The notes under the pieces were generated by a model that searched no databases, had not been told where the DNA came from, and saw only the letters and a list, made by a program, of their open reading frames with translations. A stretch of 64,000 nt of DNA. It comes from Octopus sinensis. Its lineage: Eukaryota. Shown piece by piece: positions 1 to 64,000 of the stretch. Where the stretch lies: NCBI RefSeq assembly GCF_006345805.1, contig NC_043015.1:3844001-3908000 (forward strand). Reading direction: 5' to 3'. The translations under genes were made by a program, and so were the position numbers. Each line of letters begins with the position of its first letter. The first letter of the stretch is position 1.

Positions 1-337
1 GGAATAATTCAATGAAGAAATATTCAATCGGTGCCAAGGGCTAAGTACACAATCTACATAGAATGATCTCTCACCCACCCTGACACTGACGCACATACAC
101 ACAAGCAAAAACAAGTGATACTGCGTGTAAGAGTGTGTCCACCATTTAAGCATATACTAAATCATGTTGCTAAATATATACGTGCGTGTGTGTGTGCGTA
201 CACGCGTATGTATGAATGTAAATACGTACACACACACATACATATATAATTATATTTATATGCATATATATGTATATGTTCGTATATATGTATGTAAATA
301 TATAAATATGTATATATATACATATACATATATATAT

Positions 338-377
<40 letters not shown>

Positions 378-1370
378 CGTATTTATGTGCATGTGTTGTG
401 TGTGTGTGTGTGTGTGTGTGTGTAATTCTCTGTGTTTTTGCAAATATGGCAATGTATGTGTGTTTGAACGCGAGTGTGTGTGTGTGTGCGGATGTTGATT
501 TGGTTGCCTGGAAACATGAGGCTGGACACCGACTTTGATTAAACAACACAAAATAGGATGTCTGCTAGACTGACAAAACACTAAGTTCAAATACAACACA
601 TGATTTTAATCTCAAATCGTTTCAATTGATATAACCCCATACTAATTGAATCACTAACAGTCATTAACATAATGTTCACACCCACCTCCTTTGTCTCCTA
701 AACAATCACGACCAATTATCCCTATCTCACATCATTGATTTCATTCTCCGCAAATTGCCCTTACATAAAAGTAACACAATGATATTTTATTCACTACTAT
801 CTCCGAATATCTCTGACTTCGTACACTGTCACCTCCTTCAGACATTACACTTCGTATATACATTTTTTTTTCTAGGATACACGTCTGTTGACTCTATAGC
901 TTTTCGTTAAGTCACCGCCTTAGACACCGCCTAAGGTAGCTTTGACGAACGATACTTATTTTTTTAAGCATGGTACTAATTAGCAACCCGAAAATAGAGG
1001 AAGTGGGGCAAGTAATGGATTACATATTAGCTATATTCTACGACAACGCGTTTTCAAGTGCAGGTATAAAATTATTCATAAGTAATATTTATTAGTAATG
1101 TTTATTAGAAAAATCAGTGACAGAGATAAGCGGAGATAGTAATGAATAAAATATCATTCTGTTACTGCTGTGTAAGAACAATTTTCGATGAAAGAAAGCA
1201 ATGATATGAGATAGGGATAATTGGCCGTGGTTGTTTAGGGGACAAATGCGTTGGGAGTGAACATGTCATGAACTTGATATGAAAACATTTCTGCCTGTCC
1301 AAATTAGTACAATCACATAAGCATATATGTCCATGCAAGGACAGAGCGTAGGCCTGCGTGTATGTATAAG

Positions 1371-1425
<55 letters not shown>

Positions 1426-2704
1426 AGAGAGAGAGAGAGACATAGATAAACATGCATTCTTTTACTTCTTTGAGAATATATATTCACATACAATATATAT
1501 ATATATATATATATACATACATATGTGTGTTTGTGTGCCTGTGTGTGTACATGGGTGTGGGTATATACACGTGCGTATGCATCGTAAGTATTCTAAGATA
1601 TGGCACATATCATTCATCTAGCGTTTTGGAGCGCATGAATTTACTTGGCATACCGACGGTGCCAAAATTACTATGATCAATAAAGACTTATGAGTGCATT
1701 TTGTTTGCAGACTTAAATAAATTTCCAGAAAACTTCAAAGTGGAGACTTACTTAATATATTGCATCAAATCTAATAAAACATCTAATAAAGCACTAATAT
1801 ATTGGAGCTGATTGCTCGTTGAGATGTCCACTTTTATTGTCCATTTATAGGAATAGTCGATTCAGCGACTATTAATCCGCAGAAACTTCACCTAAATAGC
1901 CTCACGTATTTCTTTGTCGGCAATTGTGTCCAACTTGGCAGTCATATTAGTTATTGTTGAAAGCAATTTGTATGTCGTTCCGTCGAAAATTGGAAATAAT
2001 TCCCGCTGTCGTTTATTCTATGAATTTGAATGCACATATGTGTGAGTGTGTGTGTGTATGTGTGTATGTGTATTTGTGTCTGTGTATTCAAATGCATTTA
2101 CATATACAAACAGACATATATGTTTATAGAAATATTTAGCAATGCGATATTATACAACAGTTGTTCTACCTACCTGTCTGCTACACCTAACAAACTTAGT
2201 CTGCTTTCCGGAAAATAAATTCTGAAAGTAAGCAAATTTAGAAGTAATTCAACAATACATAGGGTTATTTCTCTCTTTGATACTAATTCTTTTGAGCACA
2301 TACTACTTTTGTTTTTATTTAATCTCCTACAGTCATATTTTCCAATAAACTTCTACACAGTCTCCAATGATTGAATGACACAAGTAGCGAAATTAAATTC
2401 AACGTACAAAGATGTTTTGATTCAAAACACAAACAAAGCTAGAAGCGCTTATTGAAACACAAATGCATTTATAATGTGTAAAACCTAAATCCAAAGCGCA
2501 ATTACGTTCGTTAGAATCTCCCACGCTTGCCTATAAAATCAGATGCATTCATATTACCACATAAAAGCAGCTATAAAAGAATACCTACATGTGAAATAGA
2601 AATAATTTAATTCCTTCCTTTCTAAAAATGTGGTAAATATTTTCAGCTACCTCTCACGACAAAATCTAGCGATGCTCTTGCTTGTAGGCATACATACATA
2701 TGCG

Positions 2705-3131
2705 TTTTATCCTTTATTTCTATCAGCCGTTAAACTAAGGCCATGCTGCACGATCACTTTGGGAGAAATATTTTAGTCGAATAAATCAACGACAGAACTT
2801 ATTTTCTTTTCAAGACTTATAACTAAATAAGTCGGTCCTTTTTGAAGAAGCACCAAGTTACGGGGACGTCAACACACCTTCGGCAATTGCCGAGTAAAGG
2901 TCGAAGAGAAACACAGAGAGAAGGACTCACATGCACACAATGACAAAACGCACACAAACAAATAAAAAATCTCACACACACACAAACGTATACGTGCTTC
3001 ATTCGGTCTACAAAGTATTTTGTTACCCGAAAATATAGTAGATGACACTAAAGAAGTTTCCACACTGTGAGACTGAACCCGCAACAATATTGTTGGGAAG
3101 CAAGCAACTTATCCGATCAACAACGACTGCT
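2705..3131 (-). mobile_element. SINE family B, diverged copy
   Basis: Colinear similarity by eye to 45200-45608 (GGCCATGCTG, AGTTACGGGGACGT, internal CA tract, GACTGAACCC head). Confidence 0.7.
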
Positions 3132-3146
3132 CTGGTATGTATACTT

Positions 3147-3194
<48 letters not shown>

Positions 3195-3415
3195 ACACTC
3201 ACACCTATCTGAAACAGTTGAGAGATATTCTATATTGAGAAAAATGATGCAATCAGGATTTTGGATAAAGGTTTCTTAACGCTTTCATTCGTTTTCGAAC
3301 GCGTCAAGATAAATTCAAAACCGAAATGGTAAAAGTAGAACGTTTCGTTGACTATTTATATGAATCAGCTGACTTTTTTTTTTGTTTTCTTTAGAAAGGG
3401 GCAGTGAGAGAGAGA

Positions 3416-3658
3416 GCGAGAGGGAGAGAAAAGCAAAGCGGGGGAAAATAAGTCGAGAGAAAGCTTTCAGGGCTATCAAAAAAGAGGACAAAAATAATAA
3501 ATTATGGAGAAAGGATAGACAAATAGAGAGATAGAGAGAGAGAGATGTTTCTTTTCTTCTTGGTATTGTCAATTCAGTGAAATTTCATTACAATTTTTTT
3601 TTCTTTCCTTTCATCTTTCTATCATTATCTATTTTTCCATTGCATACTTATCAATATG
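3416..3658 (+). repeat. Diverged direct repeat, copy 1 (copy 2 at 4160-4385)
   Basis: Shared blocks AAAATAATAA..GGATAGA..TTGGTAT..TTCA(G/C)TGAAATTTCA(T/C)TAC..TCCA(T/G)TGCATAC(T/C)TATCAA. Confidence 0.6.
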
Positions 3659-4049
3659 TTTGCAAATAAACAAATTTTGTCACAAGTGCTGGTGGCCTTT
3701 CAAAGGTGTCAATTTTAGGAAGTAGGAAGGAACAAATAAGAAAAGTGGTGGGTGATGCGTTCATCACTGACAAATAAAAAAGAGTTTAAAGTTCAAATTC
3801 CTATGAAAATTTATATTCTTGTACACTGTAGAGCTAAGTCCCATATTGTGTATAATTCTATGTTTTGCATGAACAAACATAAAATATTAGTATAATATTT
3901 ATAAATTAGGATAATAAAGTCAGAATCACGAATTCCTTTGCAAAGTATCTACATTAGATGTTTTTCCTAACGAGTTGTAAAATGCTTGCAGAATTCTTTC
4001 GCAGTTATATGTGTGTTCTATACGAACAGCAATTGTCAAAATCCCCTTG

Positions 4050-4096
<47 letters not shown>

Positions 4097-4159
4097 TGAT
4101 CATTTATAGAGATACGTATCACGTTAACATTGTTTTTCTTTTTATAGGTAACTGGAGTG

Positions 4160-4385
4160 AGAGAGAGAGAAAGAAAATCAATGCGTGGGTGGATATGGAT
4201 AGGAATTTCAAGACAAGTAAGAAAGACGAGAGAGAAAAATAATAATACAGTGAGAGGATAGATACATATAGAGAGGGGGAGGGTTATTCTCCCTTTGGTA
4301 TGATCAGTTCACTGAAATTTCACTACGAAGCACGCTTCCTCTTTTGTTTCTTTTTCTTTCTCCAGTGCATACCTATCAACATATA
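4160..4385 (+). repeat. Diverged direct repeat, copy 2
   Basis: Same ordered blocks as 3416-3658. Confidence 0.6.
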
Positions 4386-4450
4386 ACATATAACACACAC
4401 GCACACTGACAGACATATATATATATACACACACACATATTTATATACAT

Positions 4451-4487
<37 letters not shown>

Positions 4488-4610
4488 CATGTATATGTAT
4501 ATACACATGCCTATATATATATACGTATGTATGCATATATATATGTATGTGTGTATATATATATATACATGCATATATGCATATATATGTATGTATACAC
4601 ACACACATTC

Positions 4611-4641
<31 letters not shown>

Positions 4642-4643
4642 AT

Positions 4644-6960
4644 GCACCACACGAAAGTCGGTATTTACATACAAACCGAACAACAACCAATGCACACCAA
4701 ATAAAAGACACCAGGACCTCATACTTACACAAGTCAATCTAACAAAAGAAAACTACGGTACAACTGGAACACAAACCTCCATAATAGAAAACTCGCTTTG
4801 TTGAATATGATAAAATATTCCAAGAAAGCAGATATCTACGAGGGATGAATGATCTCAACAACAATTATTCTCCCACGGAAATTCCAAATCAAAACAATAT
4901 CTAATGAACCCAACAGACGGAGCACTATTAGGGAAAGGTTAGCACAATTCCATCTAAAATCAGAGATCGAACTACCAAACTTTAGAGCCTCCACTAATGA
5001 AGAAAAATATAAAAACATCGACGAGGAGATTCACAGGGACATAAGCAAACAAACCGAGGCACAACTCTTCGAAAACACCATAAATCTTTGGAAAAAACTC
5101 TGCGAAAACGAATTATGAAATTCTCTTCTACGCTAGGAAATAATCAATGGTTTCTTCCAAAGATATGAATCAGTGAAGATAATTCTATTCTACAGAAAAT
5201 GATAAATTATAAACAACAAACAGAAATTGAACAACGCACAAATCTCCCCCAATTTTAACCACTTTTCAACCACAACACTCCTCATTATCTGTCATACACC
5301 ATAAACAGAAATCACCTACTACCTCCATTTGTGAATCACCCAAAACTAAACAAGCTGACAGCCAACTCATTTATGAAATAGATTACATCAAATCTAAAGA
5401 ACACCCATACACCAACATCATCCCAATATCAGGCATAACCATCTCATGGCAATGCAAAACAACACTAGGAAAGCAAGCAAACCACATACCTGGCGCTACT
5501 ACCCCATGACCCAAAATTTCCGGTCTCCACCGAACACAAGAACAGCACAAAATAACACTTGATCAAGAAACACCCCGCATACAAATAATTCCAAATAAAA
5601 GTATACCTCACACAGAAATGTTACACACATCACTAACCAAAACTACCATAGGTACCGGCAAACACATAACCTGAAGCAAGAACACCATTCCCCCGGACCA
5701 ATCCCATACAACCTCACAGACATCTCATGCAAACGAACCTGCAACCCACATTTTTAGCTCCAGATCAGAGACACCAGAATACAGGTTGGAACCTGGTGAT
5801 CAGGTTAAACCGAAGATAATTAACCTCTCAACTAAACCTCTTCCAATCACAAAAGTAAACATCTTCTCAAAAGACAAAACAGGCAATCGTTTGAAATTAA
5901 AAAGGCTATTGAACAGCGTCAACCCAAACATACAGTTCTCAATGGAGTGCAACCAAAAGGAGCGCCCATTCTTAGATATACTAATTGAAAAAACCTAAAA
6001 TTCGAAACGGACATATCTTATAAATCTACAGACGCCAAACATTATCTACAATTTAATTCATGCCACCCAAAACACAAAATAAACATCCCCTTCAACCTTG
6101 CAAGAAGTATATTCAAAATAGTGTCAGAAAAATACCAGAGACTTTAGACTGCAATGGCTCACAGTTAAACTCATAGAAGATGGAATCAGACTTGCAATGC
6201 AAATCGACATAGAAAACTTTAGAAAACACAGCTTCCCCGAAAATATTGATGTACATATCCACATACAACCCAATAAACAAAGAAGCCTTTATCATCATAA
6301 ACCGAAATTTACCAATGCTACATAATGACCCACATGAAATCATTAAAATCCACAAACAACTGAAATCACTAAAAATGACAATCACAAGGGCACAATTACT
6401 TTCTTAAATAACGGATGGAAAAGGGAAACAACCTTCTAGATAGCGCTAATCTTCTTGATGGATCAGAATAGATTTTCAAATAGGGACAATTCAAAATCAA
6501 ATCTGACTTTACTTCTGCTTCAGAAAACCTGATTAATGTTATAAGATGCTCGAGTCCCACCAAAACTAAATGGTATCCACGGGGTTATCACTCAGACGCA
6601 GATGCACTCTGCACCGACAGCAGATTGCATTCCTAAGTTACGGAATGATACACTTTAGTGAAATTATTGAGAATGCGCAAAGATAAGGCTAATACAATTT
6701 GTAATCTTTCTATTCTATCAATGTGCCATTGGAACACCGACACAAGTTAGATTAAATAAGGAAACCAACTTCATTGGAAAATATAAGCCAAAACCTAACG
6801 ATTTCTAACATTTTAAAATAAAGAAACTTACCCCATTGAAAAATATAACGCAAAGCTTAACCCCTTGTAACACTCTATTCTTTCTAAATCAAATCATGTT
6901 AAATTAATAAAAACTAGTCATTCCCAACAATTTTGATTATCTCCGCCATACCGAAAAATA
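4644..6960 (+). mobile_element. Penelope-like retroelement, decayed, RT core deleted
   Basis: Frameshifted peptides KIINLSTKPL; LLNSVNPNIQFSME..PFLDILI; YKSTDAKHYLQFNSCHPKH..NIPFNLAR (RT C-terminus/thumb); then IKSDFTSASENLI..SLRRRCTLHRQQI..KETNFIGKYKP (GIY-YIG region) ending ~6808, followed by a non-coding 3' tail. Confidence 0.85.
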
Positions 6961-7909
6961 TACATATGTATATATTTAGATATATACATGTACACATATC
7001 ATTCGCACATGGTAGTATGTGAATGATATTCTGAAGGACAACATTTCGCAACCACCTTTAGGCTTTTTCTCTAACTCAATTCTTAACCAAATATGATGAT
7101 ATTTACATTTATAAATTGGTCACATGATGAGCTGTATTGCGTTTTATGATAGTTCTCGATGACAGAAATCAATCCATATGAGTTATATGCAACAATATGA
7201 AGTAGAAAAAACATTGAGTTAAAAATCGACGAAAACAAGGAGATTCACGCCTGAAATTGACTTTGAATCCAAATATAAATCTCCTTTCAAAAGAAAACTA
7301 TATTTATATTTAACTATTTTGATCTCGTCTACAGGAATCATATCATGCTAATTATTTATTTCAAAATTTTAGTAAAATATGCTGAAGAGCCAAATATGCC
7401 GAAAAGGCAAATTCAGAACTTAATCATATTTTTAAATTTTCCTTTTTTTTATTAGCTCATATGATAGAACTGATGAAAATATTCAAAATTCAAAAGGTGT
7501 TTTATAAGATAAATATGCCAAATGTAATTAATAAGTAATATTGTTACTTATTACACTAGTAAGACGAAGAGCTTGCAGAATTGTTAACATTCCAAAATTG
7601 GAAACCAATATTCCCAAATGCTTGATTCAGTTTATTATTTAGGTAAGTTACAAAGAACTATCTCAATATCATAGAATACTCTATATTGTAATAGATATAT
7701 ACTCTAAAAAATATCTTTCAGAAACGGTAGTGTGTGCATAATATTCTTAAAATCCAATCGCGACAAATTCTAGGCTTTGTCACTAACTCAGTTATTTACA
7801 AAATTCCATAGTGTTTATACATTTTTAGATTGTTTACCTACTAAGCTACATTTTGAGATACAAATTTTTTTTTTATAGAAAATGTTGAGATTTGAAATGT
7901 GAGGTATAC

Positions 7910-7910
<1 letters not shown>

Positions 7911-7940
<30 letters not shown>

Positions 7941-7975
7941 TTTACGTATGTATGTATGTATGTATGTATGTATGC
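7911..7975. repeat. (TATG)n microsatellite
   Basis: Direct reading. Confidence 0.95.
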
Positions 7976-8782
7976 ATGTATATGTATATGTACATATATT
8001 TATATAATCCCAAATGAATGCGAAAATCTCAACTCTGTAGGAAGGAAGAAAAACCAGTATATAAAATCGTTTCCTGCACTGTGTATAGTGAGATCCGAAA
8101 CCAATATTTCCTATTTACCAGATTTTTGTTAATATACTTGAACCACCCTAGATGTAAAACAAATATTGATGTATTCGTTAATTAACATGTATATTTTACT
8201 TTATTTATGCCATGTTTAATGAATCGCAGTCCAAACAAGTTTTAACTATTAAAAATATTTACAATGTTTTTTCTACATATAAAGATTATATGTTGAGCAT
8301 CTGAAAATGGTGATGATTATTATATTGTTCCATTAATATTCCAAAAATTGTACGAATGAATTCATATGTTTGAAATCAGTATATGAATTGCAAGGAAATT
8401 AAAAGATATGAGAAAAACCCGAATTAAACATCGTACAACATTGATATAAACCACGCGATAATCCAGTGGCTTTCAGTTACAGAACAATTCAAATCATGTT
8501 ATGTATGCAATTAACAATTATTTACATTTTCGTCTTCCTGAAATTATTAGAGGTTGTATCATTTTCAATGTATTATTTGAGGAAAAGAACTGCTATTTCT
8601 AGTACGAAGAGTGGTCATTTACAGGTTATCTTGCTTGAAGATATATAGTACGCGGCGTGATAATTATAAATCAATGTCTATTTCATCTTCCCCGTATGTA
8701 CACACTTCTACACACGCACACACACACAGACACACAGAGGCTTACGTTAATGCATACATATATTCACACACACACACACACC

Positions 8783-8815
<33 letters not shown>

Positions 8816-10324
8816 TATATATATATAGGTGAATATGTATATATATATATGTATATATTTGTGTGTGTGTGTGTGTGTGTGTGATTATATATATAATCGT
8901 GCCGAGAGAGACACGACATATACATTTCGCTTATTCACAAAATAACCAGTATGTAAATTTCGTAGAGAAGATAAATGGCGAGTACTTGATATAAAAATAG
9001 ATAATATATGTGCGAGAATAAATGAGTCTAAGCTGCATTTCCAAGATAAAACGCTTAAAAGGACAGTGATTGATATATAATAATGATACATTTCCCAAAA
9101 TAACTGATATAAACTTCTTAAAATAAGTACATAGAACGTTAAGTTTCCTGAACTTTTCATAGAGACCACACAAATAACGTTTAATCGTTATGTGGCATAA
9201 TCTTTTAAAACAAAATGGGTGAAAGTCTGAGATATTGTATTGCTGTACGCTGGTCGTGATTTCAAGATCTTCCTTTAGGCTTTTGATGTGTGTCTGATCA
9301 TAACATTTTGTTCTCTATTGTGCTAGTTCATCCAACGATTAAAAATAGCTTATAACCGAGTATTAGGTTCAATAGAATGACGTAAAATCGAAGGTGACAT
9401 TAGCTAATATTTGCTTCATAGCACACGCAACGGCTACCAGTGCGTTAGGAGACAGGTTTAATTATTTCAATTATCGAATATCGACTAAATTTTGAAATTA
9501 TAACTTTTGTGTAGGTAGCGTGCGTGCGTTTATGAAAAAGCAATCAAGTTATGCATCGTTGTTTAACGTTATATAATATTAAATGAAACTTTATTTTCAG
9601 TATATTTTCTTCTCGGTGATATAATTGCCAAACTGGAGTTTCTAAAATCATCTTTGCAACATACGTATCTCTATGTATAGGTATAAACACACATACACAC
9701 TGACAACACACAAAACAAACATACACGTACACGCACAGACACACATGCTTGTATGCGCGTGTTTGTATGTGTGCGTGTTTGTGTATAAAATACTATGTAA
9801 ATTTTAGATGGTAGCCGTTTAATTTAAAGCGTCTCATTTATTTATGGTTAGCTGATATACACAGATATTGCATTGTTAAATATTGAAAGAAGCCTAATCA
9901 ATTATTAGTAGCCTTTAGTATTAACGTGGTATTCTTCACAATATATATTACCAGAACTGCAGTGTTTAAAGAATTGGTTTATATACGTCTTTCATAAGGA
10001 TTATAGATAAGTGTTTTTGCTTTTTGGTGTACTAATAAAAATAGTTTTCTTTTATGAAAAATGTTACTAACACTCTCGGCATTCTACTACACATAATAGA
10101 CGTTACTATTTACATATACATAGACTCAGAAGATTTGAGAATGCACTGTATTTATATGATATTCTTTATAAAATTGTATATTGTAATGTCAATGAAAACG
10201 CACTTAATATTAGTAAATAATTATAGAAATAACTCAAATGTTTACTTTCGTTTTTTCCCTCTTATTGGCAGTTGACTTATCTAATTCCTAAATAAGATGG
10301 ACAGCGGATTGTCATACACATTGC

Positions 10325-10511
<187 letters not shown>

Positions 10512-10994
10512 TATAGATATAGGAATATAAATGATATTTAAACAATTAATTATTGTAAGCACTTAGAATATAAATCGCGTTATGATAGAATCTCTTGCAT
10601 ACCTAATTCACAAACTCTCTAACTATCTATCCATCTCTGTCTATATATCTACATATCCCACCATCTCTCTATCTGTCTCTATCTATCTATATATCTTTAT
10701 CTCTCTATCTATTACTATCTACCTTTATCTTCTCTGTATCTATATCTATCTCTGTGTCTATCTCTATATCTACCTCTATATCTATCTCTGTATCTACCTC
10801 TATAAATCACAACTCTATCCTCGTTACACGAGAAAAACCATTTCGAAGAAGACTTACTGATATGGTTCCTGATTGTTGCCACACTAGACCATTGTGGTGA
10901 CTGGCAGGGAAAAAATGGTGTCACCATATGCACTCTATTAACACGTCTTTTTAGCCCTGCAACTATGAGGCAGACCCTTCCACATTTTAGACAC

Positions 10995-11043
<49 letters not shown>

Positions 11044-11185
11044 CAATTAAGATTGAAGTCAATTCTAATGAATTCACTTGAATATGGTACTTAACTTAGA
11101 TGCACCAGAAAACTATATGGTGTTAACCAATACAGTAGTGTGGGGTGATTATAAACGAGAATAGAAGCAACAAGAATGGATTGGT

Positions 11186-11276
11186 TTTTAGTACAATTGT
11201 TTCATACAAAGACAGGCTTTATTAAAAGTTGCAAATATTGCAGCAGATAAAAGTGTCCCGTACTCATCAGCTAAAA
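11186..11276 (-). ncRNA. Type I hammerhead ribozyme motif (inverted copy)
   Basis: Reverse complement of 11697-11787. Confidence 0.75.
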
Positions 11277-11696
11277 CACATATGAGTTCTCCAAACATGT
11301 TAGTGGGTGAGGCTACACTCATGAAGTATTGGAGATAATTTCATTAAAAGCAGATTCAGGTTGTAAACAGACTTCCAAAGATCTTTAATGATGATGCACA
11401 GTCTTATCACAGGTCTTAAAAAAGCTTATTAGCTTCACAAAAAAGTTTAATCCATCCATCGTTTGTGAGTATGAAATACCTCCTCATATCTCTGGAAATT
11501 TACACCTACACTATGGATGGATTAAACTTCTTTGTGAAGCTAATAAGCTTTTTTAAAACCTGTGATGAAGACTGTGCATCATCATTAAAGAACTTTGGAA
11601 GTCTATTTACAACCTGAATCTGCTTTTAATGAAATTATCTCCAATACTTCATGAGTGTAGCCTCACCCACTAAGATGTTTGGAGAACTCATATGTG

Positions 11697-11787
11697 TTTT
11701 AGCTGATGAGTACGGGACACTTTTATCTGCTGCAATATTTGCAACTTTTAATAAAGCCTGTCTTTGTATGAAACAATTGTACTAAAA
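11697..11787 (+). ncRNA. Type I hammerhead ribozyme motif
   Basis: Stem I TTTTAG/CTAAAA; CTGATGA 11703-11709; stem II GTACGGGACA..TGTCTTTGTAT; GAAA 11770-11773; palindromic stem III CAATTG; predicted GUA cleavage after 11781. Confidence 0.75.
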
Positions 11788-12570
11788 ACCAATCCATTCT
11801 TGTTGCTTCTTTTCTCGTATATATATATATATATATATATATACAAGTATGTATCTTTTGGCATGATAACACTGTTGTTCTGGAAAATCGACCAAAATTA
11901 TGCGTATATGGTCGAAAGCCGGAAATATATCGGAGCATAGATGCCGATAAGGAATAATTAAGTGAACGGTCAACTAAAGGCAGCATGTGTAACATATCTA
12001 ATGCTTGATAATTTCGCACTAAACACAATTAAAGCTAAGCTTAAATTGACTCTGTACATACCATGAAGAACAAATGCAATGCAAGAATATAAAAAATAAA
12101 TGTTTTCACTGAACGTATCTCATTGTCTCCTTTGACTGTAAGTACAAATCATGAAGTCTAACAGTACAGTAGAGTAGAATGGATGTTTAAAATGTTTGAA
12201 TGTGAAGACAAACAAACGCATTCACACACACACGCACACACAAAAATGCACACATATACACGATTATAAGCAGACACACACACTCATACGCACATACACA
12301 GTCACGTACACACGCGCGCATGCGCAAACAAACACATGTATGTATATACTAGTTTCAGAGCTGTACTCCATGCGGACCATCCACCGGGCTTTTGCCTAGG
12401 GCTAATTAGTCCTGCGGCCCAGAACAAGATTATACGATGATAATAAAGCATTTATTGGTACTGTGTCTATAAGTTATTACGTTAAATTCAGTTTAAAGGA
12501 AATAAATTGTTAGCTCCAGATATCTGGAGTTCATTTAATATTCGAATAGAAGATATGTATACACACACAT

Positions 12571-12650
<80 letters not shown>

Positions 12651-12774
12651 ATATATATATATATGTATGTATATATATATATATATGTATGTATATATAT
12701 ATATATGTATGCATATATATATATATATGTATGTATATATATATATATATATATATATCTATATATATATACAT

Positions 12775-12812
<38 letters not shown>

Positions 12813-13269
12813 AGAGAGAGAGAGAGAGAGAGATAGGTAGATATATAGACAGATAGATGGATAGATATATACATACATACACATGTATATGTATACACAC
12901 ATACAGACACATATATATATATCACAGACCAAAGTGTACGTACGTCGGTCTATATATATACTTGTTAGAAAGAGCAACCGATCATCATTTAAATCAGATG
13001 CCATGGCTGAATGTTCAAGAAAAAATGGAGGACAAATTTTCAGTCTCAGGAACATCCTGATTCCAAAAAGGTATATGTCAACCTAGAACAGAGGTTCCGG
13101 TTACGCTAAGAAACAAAGATAGAAACAGTCTGAAAGAAACGAATATAAAAAATTGGGTGATACATTTAAAGGTTCACAGGTTTTTGTCAGCTAATCGATG
13201 TAATCCTCAGTACATATAGTCTCCGTCATAAAAAAAAATCTTGAACTGCCTTTCTTATTTTCCTATGTG

Positions 13270-13720
13270 TTATATAGATATTACTCTGGAAGGAGATCAG
13301 GCCAGGGCTTATGCACACTTGTTCTTACCATACTCATTTATGATCCACAGTTGTATGTCACTTATCTCCAGCATTTTCGAACCTTGAGTGCTTTCACCAG
13401 CACTGCATCATTACCATCCTCAGTATCAGCCAACGTTGAAGTCATTAAACAGGCAAAGGTCACCTGTATCGTATTCATGCTACTAAAGACTCAGCTGCGC
13501 TAGACAGGGCATTACTTCAGGTGAATGATCATCGACTGCCCAAGATATCTACATCTGACACGAAGACAGAAGGGAACCTCAGAAATGATATACATCCCTT
13601 AATAACACACCTTAGTACCTGTCATATCGACTATCATCGGCGTTCCACCCTAGCTTAGATCTGTGACACATGTCATTTAAACACCAAATATATTATGCTG
13701 ACGGCTTCTTTAAAATAGGG
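13270..13720 (+). mobile_element. RTE-clade LINE 3' fragment
   Basis: Decayed peptide EVIKQAKVTCIVFMLLKTQLR*TGH..NDHRLPKI matches the RTE/BovB post-RT motif LL..QLRWAGHV.RM.DHRLPK. Confidence 0.7.
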
Positions 13721-13750
13721 GCAGGACAAAGGTGCAGGAGTGATATTCCA

Positions 13751-13961
13751 GTTTAGCCCCTTGTGGTTAATAAGGAAATAAGAAACGTTAGCAATCCGGG
13801 CGAAATGCTTAGCGGTATTTCATCTGCGGGTACCTTCTGAGTTTAAATTCCATCCAGGTCGACTTTGCCATTCATTCTTTCGGGATCCACAAATTAACTA
13901 ACAGTTGCGTACTGGGGTCGGTATAATCGACTGGCTTCCTCCCTCAGATTTTCCAGCCTCG
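13751..13961 (+). mobile_element. SINE family A, diverged
   Basis: GAAACGTTAGC..CGAAATGCTTAGCGGTATTTC..GGTCGACTTTGCCATTCAT..CTGGGGTCG. Confidence 0.8.
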
Positions 13962-14616
13962 AATTATACGAGTTCTAATGTAGTGAGGAAGAAGGAAATT
14001 GTCTGAGAAAACTATATTCTTATATTTGTGAATTTTGTTGTCAATGAATTTTTTTTTTTTTTTCACAAATCCACATGCAAATTTTCGGTAATGCTAAAAT
14101 GATTGATGGTTAGTATACCGATAAATGATTAGATGCTCTGGTGTCCTAATTAGAGACGATCAGTGCTGTGTCTGGATGTATATTCCGTGTAATTGTTCCA
14201 TGTAATATTTTGCGCTTTCTCTTCGTTATATGTTCGTCTCCTTAAATCAAACAATTACGTTATTTAAGGAATTTCTTACGAAAATGTGAATTTACGCTTC
14301 CATTTCATATTAGTCTCAGGTGAAGATTTAATTTAATTCTGAGGAGACGATTCGTAAGAAATTGATAAATAAGTACCAACCTACTAACCAATCGCTGAAA
14401 TTGACTTACCGTCACGGACAAAAATATAAATGTAAGTACACACACACAGACACACATATTAACGTATACAAAGAGGCACACACTCACACATATATATATC
14501 CATAAATATAGGGATATATAGGAGTGTAAGAGAACCTGTGGTCTCTGTGTTTGTGTGTGCGCGTGTGTGCCCGTGTGTGTGTCTCTGTGTGTGTGTGTGT
14601 GCTCTTGTGTGCCCGT

Positions 14617-14657
<41 letters not shown>

Positions 14658-15581
14658 GGAGCATTCGGATCGGCTTTCGAACATGATCTAGCATCGAAAA
14701 TTTCAAATTGACACAAAAGTGACGTCTATCTATTATAGGAGAACAAACATAAATTCTTGTTCGATTGCTGGCTGCTAAAGATCGTAAACTTATTGATTGG
14801 TCTAGAACACATTAAATGAATTATGTATTTCATTTGCCGATAATCGATGGCCTCACATTAATTAATACTCTACGCTCAGCTCCGTTCTAAATAATAGCCG
14901 ATAGTATAGATTATCGATAACGTTTTTTTTTCTTCTTTGTGTGTTTTATTAATCTACTTCCGACGATTTTATGCAGTCAATGTGATAAATTTTTTGCTGT
15001 TTTCTATGTCAGTTTATGACGTCAGTGCATATAGGTATAGAAATTGCAAAACACATACGTAGATGAAAAACAGATAAATATTAAAAAAAAAGACGACTAG
15101 AAACACTCCGAAGAACACAAACTCGCAAACACGCACCTGCATGTATGAATGTATTTTAATATAATCACATATATATATATGATTGTCTCCCCTTCGTAAA
15201 TGTATATAAGGACACATGAAAAAAATGTATCAAAGCCATCAGGAGGCGTTCGATGCTTCCTAGGGCTATACAGCGTTGGTGTACCCCCTACTGTCACGTT
15301 CTTGTTAGATTGACAGTATACAACCATTCTATCGCCCCACCACCGTACATGTCTCTACGAGAGATTTAGAAATTCAATATTTCTTATTTTGATAATCAGT
15401 GAATAGACTTCATTGAATTATAGATATATACAATTGCGAAGTCGAGACAAAGATCACCGCCCCCCCCTTTTTTTTTTTTGGTTATTGTGGTGTGTTTGTT
15501 TCGAGTGCGTCATTGTGAAGAGATTGTGAGTTCGAGTTCGTTGGAGGACGTTGAAAAGTTTTTTGTTGGAGATTTTTGAAA

Positions 15582-16388
15582 ATGCAAGAGCAGACTTATG
15601 CGAGAGCGGCAGGCAGAGGCCTAGTTGCCAGTGAACTGGAAATGGAAGAAGTGGTGGTCGAACAGAAAACTCTAGAGAAGTATTTCGACAGTTTGAAGAG
15701 GGAGGGTGACTGCGTGAGAGTCACACCCGTCGAGGAGGAAGAAAGCAACGTGGAGAAGCGTATGATAACGTACAGGACATGGTGTGTGGCGTCGAAAAAA
15801 GTTGAAGTAGCAGAAACGGAAGAAGTAGAAAAGTGTCTGAAGGAAATTGAGTGTGAACCCACATTTTTCAAGAGGAAGGAAATATGCCACAGTGGTGGTA
15901 TATTTTAAAACAGAAAATGAAGCAAAAAAGAATGCAACAAGAATTTTGAAAACGGATAAGTGGACTTTACTACCAAGTTACTGCGGAAGGAGGGCAGTGA
16001 GGATGAGAATTAGCAGAATTTCGCCCGAATTTAATATGGAGAGGTTGTTGGCGGCAGTGGTTTTCAACTGCAAGGATAGTGTGGAGGTGTTGAAGGTGGA
16101 GAAGTCAACAGAGGTTAAGTGGTGGGGATATACGGTGCAGGTTCTGGCACACATAACCGTGCGAGACCTGTACAACATCCCGGAGGAGTTGGTCTACCCT
16201 GATGAGACACGGCTTAGAGTCGTGGTAGAAGGAAGACCCCCAGTCTGTGCTATAATTGTAAATCAAGGGGCCACATGAAGGATGTGTGCCCGCTGGAAAA
16301 AACGAAAGCACCGGAGGCTGTAATAGAGGAGTGTAAAGATGCGTGTGTGGAGGAGGGAGAAGTGCAGGAGGAAACAAAAAAAACAGCT
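15582..16388 (+). pseudogene. LINE ORF1 (L1/Tx1-like nucleic-acid-binding protein with CCHC zinc knuckle), two frameshifts, truncated by assembly gap
   Basis: ORFs 15576-15908, 15847-16278 and 16275- join into MQEQTYARAA..KYATVVVYFKTENEAK..LRVVVEGRPPV-CYNCKSRGHMKDVC; CX2CX4HX4C at 16248-16289. Confidence 0.75.
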
Positions 16389-16488
16389 NNNNNNNNNNNN
16401 NNNNNNNNNNNNNNNNNNNNNNNNNNNNNNNNNNNNNNNNNNNNNNNNNNNNNNNNNNNNNNNNNNNNNNNNNNNNNNNNNNNNNNNN
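16389..16488. other. Assembly gap (100 N)
   Basis: Run of 100 Ns. Confidence 1.
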
Positions 16489-16961
16489 TGTGTGTGTGTG
16501 TGTATACATATGATTATATATTTAATTGGAAATGTTGACACTGGCCAACGAGGATTCGGTTTACTTTCTGTCATGTGATTAACTCGAATGAGGAAAATAG
16601 GCCTTCCTTTTGTAGTGGGCATACATTTTTGCCGACATAAAAGTGCCTAAGATAACTGTAGTCGGAACTTTGCATTATGGACCATTGCTCTATGACTCAG
16701 CCTCCATCACAATTATATTCAGGTGAATGATATAAATATCCAGGTGAATGAGATAAATTCATAAATGTCTATGTATCACTGACGACATAAATTCTATATA
16801 CTCTGAAGCTGTTTGATTTTTTTAAAAAATTGATTGTTTAATGGGGATTGTTTCAGAAACTGCAGCAGCCAGATACGAATCAACGATGAAAACAAATTAT
16901 ATTCATACAGTTCAAATTCCACTGTTGGGGGACAAATCTAAGCTATATTTGAATAAGAGTT

Positions 16962-17210
16962 AGGCGGCGAGCTGGCTGAAGGCGGCGAGCTGGCTGAAAC
17001 GTTAATACGCCAGGCGAAATACGTAGCCGTATTTCGTCTGCCGTTACGTTCTGAGTTCAAATTCCGCCGAGGTCGACTTTGCCTTTCATCCTTTCTGCGT
17101 CGATAAATAAAGTACCAGTTTCACACTGGGCTCGATGTAATCTACTTAATTCCTTTGTCTGTCCTTGTTTGTCCCTCTATGTTTAGCCCCTTGTGGGTAG
17201 TAAAGAAATA
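16962..17210 (+). mobile_element. SINE family A, full length, duplicated 18-nt head, 17-bp TSD
   Basis: AGGCGGCGAGCTGGCTGA x2; B-box-like GAGTTCAAATTCC; TSD TATATTT(G/A)AATAAGAGT at 16944-16960 and 17211-17227. Confidence 0.9.
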
Positions 17211-17223
17211 TATATTTAAATAA

Positions 17224-17591
17224 GAGTGGTTGTGTTGTAATTAACATGGTTACGGGTTCAGTGCCACTGCGTGGCACCTTGGATTGTGTCTTCAACTACA
17301 GCATCGGGCTGACCAAAGCCTTGTGTTTTGATTTGGTAGACGGAAACTGAAAGAAGCCCGTCGTATATGTGTGTGTGTGTTTGTGTGTCTGTGTTTGTCC
17401 CCACACCAACTTCGCTTCATAACCGATACTGATGTATTTCTGTCCCCGTAACTTAGCGGTTCGGGAAGATAGACCGATAGAGTTAGTGCTATGTTTACAA
17501 AGATAATTCCTGGGGTCGATTTGCTCGAATAAAGACGGTACTCCAGCATAGCCACAGTCACATGACTGAAACATGTAAAATATTAAAAGAG
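17224..17591 (+). mobile_element. SINE family B, near full length
   Basis: tRNA-like head GGGTTCAGTGCCACTGCGTGGCACCTTGG, internal TG tract, 3' part GTCCCCGTAACTTAGCGGTTCGG..CTCCAGCAT..GACTGAAACA. Confidence 0.85.
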
Positions 17592-18200
17592 AAGTTAAAT
17601 GACAACTACAGGTTCCTTTGACAATGACCAAGTTACAGTGCTGTGGATATATATGTCGAGTAGAAGTGATTGCATGCAGTGGCATTGTACGAGTGGTGAC
17701 AGACGGATATGATAATACCTTGCATTATATAAATAATTTGATATGTGCTCGAAGACAATTCGGTCTTTTGTAACAACAGATGCTTTAGGGTTTTATTCGA
17801 AATCACAGGAAAAGCATAGCGATCCGAATCTTAAACCTCAATTCTTACTTCGTTTTTAGATTCTACACATTTTCTTTATTACAGCTCAATATAACTGGAA
17901 TATTTTTCAGGTGAAGCAAATTTCATTAATTGATATCAAGTTCATTTCAAGATAACCGTTTGGTACAATGACGATTGATCTATTTAAATGTATGTTGCTT
18001 CCCTCCACCATTTCTTTCCTATTAAGCGATATGAGTGTACGTCTGTTCACACTTAAATATAAGTGTGCGTTCGAGTATTATTTAAATATATGTGTCTCAG
18101 ATGTGTGTGCGTGTCAGTGCGAGTGCCTGTGGATATGTGTTTGTATATATATTTTATATATATATATAATATATATCATATATATATTATATATATATAT

Positions 18201-18232
<32 letters not shown>

Positions 18233-18373
18233 GAAATATTAAAATTACTAAGTCTCTCTAAAACTAAGGCGATGGCCTCATGGAGCTAATAAGCGGACAG
18301 CTTATTCTTATTTCATAAGATGCCATATTAGTATGACGATAACTATTATTAGACTATTAACTATATATATATT

Positions 18374-18408
<35 letters not shown>

Positions 18409-18461
18409 TTAATACATGCATCCATATACATATATATTCATATATATATATATATCTATAT

Positions 18462-18557
<96 letters not shown>

Positions 18558-19657
18558 TCACACATATATGTGTGTGTATGTATATATACATTTATATACG
18601 TACTTGCATTATATACAGTTATTATATATAAATATGTGTGTGTATGTGTGTGTAACGGGATGACACTGAGCTGATCCCTTCGTGGGGCAACTCCAAGACA
18701 TCAGACTAGGCAATGGCACCCCGGTCTCGCACCATTTCCATTATACTGGTCAGTTACTACAAAACCACTTCTGTATCCGGACTGTCATTGCATAGTGACC
18801 ATCCGGATTCCCCCCTCCCCGTGAGCAATACTCCAATCTTCCCTTTCTTTGCGCCACATATCTCATCGCTCCTCCTCACTTCATCTGACTCCCCACCTCT
18901 CCTCTCTTATTCTCACACCTAATTCCTCTCTTCACCCTTACCAATCTTCACCCTTCCTTGATACCACACCTACCCTACATATATGTTTTTCTGCTTATAT
19001 GATATTATGTTTTTATTTTTTTTTTCGGGTTGATGAATCTACAAAATATTAACTTCACAAAGAACAGTCAAATCAAGTCTCACGCGTGTTTTGAAGGTGG
19101 AATCTAAACCATAGCACCAGCCCAAAGGAGTCAAAGAGATTCAGGCTTGTGCAGCAGCACCATTCTTACAATTTAGAAGCGTTGAATTTCAATTTTACCG
19201 TTTGCAACGTAATTATAACCAAAAGTCATGGCATCTTGACAGCATTATTTATCGAAAAATAAGGAAAAAATAATTAATCCCATTGCATTCAATAAACTTC
19301 GTTTTCGAACAGAATTAAGTATAATGTGGAGAAAAACAGAATTATCGCCTTATCCTAGAGCGGGGTAAGTGGGGGCATGCTAAAAATCGTGTATGGAGTT
19401 TTGAATTTTGGCCTTCTCACAAAGTTCAAGTGAGCTGTGACCAAACTATAATATAAACAACAGCTTGTGCTAGAGCGTAAGTGAATCGCTATCCGAACGT
19501 AAGTGTTGCTGATAAAGATAAAGCCATGGCTTTAGAAATACATTAAGCGACAAGCATGATTCGGTCAAGCAAGTAAGTTCCAAATATGAATAACGCTGCA
19601 AGTAAATGACTCGTAAATTCATCGATCGGTTGTGTTGCCATATTCTGTGTGTGTTTA

Positions 19658-19830
19658 CAGGGCCTAGAGTTTTAGGCGTTTCACTCACGATTACGCGATC
19701 GTGGTTTCAGTTCTTAGAGTGGGTGGTAAGTTGTGTTCTTGAGCAAAGCATTTCACCTCACGTTGATCTGCGATCACTTTCACAACTGACTTGTGGAACA
19801 CCCTGAAACGGATCACTCATCGCCGATTCG
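19658..19830 (+). mobile_element. SINE family C-like, 5' part, diverged
   Basis: CTCACGAT..GATCGTGGTTTCAGTTC..TGTTCTTGAGCAAAGCATTTCAC resembles the head of 29593-29905. Confidence 0.55.
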
Positions 19831-20301
19831 ATGCAGGTAGAAAGCAAACATATTTTATGACTACAAACAAAACCTTTTTGCTGGTCGCTCAACGGGAGAC
19901 TCCATCACACAGATATATTCTCACGCACTTACACGCACACACACGTACTCATTTCAAATATTTATGGCATGTGTCCGTGTTTAAGTAAGACGTGATCATC
20001 AGACATTAAATCTGTGTCTTTTAAATTTTAAAACTTTTAACATGAAGATTTTTATCTACAAGGGCGCACTCTGGGTAACATTTGTAGAAACACACTTATA
20101 TTCCATATGTTTAATATATACTAAAACCATGATTTTACTTTACTAGCTGAATGAAAGTAACATCCGTTTGTTCGCAATATGGAAGCGTCACTAAGTAATC
20201 GATATATAAATTCTTATGCTTTGGACTAATACGAATTTGTTGGTATAGACACATACATGTATACATAAATACACACACATACACACACGCACACACACCA
20301 C

Positions 20302-20347
<46 letters not shown>

Positions 20348-21465
20348 TATATATATATATATATATATATAAACATCAGTTGTTACACAAACATGTGCCC
20401 ACATTTATAAATGTAAAAGCAGACCTTAATATTAATAGACAAAAAGATGGATACTGTGAGAGATAAATACATAAAGAAATGAAAGAAAAACATTTCAATA
20501 TAGACATGAAAAAAGTACTTCCTTTCTTCTCTTTTGAGACCAAATTACATTAAATTGTACATAAATTTAGAGACTGATATTTGGCTTTCTATATGAAATA
20601 TTTCGTAAATATATTGACAGTCTGTCTAAAATGCGAGGCATTCATTGAAACTTAATTAAGATTATATATGTATTTCAGGTGGTCAATTTATTTTGCTTCT
20701 AAAAAAAATTCTTGTATATTTTTTTTTACAATTCAAATATATATTATTAAATCAGAAATAAAAGTAAGCAAATTTCTAAGGATATCAAAAATGCTTTGTA
20801 TGCATCAGCATTGATTGGCAACATAAGTCTGAATACATATTCAATATTTACCAATCATATATATTGCATTATGCAAACGCAAATATAATTACAACGAATG
20901 CTATTTGTATTGACGTAATTACATTTTTAAACAGTTTCTAACTTATATATTTTACATTAAAAGTTGTTTTTTTTTTCAATTGAAATTAAAATTAAAATTA
21001 CTACCGAGACGCCGTTAATTCTTGAAAATACATGTATTATGGTAAATAAATACATCCATGTAATTCAATGAATTACGTGAAGCGACATTTTGTTGGAATA
21101 TGTGTACTGACAGATAATACGATAGAATATTGAAATGAAATATGATAAAGTGTGTTATTCTGCGTTACGTGTTCATTGAGAAGATGTTACTATTTGGTAA
21201 ACAGTCAATTGAAAATAAATGGCAGGGTTATGAAAAGCACCATATGAAATACAGTACCTATTATCAGTATTCTATTCTTCTGTTCACTCACGTATATTTA
21301 TGTACAATAATAACCGTTCCATGTTTCCTACCAATTCACCTGTTCTTTGTCGTCATATTGTAATGGTTTCAGGTAACGTTACAGCTACTCAAACTCACAT
21401 GCATTAACGCAAACACCCTATATATATATACCCAAATCATATATCTGTGTGCATCTCTCTCTCTC

Positions 21466-21514
<49 letters not shown>

Positions 21515-21735
21515 TATATATATATACATATATATATATTTATATAATATATATATTATATAATATATATTATATATATATAATATATATATATTTTAAA
21601 AAAAGGAGATGTCGAACACGAGTGGTGATATATAAAAAGGAAATGAAGAAAATGCTGACAAATAATTGAAGTAATTTAAGTATTTAATTAGGTGAAAGTT
21701 CTTTTTACCGGTTGCGCATTTTGTTATGCTTATCA

Positions 21736-22199
21736 TTGAAAACCATCCTAACAAATGCCAAAGTACTGCCAACCACAACAACTAAACCCACAGTAAAACA
21801 AATGCAATAGACCCAACTGTGGTATATGCATCAACCTAATAGAAGGTCCGGAATTCCTTTTTAAACAAGGACAACGTTTCACAGTATAACACAACTTCAC
21901 ATGCTCATCAGAAAACCTAGTATATGTCTTAACTTGCTCGGGCTGTAATGAACACTACATAGGCCAAACAAAAATAGCCTCCGCCAACGCATGACTGTCC
22001 ACAGATCCCAAATAAAAATACAGGAATATAGAAAATAGCATTTAGTGCACATATTGATACCTGTGCCGCACAACTCCATCCCATTTTAGAATCTTTCCCC
22101 TCTACAAATTTTAAAGACAATTCCACTCATACCCAGCGAATAACCATGGAATCCCACCTTATTAATAAATACAGACCACTTCTAAACAGATGCCTCTAA
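21736..22199 (+). pseudogene. PLE GIY-YIG endonuclease domain remnant
   Basis: CNRPNCGICINL..HNFTCSSENLVYVLTCSGCNEHYIGQT..RQRMTVHRSQI..MESHLINKYRPLLNRCL*, with frameshifts and a stop. Confidence 0.88.
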
Positions 22200-22903
22200 C
22201 ACGAACCCACAACAAACCACTTACACCTGCAACAACACCCTACACACACCTTTACCCAGATATTAACACCATGACACACACAAATATATGGTTCCACACA
22301 TACACATAATTGAATACGGGTGCAAAACATCCAACACTATTTTTTGGAAATGGCTGTAATATTGACTTCACACAAATACGTTGCTTCCCGATACAGGCAC
22401 AAGGCCAGCCGAACTATATATTGAAAATTGTACCCACACACATACACAAATATCACGCGCGCGCGCCCCAACATACATTAAACACAACACGCGCGCGCGG
22501 CGCACACACACATACATACATACAGCTCTCCCTGTTCTAAACGAACTTACTTATCCAGTCAAGCGGAAAATACACTCCCTAACTACGCGCTAAAAAGCTA
22601 TTTAAAATATCCACATGACGTCTACTGACCAGCCTGAACAATAAGAATTTTCAACAACACTATTTTCGAAAATTCTAAACATTCACGTGACTCTCTTTAT
22701 TATGGCCAATAGAAATTTTAGGCGGGACACTAGCCAAATTTTAACTCTCTGGAGCCTTTTTTCTTACCCCAACACCAACTTCCATTCAAACATTCACGTG
22801 ACCCCTTCATAATGACCAATCAAAATTTTAGGCGCGAAACCAAGCAAATCCAAACAACTCTGGAGCCTCTTTTTTTCACATATAAGAGACAGACTCTAAT
22901 CTC

Positions 22904-22950
22904 TCTTTTATATTTTGATAAGCATAACAAATGCGCAACCGGTAAAAAGA
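22904..22950 (+). ncRNA. Minimal hammerhead-like motif with variant core (U3-A8, A13C)
   Basis: TCTTTT..TTGATAA-GCAT-AACAA-ATGC-GCAA-CCGG-TA-AAAAGA; 5 extra nt between stem I and the core. Confidence 0.5.
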
Positions 22951-23022
22951 ACTTTCACCTAATTAAATTACTTAAATTACTTCAATTATTTGTCAGCATT
23001 TTCTTCATTTCCTTTTATATAT

Positions 23023-23066
<44 letters not shown>

Positions 23067-23071
23067 TTATT

Positions 23072-23138
<67 letters not shown>

Positions 23139-23204
23139 ATATATATATACGTGTGTATCTACATATATGTATATATGCATGTATGAATGTATATATATGT
23201 ATAC

Positions 23205-23248
<44 letters not shown>

Positions 23249-23579
23249 GTGGGGGTATATGTATGTATATGTATTACATGCGGAAAGAGGTGAGAGCCAG
23301 AAAGAGAGAGACAGAGGCTGTTTGTTCGAATTGTGAATGGGGGACATATGCCAGAGAACATCTAACTTCCTGTAAGATATAAAGATCAAATCTTCAACAC
23401 CAAGATATGCCAGAGAATACGTGGTCGTGATCAATGCATTTAATACAAACTAAATTCCTGGGTAGACATGCAGAAATATGTAAAGAAAAACTGCGTGGAA
23501 ACGTCAGAATTCAATTAAAAGCAGTATCGTTTTACTGATTGAACTTCATTTAACTCAAATTTCCATTGTGTATTTTTCT

Positions 23580-23895
23580 CCTTTTCTTCTCTTTCTTCTT
23601 TCTCGATTTCTTCTTCTTCTTCTTCTTTCTCGATTTCTTCTTCTTCTTCTTCTTCTTCTTCTTCTTCTTCTTCTTCTTCTTCTTCTTTTTCTTCTTTTTC
23701 TTCTTCTTTTTAGTCTTCTTCTTCTTTTTCTTCTTCTTTTTCTTCTTCTTCTTCTTCTTCTACTTCTTCTTCTCCTTTTTCTTCTCCTTCCTCTTCTCCT
23801 TTTTCTCCTTCTACTTCTTCCTCTTCTCCTTTTTCTTCTTCTTCTTCTTCTTCTCTTCTTCTTCTTTCTTCTTCTTTCCTCTTCTACTTCTTCGT
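23580..23895. repeat. (CTT)n / pyrimidine-rich microsatellite
   Basis: Direct reading; explains the poly-F/poly-L ORFs. Confidence 0.95.
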
Positions 23896-23899
23896 TGTC

Positions 23900-24300
23900 T
23901 TGTTGTTACTTTACTTCCCTGAAGATATTCAACATAGACGTAGCAGTCTCTAAATCCTACCTATCCCGTGCAGATCAGTTTTTGGGGGCATCCACTAGTT
24001 GGATGTGAATTCCAATTTCTTTTCAATATTCCTCGAACTTGTTTGTTAGTGCTTCGAGTGCCCCTCCAACTACAAGGATGACAGTCACTTTTATCAGAGT
24101 CCACATTCTTGCAATTTCGTCTTTTAGCAGACTGTATTATTCAAACGTGTCTATGTCTTCCTAAGTTATTCGAACATCCCTAGGTTTTGCAATACTTTTC
24201 TTGCTGTATATCGTCTCTACAACTTTGATACTTTGCATATATAAAATTTCCATGCCAGATATTGGGTTGTGCATTCTATATCCTATCTTCTTGTTGATTA
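23900..24300 (-). mobile_element. RLE-type non-LTR retrotransposon (R4/Dong-like) 3' fragment
   Basis: Minus strand YSLLKDEIARMWTLIKVTVILVVGGALEAL matches the KY..L..EI.RMW..V.PVV.GALG motif of restriction-like endonuclease domains. Confidence 0.65.
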
Positions 24301-24323
24301 CTAGTGTTGATTGTCTAATAGTC

Positions 24324-24324
<1 letters not shown>

Positions 24325-24401
<77 letters not shown>

Positions 24402-24465
24402 TAATAGTAATAATAATAATAGTATTATTATTATTACTATCATCATCATCATCATCATCCTCATC
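24325..24465. repeat. (ATT)n/(ATC)n microsatellite
   Basis: Direct reading. Confidence 0.95.
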
Positions 24466-24469
24466 CTCT

Positions 24470-24610
24470 GTACATCGAAGGGCCAGCCTCGTCAGTTGTG
24501 TCACGATGAGTCTCTCCCTGAACTGCGATAAGTGTACACGTGTTTGCAGTATGCTCCACCATTTTATTTTCACGAGCATGCTGTTCGTCGATCTTATCAT
24601 CAGCTGGAAT
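24470..24610 (+). mobile_element. SINE family C, 3' fragment
   Basis: GGCCAGCCT..GTGTCACG..TCTCCCTG..ACACGTGT..TTTCACGAGCA..CATCAGCTGG matches 29745-29880. Confidence 0.7.
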
Positions 24611-24656
24611 ACACATGCTTGTACTCCTTATATATATATAGATAATATTATAATAT

Positions 24657-24698
<42 letters not shown>

Positions 24699-24724
24699 GC
24701 ATACGTATGTATACGTATATATAC

Positions 24725-24875
24725 ATACAGGGGTTCTTTCAGTTTCCATCTAAGAAATCCTCAAAGGATTCGGTCGCCCGAGTCTATATTAAGAAGTACA
24801 CACGGTGCCACTCAGTGGGATGGAACTCGAGACAATGCAGTCGGAAACCAAGATTCTTAGTACACAACCTACTGT
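24725..24875 (-). mobile_element. SINE family B, 5' half
   Basis: TTCTTTCAGTTTCC..GTGCCACTCAGTGGGA resembles 45457-45600. Confidence 0.7.
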
Positions 24876-24947
24876 ACTTGGTGTGTGTGTGTGTATACAC
24901 ACATACACACACATGTATATACTTATATGTACACGTATATTATTCTA

Positions 24948-26196
24948 TTTTTTTACTTTTGCATCCGTAAATTTAGAAGACAATTTTGCCTTTGTGAGAA
25001 TATTTTTAAGTGATTTAGGCTGTTTGTAGCTTTTAATGATTTGGTGTATGTTTCGAATTCCTTTAATTTGGGGTTTTTATGAAGTATTGGTAAATTCTGG
25101 GTGATGATGGTGAAAGCTTCTTTGTTTCTGGGTTGTATGTAGATATGTAAGGTAGTATTTTCGGGAAGGTGTGTTGTTGTGTTGAACTTTTCTTAAAGTT
25201 TCTATGTTGATTTCTGTTGCACGTCTGATCCCATCCTCTATGAGTTGAGTTGGGTAATGTTTTATATCTTTATAACTCGGAAAGAAAATACGTATAACAT
25301 ACATATATTGAAAATGTAACATTCGTTTATACAATGAATATTTGTGAATATCTTTTTAAGTATGTTTCCATATGTTCGTTCACATAATGCTTTAGACAAA
25401 GGCAAAATTGTCTTCTAAAATTACGGATGCAAAAGTAAAAAAAATGTGGTAGATCGAACTGTGCAACATGTCCTAACCTATTGGAAGGATCAGAATTCTT
25501 CTTTAAAGAGGGACAGAAATTCAAGATCAAATCTAACTTTACTTGTGCCTCTGAAAACATATTTATGTCATTAAATGCTCGGGCTGCCACCAAGACTACG
25601 TGTATCCACGGCACTATCACTCAGACGTAGATGCACACTGCATCGACACATATTGCATTCCAGATATAGAAAATGATCCTTTTAGTGAACACATTGAGAA
25701 ATGCGCAAAGCAACATACAACCACAATTTTTAATCTCCATTTTACCAATGTGCTTTCGGATCATCATCACAAATTAGACTAAATAAGGAACATTCTTCAT
25801 TGAAAGTACAAACCCAGACTCAACTATCCGAACTCAATAATACAGACAAATTCACACTAAAGGAAAAAAAAATTTAAGCGATTATCTCCCTTAAACCGGA
25901 AGAAATCACTCACTACTTTCCCTTATTTAGAACTCTCCGTAGCAAAAATACAAGGATTACGTTATTAAAAATAAACATTAAATCACAAGAAATTTGAAGA
26001 GCTAACTGCGAAACCGGTATTTCTTTAAAAATTATAAAATTCTGTCATTTTAAGGAGGGAAAAAAATTTTTCCAATATTCTCCAGACGTTTTGACGCAAA
26101 TATATATATTTTTAAACATTTAAGCCTTCTGTCGTTTTTTCACTCTTTACTATTTTCTTATATATTCACCCACGTGCTTTACCAAAACAAACTTTC

Positions 26197-26197
<1 letters not shown>
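24948..26197 (+). mobile_element. Penelope-like element with inverted 5' part (24948-25270 minus: RT thumb/linker; 25396-25830 plus: GIY-YIG; then pLTR)
   Basis: Minus: HYPTQLIEDGIRRATEINIETLRK; plus: KCGRSNCATCPNLLEG..IKSNFTCASEN..SLRRRCTLHR..FSEHIEKCAK; homologous to 6160-6808. Confidence 0.85.
25987..26025 (+). ncRNA. Minimal type I hammerhead motif (C3U) in PLE pLTR
   Basis: AAGAAA-T-TTGAAGA-GC-TAACT-GC-GAAA-CCGG-TA-TTTCTT. Confidence 0.6.
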
Positions 26198-26243
<46 letters not shown>

Positions 26244-26289
26244 GTGTGTGTGTGTGTGTGTATGTATATAACAATTTTATTTTAACTAT

Positions 26290-26745
26290 TCTAAAATGTT
26301 TCAGCTGCAAAGCTGCTCTCATGCTCGAGCAACACTGAGCTACACGGTTATTTTGGAGCTCCTCTGATATGTGGCTTTTAGTCAATGGGAGGGTTAGATA
26401 CTGCTGCCTTCATCTGTATTTGGTGACGCGAGGTAGGCTCGCCTGGAACCCGTCTCAGGAAGAGATGCTCATTTGTTTGAAAGACACTTATACGCACACC
26501 ATGTAGGTCTCTCATGAATTTTGGAAGGATATTAGAGAGCTGTGGGCCCTTGACTTCCAAGCTGTTTTAGTATCTGGTCCTCTATTTTGATGACGACGCT
26601 GAGATTTTTGGCATATTGCAGTGGACTGCTATAGTTTGGTACAATACCTTCTACGATTTTCCAGATGTATATCACGGCATATCTCTCCCGCCTTCGTATC
26701 AGGGAGAAGTGCTATAATTCTTTAAGTATTCCCCCAGTAGCTGAC
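26290..26745 (-). mobile_element. CR1/L2-group LINE 3' fragment
   Basis: Minus strand FSLIRRRERYAVIYIWKIVEGIVPN..SLEVKGPQLSNILPKFMRDL..LFLRRVPGEP, a typical post-RT tail. Confidence 0.75.
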
Positions 26746-26813
26746 ATGTTTCAACGATATGTGGTGCATATTTATCATCTATCTATCTATCTCTATATAT
26801 ATGCATATATATA

Positions 26814-26859
<46 letters not shown>

Positions 26860-26957
26860 TATAATATATATAATATATATATATATATATATACAAATAT
26901 ATGTATATATATATATATGAATATATTACGTATATATGCATATACAGATACATACAT

Positions 26958-27004
<47 letters not shown>

Positions 27005-27535
27005 GTATATATGGCACTACGAATTTTACTTACAAAAGAAGAACCGCCTGCGAACAATATTAATAGACACATGCTGAAGATTCCGCGCAGTAAGATTGAA
27101 ACATGCGACCAGAGCGCAGGCCTCTTCCATGTACATTCTGGACTCCGCGTGTGGGTATACGTATGTGTATGTGTGTACATGCGTGTGTGATTTTATGCGT
27201 GTACGAGTGTAGAAGAGGTACGATCGAAGCAGTATGAGAGAAATATATGCAGAATTGAAATGCCATCAATGCCAACATAAGGAAATGATTGCGCACGTAA
27301 TTGTAATGATTTATGTATATTCATACCTGACTTGTGTGCCTGGTTAGCACATTAAGCATTACATTCCTCACAAATCGCATCAACCTTCTCATGCTATTTC
27401 AGCAAATGTTTGTGTTAGTGATAAAGGTCGGTTTAGTTCCATTGGAAATGAATGTAATTATGGTAGCTTTTAGAGTATTTTCAATTATAGCGAATACATA
27501 AATTATTAATCAGCAGTGTATTACATTCGTAAAAG

Positions 27536-27576
<41 letters not shown>

Positions 27577-27589
27577 ATATCTATATATA

Positions 27590-27627
<38 letters not shown>

Positions 27628-29346
27628 ATATATATGCATATGGTTACAGATATATATATATAATATATATATATACACATATATGCCTATGTGTTTATAT
27701 ATATTATTGATGTTATATTCAAATATTTATACATATGTACATATGTTTTCTGTTACGTATGTATGTATAATTACCACTGGATATTTAACCCCATCGATTA
27801 TGCATCACTGCGATTACCCATTCACATTACCTTAATTACGAAACTGCACATTCATAAAGCAATCCGGATTCATGTTTAAACTGTCAAGGGCTGTTAATGG
27901 TTAGCGAACACAAACGCAGTCTCATAAACGTACCGCCGCACATACAGTGGCAGACACACACGTAGAGATGTACACAGGAACAAACTAACGCAAATCCATC
28001 TATTTATGGAGAACATAAGGGAGATATTGCCGGAGATTTAGAGAGGATATCTCGAAAGTTTGGGTTGGTTTACTGTACGGAATATCATAAAGTAAAATGT
28101 ATTATGCTTAATCAATATTTATATATAACTACATATAGGTGTAGGTGTGAAATTTTAAGCTGTATACAAACTTACAAGTCTTTCTCAAATACATATGCGG
28201 AATCTCATATACCGATATACGTATTTACCTAGCTGGATGCATATATACATATATAACAACAAATACGCACATATAGAGCTATAATTAAGTTGAGGTATAA
28301 CAGTATCTATATATATACGTTAGATAAATTACATATATTTTTTATCGCTAATGCCATTACAAAATACCAAGTGAAACAAATTTGATAGTCAATTTAATTT
28401 AATTACTGTTTATATCCTCTCCTCCTAATTCTCTGTTTTATTCGATTTCCAAGTCTCGCCATTTAATATCTCCAACATAGAATTTCTGTCTTTTTCGGAA
28501 TATATATTTATGTACTGATTAGTATAGTCTGTTGTAACAAATATACACTTCAGAAAACACTATTCAGACATACGCGCGCACACAAAGACGTACACACACA
28601 CACACACACACACAGAGACACTTAGGCACATTGATATAAATACACTCACCCGCACACGAACATATATAAGTATCTGCATATCTGCATGCATATGAATTCA
28701 TTTACGAGTGTATGAATATGTTAAAAATTTACTGTCTTTTCATTTATTCCCCTCCTAATATAAGTTTTCTCACCGTTCTTGTAATTATACTTTCCAACCT
28801 CTGCCAGATTCGTCACTGAATCTTAATCAAACTATTCTATTTCATCTCTTGACATTTTATACTTTTGTTTTTGCTAGTTGCTATAATGCTTATTTTGTCA
28901 AAATACATACATGTACCACTGTTTATATTACATTCAAAGCTCATAAACTTTAATGATTTTTACTTTTTACCACGATAGAACTAAGTACGTTAATGTTACT
29001 CGTCATATAATGGATGATTTTGAAAGAATACTTTTAACACCATTAGTAATTTCAAGAAAAATAGCAGATAAACATTAATTATAGTATAACTTTTAAGAAA
29101 TTAATTTATGTTTACGGTAGATTATGAAACGTATACTCAATTAATATCGTATACAAACTTGAAATAAAATTACATAAATCTATTTTGGAACAGTACAGAA
29201 AATGAAAACAAAAGTTTCACACATATTCAATTTTACGAAGTGGCATGTCAGATATACATACTCTCTCTCACTCTCCCTCCATCTGTCTCCATCTCTCTTT
29301 CTCCCCACTCTACATACATACTTGCCTACATATATGTGTGTGAAGA

Positions 29347-29578
29347 AGGCGGCGAGCTGGCAGAATCGTTAGCACGTCGGGTGAAATGCTTAGCGTTATT
29401 TCGTCTGCCGCTACGTTCTGAGTTCAAATTCCGCCGAGGTGGACTTTGCCTTTCATCCTTTCGGGGTCGATAAATAAAGTACCAGTTTCGCACTGGGGTC
29501 GTCGTAATCGACTTAATCCCTTTGTCTGTCCTTATTTGTCCCCTCTATGTTTAGCCCCTTGTGGTCAATAAAGAAATA
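29347..29578 (+). mobile_element. SINE family A, full length
   Basis: Near-identical to 16980-17210; approximate TSD ATATATGTGTG(TG)AAG. Confidence 0.9.
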
Positions 29579-29592
29579 TATATATGTGTGAA

Positions 29593-29904
29593 GGGGCACG
29601 CTTCGTGGTTGGGGCATTGTGTTCACGATCGTAAGGTCGTGAGTTCAATTCCCGGCAGCACGCTGTGCCTTTGAGCAAGACAATTTTTTCACGTTTCTCC
29701 AGTGCACTCAGCTAGCAACAACGAATAGGACATGTATTTCAAAAGGCCAGCCTTATCACACTCTGCGTCACACTGAATCTCCCTGCGAACAACGTTAAGT
29801 TACACGTGTCTGTGTAATGCTCAGCCACATGGATGCTAATTTCACGAGCAAGCTTTTATGGTGATCGCATCAGATGGTACCCTCGTCGTTAATCGACTGA
29901 TTGT

Positions 29905-29905
<1 letters not shown>
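29593..29905 (+). mobile_element. SINE family C, full length
   Basis: A-box-like CTTCGTGGTT, B-box GAGTTCAATTCCC, then CCTTTGAGCAAGACA core. Confidence 0.75.
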
Positions 29906-29977
<72 letters not shown>

Positions 29978-30176
29978 AGGGTGAAATATAATTAATTTAA
30001 TAAAATTAATAAATTTCACCTAGTAGTTTTTCGGTATGGAAAGGACCACAATCGGTCGAAATCATATATAATTATAATAAAGGGTTATAAGCAACAAGGT
30101 GCTTAAACACATACCCAAAAAATATAGATATAAAATATATGAACGTAAAAAATATAAAATATAAAAATTATAATTA

Positions 30177-30221
<45 letters not shown>

Positions 30222-33200
30222 ACATCTCTTCCAACTCTGAGATACTTTCTCTTCCTTTAATAGAATAACGTTCATCTATGCTTATCTTTATGTTTAGCTT
30301 CATATGCATCTGAGTCATATGTTCCTTCTATATAAATGCATAAATAAATTCGGAGGGTCGTGGATGAATGGAACAATTACTGCGTCGAAGTGCATATATT
30401 CGCTGTTATAGTTCCATCAATGTAGGTTCCGATACATTAACTTCGTGGATATTATATCGAACTATACATCGAACACTAATTGCATATTTCGGAAAACCGA
30501 AGTATCACATCATTCCATATTAACCTTTATATTTCAAATTCAATATATTCATAGTTTAACATATATTATGTCTATTCTTTGTCTGGTTCTTCCACATGTG
30601 ACGTTTGTTTATGTGTTTCTTTCAAATTCATATTCTACGACACACAGGTATTTAGGTAATATAATAGACTTGAGTTTCAGTTATGCTTACCTAGATGTTT
30701 AAATTCATAGGCACTAAGATATATAACATTTATAAATGTTGCAGACACATCTACGAAGTTAGCATTAAATGAATGCAGGTGTACATAGTAGTTTCAAACA
30801 AATTTTCATTAAAATCCACATAAGGCAAACATAAATCTTGATTTGTCGAATACAATCCAGCGAAGTGTTGTCTGGTTTATATGTTTATTTCTAAGTTGTA
30901 TCACTGGGTATGGAAATAAATATAAGGCAGTGTTTGAACATTTCTCTCGTGAAACAAGTTTCATGGATTATTGAACTAATTACTTTTGCCTTGGGAAAAA
31001 AAGGAATTAATTTGACGTCAGTATAAATGGAATGGATGTATAGTTAGAAACGTTTCAGGTGTTAAAATTCATTCTGTAATTTGGAATGTTAAACAAGATT
31101 CTGGGTAGGTATTTAGGAAATAAAAATAAATAAAAAAACAAGGAGCAGATGTTACAATATTCATACTCGCTTTCAAAGGTCCATACACATGTCACAAATA
31201 GATTAATGCTACCAATTCTTCTTGGTTAAATTAACGACACGAAAGTAATTTAGAAAGAAGTCGTTTGTTAATGCCCTTCCCCCCTTCACCTCCTCTATTT
31301 CTTTTCCTTCTCCCGTCTGTATTTTATTCACTTAATCTAACGTCTACTCATTTTTAACAATTATGTAGGTAAATGTATTTACGTCGTTATATCTATCGAA
31401 CAACATGTGGTTTGCAGAACATGTAAGCGGGATGAAAATATCTTAAATCTTTAGCTTCCCTTGTGAATTTGTTGACTGTTATAAATCGTTAACTTAGTTG
31501 TCTATTATCATAAATCAATAAAATATCTTTAGGAGTTATATATTTGCAGATAATTTTATTATAAGCATTGTAGTTTCAGGTTATCATGCAAAAGTATTAA
31601 ACTGTATGGGGCTTTAGGAACCATACGGCGAATATCAATTTAATGTTATTACCTACAATTTTTGGCAAAATTAATTAATTATAGATATTTACCATAACTC
31701 ACGCATACTGACACGAGGCAACACATATGTAGCTAGCAAAGTCTTTTGACTTTTCCTCTATCTATCTATCTGTCTATCTTATATATATATATATATATAT
31801 CCATATTAATTTTAAATTATATCTATCTATCTATATATATATATATATTGATTTACTTTCTTGTGAGAGTCTAGAAGCAAACATTTCTGTGAGTTTATAT
31901 ATCTCGCTTCAACAAATCTTTTAGGTATCTATTCAATTTTTCAAGAAAACTTTTAGGGGAAGGTCATCGATATAGAATGTTCTGTGTCGCTTGATGGCTA
32001 AAAATATTTCATTCTTCCACAATACACACACAGTCTCTTTTTTTATGACCACTTTTTCCTAATGTTTTGTGGTAGTTTGAAAATGAGTAGCACTATAGTT
32101 CTGGGTGGTATTTCTTTGATCATTTTGTCTGCTCGATCAGTACGTATTCGGTGTAAACAGCAACAAAAAACGTTTACACAAAACAGAATTTTTGAACTTT
32201 TGTATTAGGATGAAACAAAACAAACCATTCATGGAAGTATTTCTATATTAATAGTTATGCGTAGGATGAACTATAATTTCGACCATTTAATTGGTTGAGG
32301 AAAGCTGAAAACAAAACAGAATTTCTGGCACGTTGCCACCAACCTACAAATTAAATACTTTTCAAATGTTTATGAGGCAATATAGCAGGAGAAATTGATG
32401 CTGCTTATTGAATCGATGCAATTACATATCCGTTTTATGGGGGCACTAAATTGATATAATAGAGAAATGGAGCCCTGCTGGATGTGAAATCGTATAGGAA
32501 GGACCCGTGAATTTATATTAAAGTTTTAATGTGTACTCCGCTGTTCCATTGTAACTTCATGTGCATTAGAAAAAAGGATTCATAAATCTCTGAGATATTT
32601 GAAATTATGAGGGACTGTATGTGTATTCTAGGCTGAAACAATTTTAGTATATAATGGTGAGGTATTTATTTCATCTACTTTTCTTGCTATAAATTAAGAT
32701 ATAAAAAGTCAAAATACCATTGAGATTTGATCACAAAATGCAAACAGTGAAACGAAATAAAGAAAGGAGTAATGAGTGTCACTCACATTTAGGGTTATTG
32801 CCTCTGTTTCCATGTATTATTTATGAAGGAGAAAAAAATGACTATAAAATAAAGTTTGGCAAAAATGTTAGAAGAATGATAAAAAGAAGGAAGTTAAAGC
32901 ATAGAAAGAAGTGATGGAGGAAAACCGAACATTACAAGAACACAATGAGAAAAATTGGCGAAGAGAAGGACGTGGAAAAGAAAAGAAAGGCAGAATTGGG
33001 ATGAGGAAGTGGAGAAAGAATGGGGAGAGAATAGAAGAGAAAATTAAATGAGAGGCAATCATGTGGAATATGAGGGAAAATAAAAATATTCTCGTTGCGT
33101 GATTTCAGATAGAAACGGTGTGAAATGAATGCATTAAATAAGATTGGCAGCAGTGCCTTGAGGGTTAATTATATAACTACACACACAAATAGGGAAAATT

Positions 33201-33964
33201 GAAATTGATTCTTTTTTAGTAATCTTATAAACATTCCATTTACCATGAATAAAATAGCGCTTTTCAAACTACGTGCAAAGAAACAGCAGCGTCACCATGT
33301 TGTAGCGAATGCCTAACAAAATAGATCGATTGTCCACTTGAGATATAACGAATATATTCTAAATCTCGAACGGTTCATTAGATTAGAACAACATTAAAAA
33401 GAAAGACAGAAAATAATATTTAGTAGACGTGTTTTAATTTAAATAGTTAAATTGAGATAATTCTCTGTTCCTTTACGTTATTCATTTCCTCTGTAGCTCT
33501 TATTTGTTATTTTATATTTGTAAATCATTAGGTCAAACAGATTCCACAGGAACACATTCTTTATCGATATTTGTGCAAGGACTAGTAAACATATAGCTGA
33601 ATGACGTGACCGAGTAGAAAATCATTAACTGACGACATTTAAAAAATATCTTTGTCATGCACTGCTTCAAGTAAATCTATTGGTGTTCTTGTTCTGTTTT
33701 TTTTGTTTTTTTTATTTTCTTCTCGGAGGTAACATTGCTCATTTGGAAAACACTACACGCTCTACTCAATTAAATTACACTGAACGCCGCAGATGAATGC
33801 ATGCGATTTGTAGAGAATGGATGGAGTTGCAAAAGATGCAATATTGCAATTATGTAAAACTGTGTACAAAACGAAGGCAATTATTCATGCATACATTTTT
33901 TAAAAACAAACATACAAACATATCAAGATGCACATAAATACACACACGCACACACATACATATG

Positions 33965-34010
<46 letters not shown>

Positions 34011-34565
34011 TACAAATACATAAGGATATATTTAGTAATAGGTGTATACGCATACACGCACACACATATATATATGCGTGTGAATATATATCTTTATATT
34101 TATATGTATGTATATGCGTGTGCATGAGTTGGCACGTGTGCGTGTGTGTGTATGTTTGTATGTACGTGTGTGTATATTTGTATATTTGTATCCGCGAGCG
34201 CTTGCATGTGACTGATCCTCGGTGAATATTTGCGCATGTTTGAGCATATGCTAAAGTTCGTACGATATAAAACAAAAAGGCATAAAATTATGTAAGCCAG
34301 TAAATACTTAAACTATGCTATCAATAAAAAAGTTAAACACGATTTGAAATTTTCAGATGTTATCGAATGAAATTGATATCTAAATATGTGCATGATATAT
34401 GAACGGCAAGTATTTCATAGAACATATGGAACAGGAAGAAATCACATTTATCTTATCCAATAGCATTATAATTGGATTCACATACTATCAACTGAGAAAT
34501 TTTTCGTTTCTACTCACAACTTGTATTAAAATATATTGTTCACGTCCACACATATGCGTGTACGC

Positions 34566-34602
<37 letters not shown>

Positions 34603-34735
34603 ATATATATAATATCACAATCAAGGAACGGCCATAATAGGCCATTCACCCACTAGAAATAACAGCAAAAGCTTTAACCGCAAAATAACATCAATTCCGT
34701 AAACCAGGAGAAATTTAAAAAACATTTACCCTGTA

Positions 34736-34840
34736 ATTTCTTATACGATGCACCGTTTCGTCTACTGTTAATGGTAAACTAACCTGATTAAATTAAATCA
34801 AGCAATCTACGATAGGCCCTTAGATTCATCAGTAAGAAAT
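34736..34840 (-). ncRNA. Type I hammerhead ribozyme motif
   Basis: Minus strand: ATTTCTTA-CTGATGA-ATCTA..TAGAC-GAAA-CGGTGCATCG-TA-TAAGAAAT. Confidence 0.75.
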
Positions 34841-35536
34841 AGCCAAGTCGGAACAGATATTTTTCACGAGGCATTCCCGTCCCTGCCTCGGCAATATCTG
34901 ACCTAAAATTTTCAAATCATCGCACTCGCGCCAAATTTATCGGCAGCAAATAAATATAAGCCGCCGATTCCTTACGGAATTAACCAGAAAATTCATAATT
35001 AATCAATATAGGGTAGCAAAAAATTTTGTAGAATTTTTTTGCCACCAGCGGCCTAGTGGGAAAAAATTAAATAGTCATAGACCATTTTTAAGTTCAACAT
35101 CACAATCAAGGAACGGCCATAATAGGCCATTCACAAAACGGTGCATCGTATAAGAAATTACAGGGTAAATGTTTTTTTAATTTTCTCTGGTTTACGGAAT
35201 TGATGTTATTTTGCGGTTAAAGCTTTTGGCTGTTATTTCTATGTGGGTGAAGGCCTATTATGGCCGTTCCTTGATTGTGATGTTGAACTTAAAAATGGTC
35301 TATGACTATTTAATTTTTTCCCACTAGGCCGCTGGTGGCAAAAAAATCTACAAATTTTTTTGCTACCCTATATGATTAATTATGAATTTTCTGGTTAATC
35401 CGTAATGGAATCGGCGGCTTATATTTATTGCTGCCGATAAATTTGGCGCGAGTGCGATGATTTGAAAATTTTAGGTCAGATATTGCCGAGGCAGGGACGG
35501 GAATGCCTCGTGAAAAATCTCTGTTCCGACTTGGCT

Positions 35537-35643
35537 ATTTCTTACTGATGAACCTAAGGGCCTATCGTAGATTGGCTTGATTTAATTTAATCAGGTTAGT
35601 TTACCATTAAACAGTAGACGAAACGGTGCATCGTATAAGAAAT
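35537..35643 (+). ncRNA. Type I hammerhead ribozyme motif
   Basis: 8-bp stem I ATTTCTTA/TAAGAAAT; CTGATGA 35545-35551; GAAA 35620-35623; near-palindromic stem III CGGTGCATCG; predicted GUA cleavage after 35635. Confidence 0.72.
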
Positions 35644-35884
35644 TACAGGGTAAATGTTTTTTTAATTTCTCCTGGTTTACGGAATTGATGTTATTTTGCG
35701 GTTAAAGCTTTTGCTGTTATTTCTAGTTGGTGAATGGCCTATATGGCCGTTCCTTGATTGTGATGTTGAACTTAAAAATGGTCTATGACTATTTAATTTT
35801 TTCCCATTAGGCCGCTGGTGGCAAAAAAATCTACAAAAGTTTTTTTGCTACCCTATATTGATTAATTATATATATATATATATA

Positions 35885-35926
<42 letters not shown>

Positions 35927-37736
35927 TGTGTGTGTGTTGTGTGTGTTGTTGTATGTATGAAATATATATATCTATATGTATAATACAGTGGCGGGAAATA
36001 TATATTCGCACATGTCAAAATTCTTTATTTATTTAACTTCTAATGAAGATAAATGGGATGTACCAATACTGTATTTGCATACACATGCATAAACTAAGAA
36101 TATGCAAAAGAAACTAATAAATTATTGTAACTTATATGTATGCTTGCATTTATGTGTACATTTCCTGAAATAAACCTAACGTAGAAATGTGAGCACGTGG
36201 AACTAGAATCCAAAATCGAAAGAATGATATTATTTTGTAAATTTACGTTGATAAATTGGAGAACTTTTAATCAGAGAACTAACAAACAATTAATTTTGGA
36301 ACAGGAATTGTATAAATTTACAAGAAGCCGTGCAGTGCAGTTTAATAATTTAATTATCATATATAACCCGTAATGCTTAACAACCTTAAACTTCTTTCTG
36401 TTTTTCCTTTACAAACGCTGTTTTTCAAAGTAGGAAGAACAATTTGCAGAAAGCAAATATGGAAGGCAGGAAAGTGAAGTAAATTTAAATCAGTATTCTG
36501 TATTTAATAGAAAATTTTCCTGATAATTCTTCTCTCCAATAGTATATATATTTCCATTCTATGCAACAATTACTTATATACTTGGGAACTCTTTAAGAGT
36601 ATTTTATTCTCAAGAAATAGTTCTGATCTGTGAAAGGTGGGAATAATAATTTCCATAGATTTGTCAGCTACAATGAAAATAAAATGGGAGCTTAAGAAAA
36701 TACTTTTTTACTCACAAATCTATACTGTATGCATGTAAACGGTTTTGTTTATGAGCTCAACTTGTGAAGAAAGTCCCCAGCAACTGCGGAGTCATGCATA
36801 TACATATCAGTACGCATATACACTGATGAGATGCGAACAATATTTAATTTGTAACATATAATATTCTAACATTCATGTACATATTTATTCAAAATATCTA
36901 TGTCAATCATGCTTTAGATATATGCAGGGCAACTAGCATCCAGTTTGATCTCCCCTTGCGTGAACAGAATATTTAGTTCTCCCATAGCTTCGATTATTAT
37001 TCTGCTGAACGCAAGCATATTTCATATTAACATAGTCATTGTATGATGAGTGTTTATTTAGCTTGATATATTTTACTCCGAGTGATCTACAATATAAGGG
37101 ATTAAAATTTGTGAGACCTAACAGCCTGCTGTTGGTGATATCCCAGCAGTAGAGTCTAGCAAAGTGATTTCAACGCCCTAGGTGGAGTAGTTAGTTAGAT
37201 AGTTAGTTACGATTTTTGCAGGATAACAATTCACATGAAGTAAACTATTGGAAAGCCGTTTTGCAATTTTGTGCGTGGTTGAGTGATGTAATACAAGAAA
37301 CAATAAATATATAATCACTAATATTATTCATAAGAAAAATATTCTGCATGTAAATGCAAAACTTTAGTTAAACAGATACTACAAGAGATAACATTTCATA
37401 ATATCCTCTCGTAGTTCCGATGCGTAATCTCCGATATATTATCCGACGTTACAAATAAAGTTGTTTCTATGTTCAAATTCTATCTAGCACGAAAGAAGGT
37501 GGTTTATTTTCCGATGTTTATACAGAATTGGCATGTCATAAGAATCATACTTTTTCCAAGTATCTCGCTGATTCTTTCTCTATCTCTACCTAGCTTTTTA
37601 ACTTTCCATCGCCCTCTCTCGTTTCATGAATGTGTTCCTTTATCACTTATTGTCGGATCTCATGTAAAGGAAGATTTAAATAAATGCGGTATGATAATAC
37701 GTATCAGGCTTAAAGACAAAATCTTCAACACCACCT

Positions 37737-37786
<50 letters not shown>

Positions 37787-38501
37787 TATGAACCATAAAT
37801 TCATACACTTGCACACACACATTTGTGTGACAATATGGGAGAGAGAGAGGATATTATCTTCGAATACTTGCATGTTAGAATGCTATTTCTTATGTTTCAG
37901 CATGTTTATACGTTCTTGGCTGGGTATGCGCGTTGACTGAGTATTAAGCTTATTTACTCTTCACTATAAATCCCCGCGTGTAACTTCAAGCCACTTTGAA
38001 ACACTTTAAAACACCTACTTTCATACATGCGTCAATAAATGTCCAGCTGCAATATAGTTGCCTGATAAATTATCAGATTTTTAAGTACTAACTTGCGATG
38101 GATTAGTTATATTTTCAACGGCAGCCTTATGAAATAATCCTTTCAGTATGAATATATAACTCAAATAATTGCTATAATTGCACCTCTTCAATTTTAGGTA
38201 AGGCTTATGAACGAATATAACTGAAATGTACCCTGATGATACAGCATGAAATTCGAAGTAATATAATCAAGTACATCGCTTGACTGCAGAAAATATCTGA
38301 GAAGATATGACGCAATTTACCTGAAGGTATAATTTGTCGGAATTCGTCTATCCTCATTATTTAAAGAATAGAAAACTTCAACATGAAAAAAATTAATTAA
38401 CTTATTGGCATTAAGTGGTTTATCAATTAACTGGAAATAAGAAATATTCCCTAATTTACACTGTTTCGTGTTAAATGTGAGAAACACCTGTTCGTACTGT
38501 A

Positions 38502-39105
38502 AGGCGGCAAGCTGGCAAAAACGTTAGCACGCTGGGCGAAATGCTTAGTGGTGTTTCGTCTGCCGTTGCGTTCTGTGTTCAAATTCCGCCGAGGTCGACT
38601 TTGCCTTTCATCCATTTGGGGTCGATAAATTAAGTACCAGTTACGCACTGGTGTCGGTATAATCGACTTAATCCGTCTGTCTGTCCTTGTTTGTCCTCTC
38701 TGTGTTTAGCCCCTTGTGGTAGGAAATGAATAGAAATAGGAACCTCGTCTGCCACTACGTTCTGGGTTCAAATTCCGCGAGGTCAACTTTGCCTTTCATC
38801 CTTTCGGGGTCGATTAAATGAGTACCAGTTACACACTAGGGTCGATATAATCGACTTAATCCGTTTATCTGTCCTTGTTTGTCCTCTCCGTGTTTAGTCC
38901 CTTGTGTGTAGTAAAGAAATAGGTATTTCGTCGGCGCTACGTTCTAAGGTTAAATCCAGCCGAGGTCGACTTTACCTTTCATCCTTTCGGGGTCGATTAA
39001 GTAAGTACCAGTTACGCACTGGGTTCGATATAATCGACTTAATCCGTTTGTCCGTCCTTGTTTGGCCCATTTGTGGGTAGCCCCTTGTGGGCAGTAAAGA
39101 GATAA
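38502..39105 (+). mobile_element. SINE family A with one head and three tandem ~190-bp body units
   Basis: GAGGTC(G/A)ACTTT..AGTACCAGTTAC..CCCTTGTG repeated three times; imperfect TSD GTTCGT(A/T)CTGT(A/C)A at 38490-38502 / 39106-39118. Confidence 0.9.
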
Positions 39106-39859
39106 GTTCGTTCTGTCATGGCTGAAATTTATCCGGAGAAAATATATCACAGTGGGAATATAATTGATCAATATCCTTTCTATTTTGATTAACCAGGTTC
39201 TGAAGGATACAACTGGAAGAAATGGGTCAATCGATTTGAGCTCCTTCTCTATCGCTACAAAAGATCTTTGAAAGAAATCAGAATAACGAAAATGCGATAC
39301 ACCTGGCAATTTAGCATACAAATCAAATTTATTCAACCTGGAACCTTATAAACTCCTTCCCTCCATGATTCAATACAATTGGTAATTGATATTCTTCTTT
39401 ATTCCTATGCGCATTAAATAAAAGAGAATGAGGAATCCATCGAGAAAAATATATGTAATAAATTAGTTTAAACACATAAACCGAGAGACAACGTTTAGTT
39501 AATCCTTGTAAGAGTGCACCATAATAATGCGTGTCAAAACGCGGACTCCCATTTACGTGAGTATGTGTTTATGTATGCAATATATGTGTATTCAAGTATG
39601 TACCGATTATATAGCTGGAATTTTACTTTGAAGAAAGTGATTTCCCATTGGAGTAAATATGAAGAGCCTACTTTCAAAACCGGTATAAAAGCGAATTTGC
39701 TCGATTTCATGACGATCATTAAAACACAATCTGCATGCTGCTGGCTTCACGCAGGTGGGATTTTTAGTCAAACTGGGATAGATGACATATAGACCGTAGG
39801 CGAATCTTAGTCTTCCTATCAAAATCAGATTTAATCAAGTTATTGTTTTTAAAAAAATC

Positions 39860-40560
39860 GGAATATCTGCATGCCGCTCAATTAGGGCATATCTTTTGCA
39901 TCTCATGATGTAAAAGTCTAAATATGGTAGAAGACGAATAAATGTCGCAAGATATTATACAAAGTGATGCAAATTAAATGATTCCTAATAGTGACGGGAA
40001 CAAGCGAACTCGTAAATGGAAGAATAACACTATTTGCAAACGTTACGCTGAAGGAAAGAAGTGATGCAGTGCTATAGGCAGGTATATTTGGCTGAGAACA
40101 TGTAGTCATAAAATGAATATTGCTTATATGTACAGTGAGCTCACTGAAGAGGATGTTTTGTACTTTCGGATTAAGCAATTTGAGAAACCACACAAAACTG
40201 AACAGGGACATTTCTTACTCCTCCATGTGAATCCGAATGTTGTCAAAGGGAAAACAGGAACTGCTGATAAGAAATCACATCAGTTATCAAATTCGTACAT
40301 CGTGAGGAAACAGAATGGATGGTGAGGAAAATTTGCGAATGAACTATCCGGGAAATTGTAGTGCAAAAAAAAAAAAGAGATGATGTGTTTCTTATACTTT
40401 TTAGAGAAACTGGACGTATGGCACAGGAGAATCGTGGTAGGGATTGGAAATCCCATAAGCGTATAGAGAAGAAAAACTCTGTCAGACATTATGATGGAAA
40501 TGAAAGCATTGGAATGTACTTACCAGCGGAGATGAAAAGCATCCGTGTGATAACAACCTA
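39860..40560 (+). mobile_element. DNA transposase N-terminal relic, Sola-like
   Basis: EQGHFLLLHV..VVK..SNSYIVRKQNG..FRETGRMAQENRGRDWKS..EKKNSVRHY..YLPAEM resembles the E.RGGDR.S / ESHY / YLP.EL region of Sola-type transposases (from recall). Confidence 0.45.
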
Positions 40561-40685
40561 TCTCCTGAAGAGCACAATGTAAAATACGTGATGTTCTACA
40601 GAATCGTTGTACATTGTTCAACATTGCTTTCCATAGCATATCTGTATATCTACATGGGCACAAACGACGTGCCAAAGCATTCTAT

Positions 40686-40738
<53 letters not shown>

Positions 40739-40874
40739 GTATATATTTATATATATACATGCGTATGTACTCGTACGCTCACATGCATGGATACATAAAG
40801 AACAGTAGAATCACATATATGTAGATATATATGTCTCTCTATGTTCGTTTATGCGGATATGTTTGCCTCTGAGT

Positions 40875-40913
<39 letters not shown>

Positions 40914-42626
40914 AACATATGTGCGTCCTGTCGTTAATACAGATTTTATAGTGTGAGCAATATTACAGCTATTCTGACAGTATCAATGAAAGTTGTAGAT
41001 TCTTTCGTCGCCTCCAGTAATTATAGATTTGTTCCTTACGTTCTGTTTTCTTTTAATTACCATTTCTTTTAAAACTTTAGAGGATTCGGAAAGCAGACAT
41101 ATTACAATTGTTACTACTCAATTCCTATTTCAGAATTGTGTGCAACACTATTTCTATATTAAATTAATATTAAATATTTTCTACATTTGCTCACGCATAT
41201 CTTAATCGTCATTAAGAATAACAACAGGGTGTCTTTACCATCCATAATACTAAAAGTATCTAGCTCACGAATGATGACGTTTCAATTACGAAACAAAATA
41301 GCAACTGCTTTTGCATGAAACATAAAACACATATTTATGATTAGTCCTGATATCAAAAAACACGCTTTCATTTAAATTCGACAATGCAAAAAAGAAAAAG
41401 AACGAAACAATATTTAATTAATATAGCCTAGTAAAGTCTTCTAATTTTATTTTACACTTTCGTAATACCACCTGTCAAAACACTTTGATATTTGTTTTCA
41501 TTCAACTGGTTTCATAACTTTTTCAAAGTTCTGAGACATATGCATTTTTGATTAAATCATGCAACAAAATAAATTTAAGGACCATGTACAATCAGTTATG
41601 TAAATTATTTCTAATAAATATGTGTGTTTGCTTGTGTGTAAGTGTGTGTGTAAGTATGGATAGATATCTATGTATGTCGATGTATGTATGTATACTTATG
41701 TGTTCATATCAGTACGCATTACCGAGAAACCCACACCAATGATATGTATATGTACCGTCTTTCATATCATATATTGTGGTGCCTTTGTAAATGTATAGTG
41801 AGTTGTGTGTGTCTGGGTGAATCTAGATTAGGATTAAATAGGAAAGATCTTGGTTCTATAAGTGATCACATTCGTACACAAACTATATATTTAATAATAT
41901 GAATTGATATGTAATTATCAAATTCTCGTAAACTTTGTTAGTTAACTGTTCAATGACACGAAAATATGATATAACTTTCGCAAACGTAATATTTGTTCAC
42001 AAGCAGTTGATGCGTATATTATAGTCTAAAATATAATGTCCTACCCAGTAACAATTCCATAATCACATAAACTTTTACACTGCAAAATTAGGTTGTTCTG
42101 GATAACAATTTGGTGAAATTAATATTTCTTTCTGCTGTTGTTTCCAATCGTCTTGTTGTTAATGGTGATAATAATGATCGTGGCATTGTTTATAATGATG
42201 TTCTTGTTATTGTAACTTCTCTCGTTTCGCTTCTAATGAACCTATTTTCAATGACATTTTACGACATCGTTATGCAAAACTTTCATTCGAAGTTTATATT
42301 AGTATGCCAGGTCGCATACCTAATCCTTAAGCAATGTTTTTTATTTGATTCTGATCAGTTTGGAGCACCATCGTTATATTGTTAATCACTTATGTAGGAA
42401 AGAAATATTTAACACGTTGAACTTGAATTTCTGTGTGAAAACCACTCTAAATTAGTTCATAATACTTTCATTTCATACGTCTGCTTCGTAATGGGCAGGT
42501 TGCAGAATAAACAATGGCCTAAAAATCTTCAATACATTTCAATGAATTGTCCTTTTCTGCAAGAGGAATTTAATATTCAATGATACATATACACACTCAC
42601 ACATTTATTCATCTATACATACACAC

Positions 42627-42697
42627 ATACATACATACATACATACATACATACATACATACATACATACATACATACATACATACATACATACATA
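42627..42697. repeat. (CATA)n microsatellite
   Basis: Direct reading. Confidence 0.95.
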
Positions 42698-42757
42698 CTT
42701 ATGTATCGTATGCAATCTTGATCAGAGAGAGCAGGAACTGAGTGTCAGGTACATATA

Positions 42758-43053
42758 TACGAGGTGGTATATAAAAAATTTCCTGGCTAGCTTGAATTAA
42801 TAGAGACAATAGCGTATTTACCTAAGTAGCAATACCATCGGAATGCTGCTGCTATAAACCGATCTCAGTGCCCCTGAAACCTTTGCCTTGTAATCATATT
42901 CCGTAACCGAGACCTACGATTCGCTCTTGATACGCCAACGGCGTTAAAACGTTGACCTTTGAGCTGAATTTTCATGTTGGGAAAGAGATTTGAGTCTGCA
43001 GCAGCTAAATCTAGCTAATAGAAGTGGTGCAGAGGCCGAAATGTGATGTCTTT
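42758..43053 (-). mobile_element. Mariner transposon 3' fragment with TIR end
   Basis: Minus: LHDNNAPSH..REFLTK..Y*LDLAAADSNLFPNMKIQLKGQRF (HDNA..H, YSPDLAP.D..LF); ends ..CCACCTCGTA. Confidence 0.8.
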
Positions 43054-44386
43054 GGTGAGAAACTCACGAGTGGGGAAAGCTCCGTGAGAAGGTGCATTGT
43101 TGTCATGGAGAATCTAGTTTAGTTCAGTTACTCCTTAGTTGATATCCACGCTTCTCATGTTGATAATCCATATTTTATTTTCGTCTTTCTTCATTTTCTG
43201 AATATATCATCGTTTCCAGAATTAGTTCATTTAATATTGATAATTCCTCTCTCATACATTCAGTCCTGTGTTTTTTAGTTTAATTTATTTATTTTTTACT
43301 TTGACTTTTACTTCTCTTGTGTGGCTTTCTTTTCAAGTTTCGTTTCGTTTGTCTTTCCGAAGGCAATGAGTTTGTTTCAATTGCTTTAGCAAATGTGTAA
43401 GTAATTTCATTTAACGCAGTAATGAAAGTTTTAATTCTCCTTCGTTTTGTATTACGTGCCCAAATGTATTTCGCGTGCTATTTTGACGTGTTTGAGAATT
43501 GAAATGGTTCTCTATCAATTATACTTCCATATCTTACAACTACAATCTCAATCAGAAATTTCTGCTTTATCCTAAACTAGACTATTTGTATTCTACAGCA
43601 AACGTATAGCCTTCTATACCACCTTGCAGGCTATATTTATCAGGTTCATTAGAATTTCTTGTTTCTTTGAAACTTTGCATGATTCGGTCAGCGGAAGCCT
43701 CTCAATTAAAGTTCCTATTTGGCTACTCTCTTCATGTGGTACTTCCTTTCCTCATTGTCTTATATTTAGGTTGTTTTTCATTGAGTGCCTGTGCGTGATT
43801 ATTTCAGTATCTGAGAGTTAATTATATCAGAAGATATCCCTCCTAGCAATTGCTAACTTGTTTTCATCCAAATACGTAATGTTACCCTGATTTCATGTTG
43901 TAATATTTTGCTATGCATCTGTTACATCATTGGGTACTCTTTGTCCGAATAGCAACGCTAATGCTTGCACACATATACTTACACAGAGGTGACCGCACAC
44001 GCACACATATTTGCGTAGGCAAATCGAAAGGGAATTAATAAGGAAAGCATCAAAAATCAAACGGACCTTTACAGTGAGTATTAATTATTTGTTTGATGCC
44101 CAATGGAAATTTAAGATGGAAATACAAATGACAGGAAGTTGGAGAAATAAAACAGAAATGTGTTTTCGAAAATAGAACAGCATATACTCCGGGTGTGTTT
44201 GTGAATACATGTGACAATGTATGTGTGCAGACGTATATATATATATATACATACACATAAAAACACACTTACACACGCAAACACACACATATATATACAT
44301 AAATATATATGTGCCTATGTCGGCATAAATATGAGTTGTGACTAGTGTGTGAATTTGTGAGTGAATATGCTTGTTTGCGAGTACGG

Positions 44387-44444
<58 letters not shown>

Positions 44445-45199
44445 GTATGTATGTTTGTGTGCCTGTGTGTGTTGAAACTATGAGAAGGATTTTAACTCAT
44501 TTTTACTCCTTCGGATATCAACGACGTCGTGCATTGACCTATAATGCTGTCCACATGCTTTCCTTAATATCGCTGAGAAGATCATTGCATTTACAAACCT
44601 GCACTGAAATATTTCGGTGTAAATACTTTCTATGTTTATCAAGACAGTCTCACATACACAACTTGTATCTCTCTGTTTAATCCATAATTCGTACGATGCA
44701 TACATTCATATATACATATGGATATATTTGCGATTTTATGCAGATGTGAATAAAACAGCAGTATTTGAATACATATCCATATGAATGGTTGTGTGTGTAT
44801 ATATATATATGTTATATGTATGCGAGTAAGTAAGTTTTACAGTAAAATTACATTTCCTTTTTTCCAAATTGAAAAATTATATTTCGATAATTTATTTCTT
44901 CGAAATATATTGTTACATGTAGTTACATAGCATAGAATGACATCTCCTTCGAAATGTCGTTATTTCAGAATGCTATATATCTAAACGGAACATCCTTCAA
45001 GTATAATAGTGAAAATGATATTTTTCTGCAATATGATATACAAGTAATATTATGTAATACAGGAAAAGGAATATATATTATCATAGTCAACCAATTTTAC
45101 TCAGACAAGCTCAAAGATATTCATATGTCAATGTCTAAACATCTCGATCTTATAGCAGTCGTATATATTTCCAAATATTAAGAGAAATTATAAATAGAA

Positions 45200-45406
45200 T
45201 ACTCTTACTCTTTTACTTGTTTTGTTCATTTGAATGTGGCCATGCTGGAGCACCGCTTTTAGTCGAGCAAATCGACCCTAGGACTTATTTTTTGTAAGCC
45301 TAGAACTTATTCTATCGGTGTCTTTTGCCGAACCGCTAAGTTATGGGGACGTAAACACACCAGCATCGGTCGGCAAGCAATGTTGGTGGGACAAACAGAC
45401 ACACAA

Positions 45407-45443
<37 letters not shown>

Positions 45444-45608
45444 CATATATACGACGGGCTTCTTTCAGTTTCCGTCTACCAAAAGCACTCACATGGCTTT
45501 GGTCGACACAAGGCTATAGTAGAAGACATATGCCCAAGTTGCCACGCAGTGGGAATGAACCCGGAAACATGTTGTTTGTAAACAATCTACTTATCAAACA
45601 GCCACTCC
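45200..45608 (-). mobile_element. SINE family B, full length
   Basis: Reverse complement of 17224-17591, with (CA)n(TA)n linker. Confidence 0.88.
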
Positions 45609-48561
45609 TATGCCTATGAAAACGTAAATGCAACAAGCCTCATTTAATCATGTAATGACAATATCAGTTTTGTGATACAAGTAAATACTGATGCACGCCG
45701 TTTATGGAAATTAAAATTGTTAGATGAATTCATTTTATAAAGAATTACGTTAATGTATTCAACTTGTAAGATGTTTGTTTATTTTCACTTGCATTTTTAA
45801 AAGAAGGCAAAGGAAGTCTTCAATAGCCATAGTTTCACTATATCTGAACATTAAGTGTTCCGTTTTTGTTCTAAGGAGAATTCAAAATTAACAGCAGGGA
45901 TGTTAGGCGAAACCCGGACGAACCTAACATACATAACGAACCAAATGAACGTACATGAATTAATAATAAAATATGACAACAAAAGAATGAATGAGACCTC
46001 GATATTATGTAAATAGAGGAATTCATCTATAAATATAGAATAGGACAATCAGTGAGGTGTCATAATAAAACTCAGATTCAGATGCTGGTACTGAAGCCTG
46101 CTCCGGCAACTCAACAGTTAAGACGGAAACTCTATGAAAAAATCCTTGAAGAAAGGGAAGTTACTACAATAGTCGTGGATGTAAAACTTCGTTGATAACA
46201 TTTTTCATATGCACACATATACTCACATACATACATGTATGCACACACACACATGTGTATACGTGTACATATACACACATATATATATATATATATACAC
46301 ATGTAAACATACACACATATATACATGCATACACGCATACATGCACACACGTGTATGTGCCCATGCACACATCATTGTGTTCATGTACACATCGTTATAC
46401 TCACATGCACATACATACGCCGATATACAAAACCACGCATCTGTATATATATGTAAAAATATACACACCGGACAAAGAATGCCTATCTATAATTGGTAAG
46501 AAACAGCTGCCTATATTAAAGGTCACTTCGGGGAATCTATGGAGTGTGAACCATATACTTTTCCTCTTCCTATATTTTCTTTTCTTAATTTCTGGACTAA
46601 TAACAGGTGTATAGGTTATTTCCTTACTAACACCACTATCATTAAGAGATTTATCATATATTAATGTAAGTTTCTGCCTACCACCATATTGTTTGAGAAT
46701 TTAATTAAAAAACATTTGTAAGAGAATTTCTAGCCCTTCCTGCGATATGAACATATTTAATAATGTTACACCAATATATAATAACGCTCTGAAAGATAGT
46801 GGTTTTAGTAAGTTTATATGACAATTATATGTGAATGAATCACTTTCATTTTGTGGCCATTATATCTCAGAATAATTACTACTTCATGACAAAAAATGCA
46901 AGCATATCAAATGAATATCAATGTAACTGGTATGTGAATCGGGTTTCCCTCGGTATAATTACATGAAGAAATTAAAAATTATATCGTTATTAGAATGTGA
47001 TACATAATATATAATTCATAATTGTATAGAAATATTTTACATTGCCTCAGATGTGAAATACTAAAATGAACCACGGGAAAATTTTTACAGGAAATAAGAA
47101 ATCTGAACAAAGTATGTATGTTAACTGCTTCAGAGTACCGTATATGATCTAGATTACAATAATGCCAAAGTCCTTGTCGTCAACACTAAACCCTTTTGTT
47201 GGTTTAAGTCGTATCAAGCAAAATGAAACAGCCGTGAATAGAAAAAAAGTTGTTACAACTTTAAAAACTCTGTTTCCTCTTTCATACATACAATAAGGAA
47301 GCACTATCTAATTTGCACACACAAACACACACAGAGACAGACACAGTCGCAGGGATACTCACACACACAAAAACACACACGTACGCACACGCGCACACAC
47401 ACAAGCACACGCACTCACACACACATATATACACACACATATCGCTCTAACTCTTTTGGAGTTAGAGCCTCCATATTCTTTTGACCTGTACTTTGAAATG
47501 TACTACAGGACTGGATATCTTGCTCATAAGATATGGCTTCATTATACTACTGAAAACTACGCCGAGTTTTTCATTCCGTAATTTTAGTCAGTAATACATC
47601 CTGGATCCGTTAAAAGTAAATATCTCATCCAGATGGACAGTCGAATATCTCCAATAGCTCTGAACTAAAACAGAGTTTACACTTGTGAACTGTTAACATA
47701 TACACAACGTCATTTCAAATTTAAATATCTACTATTGGCATAATCAAATTCCTACAATTATCAAATCTATAGCTGACTACACGTGGTTGAATAATTACTA
47801 ACAATGTCAAGAGTTTGAGGTTAAACATGATGCTGAGAAACAGTACATAATTATCAATGTAAATGACTATTATAATGAAAGATATTGTGCGCCTTATTAA
47901 CGCAGTATGCATTTAGAGGAAACCCAATGTGTGTTAGAGTGTACAGTTCAGGAGGTTAGCAACATTATGACAAAAGTTCATTGCTTTAATTTCTCGGTCA
48001 ACACGTTTCTTATGAAAATATTGATTGTCTCTCAAGCTCTGATTATTTACATAGTAACAATGTAGAATTTTAATTAAAAATATTCATTCCATTAGATAAA
48101 TATCAATAAAATCATAAGTGAATCAAAGAAAAATTATTAAAGAAACATTTTATTAATATTATAAAATGTTCTTTTTTTCTTACTGCTTTCGATGATGTTA
48201 TTAGTATGATATTTTTCGACTGATCTCTATACAATACGATACTGCAGTCCCAATATAGTATTTAAGCAGTATAACAAAAACAGTAATTGAGTGTTATTTG
48301 ATTTATGTGCTTACATATGTAGCAATTTATATTCCTGTCTGGGTTTGTAGGTGTTTGTATGCCCGCACACTGATATACATACGTACACACACACACAGAT
48401 ACATATAGACACAGAGGCACATTGGTCAACAAAAGCGCATATATATTTTGAAAGTTTTCATCAACAATATATATCTTCCAATACAAGTGTGATTTTAAGT
48501 CATCTCTCAAATTCTAACGTCTTCACACAGATGCAAGATTTATAACAGCTTTACATAATAC

Positions 48562-48815
48562 AGTTCTATATTCAAGATATGAGGAATGATATACATTATT
48601 TATATTTGATGGATATTTGTCCTTATCTTGTTTCTTGTTAACACAACACTTTGGCTGATGTACTCTCCAGCCTTTATCTAGGAAGAATTTTCGAACATAG
48701 GTTCTCCTCCCTAAGGATGTTTTTTCTAAGTTGTTGTTGTTGTTATTATTGTTATTATTATTCAGGGCACTGAATCGAACTCGGCACGCGCTCTTAACCA
48801 CTACGCCATATGCCC
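48562..48815 (-). mobile_element. Composite repeat: tRNA-like head + (AAT/AAC)n + decayed hammerhead
   Basis: Minus: TGGCGTAGTGG (A box), GAGTTCGATTC (B box), AATAAT..AACAAC, then CTAGATAA-AGGCTG-GAGAGTACAT-CAGCC-AAAG. Confidence 0.55.
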
Positions 48816-49336
48816 GTGGGCAATTATGGAGTGAATTTTAGGCCGTATAAATCTAATATTTTACTATTCTTCTTTAATACCACTTTCTATATGCTGCTCA
48901 TATTTGCACTCGGTCTTCTTAGGGGGTTGTCGTGTCCTAGCATATGTGCTGCTTCTTTTAGTTTTCATATTTTCCAGTGGTGTTGTTTGTCTATTAATTT
49001 AACGTCATCCAATAGATGGGGCTTTACATAAAATGAAAATATTTCCGGGACTGGAAATTTAGCAATAAATATTACTTCCATATGGTTGTTGTTTTTTAAA
49101 CAAAAATCCTGCATGAAACACATGGTTCAAAACATGATGTAATACATCAAAGATTTGGGGTGAAGTTTCAAGCCCTTTTCGTTAACACAAAGAAGAGTCA
49201 TGAAAAATGATTTTCTCTGCATTTGAAATTTAAACGGAAAAAGTATTATTAAGTTACACACAGGTTTTGTCGGAATCTCAAAAGGCCTTTCACATGATGC
49301 AACTACAGGGTATGAAGTAAACGGAGAAAATACTTC

Positions 49337-49377
<41 letters not shown>

Positions 49378-49439
49378 AAGGTAAGGGAAATTAAACAATA
49401 TAACTAGATGCGCATATACAGATTTCTATGTATATTCTA

Positions 49440-49984
49440 ATGCACGCTGCAAACGTTATACTCTCCATTGGGTTATAACTGGATTTTGTTCGTTACCTCA
49501 CCTCACTGGTACAAACGAACTTATAGGGTTTTCGGACTTCTTAAGACATAACTACATCTAATGTTGTTTTTCTTGTTCCTGAAGCAGTTGTTTCTGAAAT
49601 TCATGTTGCTCTCTTTGCTGCTGCTTTTGCAACTGTACTATAAAAGCTTATATGTCTTCCATCAAGAAGATCTTGGTATCACAAAAAATTTGTTAACTGA
49701 CCTGTGTCGCCAATAATGTAACGTAATTATTGGTCGCCAGTTACTGTTGCATCGGCACATTTTATGACGATACATTTGGACACTAAAGCTGTGTAAAAAC
49801 AATAAAATATGTAAGGAAACAGGGTGAGGACAACGTAGCAATCCAACAAACTCCACGAAGTATACACGAACAGACATACGATATTCCGACAAATTACCAA
49901 AATGACACCTTAAGTCTTCCATACATTAAAACCTACGTCCGCCCACTCAGACCGCCACAGCTTCTAGTCGTCCGCTCAACAACA
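49440..49984 (-). mobile_element. Gypsy-type LTR retrotransposon 5' remnant: LTR (49717-49984), PBS, gag start
   Basis: Minus: TGTTG..GTTACA, 4 nt, TGGCGAC (PBS-like), then MEDI*AFIVQLQKQQQREQHEFQKQLLQEQ..SYNPMESITFAA. Confidence 0.7.
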
Positions 49985-50554
49985 TATGTACATATGAGTA
50001 AATAGACAACTGGAGTAATAAAGATAAGACTAAGAGATTGGTAGTAGTTATTTTCAAATAGGTTTAAATGGTTTTCCATACATTGTGTAGATAGAGTAAA
50101 TTTGTTTCTGTATACTTGATTTGAAGCATGTATATAATATAGAAATAAAGCAATACTGAAAACTATATAACAAAATATAATTTCTTGTGTCCTTAAACAT
50201 CTCCACCTCTAAGTGGTTTGTGGCAATTAGTATACATGAGAATTTTGAGCAACTCTATATGAAAAAGCAATCTAGATTTCTCGAATTATGACAGATCATT
50301 AAGTAAAAGGAAGGCACATATAAAAGCAGACAAATTTGTCGTTTTTATATAAATTACAATGAATTATTGAAGAAGCGCAGCTGCCTTTTATATTGAAAGA
50401 AATACACAATATCCTCCTACAAATACATTCATAGATCCATACATACACGTTCACTATCTCCCTCTTTCTTGCTCACTCTCTTTCTTTTTCTCTCTTTCTC
50501 TTGCCTATCTACGTCACTCTTCCTGTCGCAAACGCATACATGCATAAACATACA

Positions 50555-51770
50555 CAGGGTGCATCAGATTTTTGAGGAGAATTCGTTCAAGAGCACTACA
50601 TTTATTCAAACTTCCATTTTCCCTTACTTTTCATATAAATTATGATGGACACCAGGTCGATAAAGCAAATGGAAATTTAGAATTTTGCCGTTGTTACAAC
50701 ATAGTAATAAGTCACCTCCTGAAAAATGCTCGATCCTTCATTATTAGAATTCGAATGAAGCTGGAAGCTCTAAAAGTGATATAACATGTGCAGCTAAACG
50801 CAAAAGCATGTAAAGGGTTTTAATACCATAAGGACATAAACTTACACAAATATCCAATAAATACTCGGCAGAAACTCCGGCAAGTCAATCAGAGCCATTG
50901 CAAAGGACATCCAAGTTTCAGAATGTACTATCAGAAAAGATGTACCTGAGGAAATCCACCATATGTGATGAATAATAGTTAGTTTATATAAGAGGTGATA
51001 AAAGTGGATCCTTGAGAATATGTAAAGCGCTTGCTTAGCTGGTTAAAACAGTTTACTACTGTTGAAGCCATTGGTCTAAGATGATAGCATTTGCCGTTTT
51101 AACTTTGCATTATCACTCTTAAGAAATTATATAGCACCTCTGTAAGCGAATGTGTTTTTTTCTTTACTGACTATACAATGATATTTTATAGATATTTTAT
51201 TACTATTCTTTTAGTCCGATAGACTATGCTGAGTATTCATGCTCATGATAATAATATAATTGTATATTTATTCCTGTATACTTGTGGTATCACAAGGCAT
51301 AAGATATATACATTCTCCTTTTGCCGTTCCAATTTCATTTGCCCATTTTATCTATATTGAATAGAACGCAATATTATCAAAAGTCTTTGTTCAAAATTTC
51401 ACATGGAAGGACAAATTTCTAATTTAAAACACCATGAGGCTGGAATGTTCTGCTTTATCTCCCCAACAGGAAAAACGGATCATATACAAGTAAACCGTAG
51501 AAACGTAGACTGTTATGCCTAAACTCAACTATGCTTCTTCTATCATGCATTCTAAGATCCCAACCACTGTGATGGTACTGGAAGACGTAGGCAACAAATG
51601 AAATGTCATGCTTCCTCACATTTTTCGCAGTGGTTAAGATTCTATATTGTTCTCTACGTAAAAGTACTGGAGAAAGTTGCGACGCCCTACACAATGAGAG
51701 TAGATAGCAGGATCAGGTACGTCTTCCAAAAATACTGCGCGGTTTTATATGGCAATGACAAACCAATCGT
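50555..51770 (+). mobile_element. Tc1/mariner (maT/DD37D-like) relic in two pieces (50555-51010 and 51450-51770)
   Basis: CAGGGTG end; GKSIRAIAKDIQVSECTIRK (HTH-like); MHSKIPTTVMVL..MLPHIF..YVKVLEKV..RYVFQ. Confidence 0.65.
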
Positions 51771-52139
51771 GCATGCATGCTAATTTATTTGCTCATATTC
51801 TCTCAGACATATATATATAAGAAAGTACGTGAAAAAAGCATAAATAATTATCTTACGAAATTCATTAGCTTACACACACGCGCACAATAATACAACTCGC
51901 AGAGACACAGAGATAACTACGCTGGGATTTGGGGGTTTTGCGCAGGGATTTGGGTTTCTCTATATACAGAAACTATATACAGTTTGCGATGGAGAAATTG
52001 TCACCATTTATTACTTTTCTTATAAGTTCTGGCGTTTGCGCCCTTTGTTTTTCATTTTGTCGACTACAGAGTACCGTAGGGTCCGTTATGCAGTGTCTGC
52101 GACAAAAAAACAGCACTACGATGCAATTCACTTACCCAG

Positions 52140-52178
52140 GAATTTGGAAACAATTTGGAAACAATTTGGAAACAATTT
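52140..52178. repeat. 11-bp tandem repeat (AATTTGGAAAC) x3.5
   Basis: Direct reading. Confidence 0.9.
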
Positions 52179-52189
52179 AAGAGTGCTTG

Positions 52190-52800
52190 TGTGTCAGTCG
52201 GAGGACAGTGCAAGGTGAGAACATGTGCCGAGAGTGACAAAAATCAAACATCCAGTCAACTTCATGGTGTTTGGAGCGATCACTACTGATGGCGACATTA
52301 AGCCACCATTCATATTTTATCGCTGCCTAACACTCAAAATAAAAGCATACATCAAGTAGATGTAGGAGGTAGTGCTGCTGTGGATTACGTGTGTAACTGC
52401 TGGAAAGACTATATATCTGGCTATAGGACCCTGCACCATGCCAACAAGCAAGAGAACATAACCATTGCTGTCAGAAAATTTCTGCTACCACACAACTTCT
52501 AACATCTAGCCACATAACTCCCCAAATTACAAACCCCTTCATTATTACGTGCGGGATGCGACTGAGTGGAGACTAAATAAAATGTTAGTAACACTAAAGA
52601 TGAACTGAGGACACGTATTATAGCAGCATTCACCAATTTCAGAGGCATGCCGCACAAAAGAGTTGCAGGAGATTCCGAAGAAGTCTGGAGAATGTGGATG
52701 AAAACAATGGCAATTTCATTGAATAAATTTCCTCCCTATTATTCCATGATCTTTTTATGTAATTTTGGTAAATATATATGTTAAAATGAGATATCAATAC
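52190..52800 (+). mobile_element. Tc1/mariner (maT/DD37D-like) transposase catalytic-domain relic
   Basis: KHPVNFMVFGAITTDGDIKPPFIF..L*DPAPC..I*PHNSPNYKPLHYYV..NTKDELRTRI..NNGNFIE*. Confidence 0.8.
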
Positions 52801-52851
52801 TACGTTTCAATTTGTGTAATTTACACGCGAAATTCATCCACCTCCTCATAT

Positions 52852-52927
<76 letters not shown>

Positions 52928-53555
52928 ATGTATAAATATATATAATTTACACACACAAACATTTATATATATAATATTGACAAAGTTATATAAGCTCATT
53001 AATAACTGAAATATTTCAATATCTATCTAGTGAATTGAAGTAGACATAGTCTGTGAAATGCAATAATAGCAGTCAATGATATATTGTTACGGAATAGGAA
53101 TCAGTGCATTCCTTGATTAACTAATTAACCATGATCTTGAAGTCGAACACTGCTAAGGCAATCACAAATATTTATGCATTACACCATTGTTAATTCTGAC
53201 GTCACATGATTGCACAATGGTCATATTTTAATATATAACCTTTTTCGTGCTTCTTATACAACTATTACAGTAATTCCTCTTACATTATAAGTTATCAAAG
53301 TTTAAGCGAGTATACCGTGTCAATGTCAAGCTAACACATCGATAAGGACGGCAATGATTTCTCAAGTCCAACACTAATCACTAATGTGCGCTCAACGGCA
53401 AGAATAGAAAGTTAAACGTCGACTATTCCATTCATAAATCACGAACTGTGTGATCTTGAATTCTACTCTCGTGTATTTAATTAACAAATAATCAAACATT
53501 CCTCTTATCATTTCATTAGTTATAATAAATGGTTGCACCATGCGCTCACACACAC

Positions 53556-53590
<35 letters not shown>

Positions 53591-53789
53591 CTTCATGTTG
53601 GTTATTACTTTTAAAATTCGTAATTTATATAGAGGAATGTGGTCGTTTCTAGGGTTAAATTTAAAATTTATTTTTGCAATAACAGATAGATTTTAATTAA
53701 GACAATACCATGTAAAGTTTCAAAATTTTACTCATCTTATTGTATTCGTGCTTGCATGTAGCTAGACGATAAACGAAAGAAAATAGGTC

Positions 53790-54660
53790 ATAAAGCGGTT
53801 GGTTGTCCTTAGCAACCACTTTGTCCCACGTCCAATCCCACTGCGTATACTTGAGGACAATTATCTTCTACCTTAGCCTATGCGGGCATTAGAATAGTAA
53901 GTGAGTTTGGTTGACGGAAACTGAAAGAAAATGTCTGTGTTTATATATATATATACACGTGTGTGTGTGTGTGTATGAATGGGTGTGTATGTGTGTTTGT
54001 GTACTTACTTGTACTTGTATTTGTGACGACATTCACTCTGGGCGGGTTGAGTCTGCTTCTTCTACCATGGAAGAGGTTTCGTGGGAATATGTGAATTTCA
54101 CAAGCAGACCCCAACAATCCCGCATGTAGAGACATCCTGTTTACCGCAGATTGTCCGCAGACGCAGGGACAGAACGAACGAGGAGCCGCCGGTTGCCGAA
54201 ACAGTCACTCCGAGGATTTTCACCAGAGCCCCGTCTGCCGGGTTGTGACCCTAATACCACTCGGTGTCAGACTAATCAGCCTTGGGTGGCCCTGCCAGGA
54301 ACCGAAGTTCCCGACGACATAGCTCTGACACTATCCGTTGCCAACGTCCCCACCACGGTGAGGAGGGGATGGACTTTGGGCACGTGTGTGTTTGTGTGTG
54401 TGTTCGTTTACATGTTTGCCTGAGTTGTGTTTGTACGTGTGTGTTCCTGCAATGCACATTTCTGCCCCTAACTTCCACCACATGAAAATCGCTGTAGGTT
54501 GTTTTACGTTCCTGTAGCTTATCTTTTCGGCAGCATGGGGCGATAGAATCAGTACAATATTAAAATAAATAAATAATTATTGGAATCATCTTTTTAGGGT
54601 AAAATCTTAAAGGCTGTGCACAGGTATGATCGCAGTCCAATGACTGAGAGAAGCAACCTA
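53790..54660 (+). mobile_element. SINE family B interrupted by a ~360-bp GC-richer insert (54021-54382)
   Basis: 5' half CCCACTGCGT..GACGGAAACTGAAAGAA and 3' half TTTACGTTCCTGTAGCTTA..CGCAGTCCAATGACTGA flank the insert inside the TG linker. Confidence 0.75.
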
Positions 54661-54680
54661 TTAACGATCCTATATATACT

Positions 54681-54729
<49 letters not shown>

Positions 54730-56129
54730 GCTCTAATATTACATTTAAATAATAGGTACGTATCTGTTGTTTAGTGAGTGATGCTTATTTTTTAAAGATA
54801 GTTATTTAAGCACTTTATACCGATCAATGCAGGTATATTCATTTAGATTTCGTGTAAACCTCTATGAATCAAAGGCAACAATTTCAGATCAGCTTTTGTT
54901 TCACTACTGTTGCAGGCCACTCGATCCAGGAAGAAAGCATTTGCCATTGTAACATTGCATTGTCAGCGTCAATAAATTACGTATCCCTTCTATAAGCAAA
55001 TGTGCTCTTAACTTTATTGACTATATAATGTTATTTTGCTGATATTTCAATATTAATAGTCATGACATTAATATAATCATATATTGACTATATAATTACT
55101 CATACAAGTATGTGACATCAGTGACATAAAAAAATATATGATTTATGCATAATATTTTTTTCCTATAGCCTTTCCTTTTTCCTTTGCCTATTGTCAGAAA
55201 GGACACAATTTTGATAAAAGTCAAATCCAATAAACTTCACAAGTCTCTTCATTGAAATGTAATCACAACCTGTCAGCAAGTACATTAAGTATTTTCCCGC
55301 TCCACATTTCTATCTTGTTGCCTGCTCCTTAAGGCTCACGATATTATTATATTAGTCAATGGCTAGCGATAATCATCTGTCTGATATAACGGAACATTAA
55401 TGCTTACTGACACAATTTCGTTATCTCTGTCTGCCAGAAGTTAGAAAGGAAAATAAGATGAAATTATAGCACAACATAGAAATCGTGTCTTCCTCCAAAA
55501 TTTCATTGTCTTCGTACAAAAATCCGTGATCGCTATGTTAACTTGTAAGTGCAAAAAATCTCCTACTAGAGATTACTGCTGCGTAACCTTTAATGGAAGG
55601 TTTTCTGAACCTGAGCATATCTGAAACAAAAGATCACCACATAAAATCCTTCCCTTCCAATATGCCGTATGATATTTAGCTTTTGCATCATATTGCTGCA
55701 CGTACCTAATATCTGTCTTACAAGTACAGCTTGCTATTGCTCTGAAAGCTTCTGGCTATAAGTTCTGAGAGTTTTTGTTTAGACGTACAGAAAGTTCTAC
55801 GTCACGCAGAGTACATATGACGCTTCTAGAGGGAAATATAGCACTCTTATATGACTCTTATATGACTCATATTTTAAATCAATTACAACGATATATTAAT
55901 GATTCCATATTAAACATTCCATACTGAGAATGATTATTACGCCAAAACACTCTCATAACATATTTCCTCAATGCACTAACACTAATTCTCATAGGCTGAT
56001 TCCGTTACTCTTTTGAGAATATTGCACAATGTGTTTACTATCATATCGTTCCTTTTGCCACGATAGTTCGTAACTGCTGAGATAGCATTATTCCGTAAAA
56101 CAATTAAAGATACTATTCAGGCTCGAACT

Positions 56130-57300
56130 GTTGCAATTCAGCGGATATTCAACACAATGGAATTCACATAGCCGGAGGATTTCTAGAATGCGTTCTTTCA
56201 ATTCTCCTGGGAAACTTACGTTGCTGTTCTCTCTCAAAATCGGTTTTGGAGTTAATGCTTTGATATTGTTGCTTACAAATGTCAGCGACAGCAGCAGACA
56301 TCACTGCGATACTGGTTCCCATTAAAGTGTTTTTCCATTTTGAGAAATAATCATATGGGTTCAAATCGGGAGTAGAGGGAGAGTGATCAACTAGTTCAAA
56401 GCCACAGGCATTCATTGCAGCCGTTGAATCGAATGACTTTTGTGCAGGGGATTTCACCTGATGAAGCAGTACACTTTTCGTCAGTTATCCTGGGCGGATG
56501 GTCTTAATAGTCTTTCGTAACTGCTTCAGCAATGTGGAATAGCAATCTTCATTTATGGTGGTACCCTTTAGAAAATAAAAAATAGAAACAATGCCTTATG
56601 CATTCCTAGAGACTAAGACCAAAATGTTCCCTGCAGATACTTCGAGCTTGGCCGAACTTTAGTGACGGTGAAATGGGGTGTTTCCACTGTATGGATTGTC
56701 CCTTTATCTCTGGCTTAAAGTGTGGAAGTCAGCACTCATCCTATATTCAAGGGAACCGCATGGATTTGCCTCAAACATTGTCAGATTTTCTCGTGGTATG
56801 ATCTGCTTATGTGTTTTTGATCAGGTTTCAGAAATGTGGTCCCCACTAAGCAGAATCCTGCGTCATGTCAATTTCGTTGTGCAAAATATTCCCAACTCTT
56901 CACGGGATACTCTTATAGCATTGGCTTATCGTTGATGGATATCATCCTTCACTATTTATTGAAAGCGATCCAAATTTGGGTTAACGTCCGGTCTCTCCCT
57001 TCCTCTCCCCAATTCAGCTGCCCAAAGTTGCTCTGTTGATAAAGCTTTTTCCTCTCTAGCAATTATAATTGCAACAATGTCATTGAGCGTAATACCTTTC
57101 CTCTGCCGTACCAAGGGTGCCAACTGTCCATTTTGAAGACAATTCGCTAGGTTTCAAGCTTTTGGACAGCCAGGTGCCATTTGAACTGAAAAAAACCAAT
57201 TCACGTACAAAGATGCTTTGAAATAACCGCATGCAAAATTTCACAGCTCTAGCTTTACTCCTTCATTGTAGCCTGCGGACTTTTCTGTCCATCGTCGTAT
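56130..57300 (-). mobile_element. Mariner transposon, near full-length decayed copy
   Basis: Minus: begins TACGACG; KGTTINEDCYSTLLKQLRKTIK..RPG*LTKSVLLHQVKSPAQKS..CGFELVDHSPSTPDLNPYDYF. Confidence 0.85.
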
Positions 57301-58715
57301 TTCCTATATAACGTTTTCTCTGATTCAATGCTACGTAGGAATGGTTTCCCTGTAATTTGACCATTGTCAAATCTATTTTGTGCTTCTGAAATTTTGATAT
57401 GTATATATGCAGCAAACTATGCAAAAAGGAAAATTAATAGTTTACTAGTTTCAATATTTCAATATAGCCTACACCGTTGTCACCGTTTGTATATTTGATT
57501 TTATTCCATGCGATGCTGAAACACATATAATATATTTAAAAATATAGTCATAACGTTAAAGTTGAATGTGTTAAGTTGCGTGAAGGCTGTGACCTGATAT
57601 TTTTATAACTGATTTCAACTTTGATATTGGTAGTAAAATAAAATAAGACGGATATTGAAGAAATATTTATAACTATGAAATGATTTTTGCATAATCGATA
57701 TGCAATTCGTTCTCACATTTGTTTTCTGTCTGACTCTGGATGATTTGAAAAGATAGCTGAATATATTTGTGGAAAGATATATACAACAACTACGCAATGT
57801 CTAGACAAATTTAATCAGCCTTAGATCAATTTATCTTTGTTTACTAATTTCATTTTACGGCATGCTTAGATTGAAATATAAGCTTGGCGGCAGCATGGTT
57901 TCAATTGTATGGAAACGAAAACCTTTCAAACCCGAATTGAAATGAAAATAACTATAAGTCTGTTGACTTGTTCATATCTCGAAATAGAAAAGAAAGACAA
58001 ATATTTCTAGTGCAAGTAAGCTAATAGCAATATCATCTTATTTGTCAGTATATAATGAAATTTGTCTGTAAAAGTATGATGAGGCTCTCAAAACATACAT
58101 TGTAAAATATGTTACAAGATAAATATTTTGCTAAATTTAAAGCAGCAAAATCGATCGCAAATGAAATGTATTTAGCGTTAATCAAAACATATCAACTCCT
58201 TCCTTTGCCCAGGCGCACAACAACACACGCACGCGCACGCGCACGATATATGATATAAACACATTTAAATGGAGATGATTTGGATCTGATATGAGTATAT
58301 TCTGCGTTCAAACAGTAAATAGTTATTAATATTCTATGATTAAGTGCAAGAAATTCTAAACCATAAGCAAAACTGCTGCTATATTAGAAATAATAAAGTG
58401 CATTAGGATAGGTATATTACGTTCAGTTATATAGCTTTCTTCTATTAGCAAGCAAATCTCCTATTTTCTTCTGCACGTCCACCAACAATTTACCACTAGA
58501 TAACCTCTGGCTTGTTTTCTCTCAGTACTGAGTTCATATCAATCACCCGCCCTCGCCTTATTTACTATCAGTGGTAAAATAGCCGGAACTTTCGACAAGC
58601 ACAAGATCACAGATTTGAAACTGGTTCTCATTCCTGCATAGCTTAAGGCAATCGATCTACATCTACTCAAGGTAACTTAAAATCTACGGTTTTAAGTCTA
58701 TTTATTGTAAATATA

Positions 58716-58893
58716 TATTTGTTTACTATCCACAAGGGGCTAAACACAAAGGGGACAAACAAAGACAGACAAACGGATTAAGTCGATTACATCAACCCCA
58801 GTGCGTAACTGGTACTTAATTTATCGGCCCCCGAAAGGATGAAAGACAAAGTCGACCTCCGCGGAATTTGAACCCCGAACGTTACGGCAGACG
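58716..58893 (-). mobile_element. SINE family A body, 5'-truncated
   Basis: Reverse complement of the family A body unit. Confidence 0.88.
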
Positions 58894-59000
58894 AGCTTCT
58901 ACTACATCCCTCACAAACATCTCTTTCTCATCTTAGTAGATGTTAATTTGCGAGATTGTACCTATAACATACATATAATTTGGTACAACTCATACCAAAG

Positions 59001-59034
<34 letters not shown>

Positions 59035-59555
59035 TATATATTAATGCATATAAATATGAATTTTAAACAACCGCACGTGATTTCAGAAGATATTCTTCCG
59101 AATAATAGTAAATGTGTTTATTCAATATTGCTTGGAAATTTTCTTATATTCTGGGATTCGTATAACAATACGAATTTTCGTAATAACAACTTTTCATATA
59201 AAATGCGATATATAAATTTTGTCAACGCTCTAAATGAAAAAAATAAAAGCAATAAATATACATTGTGTAATGTGCTCTAAATTGAAATCTGCGTTTATCA
59301 AATCTTTTAAATGCAATGCCACGTCATTCGGTATTCTCTCAAGAACACCACAATGCTCGATTCACAAGTCTAAATAATCTCCCGTTTTGCTGCCAGTTGC
59401 AATACTTATCTGCCAAGAGATATCCAGTATAATCTTGCAGGTAAAATAAAATCTATGATCTACGCACTAAACCACGATACTGAGAAAATGAAAACGTAGC
59501 ATCGGAAGAAAGAAACTCAGAATATAAGACAGGAAATAATGCTGCGAAGCATTTT

Positions 59556-59645
59556 GCAAAGTCGACCTCGGGGATAATTCTAATTGAGAACGTAGCGGTA
59601 GTCGAAATGCCCTTAAGCATTTCGCCCGGCGTGCTAACGACTCTG
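59556..59645 (-). mobile_element. SINE family A head fragment
   Basis: Minus: CAGAGTCGTTAGCACGCCGGGCGAAATGCTTA..GAGGTCGACTTTGC. Confidence 0.8.
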
Positions 59646-59661
59646 GAAGCACACAGACTTC

Positions 59662-59682
59662 ATAATAATAATGATGATGATG

Positions 59683-59748
<66 letters not shown>

Positions 59749-59821
59749 TATGTAATGTTTTTAATGTTAAAGCAATAGCAAATGCATGAAAATATTCGTC
59801 TTGATGGATTCATAAAAGGGC

Positions 59822-59900
<79 letters not shown>
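59662..59900. repeat. Two (AAT)n microsatellites
   Basis: Direct reading, 59662-59747 and 59822-59900. Confidence 0.95.
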
Positions 59901-59901
<1 letters not shown>

Positions 59902-61448
59902 TAATAGTAAAAACAACGACGTCAATAATACAGAAATGCCAACGATTATAAAAGGATGGAATGATGCTATGAAGTGCACAAACTATAAAAGTAGTGGTAC
60001 AAATTCTAGAAAAGAAATGAATGGAATGAGCTAATATCAAGAGAAAGAAGAAAATATATATAAAAAGCCAAACAATAGACTTTTGAAAAAGAAAACAAAC
60101 TGAATTTCTATTAACAATATACGTAAGATTCGGGAACAAAGCTGCGCACACAGAAGTCCAGGATAGGTTTACATTACATTGTTGAGTTCATGGTAAGAAT
60201 CATGATCTGTATAATAATACGAAAATCTGTATTTACCATAAATAATAATCATTTAATTAAAATAAGAACAATGATTTTAGGTTCCTTCTCTCAGTTTTCA
60301 GTAGCATATAACTTTAGTCGTAATTCAGCGTGTTGTTTTGTAATTGATACTTGCTTCTCATAGAAACATTATACGAAATCCAATCCCAATCGTGAACTAT
60401 GATCAAATATTTGATATTTACTTATTTAATTTATATAGTAAAGAAAAAAAATATTTTTTTAAATATTTAACACTGTTTTTTATGCTATATAAATTTCATT
60501 GAATTAAGAATAGAAATTGTAATAATATGAGTAAAAGGATAAACATCTCTATTACTAATGATATCAGTAATGGTATTTAGAATGTTATCTTTAAATGTTG
60601 AACCCATCGTTGAACTTTACTTAATTGCATTAGATTTTTGCTACGGCGTACACAATATAGCAGTTCTCAGATGGATGTCATGCAATAGAGAACAGAAAGG
60701 TTTCTATTTTGAACACCATTTCAAGCATGTAATTAATTCAAACAAATATATATATATTTTTATGTTACATTTCCTATTACATTATATTTATTTTCATTTT
60801 ATTTTCAAATAAAATATATTCTTGTTTATTTCATTTTCTGTGTATTTTCCAATATTATTTTAGTATGTACTTTTCATATTATTTATTAGGTAGATTTTGT
60901 GTATCTTATTGTTGAAGCGAATGAGTATGCATATGTGTCCTTGAAGTCATTGGTAAGCTATTATGTTTACGATTTTTATGTGAATACGATTTGTTAATAT
61001 ATATATATTTGTTTTGCAAGATTTTTGATGTGAAATTGTATGCTGAAACAGATATTGTTGTATTTAGGAATGGTCATTTTGCCAGTTTAGCCAATAAAAC
61101 ATACGAACTATAAATGTGGTGTTACTTTGCTTCAGCGTTATTTATTTTTTACATTAATCATAATCTTATTTCGGCCAGAGTTCATTCGTCACACTCCTGC
61201 GACCGCATCAGTGGTCCTTTGCTTTCTTCTTTCTTATTTGTGTGTCTCTCCTTTCTAACCGTCAACCATTTTGTATTTCTCTTGTATGTGTCTTCATTTG
61301 CGCATGCGTATATCTATATGTGCGTCTATGGTTAATTAGTGTGTGTGTCTGGGGAAATGCCTGTAATATGTGTATCTTCAGTTTATATACGTTCGTGTAA
61401 AGTATTAAAAGCATTTACAACAATATAGGTAGGAGAATAACTTACTTT

Positions 61449-61487
<39 letters not shown>

Positions 61488-61644
61488 AAATATTCATAGC
61501 TGAGACGGGACTTGTGGAACCATCGAACATTTCCTCTGGAGACGAAATACATGGTCCGTAAATCATTTCAGGACATACCTTTTTATAAAGAAAATGAAAG
61601 GGATTCAAAGAGAATCATAGGCGCCAGTGCGGTTCTAGTTTGTA

Positions 61645-62155
61645 GGGGTTGGGGTGGAAATCAAGTAATAAGTGTTTGTGTCAGTTTTCTGTCGAAGGTC
61701 AGTGGCTATGAGTGTGGTAATGAGTGTGTAGATAGTCGTGAAAGGAGAAACCAGTTGAGTTTTAAGTTATTTATGATGAATGTTACTGGTAAAAAATGAG
61801 AGGATTGGGATTGAATAGGAAGAATCTTTGGAGAATTTCCATATACCCATAAGTTTACATAACACCACACATAACACTCATACATTGATGGTCGTTAATA
61901 ATATCATTCTTTATCTTTTCTATCAACTGTAGTATCTTAGAAGATAACTGTTAATTCATTTTATAACCTTAACTTCTTAAATCCCATAATATTGAGTTAT
62001 AAATTTTTCCTTAAATAATTTAAAATTCAACTAGTTTCTCTTTTCACGACTATCTACGCTCTCATACCCTCATAGGTGAAAACATTTCTATAGCCATTCA
62101 CCTTAGCCATAAACACACAAAAGCACTTACAACTGGTTTTCCTCCCCAAACCCTT
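61645..62155. repeat. Old diverged inverted repeat (arms ~61645-61812 / ~61978-62155)
   Basis: GTAGATAGTCGTGAAAGGAGAAACCAGTTGAGTTTTAAGTTATTTA versus TAAATAATTTAAAATTCAACTAGTTTCTCTTTTCACGACTATCTAC. Confidence 0.8.
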
Positions 62156-62159
62156 CAAT

Positions 62160-62886
62160 CTTTTCTACTCTAGGCACAAGGCCTGAAATTTTGTGGGAGG
62201 TGACCAGTTGATTGCCTCGACCACGGTACGCAACTGGCACTTAATTTACTAGTTCAGAAAGGATGAAAGTCAAAGTCGATATCGGTGTAATTTGAACTCA
62301 GGACGTAACGACAAAAGAAATACTTATTTCTTTACTATCTACAAGAGGCTAAACACAGAGAGGACAAACAAGGACAGACAAACGTATTAAGTCGATTACA
62401 TCGAACCGAGTGCGTAATTGGTACTAATTTAATCGAGTCCGAATGGATGAAAGGCAAAGTCGATCTCGGCGGAATTTGATCTCACAACGTAACGGCAGAC
62501 GAAATACCTATTTTTTACTACTCACAAGGGACTAAACACAGAGGGGACAAACAAAGAGAGACAAATGGATGAAGTCGATCACATCGACCCCAGTGCGTAA
62601 CTGGTACTTATTTAATCGACTCCGAATGGATGAAAGGCAAAGTCGACCTCGGCGGAATTTGAACTCAGGAACTAATAACCTTTCTAACAAGACCTGAACT
62701 TTTAAGGGAGGGGGCTAGCCGATTTCATCTACCGTCAATTCTCAGCTGTTATTTATTTTACCGACGCCGAAACAATAAAAGGCGGGCGTCAACTTCGGAG
62801 GTTTCTCAAATAGGAATGTAGTGACGGGCAAAATGCCGCAGAGCTTTTTGCCCGGCGTGCTAAAGATTCTGACAACTCACCGCCTT
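62160..62886 (-). mobile_element. SINE family A cluster: three tandem bodies (62160-62670) plus an older headed copy (62690-62886)
   Basis: Repeated GGATGAAAGGCAAAGTCGA.CTCGGCGGAATTTGA; head AAGGCGGTGAGTTGTCAGAATC at the right end. Confidence 0.88.
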
Positions 62887-63296
62887 CACATCCGTATGTA
62901 ATGTATGACAGTAGATTATCAATGGTAGATTATATATATTTGACCATGCCAGGAAAATGGTACTTCGATATACGAGAATTATTATTTTTTCTATCGCTAA
63001 CATGTTTTTCCAACAATGCACAGACGTCTGGAACAAGTACTCATGAATAAATATAATATACATTAATGGAATGCTTTATGCTTGCTACAAAATTTAAGTG
63101 ATGACCTTCAAAATTTTCTTTGTCGGTAAATAGAATTGTTCTTCATAAATAATATAGATAAATTCCTGCTGAATGCATTTCCGTATGCATAAGCGTGTTT
63201 ATATCGGAAAAATCAGGATGAAATGATTACATGACAGGATGAGTTGTAGTGCATTGTCAACACTACGCCACGTTTGTAATTGCATAAATCTTATCG

Positions 63297-63343
63297 AAAG
63301 TATATTAGAGTATACCTTAAAAAGTATATTAGAGTATACCTTT
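63297..63343. repeat. 24-bp tandem duplication
   Basis: AAAGTATATTAGAGTATACCTT occurs twice with period 24. Confidence 0.9.
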
Positions 63344-63878
63344 ACTGCTAAGTTCACACAATAGAATACTTCTGTGTCTGTCTGCAGTTATTGATAGTGA
63401 TAATTTTCATATTTTCAAAACTATATAAATTCTGCTGGCAAGATAATAGTATTATGAAACTGATTCATCAAAACCGTTTTGCTGTAAAGAAATATTAGTG
63501 TAAATGTCCTGAAATTATTTCTTACCCATTATTCATTTCGAAAGACCTTGAAAGAACTGACACAAAATGTTAGTATACGATTGCACAAACGAGGAATGAA
63601 TATCGGTGCAAACTACTACTTACAACATGAAGACTTGAATGAACAACATTAATATGGTCTCAAAAAAGCCTTTCGAAATTTTGTGGGGTGTTTTGAAAGT
63701 GAATGTTCTAAGAAACGTTAATGTCCAAACGCCCATCAGATCCTGAGAAAAATGTTCATGCTGACTGAATATACCGACTAAGCCTTATGACACAAAACAC
63801 TATTCTTATACACTTCCATACTTACATAAATACATGCAACATACATATATACATAACTGCATATATATATATATATAT

Positions 63879-63939
<61 letters not shown>

Positions 63940-64000
63940 AATATATAAATATATGTAAATATATAATATATAAATATATATATATATAGATAGATAGATA

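What the first reader, a model, noticed from the sequence alone, without database searches (positions are those of the whole stretch)
11155..11818. ~305-bp near-perfect foldback with a hammerhead in each arm
Seen: two inverted arms around a 53-nt loop, each with a canonical core (CTGATGA, GAAA, GUA), 6-bp stem I, ~10-bp stem II and palindromic CAATTG. The sequence is unrelated to the 34.6-kb element, so this is a second HHR family. Inference: a transcript from either strand carries an antisense HHR followed by a sense HHR, so hairpin formation and self-cleavage would compete. The origin is probably PLE-type 5' inversion of a pLTR.
Basis: partly seen in the sequence, partly recalled or inferred. 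Interest (0 to 1): 0.72.

Follow-up and report, generated by a model that had tools for sequence, protein, structure and literature searches.

The report
Penelope-type fold-back insertion with hammerheads
The hairpin is real, but it is most likely two shortened, head-to-head copies of one jumping-gene family that landed together in a TA microsatellite, a known pattern for Penelope-like elements, and its two self-cutting RNA motifs are probably silenced by the hairpin rather than competing with it.

Summary
The fold-back is real: arms 11156-11459 and 11513-11817 differ by 6 substitutions and 1 indel, and each carries the same type I hammerhead motif (0 hits in 150 shuffled windows with the strict descriptor; no Rfam match). 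The insert is larger than reported: 11040-11817, between (TA)22 and (TA)13. Contigs of four public runs show a multi-copy family in which the 116-nt left extension and the 53-nt 'loop' are both family sequence. So there are two 5'-truncated copies joined head to head, one with a one-sided 3' tail. That is the published Penelope-like (PLE) insertion layout. A second, unrelated hammerhead family at 34.6 kb (485-nt tandem unit, 102-nt tail) has the same layout, and three decayed RT/GIY-YIG PLE relics lie in the window. No ORF links this family to an autonomous PLE, so it may be a non-autonomous, retrozyme-like family. Folding does not support 'competition': the hairpin is predicted at about -520 kcal/mol against -9 for the hammerhead fold. 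Compensatory covariation was not seen, and cleavage and expression are untested. Verdict: a new member of a known kind, of low interest; the long tails and the non-nested arms are the small points of note.

The parts
10996..11039 (.). (TA)22 left flank; part of the target microsatellite
   Evidence: sequence
11040..11155 (-). 116-nt one-sided 3' extension ('tail') of the left copy; family sequence, missing from the right copy
   Evidence: contigs bridge 11095-11207 (X1), 11096-11186 (X2), 11085-11202 (X3), 11040-11161 (X6); alignment
11156..11459 (-). Left arm: 5'-truncated copy reading away from the centre
11186..11276 (-). Type I hammerhead motif, left copy (C3 11270, predicted cut after 11192, 152 nt from the long 3' end)
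11460..11512 (+). 53-nt spacer = 5'-most part of the right copy, not foreign loop sequence
   Evidence: spacer-to-arm continuity in X1, X2, X6 (joint 11459/11512) and further loose family sequence upstream of 11459/11464 in X1, X3, X6
11513..11817 (+). Right arm: 5'-truncated copy with the short 3' end
11697..11787 (+). Type I hammerhead motif, right copy: stem I 11697-11702/11782-11787, core 11703-11709, stem-loop II 11710-11769, GAAA 11770-11773, palindrome 11774-11779, predicted cut after 11781 (36 nt from the short 3' end)
11818..11843 (.). (TA)13 right flank; matches the parent's own next letters at 5 of 6 positions (possible priming microhomology)

Best explanation
11040-11817 is one retrotransposition event of a multi-copy, hammerhead-bearing family that uses Penelope-like (PLE) machinery. 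It is either a non-autonomous, retrozyme-like family (my lean, about 55%) or the 3' pLTR region of an autonomous PLE that I could not see. SHOWN: two 5'-truncated copies are joined head to head inside a (TA)n tract; one ends 36 nt and the other 152 nt downstream of the predicted cut site; each holds sequence that the other lacks (tail 116 nt, spacer 53 nt). INFERRED: a PLE RT/GIY-YIG protein nicked both strands of the TA repeat and primed two cDNAs from two internal start sites on the RNA; both stopped early and their ends were joined. The hairpin is then a by-product of integration. Any read-through RNA would zip into about 300 bp of dsRNA with both hammerheads unfolded, so the locus is most likely catalytically silent; in the parent the motif probably cuts as a dimer or with protein help.
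For: Family: 577, 869, 893 and 34 contigs laid in X1, X2, X3, X6 (473 of the 778 bases laid, 4 of 24 listed runs). Tail and spacer are family sequence. Layout as published: inverted 5'-truncated copy, one-sided tail, (TA)n bias hiding TSDs (PMC8557442 passages); head-to-head most frequent, tail at one inverted pLTR (PMC3846280 passages); dual HHRs 100-700 bp apart on opposite strands (PMC4209133). The Anolis PLE protein cuts and extends both strands and starts at two internal sites that define the tail (PMC11167929). Internal comparator: 34611-35869 has a 485-nt tandem unit, an inverted copy, a 102-nt tail and (TA)n on both sides. Machinery existed: 25439-25570 matches 4 of 5 candidate proteins, carrying PF00078, PF26215 and PF01541 among them, and these hit three relics at 5.9-6.9, 21.8-22.2 and 24.9-25.9 kb. 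Conservation hint: 0 of the 40 listed variant places fall in the 31 core/stem I/stem III positions (p about 0.05). Silencing.
Against: No sequence link to an ORF: none of the 4 PLE proteins hits 11040-11817 at E<=10, and no BLASTN match to the relics' 3' regions. Tails of 116 and 102 nt are about three times the published 30-40 bp. No TSD can be read. No two-sided compensatory change among the 40 listed variants; in stem II one change keeps a pair (G-U to G-C at 11208) and one breaks a predicted pair (11214); 45 variant rows were not shown. G10.1-U11.1 is atypical, Rfam does not detect the motif, and the active fold is not the predicted ground state. No listed contig bridges the head-to-head junction 11459|11460 itself. 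The depth drop upstream of the hammerhead (X1: about 90,000 at 11248-11279, about 1,000-2,000 at 11328-11375) recovers in the spacer (13,000), so it reflects subfamily divergence as well as truncation. No tandem joint was seen for this family.
Confidence: 0.75

Rival explanations
1. Same family, but the inversion arose from one copy: snap-back self-priming during or after insertion made a palindrome, and a later asymmetric deletion at the centre left the 53-nt spacer.
For: Self-priming is the published proposal for head-to-head PLE junctions (PMC3846280 passage). In the 34.6-kb element the short copy is nested within the long one, which fits snap-back. Asymmetric central deletion of palindromes is recalled knowledge.
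Against: Here neither copy is nested in the other, so snap-back alone cannot make it and a second event is needed. The arms are only about 2% apart, which leaves little time (inference).
Confidence: 0.1
2. A fold-back or MITE-type DNA transposon with 305-bp terminal inverted repeats in a TA site; the hammerhead motif is incidental.
For: Near-perfect inverted arms, TA-rich flanks, no ORF; no Rfam hit; no compensatory covariation seen.
Against: The family continues 116 nt beyond the left arm and upstream of the spacer, so the arms are not termini. The motif is rare by chance. Weak hints of other junction points: an X3 joint 11279-11471 (side 25, below the tool's trust limit) and an X3 loose end that suggests an inverted terminus of only about 14 nt.
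Confidence: 0.07
3. One reading: a regulated switch in which self-cleavage competes with hairpin formation in a transcript from either strand.
For: The geometry is as described, and both motifs are intact and identical.
Against: Energy gap of about 500 kcal/mol and zero predicted hammerhead pairing in the whole unit; order of synthesis favours the hairpin; weak helix III; the Anolis PLE hammerhead was dispensable for insertion in vitro and needed protein to cut (PMC11167929). No sign of selection on this locus was obtained.
Confidence: 0.05
4. Assembly or read fold-back artefact.
Against: Seven differences between the arms; each side has family sequence that the other lacks; different outer flanks. 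At 11299, where the left arm differs from the family, X2 has a remainder of 30.4 depth that does not read the family letter (31671.2 minus 31640.8; presumably the left-arm letter), about the depth of its weakest listed pieces.
Confidence: 0.03

Closest known systems
EN+ Penelope-like element insertion unit (Craig et al. 2021, PMC8557442, passages; Arkhipova et al. 2013, PMC3846280, passages)
   Same: Inverted 5'-truncated copy joined head to head, one-sided 3' tail, hammerhead in the repeated part, insertion in (TA)n with no readable TSD.
   Different: Tail of 116 nt rather than 30-40; no ORF remnant; no direct pLTR tandem at this locus; parent not identified.
Metazoan non-LTR retrozymes (Cervera and de la Pena 2020, PMC7229834, part 2 of 6 and passages; Li et al. 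bioRxiv 10.64898/2026.07.22.740005, part 1 of 5, passages, Discussion)
   Same: Non-coding, low-GC, multi-copy, canonical type I hammerhead with 6-bp helix I and a short palindromic helix III; the neighbouring 34.6-kb family is a tandem of 485 nt.
   Different: No tandem seen for this family; the unit would exceed 474 nt (reported 150-450 bp); stem-loop II is 60 nt long with G10.1-U11.1; circular RNA not tested.
PLE hammerhead variants (Cervera and de la Pena 2014, PMC4209133, parts 1-2 of 4)
   Same: Long helix II with bulge, small palindromic helix III, predicted dimer dependence; dual motifs on opposite strands 100-700 bp apart already noted in Schistosoma (here 433 bp between the C3 positions).
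   Different: [quoted passage not shown]
Anolis Poseidon element PAc (PMC11167929, passages and section 3 part 2)
   Same: Two internal RT start sites in AT-rich targets would explain two 3' ends on opposite strands.
   Different: The PAc hammerhead overlaps the ORF start and its tail is 30-40 bp; no ORF here.

Membership tests
Type I hammerhead ribozyme | Core CUGANGA, GAAA, NUH in type I order | tested here: met
Type I hammerhead ribozyme | Helices I, II, III can form (6 bp; 6+4+4 bp; 2 bp with palindromic loop) | tested here: met
   constrained fold -9.1 kcal/mol, not the ground state (free -12.8)
Type I hammerhead ribozyme | G10.1-C11.1 pair (highly conserved, not invariant) | tested here: not met
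   G-U in both arms; no change at 11204 among the 40 listed variants
Type I hammerhead ribozyme | Match to an Rfam hammerhead model | tested here: not met
   the 60-nt stem-loop II may explain the miss (inference); the 34.6-kb motifs are missed too
Type I hammerhead ribozyme | Core conservation and stem covariation among paralogs | tested here: inconclusive
   0 of 40 listed variants in 31 core/stem I/stem III positions (p about 0.05), no two-sided change, 45 rows hidden, variants unphased
Type I hammerhead ribozyme | Self-cleavage at H17 | not testable with these tools
   needs an in vitro assay
EN+ Penelope-like element insertion | Inverted 5'-truncated copy, head to head | tested here: met
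EN+ Penelope-like element insertion | One-sided 3' tail | tested here: met
   116 nt, longer than the published 30-40 bp
EN+ Penelope-like element insertion | Target-site duplication or microsatellite target | tested here: inconclusive
   (TA)22 and (TA)13 flanks; TSD unreadable
EN+ Penelope-like element insertion | RT plus GIY-YIG ORF in the same element | tested here: not met
   no hit in this insert; the parent further upstream was not available, so it is not filed as an autonomous PLE
Non-LTR retrozyme | Tandem 150-450 bp repeats, each with a type I HHR | tested here: inconclusive
   no tandem at this locus, no tandem joint among the 5 joints listed; contigs break at repeats
Non-LTR retrozyme | No protein coding capacity | tested here: met
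   six frames without Pfam hit; profile of the best frame 0 hits in 1.84 billion proteins
Non-LTR retrozyme | Expressed as monomeric linear and circular RNA | not testable with these tools
   only contigs of a run guessed to be RNA
MITE / fold-back DNA transposon | Inverted repeats form the element's termini | tested here: not met
   family sequence extends 116 nt past the left arm

The most novel reading that the evidence does not exclude
This genome holds undescribed retrozyme-like families with very long stem-loop II hammerheads that borrow Neptune-type PLE proteins and integrate by two separate cDNA syntheses from start sites 100-116 nt apart. Non-nested arm pairs like this one would then be a genomic footprint of two-strand priming, countable genome-wide against the published self-priming model, and such fold-backs would be a large ready source of long dsRNA for editing or small RNAs.
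Probability: 0.2. Interest if true: 0.45.

Novelty: new member of a known kind. Interest (0 to 1): 0.22.

Why it matters
As a single locus it matters little: it is a young, probably silent transposon scar. It adds a hammerhead family with an unusually long stem-loop II and a long tail. It also shows that an arm pair need not be nested, which bears on the open question of how PLEs make head-to-head inversions (named as unresolved in PMC8557442). A genome-wide count of nested against non-nested arms would test that cheaply.

Tried and rejected
Whole genome: none held, so no BLASTN for the parent. Protein reading of the arm's antisense frame looked plausible by eye but gave 0 hits among 1.84 billion representatives, only E 0.6 matches in PDB, and no Pfam hit in the 2 frames or the 6 frames: rejected. 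Pattern scans found 0 matches in metagenome contigs and viral contigs; P0002 found no locus in viral contigs. Earlier scan notes by sequence or place: nothing. I first read the 11459/11512 joint as a multi-copy fold-back; it is only spacer-to-right-arm continuity, so that reading was dropped (notes). Expression: no RNA holder listed; X6 is only guessed to be RNA, and its change counts (A>G 7, T>C 9) resemble the other runs, so nothing can be said on expression or A-to-I editing. The sigma-70 scan is irrelevant for an animal genome and below chance. The relic at 5989-6144 gave nothing by itself and was confirmed only through. Summed contig depth was not used as a copy number. Literature: 'Octopus, Penelope, hammerhead' gave 5 papers, 4 listed, none about cephalopod hammerheads by title or abstract start; 'octopus' has 0 occurrences in PMC7229834 and the 2026 preprint; 'ribozyme' has 0 in PMC13282606. 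The octopus-like origin is my recalled impression and is untested. No supplements were read; those of PMC4209133, PMC7229834 and PMC8557442 could list this family.

Full report
Observation. The fold-back is in the sequence. A local alignment pairs 11150-11462 with 11823-11510, with 8 mismatches and 1 gap. The arms proper are 11156-11459 and 11513-11817, with 6 substitutions and one 1-nt indel, around a 53-nt spacer. Each arm holds the same type I hammerhead motif: C3 at 11703 (+) and 11270 (-), a 6-bp Watson-Crick stem I, GAAA, the palindrome CAATTG and a GUA triplet with H17 at 11781 and 11192. A strict descriptor found only these two hits in the window and 0 in 150 shuffled windows; looser ones gave 2 in 150 and 2 in 300. 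Three results weigh against a clean call. Rfam finds nothing at gathering level and no hammerhead among 31 matches at E<=10. Stem II closes with G10.1-U11.1. The 106-mer folds no better than shuffles (z -0.62). The element has no similarity to the one at 34.6 kb.

Anatomy. The unit is larger than reported. It sits between (TA)22 at 10996-11039 and (TA)13 at 11818-11843. No genome was held, so I laid contigs of 4 of 24 listed runs on 11040-11512, which is 473 of the 778 bases, at 80% likeness. 577, 869, 893 and 34 contigs were laid, so this is a multi-copy family, in two coded organisms (A, B) and a third (C). Contigs bridge the left extension and the arm (11095-11207, 11096-11186, 11085-11202, 11040-11161), so 11040-11155 is family sequence. 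The joint 11459/11512 in X1, X2 and X6 shows that the spacer normally runs straight into the right arm, and more family sequence lies upstream of the spacer. I first misread this joint as proof of a multi-copy hairpin and dropped that reading. The locus is therefore two 5'-truncated copies joined head to head: left copy 11459 to 11040 on the minus strand, right copy 11460 to 11817 on the plus strand. They end 152 and 36 nt past the predicted cut site. At the short end the (TA)n matches the parent's next letters at 5 of 6 positions. No listed contig bridges the head-to-head junction itself.

Is the motif under selection? None of the 40 listed variant places falls in the 31 core, stem I or stem III positions (p 0.059 over the stretch, 0.048 in the high-depth part), but 45 rows were hidden. 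In stem II one change turns G-U into G-C (11208), one breaks a predicted pair (11214), four are unpaired, and no two-sided change was seen. This is a hint of conservation, not covariation. Depth falls steeply upstream of the hammerhead in X1 but rises again in the spacer, so it mixes truncation with subfamily divergence.

Context. A second hammerhead family at 34611-35869 has a 485-nt tandem unit, an inverted copy at its 5' side, a 102-nt one-sided tail and (TA)n on both sides. The peptide at 25439-25570 matches 4 of 5 candidate proteins, which carry RT (PF00078), PF26215 and GIY-YIG (PF01541) domains among them. These proteins hit three decayed relics at 5.9-6.9, 21.8-22.2 and 24.9-25.9 kb, but not the element studied. 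The relic's C-X4-C-X2-C fits the CX2-5CxxC linker that PMC8557442 ties to Neptune elements and, as a hypothesis, to microsatellite targeting (passage). The element itself shows no coding remnant.

Mechanism. The layout is the published one for endonuclease-bearing PLEs: an inverted 5'-truncated copy, a one-sided 30-40 bp tail and (TA)n bias (PMC8557442 passages; PMC3846280 passages). Paired hammerheads 100-700 bp apart on opposite strands were already noted in Schistosoma (PMC4209133, parts 1-2 of 4). The Anolis PLE protein cuts and extends both strands of AT-rich DNA and starts at two internal RNA sites that define the tail (PMC11167929 passages and section 3 part 2). I infer two cDNAs primed on opposite strands of a nicked (TA)n and joined at their truncated ends. 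One feature favours this over simple snap-back: each copy has sequence that the other lacks, so neither can be a plain copy of the other, unless a later central deletion trimmed a palindrome. Whether the parent is autonomous is open. The lack of an ORF, the canonical 6-bp stem I and the tandem neighbour lean towards a non-autonomous retrozyme-like family (PMC7229834 part 2 of 6 and passages; bioRxiv 10.64898/2026.07.22.740005 part 1 of 5, passages and Discussion). No tandem was seen for this family.

Function at this locus. The hairpin is predicted at -516 (+) and -531 (-) kcal/mol, and the constrained hammerhead at -9.1, less stable than its own free fold at -12.8. Stem I pairing probability is at most 0.002 in isolation and 0.000 in the whole unit. 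These are equilibrium predictions without tertiary contacts or protein. The antisense copy is made first on either strand. A 1-2 bp palindromic helix III is reported to need a same-sense partner; here the intermolecular helix is predicted at -6.4 kcal/mol. Transcription, cleavage and editing were not tested.

Comparison and verdict. It works like a PLE-type fold-back insertion. It is not filed as an autonomous PLE (no ORF) nor as a proven retrozyme (tandem and circular RNA not shown), and the hammerhead is a strong motif match without an assay. Four earlier AI notes on other genomes reach the same reading; they are unchecked and are not counted as support. What differs from the papers I read is modest: tails of 116 and 102 nt, a 60-nt stem-loop II with a G-U closing pair, and non-nested arms. 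My searches found no report of such a family, but the library is partial, no supplements were read, and the octopus-like host is only my recalled guess. New member of a known kind; interest 0.22.

Noticed in passing
window 34611-35869: Second hammerhead family: about 1.5 tandem units of 485 nt on +, about 1.1 units inverted on -, 102-nt one-sided tail, (TA)n on both sides; 8-bp stem I, long stem-loop II, position 10.1 is A in both copies. Looks like a non-LTR retrozyme multimer with a PLE-type inversion.
   Followed up: partly
window 5891-6861, 21773-22193, 24948-25851: Three decayed PLE relics (RT thumb, linker, GIY-YIG region) matched by P0001-P0004; C-X4-C-X2-C near 25445 suggests the Neptune clade.
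   Followed up: partly
window 24948-25851: This relic is itself head to head but made of mostly different segments (residues 83-188 of P0001 on -, 173-326 on +), like a twin-priming inversion (term recalled).
   Followed up: no
window 25994-26017 and 7382-7413: Degenerate short-stem-II hammerhead-like cores downstream of two PLE relics; the first has a palindromic CCGG but T at position 3. Chance level not tested.
   Followed up: no
window 13781-13959, 16977-17223, 29345-29583, 38501-39107, 58702-58899, 59556-59661, 62206-62668: Dispersed SINE-like family, in two places as 183-bp tandem arrays.
   Followed up: no
window 15555-16400: Broken ORF ending in a CCHC zinc knuckle (PF00098, E 1.4e-4), next to an assembly gap; LINE ORF1-like by recall.
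   Followed up: partly
window 56164-56484 (-): Frame with a mariner-transposase-like motif by recall; no Pfam hit. Two opposed CTGANGA words at 56458/56484 do not fit a hammerhead.
   Followed up: partly
window 11460-11500: The spacer block has far higher contig depth than the arm next to it (X1 about 13,000 against 220-1,700; X3 about 130,000 against 18,000-27,000), so it is a block shared by diverged subfamilies; role unexplained.
   Followed up: no

Follow-up and report, generated by a model that had tools for sequence, protein, structure and literature searches.

Structure of the insertion

The locus at 34614–35869 of the 64-kb window, the whole stretch of octopus DNA analysed here, is an inverted repeat set between two (TA)n target microsatellites, one on the left (34566–34613) and one on the right (35867–35927). 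A repeat search of the window gave the underlying unit a direct-repeat period of 483–485 nt. By repeat comparison the insertion divides into a left arm of 521 nt (~1.07 units; 34614–35134), whose ribozyme-sense strand is the minus strand, and a right arm of ~735 nt (1.5 units; 35135–35869) on the plus strand. The inverted arms are 91–100% matching and meet head to head at 35133–35135, where they overlap by 2 nt with one mismatch; this junction is taken from the assembly. Near-identical 485-bp units in partial tandem and inverted arrangement within (TA)n were what the initial annotation had described. The fold-back locus is 90% paired, and no further copies of the unit occur in the window.

Both arms pass into (TA)n at their 3′ ends. 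The left arm does so 130 nt past its predicted ribozyme cut, and the right arm, by way of a short AT-rich overlap, 231–234 nt past the second predicted cut, leaving a gap of ~100 nt between the two 3′ ends. The predicted cut sites are read through in both arms. At its truncated 5′ end, the right arm carries the 3′ half of a hammerhead (stem III, the GUA site and the 3′ strand of stem I) at 35136–35158 on the plus strand. Partial tandem, inverted 5′-truncated copy, microsatellite target and alternative 3′ ends are thus all present, as in Penelope-type insertions.

The element had been called ORF-less, and no stop-free frame of at least 100 aa overlaps it. The longest frames of the doubled unit, 42 aa in sense and 79 aa in antisense, hold no coding trace, and the RT and GIY-YIG ORF of an autonomous Penelope-like element is missing from the insertion. 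With 485 nt, a GC content of 0.37 and no ORF, the unit has the short, non-coding, low-GC (<50%) character of non-LTR retrozymes, without features of LTR retroelements. No tRNA genes were found in the 64-kb window.

Hammerhead motifs in both arms

A descriptor search of the window located one complete type I hammerhead motif on each strand, at 35537–35643 (plus; predicted cut after 35635) and at 34736–34840 (minus; predicted cut after 34744). The search returned 2 matches in the real sequence against a mean of 0.0 over 100 shuffles of the window. Both motifs contain an 8-bp stem I, CUGAUGA, GAAA and a GUA site, with the conserved core and three helices in type I order. On the plus strand, stem I continues beyond an internal loop for 4 bp more (35530–35533 with 35646–35649). 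Stem III (35623–35634, plus) is self-complementary; its 12-bp self-duplex reaches −17.5 kcal/mol, and as a hairpin it is negligible. These elements had all been read correctly from the sequence at the outset, as had the single complete motif per strand, the half site and the A-C at position 10.1–11.1, which both window copies share. With one complete motif per strand, monomer excision from the locus is impossible.

The domain II that had been flagged as unusually long (~68 nt) measures 68 nt on the plus strand and 66 nt on the minus strand, and could be resolved into parts. On the plus strand (35552–35619) it consists of a 5-bp helix II (35552–35556 with 35615–35619), assigned from the fold and read variants, a 7×7 internal loop and a distal hairpin (35564–35582 with 35589–35607) of 19 bp given the family's majority alleles. 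A domain II of 60–68 nt is uncommon. It is accepted that long insertions in hammerheads may fold into hairpins (Eckert, 2023), and long insertions in helix I are known from Clec2.

Rfam hammerhead models, which the initial annotation had proposed as a check, matched neither motif. No hammerhead was present in the best 150 of 151 matches, nor in the 7 of 7 of a second search, and the matches obtained were of microRNA type only, on repeats. The long domain II is probably the reason why Rfam misses both motifs. Metagenome and viral contigs were also searched with a 20-nt stem III pattern, with 0 matches.

The repeat family in public sequence runs

Part of the element is present in 20 of the 24 listed runs, which come from 11 studies and bear 4 organism labels; half of its words occur in none. 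One unit (35330–35812) was compared with the contigs of 4 of the 24 runs at 80% likeness, and matching contigs numbered 9,642 (run X1), 1,044, 27 and 54 (run X8). Identities in X1 were at least 99% for 2,220 contigs, 95–99% for 3,607, 90–95% for 3,326 and <90% for 489. The contig count and the spread of identities indicate a large family of mixed age; summed contig depth was not taken as copy number. The word 'young' in the initial annotation does not fit the 3,815 of 9,642 contigs in X1 that are <95% identical, and the family is not uniformly young.

The joint between the last and the first base of the unit was found in 3 of the 4 runs, where only one contig (X13), with 103 nt on its short side, clears the short-side caution; the head-to-tail joint sits at an arbitrary phase of the unit. 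Together with the 1.07 and 1.5 units in the window, this closing joint establishes head-to-tail repetition. All 29 bins were covered in 3 runs, and the share of contigs continuing into unlike sequence was 0, 0, 0 and 0.06, so that the unit behaves as a closed loop. Among the pieces listed, to which 10,824 others add, none spans the whole unit. Unit and motif were present in independent runs, and no attachment to an ORF was seen in independent DNA.

None of the listed runs with the element is recorded as RNA. Run X8, which we guess to be RNA and which is one run of contigs only, without matched DNA, differed from the others: 15 of its 54 contigs were <90% identical to the unit, compared with 5–7% elsewhere. 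By eye, nearly all differences from the unit in four of its loose-end strings are T>C (~8, 4 and 3) or A>G (2). Such changes resemble A-to-I hyper-editing of both strands, in which the strand antisense to the ribozyme predominates; hyper-editing of this type is described for repeats (Porath, 2017). The X8 signal suggests read-through transcription in a double-stranded context, as a fold-back like this locus would give, and not retrozyme processing.

Read variants and predicted folds

An alignment of the two arms over 520 columns shows 6 substitutions and 8 columns with indels. The left-arm allele is present in read variants for 9 of these 14 differences, so much of the inter-arm divergence probably stems from assembly errors in the right arm, which also contains many homopolymer indels without read support. 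Both arms carry C at 35566, a position with G in 99.7–100% of read depth; this suggests a single template for the two.

The read variants listed are 40 of 56 rows, covering 38 positions. Position 11.1 is U in 52% (X1), 90% (X7), 82% (X13) and 16% (X8) of depth; the commonest closing pair in the DNA runs is A-U, and the A-C of the window is a frequent allele. G10.1–C11.1 is absent among the variant rows listed. Majority alleles at 35553, 35566 and 35619 complete the 5-bp helix II and the 19-bp hairpin (pair probabilities 0.95 and 0.99). Pairing is kept in 11 of the 14 listed rows at paired positions (in 2 of these only if linked to a change in the partner) and broken in 3, two of them common (35568, 52%, and 35619 A, 14% of X1 depth), for a helix model that was fitted after the variants were seen and with unphased alleles. 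The left copy, when folded, suggested a different arrangement in which an insertion separates A9 from a stem closed by G-C (35599–35604 with 35614–35619); this was rejected, being broken by common alleles at 35615, 35619 and 35599. Insertions of this kind are not known (Eckert, 2023), which likewise counts against that stem.

Among the 40 listed rows, core changes occur only at N7 (35549) and H17 (35635), the two tolerant positions, and none falls in the 11 invariant core bases or in stem III. As to whether the hammerhead core is better conserved than its flanks, 0 of 11 invariant positions vary among these rows, a result that is not significant by itself (P=0.40; P=0.17 with stem III added). 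For conservation of core plus stem III, P=0.022 was obtained in an interval picked afterwards; for variation at both tolerant sites, P is about 0.006–0.025. The pattern of listed core variants is ribozyme-like, but suggestive only.

Folding placed the active monomer 2.9–7.7 kcal/mol above a locked fold; in a lone ribozyme, pairing between core and stem III is predicted to cause the lock. The lowest-energy structure of two copies is a double hammerhead both for left-arm-like and for majority alleles, with U at 35553, where left-like denotes the right copy carrying this single U. For the right-arm copy as assembled, the double hammerhead is not the two-copy minimum. The ribozyme is accordingly modelled as cleaving only as a pair, held together by the 12-bp palindrome. 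The fold of the whole unit is stable on both strands (z −4.6 sense, −5.9 antisense) and its stability is not strand-specific; since the antisense strand scores equally well, stability of the circular fold was dropped as evidence.

Two smaller hairpins were observed elsewhere in the unit. At 35334–35367, just upstream of the phase at which the right arm ends, lies a further 14-bp hairpin in which a variant at 35364 turns a G-U into a G-C pair. A 7-bp hairpin at 35487–35510 has a 10-nt loop that contains 7 of the 38 listed variable positions.

A second hammerhead element and Penelope-like fragments

A second inverted pair in (TA)n occupies both strands at 11040–11818. Its arms are 97% identical, no tandem period was seen, and its 3′ ends lie ~115 nt apart. 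Descriptor search identified complete type I hammerhead motifs at 11697–11787 (plus) and 11186–11276 (minus), in which domain II is rod-like and 60 nt long and stem III is palindromic. In folding, the active form lies 7 kcal/mol above the minimum, and the two-copy minimum is not a double hammerhead. This element and the 485-nt unit have no sequence in common (best match 9 nt, E 2.9). The recurrence of a long domain II in an unrelated element indicates a recurring design, not an accident.

Two decayed, frameshifted stretches at 5840–6830 and 24950–25860, the latter copy partly inverted, contain what we take to be Penelope-like RT-end, CxxC linker and GIY-YIG-type motifs. Pfam returned 0 families for 6 of their frames, and scores in an Atlas comparison were all <0.9. 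Both are unrelated to the 485-nt unit. No autonomous partner with the same 3′ region was found in the 64-kb window, only these decayed and unrelated Penelope-like fragments.

Relation to known retroelements

Retrozymes are an already described class, and the concept of a Penelope-borne retrozyme has been published (Cervera and de la Pena, 2020; Li et al., 2026). Like animal non-LTR retrozymes (Cervera and de la Pena, 2020, PMC7229834; Li, Clavereau and Pollet, 2026, 10.64898/2026.07.22.740005), the octopus unit is ORF-less, has a GC content <50%, is a few hundred nt long and holds a single type I hammerhead. The head-to-tail continuity, the high copy number, a palindromic helix III and a proposed Penelope-like partner are further points of likeness. 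It differs from them in a domain II of 66–68 nt, where they have a 4-bp helix II and a short loop, in the absence of G10.1–C11.1, in the head-to-head inversion within (TA)n and in having one complete motif per strand. Its length is above the 150–450 bp of Cervera and de la Pena (2020) and within the 51–972 bp of Li et al. (2026). The latter ask for two complete motifs; because the locus has one per strand, it is filed here as retrozyme-like, and not as a proven active retrozyme.

The insertion anatomy closely resembles that of Penelope-like elements, whose hallmarks are partial tandems, an inverted 5′-truncated copy, a (TA)n bias and a 30–40-bp tail (Craig, 2021, PMC8557442). Endonuclease-bearing Penelope-like insertions (PMC8557442; Frangieh, 2024, PMC11167929) share with our locus the partial tandem, the inverted 5′-truncated copy at the 5′ end, a microsatellite target without discernible target-site duplication, and two 3′ ends downstream of the hammerhead with cut sites read through. 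They differ in that our unit lacks an RT/GIY-YIG ORF and has a 3′ offset of ~100 nt instead of 30–40, and its 3′ junctions, unlike theirs, overlap the target by 2 nt and by longer AT-rich stretches. The hammerheads of Penelope-like pseudo-LTRs are also of type I, with a palindromic helix III, an enlarged helix II and a dimer model (Cervera and de la Pena, 2014, PMC4209133). Theirs have a helix II of 6–8 bp, a short helix I and a conserved G10.1–C11.1, whereas the unit has a helix I of 8+4 bp, a 12-bp palindrome and an extra 19-bp hairpin in domain II. Chlamys elements such as MRC1 (Craig, 2021) are likewise non-coding Penelope-like passengers with pseudo-LTRs and head-to-tail copies, but they are green algal and mostly without canonical hammerheads.

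A domain II of 60–68 nt in such repeats, or a cephalopod retrozyme, was not found reported in the literature searched, including Bonar (2026); the supplements of Cervera and de la Pena (2020) and Li et al. (2026) may show such variants. The core spacer in Craig (2021) was limited to 17 nt, and 'half core' cases were noted there at 35–50 nt.

Proposed origin and alternative explanations

We consider it likely that the very abundant, ORF-less 485-nt type I hammerhead repeat is a non-autonomous, Penelope-dependent retrozyme-like parasite that was copied into (TA)n and is predicted to cleave only when paired. Transcription of a head-to-tail array would give an RNA of more than unit length, and a borrowed Penelope-type endonuclease and RT would nick both strands of a TA run. 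The two nicks may then have primed reverse transcription from separate internal positions downstream of the ribozyme, 130 and ~232 nt beyond its cut, and joining of the two cDNAs at their truncated ends would produce the head-to-head inversion. AT-rich cleavage, extension of both strands and two internal RT start sites have been described for a Penelope-like system (Frangieh, 2024, PMC11167929). As the arms read through the predicted cut sites, the template would be an uncleaved multimer or a re-ligated circle, which fit equally well. Two copies would form an active double hammerhead through the 12-bp palindrome. A mobilisation of this kind was proposed in the initial annotation; insertion anatomy, head-to-tail closure, the lack of ORF attachment and the folding speak for it, and the partner element it calls for was not found in the window. 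Also counted against it is the ~100-nt gap between the 3′ ends, which exceeds the usual 30–40-bp tail.

The arms could instead be 5′-truncated ends, or solo pseudo-LTRs, of an autonomous Penelope-like element, with the 485-nt period as its pseudo-LTR. We think this unlikely. Truncated autonomous elements have precisely this layout (Craig, 2021), pseudo-LTRs of such elements do bear type I hammerheads (Cervera and de la Pena, 2014), and a low-copy parent would be lost in the rounding of the run-on share, with 116 loose ends beyond those listed. However, both arms are longer than one unit and wrap around in the same way, the unit is without coding trace, independent DNA closes it head to tail with an unlike run-on share of 0 in three runs, and the single long loose end among those listed, from X8, is the unit again in an edited-looking form. 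The near-absence of run-on and the head-to-tail closure therefore favour a non-autonomous unit over the cut-off end of an ORF-bearing element. Somewhat less probable still is a family that is now satellite-like and amplified at the DNA level, its hammerhead a vestige without cleavage. Cleavage was seen in only 1 of 9 predicted Xenopus retrozyme dimers (Li et al., 2026), in vitro insertion proceeds with hammerhead cleavage dispensable (Frangieh, 2024), non-canonical 10.1–11.1 alleles are common, and the monomer is predicted to be inactive. A vestige fits poorly with core changes confined, among the listed rows, to the two tolerant positions, and DNA-level amplification with the inverted, short and dispersed insertion seen here, whose ends are of the retrotransposition type; moreover, an axolotl retrozyme whose helix II has a basal mismatch still cleaves (Cervera and de la Pena, 2020).

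It appears very improbable that mis-assembly or chimeric reads of a high-copy repeat created the inverted arrangement. In favour of such an artefact, the junction and flanks are those of the assembly, and the homopolymer indels of the right arm are unsupported by reads. Against this, the two arms stop at separate points and run into (TA)n stretches of their own whose flanks are unrelated, the unrelated family at 11040–11818 shows the same layout, which is the published Penelope signature (Craig, 2021), and unit and motif recur in independent runs.

On the preferred reading, a Penelope-dependent repeat, the known picture of what retrozymes are is unchanged. The link between retrozymes and Penelope-like elements has so far consisted of co-occurrence, shared ribozymes and sequence similarity (Li et al., 2026; Cervera and de la Pena, 2020); the present locus, an ORF-less hammerhead repeat inserted with the Penelope signature, adds a mechanistic footprint of it. 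The presence of a long domain II in two unrelated families within 64 kb, missed by Rfam, suggests that ribozyme counts in such genomes are too low. A broader conjecture, which we hold only tentatively and expect rather to fail than to hold, is that long-armed hammerheads (domain II of 60–68 nt), invisible to Rfam and to short-spacer searches, are widespread in the Penelope-dependent repeats of this lineage. Monomers and circles would then be self-locked, with only tandem pairs cleaving, 485-nt circular RNAs would be abundant, and some 'half core' Penelope-like elements (35–50-nt spacing; Craig, 2021) would have the same design.

Other features of the window

The DNA of the window is AT-rich and of animal type. 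A broken ORF with a zinc-knuckle-like motif at 15555–16380 adjoins a run of N; it is probably the first ORF of a LINE, and no homologue was found among 476 candidates, which were longer proteins. An abundant SINE-like repeat, partly in tandem with a period of ~185 nt, occurs at 16978–17215, 29345–29583, 38501–39107, 58702–58899 and 62179–62670, and presumably resembles octopus SINEs.
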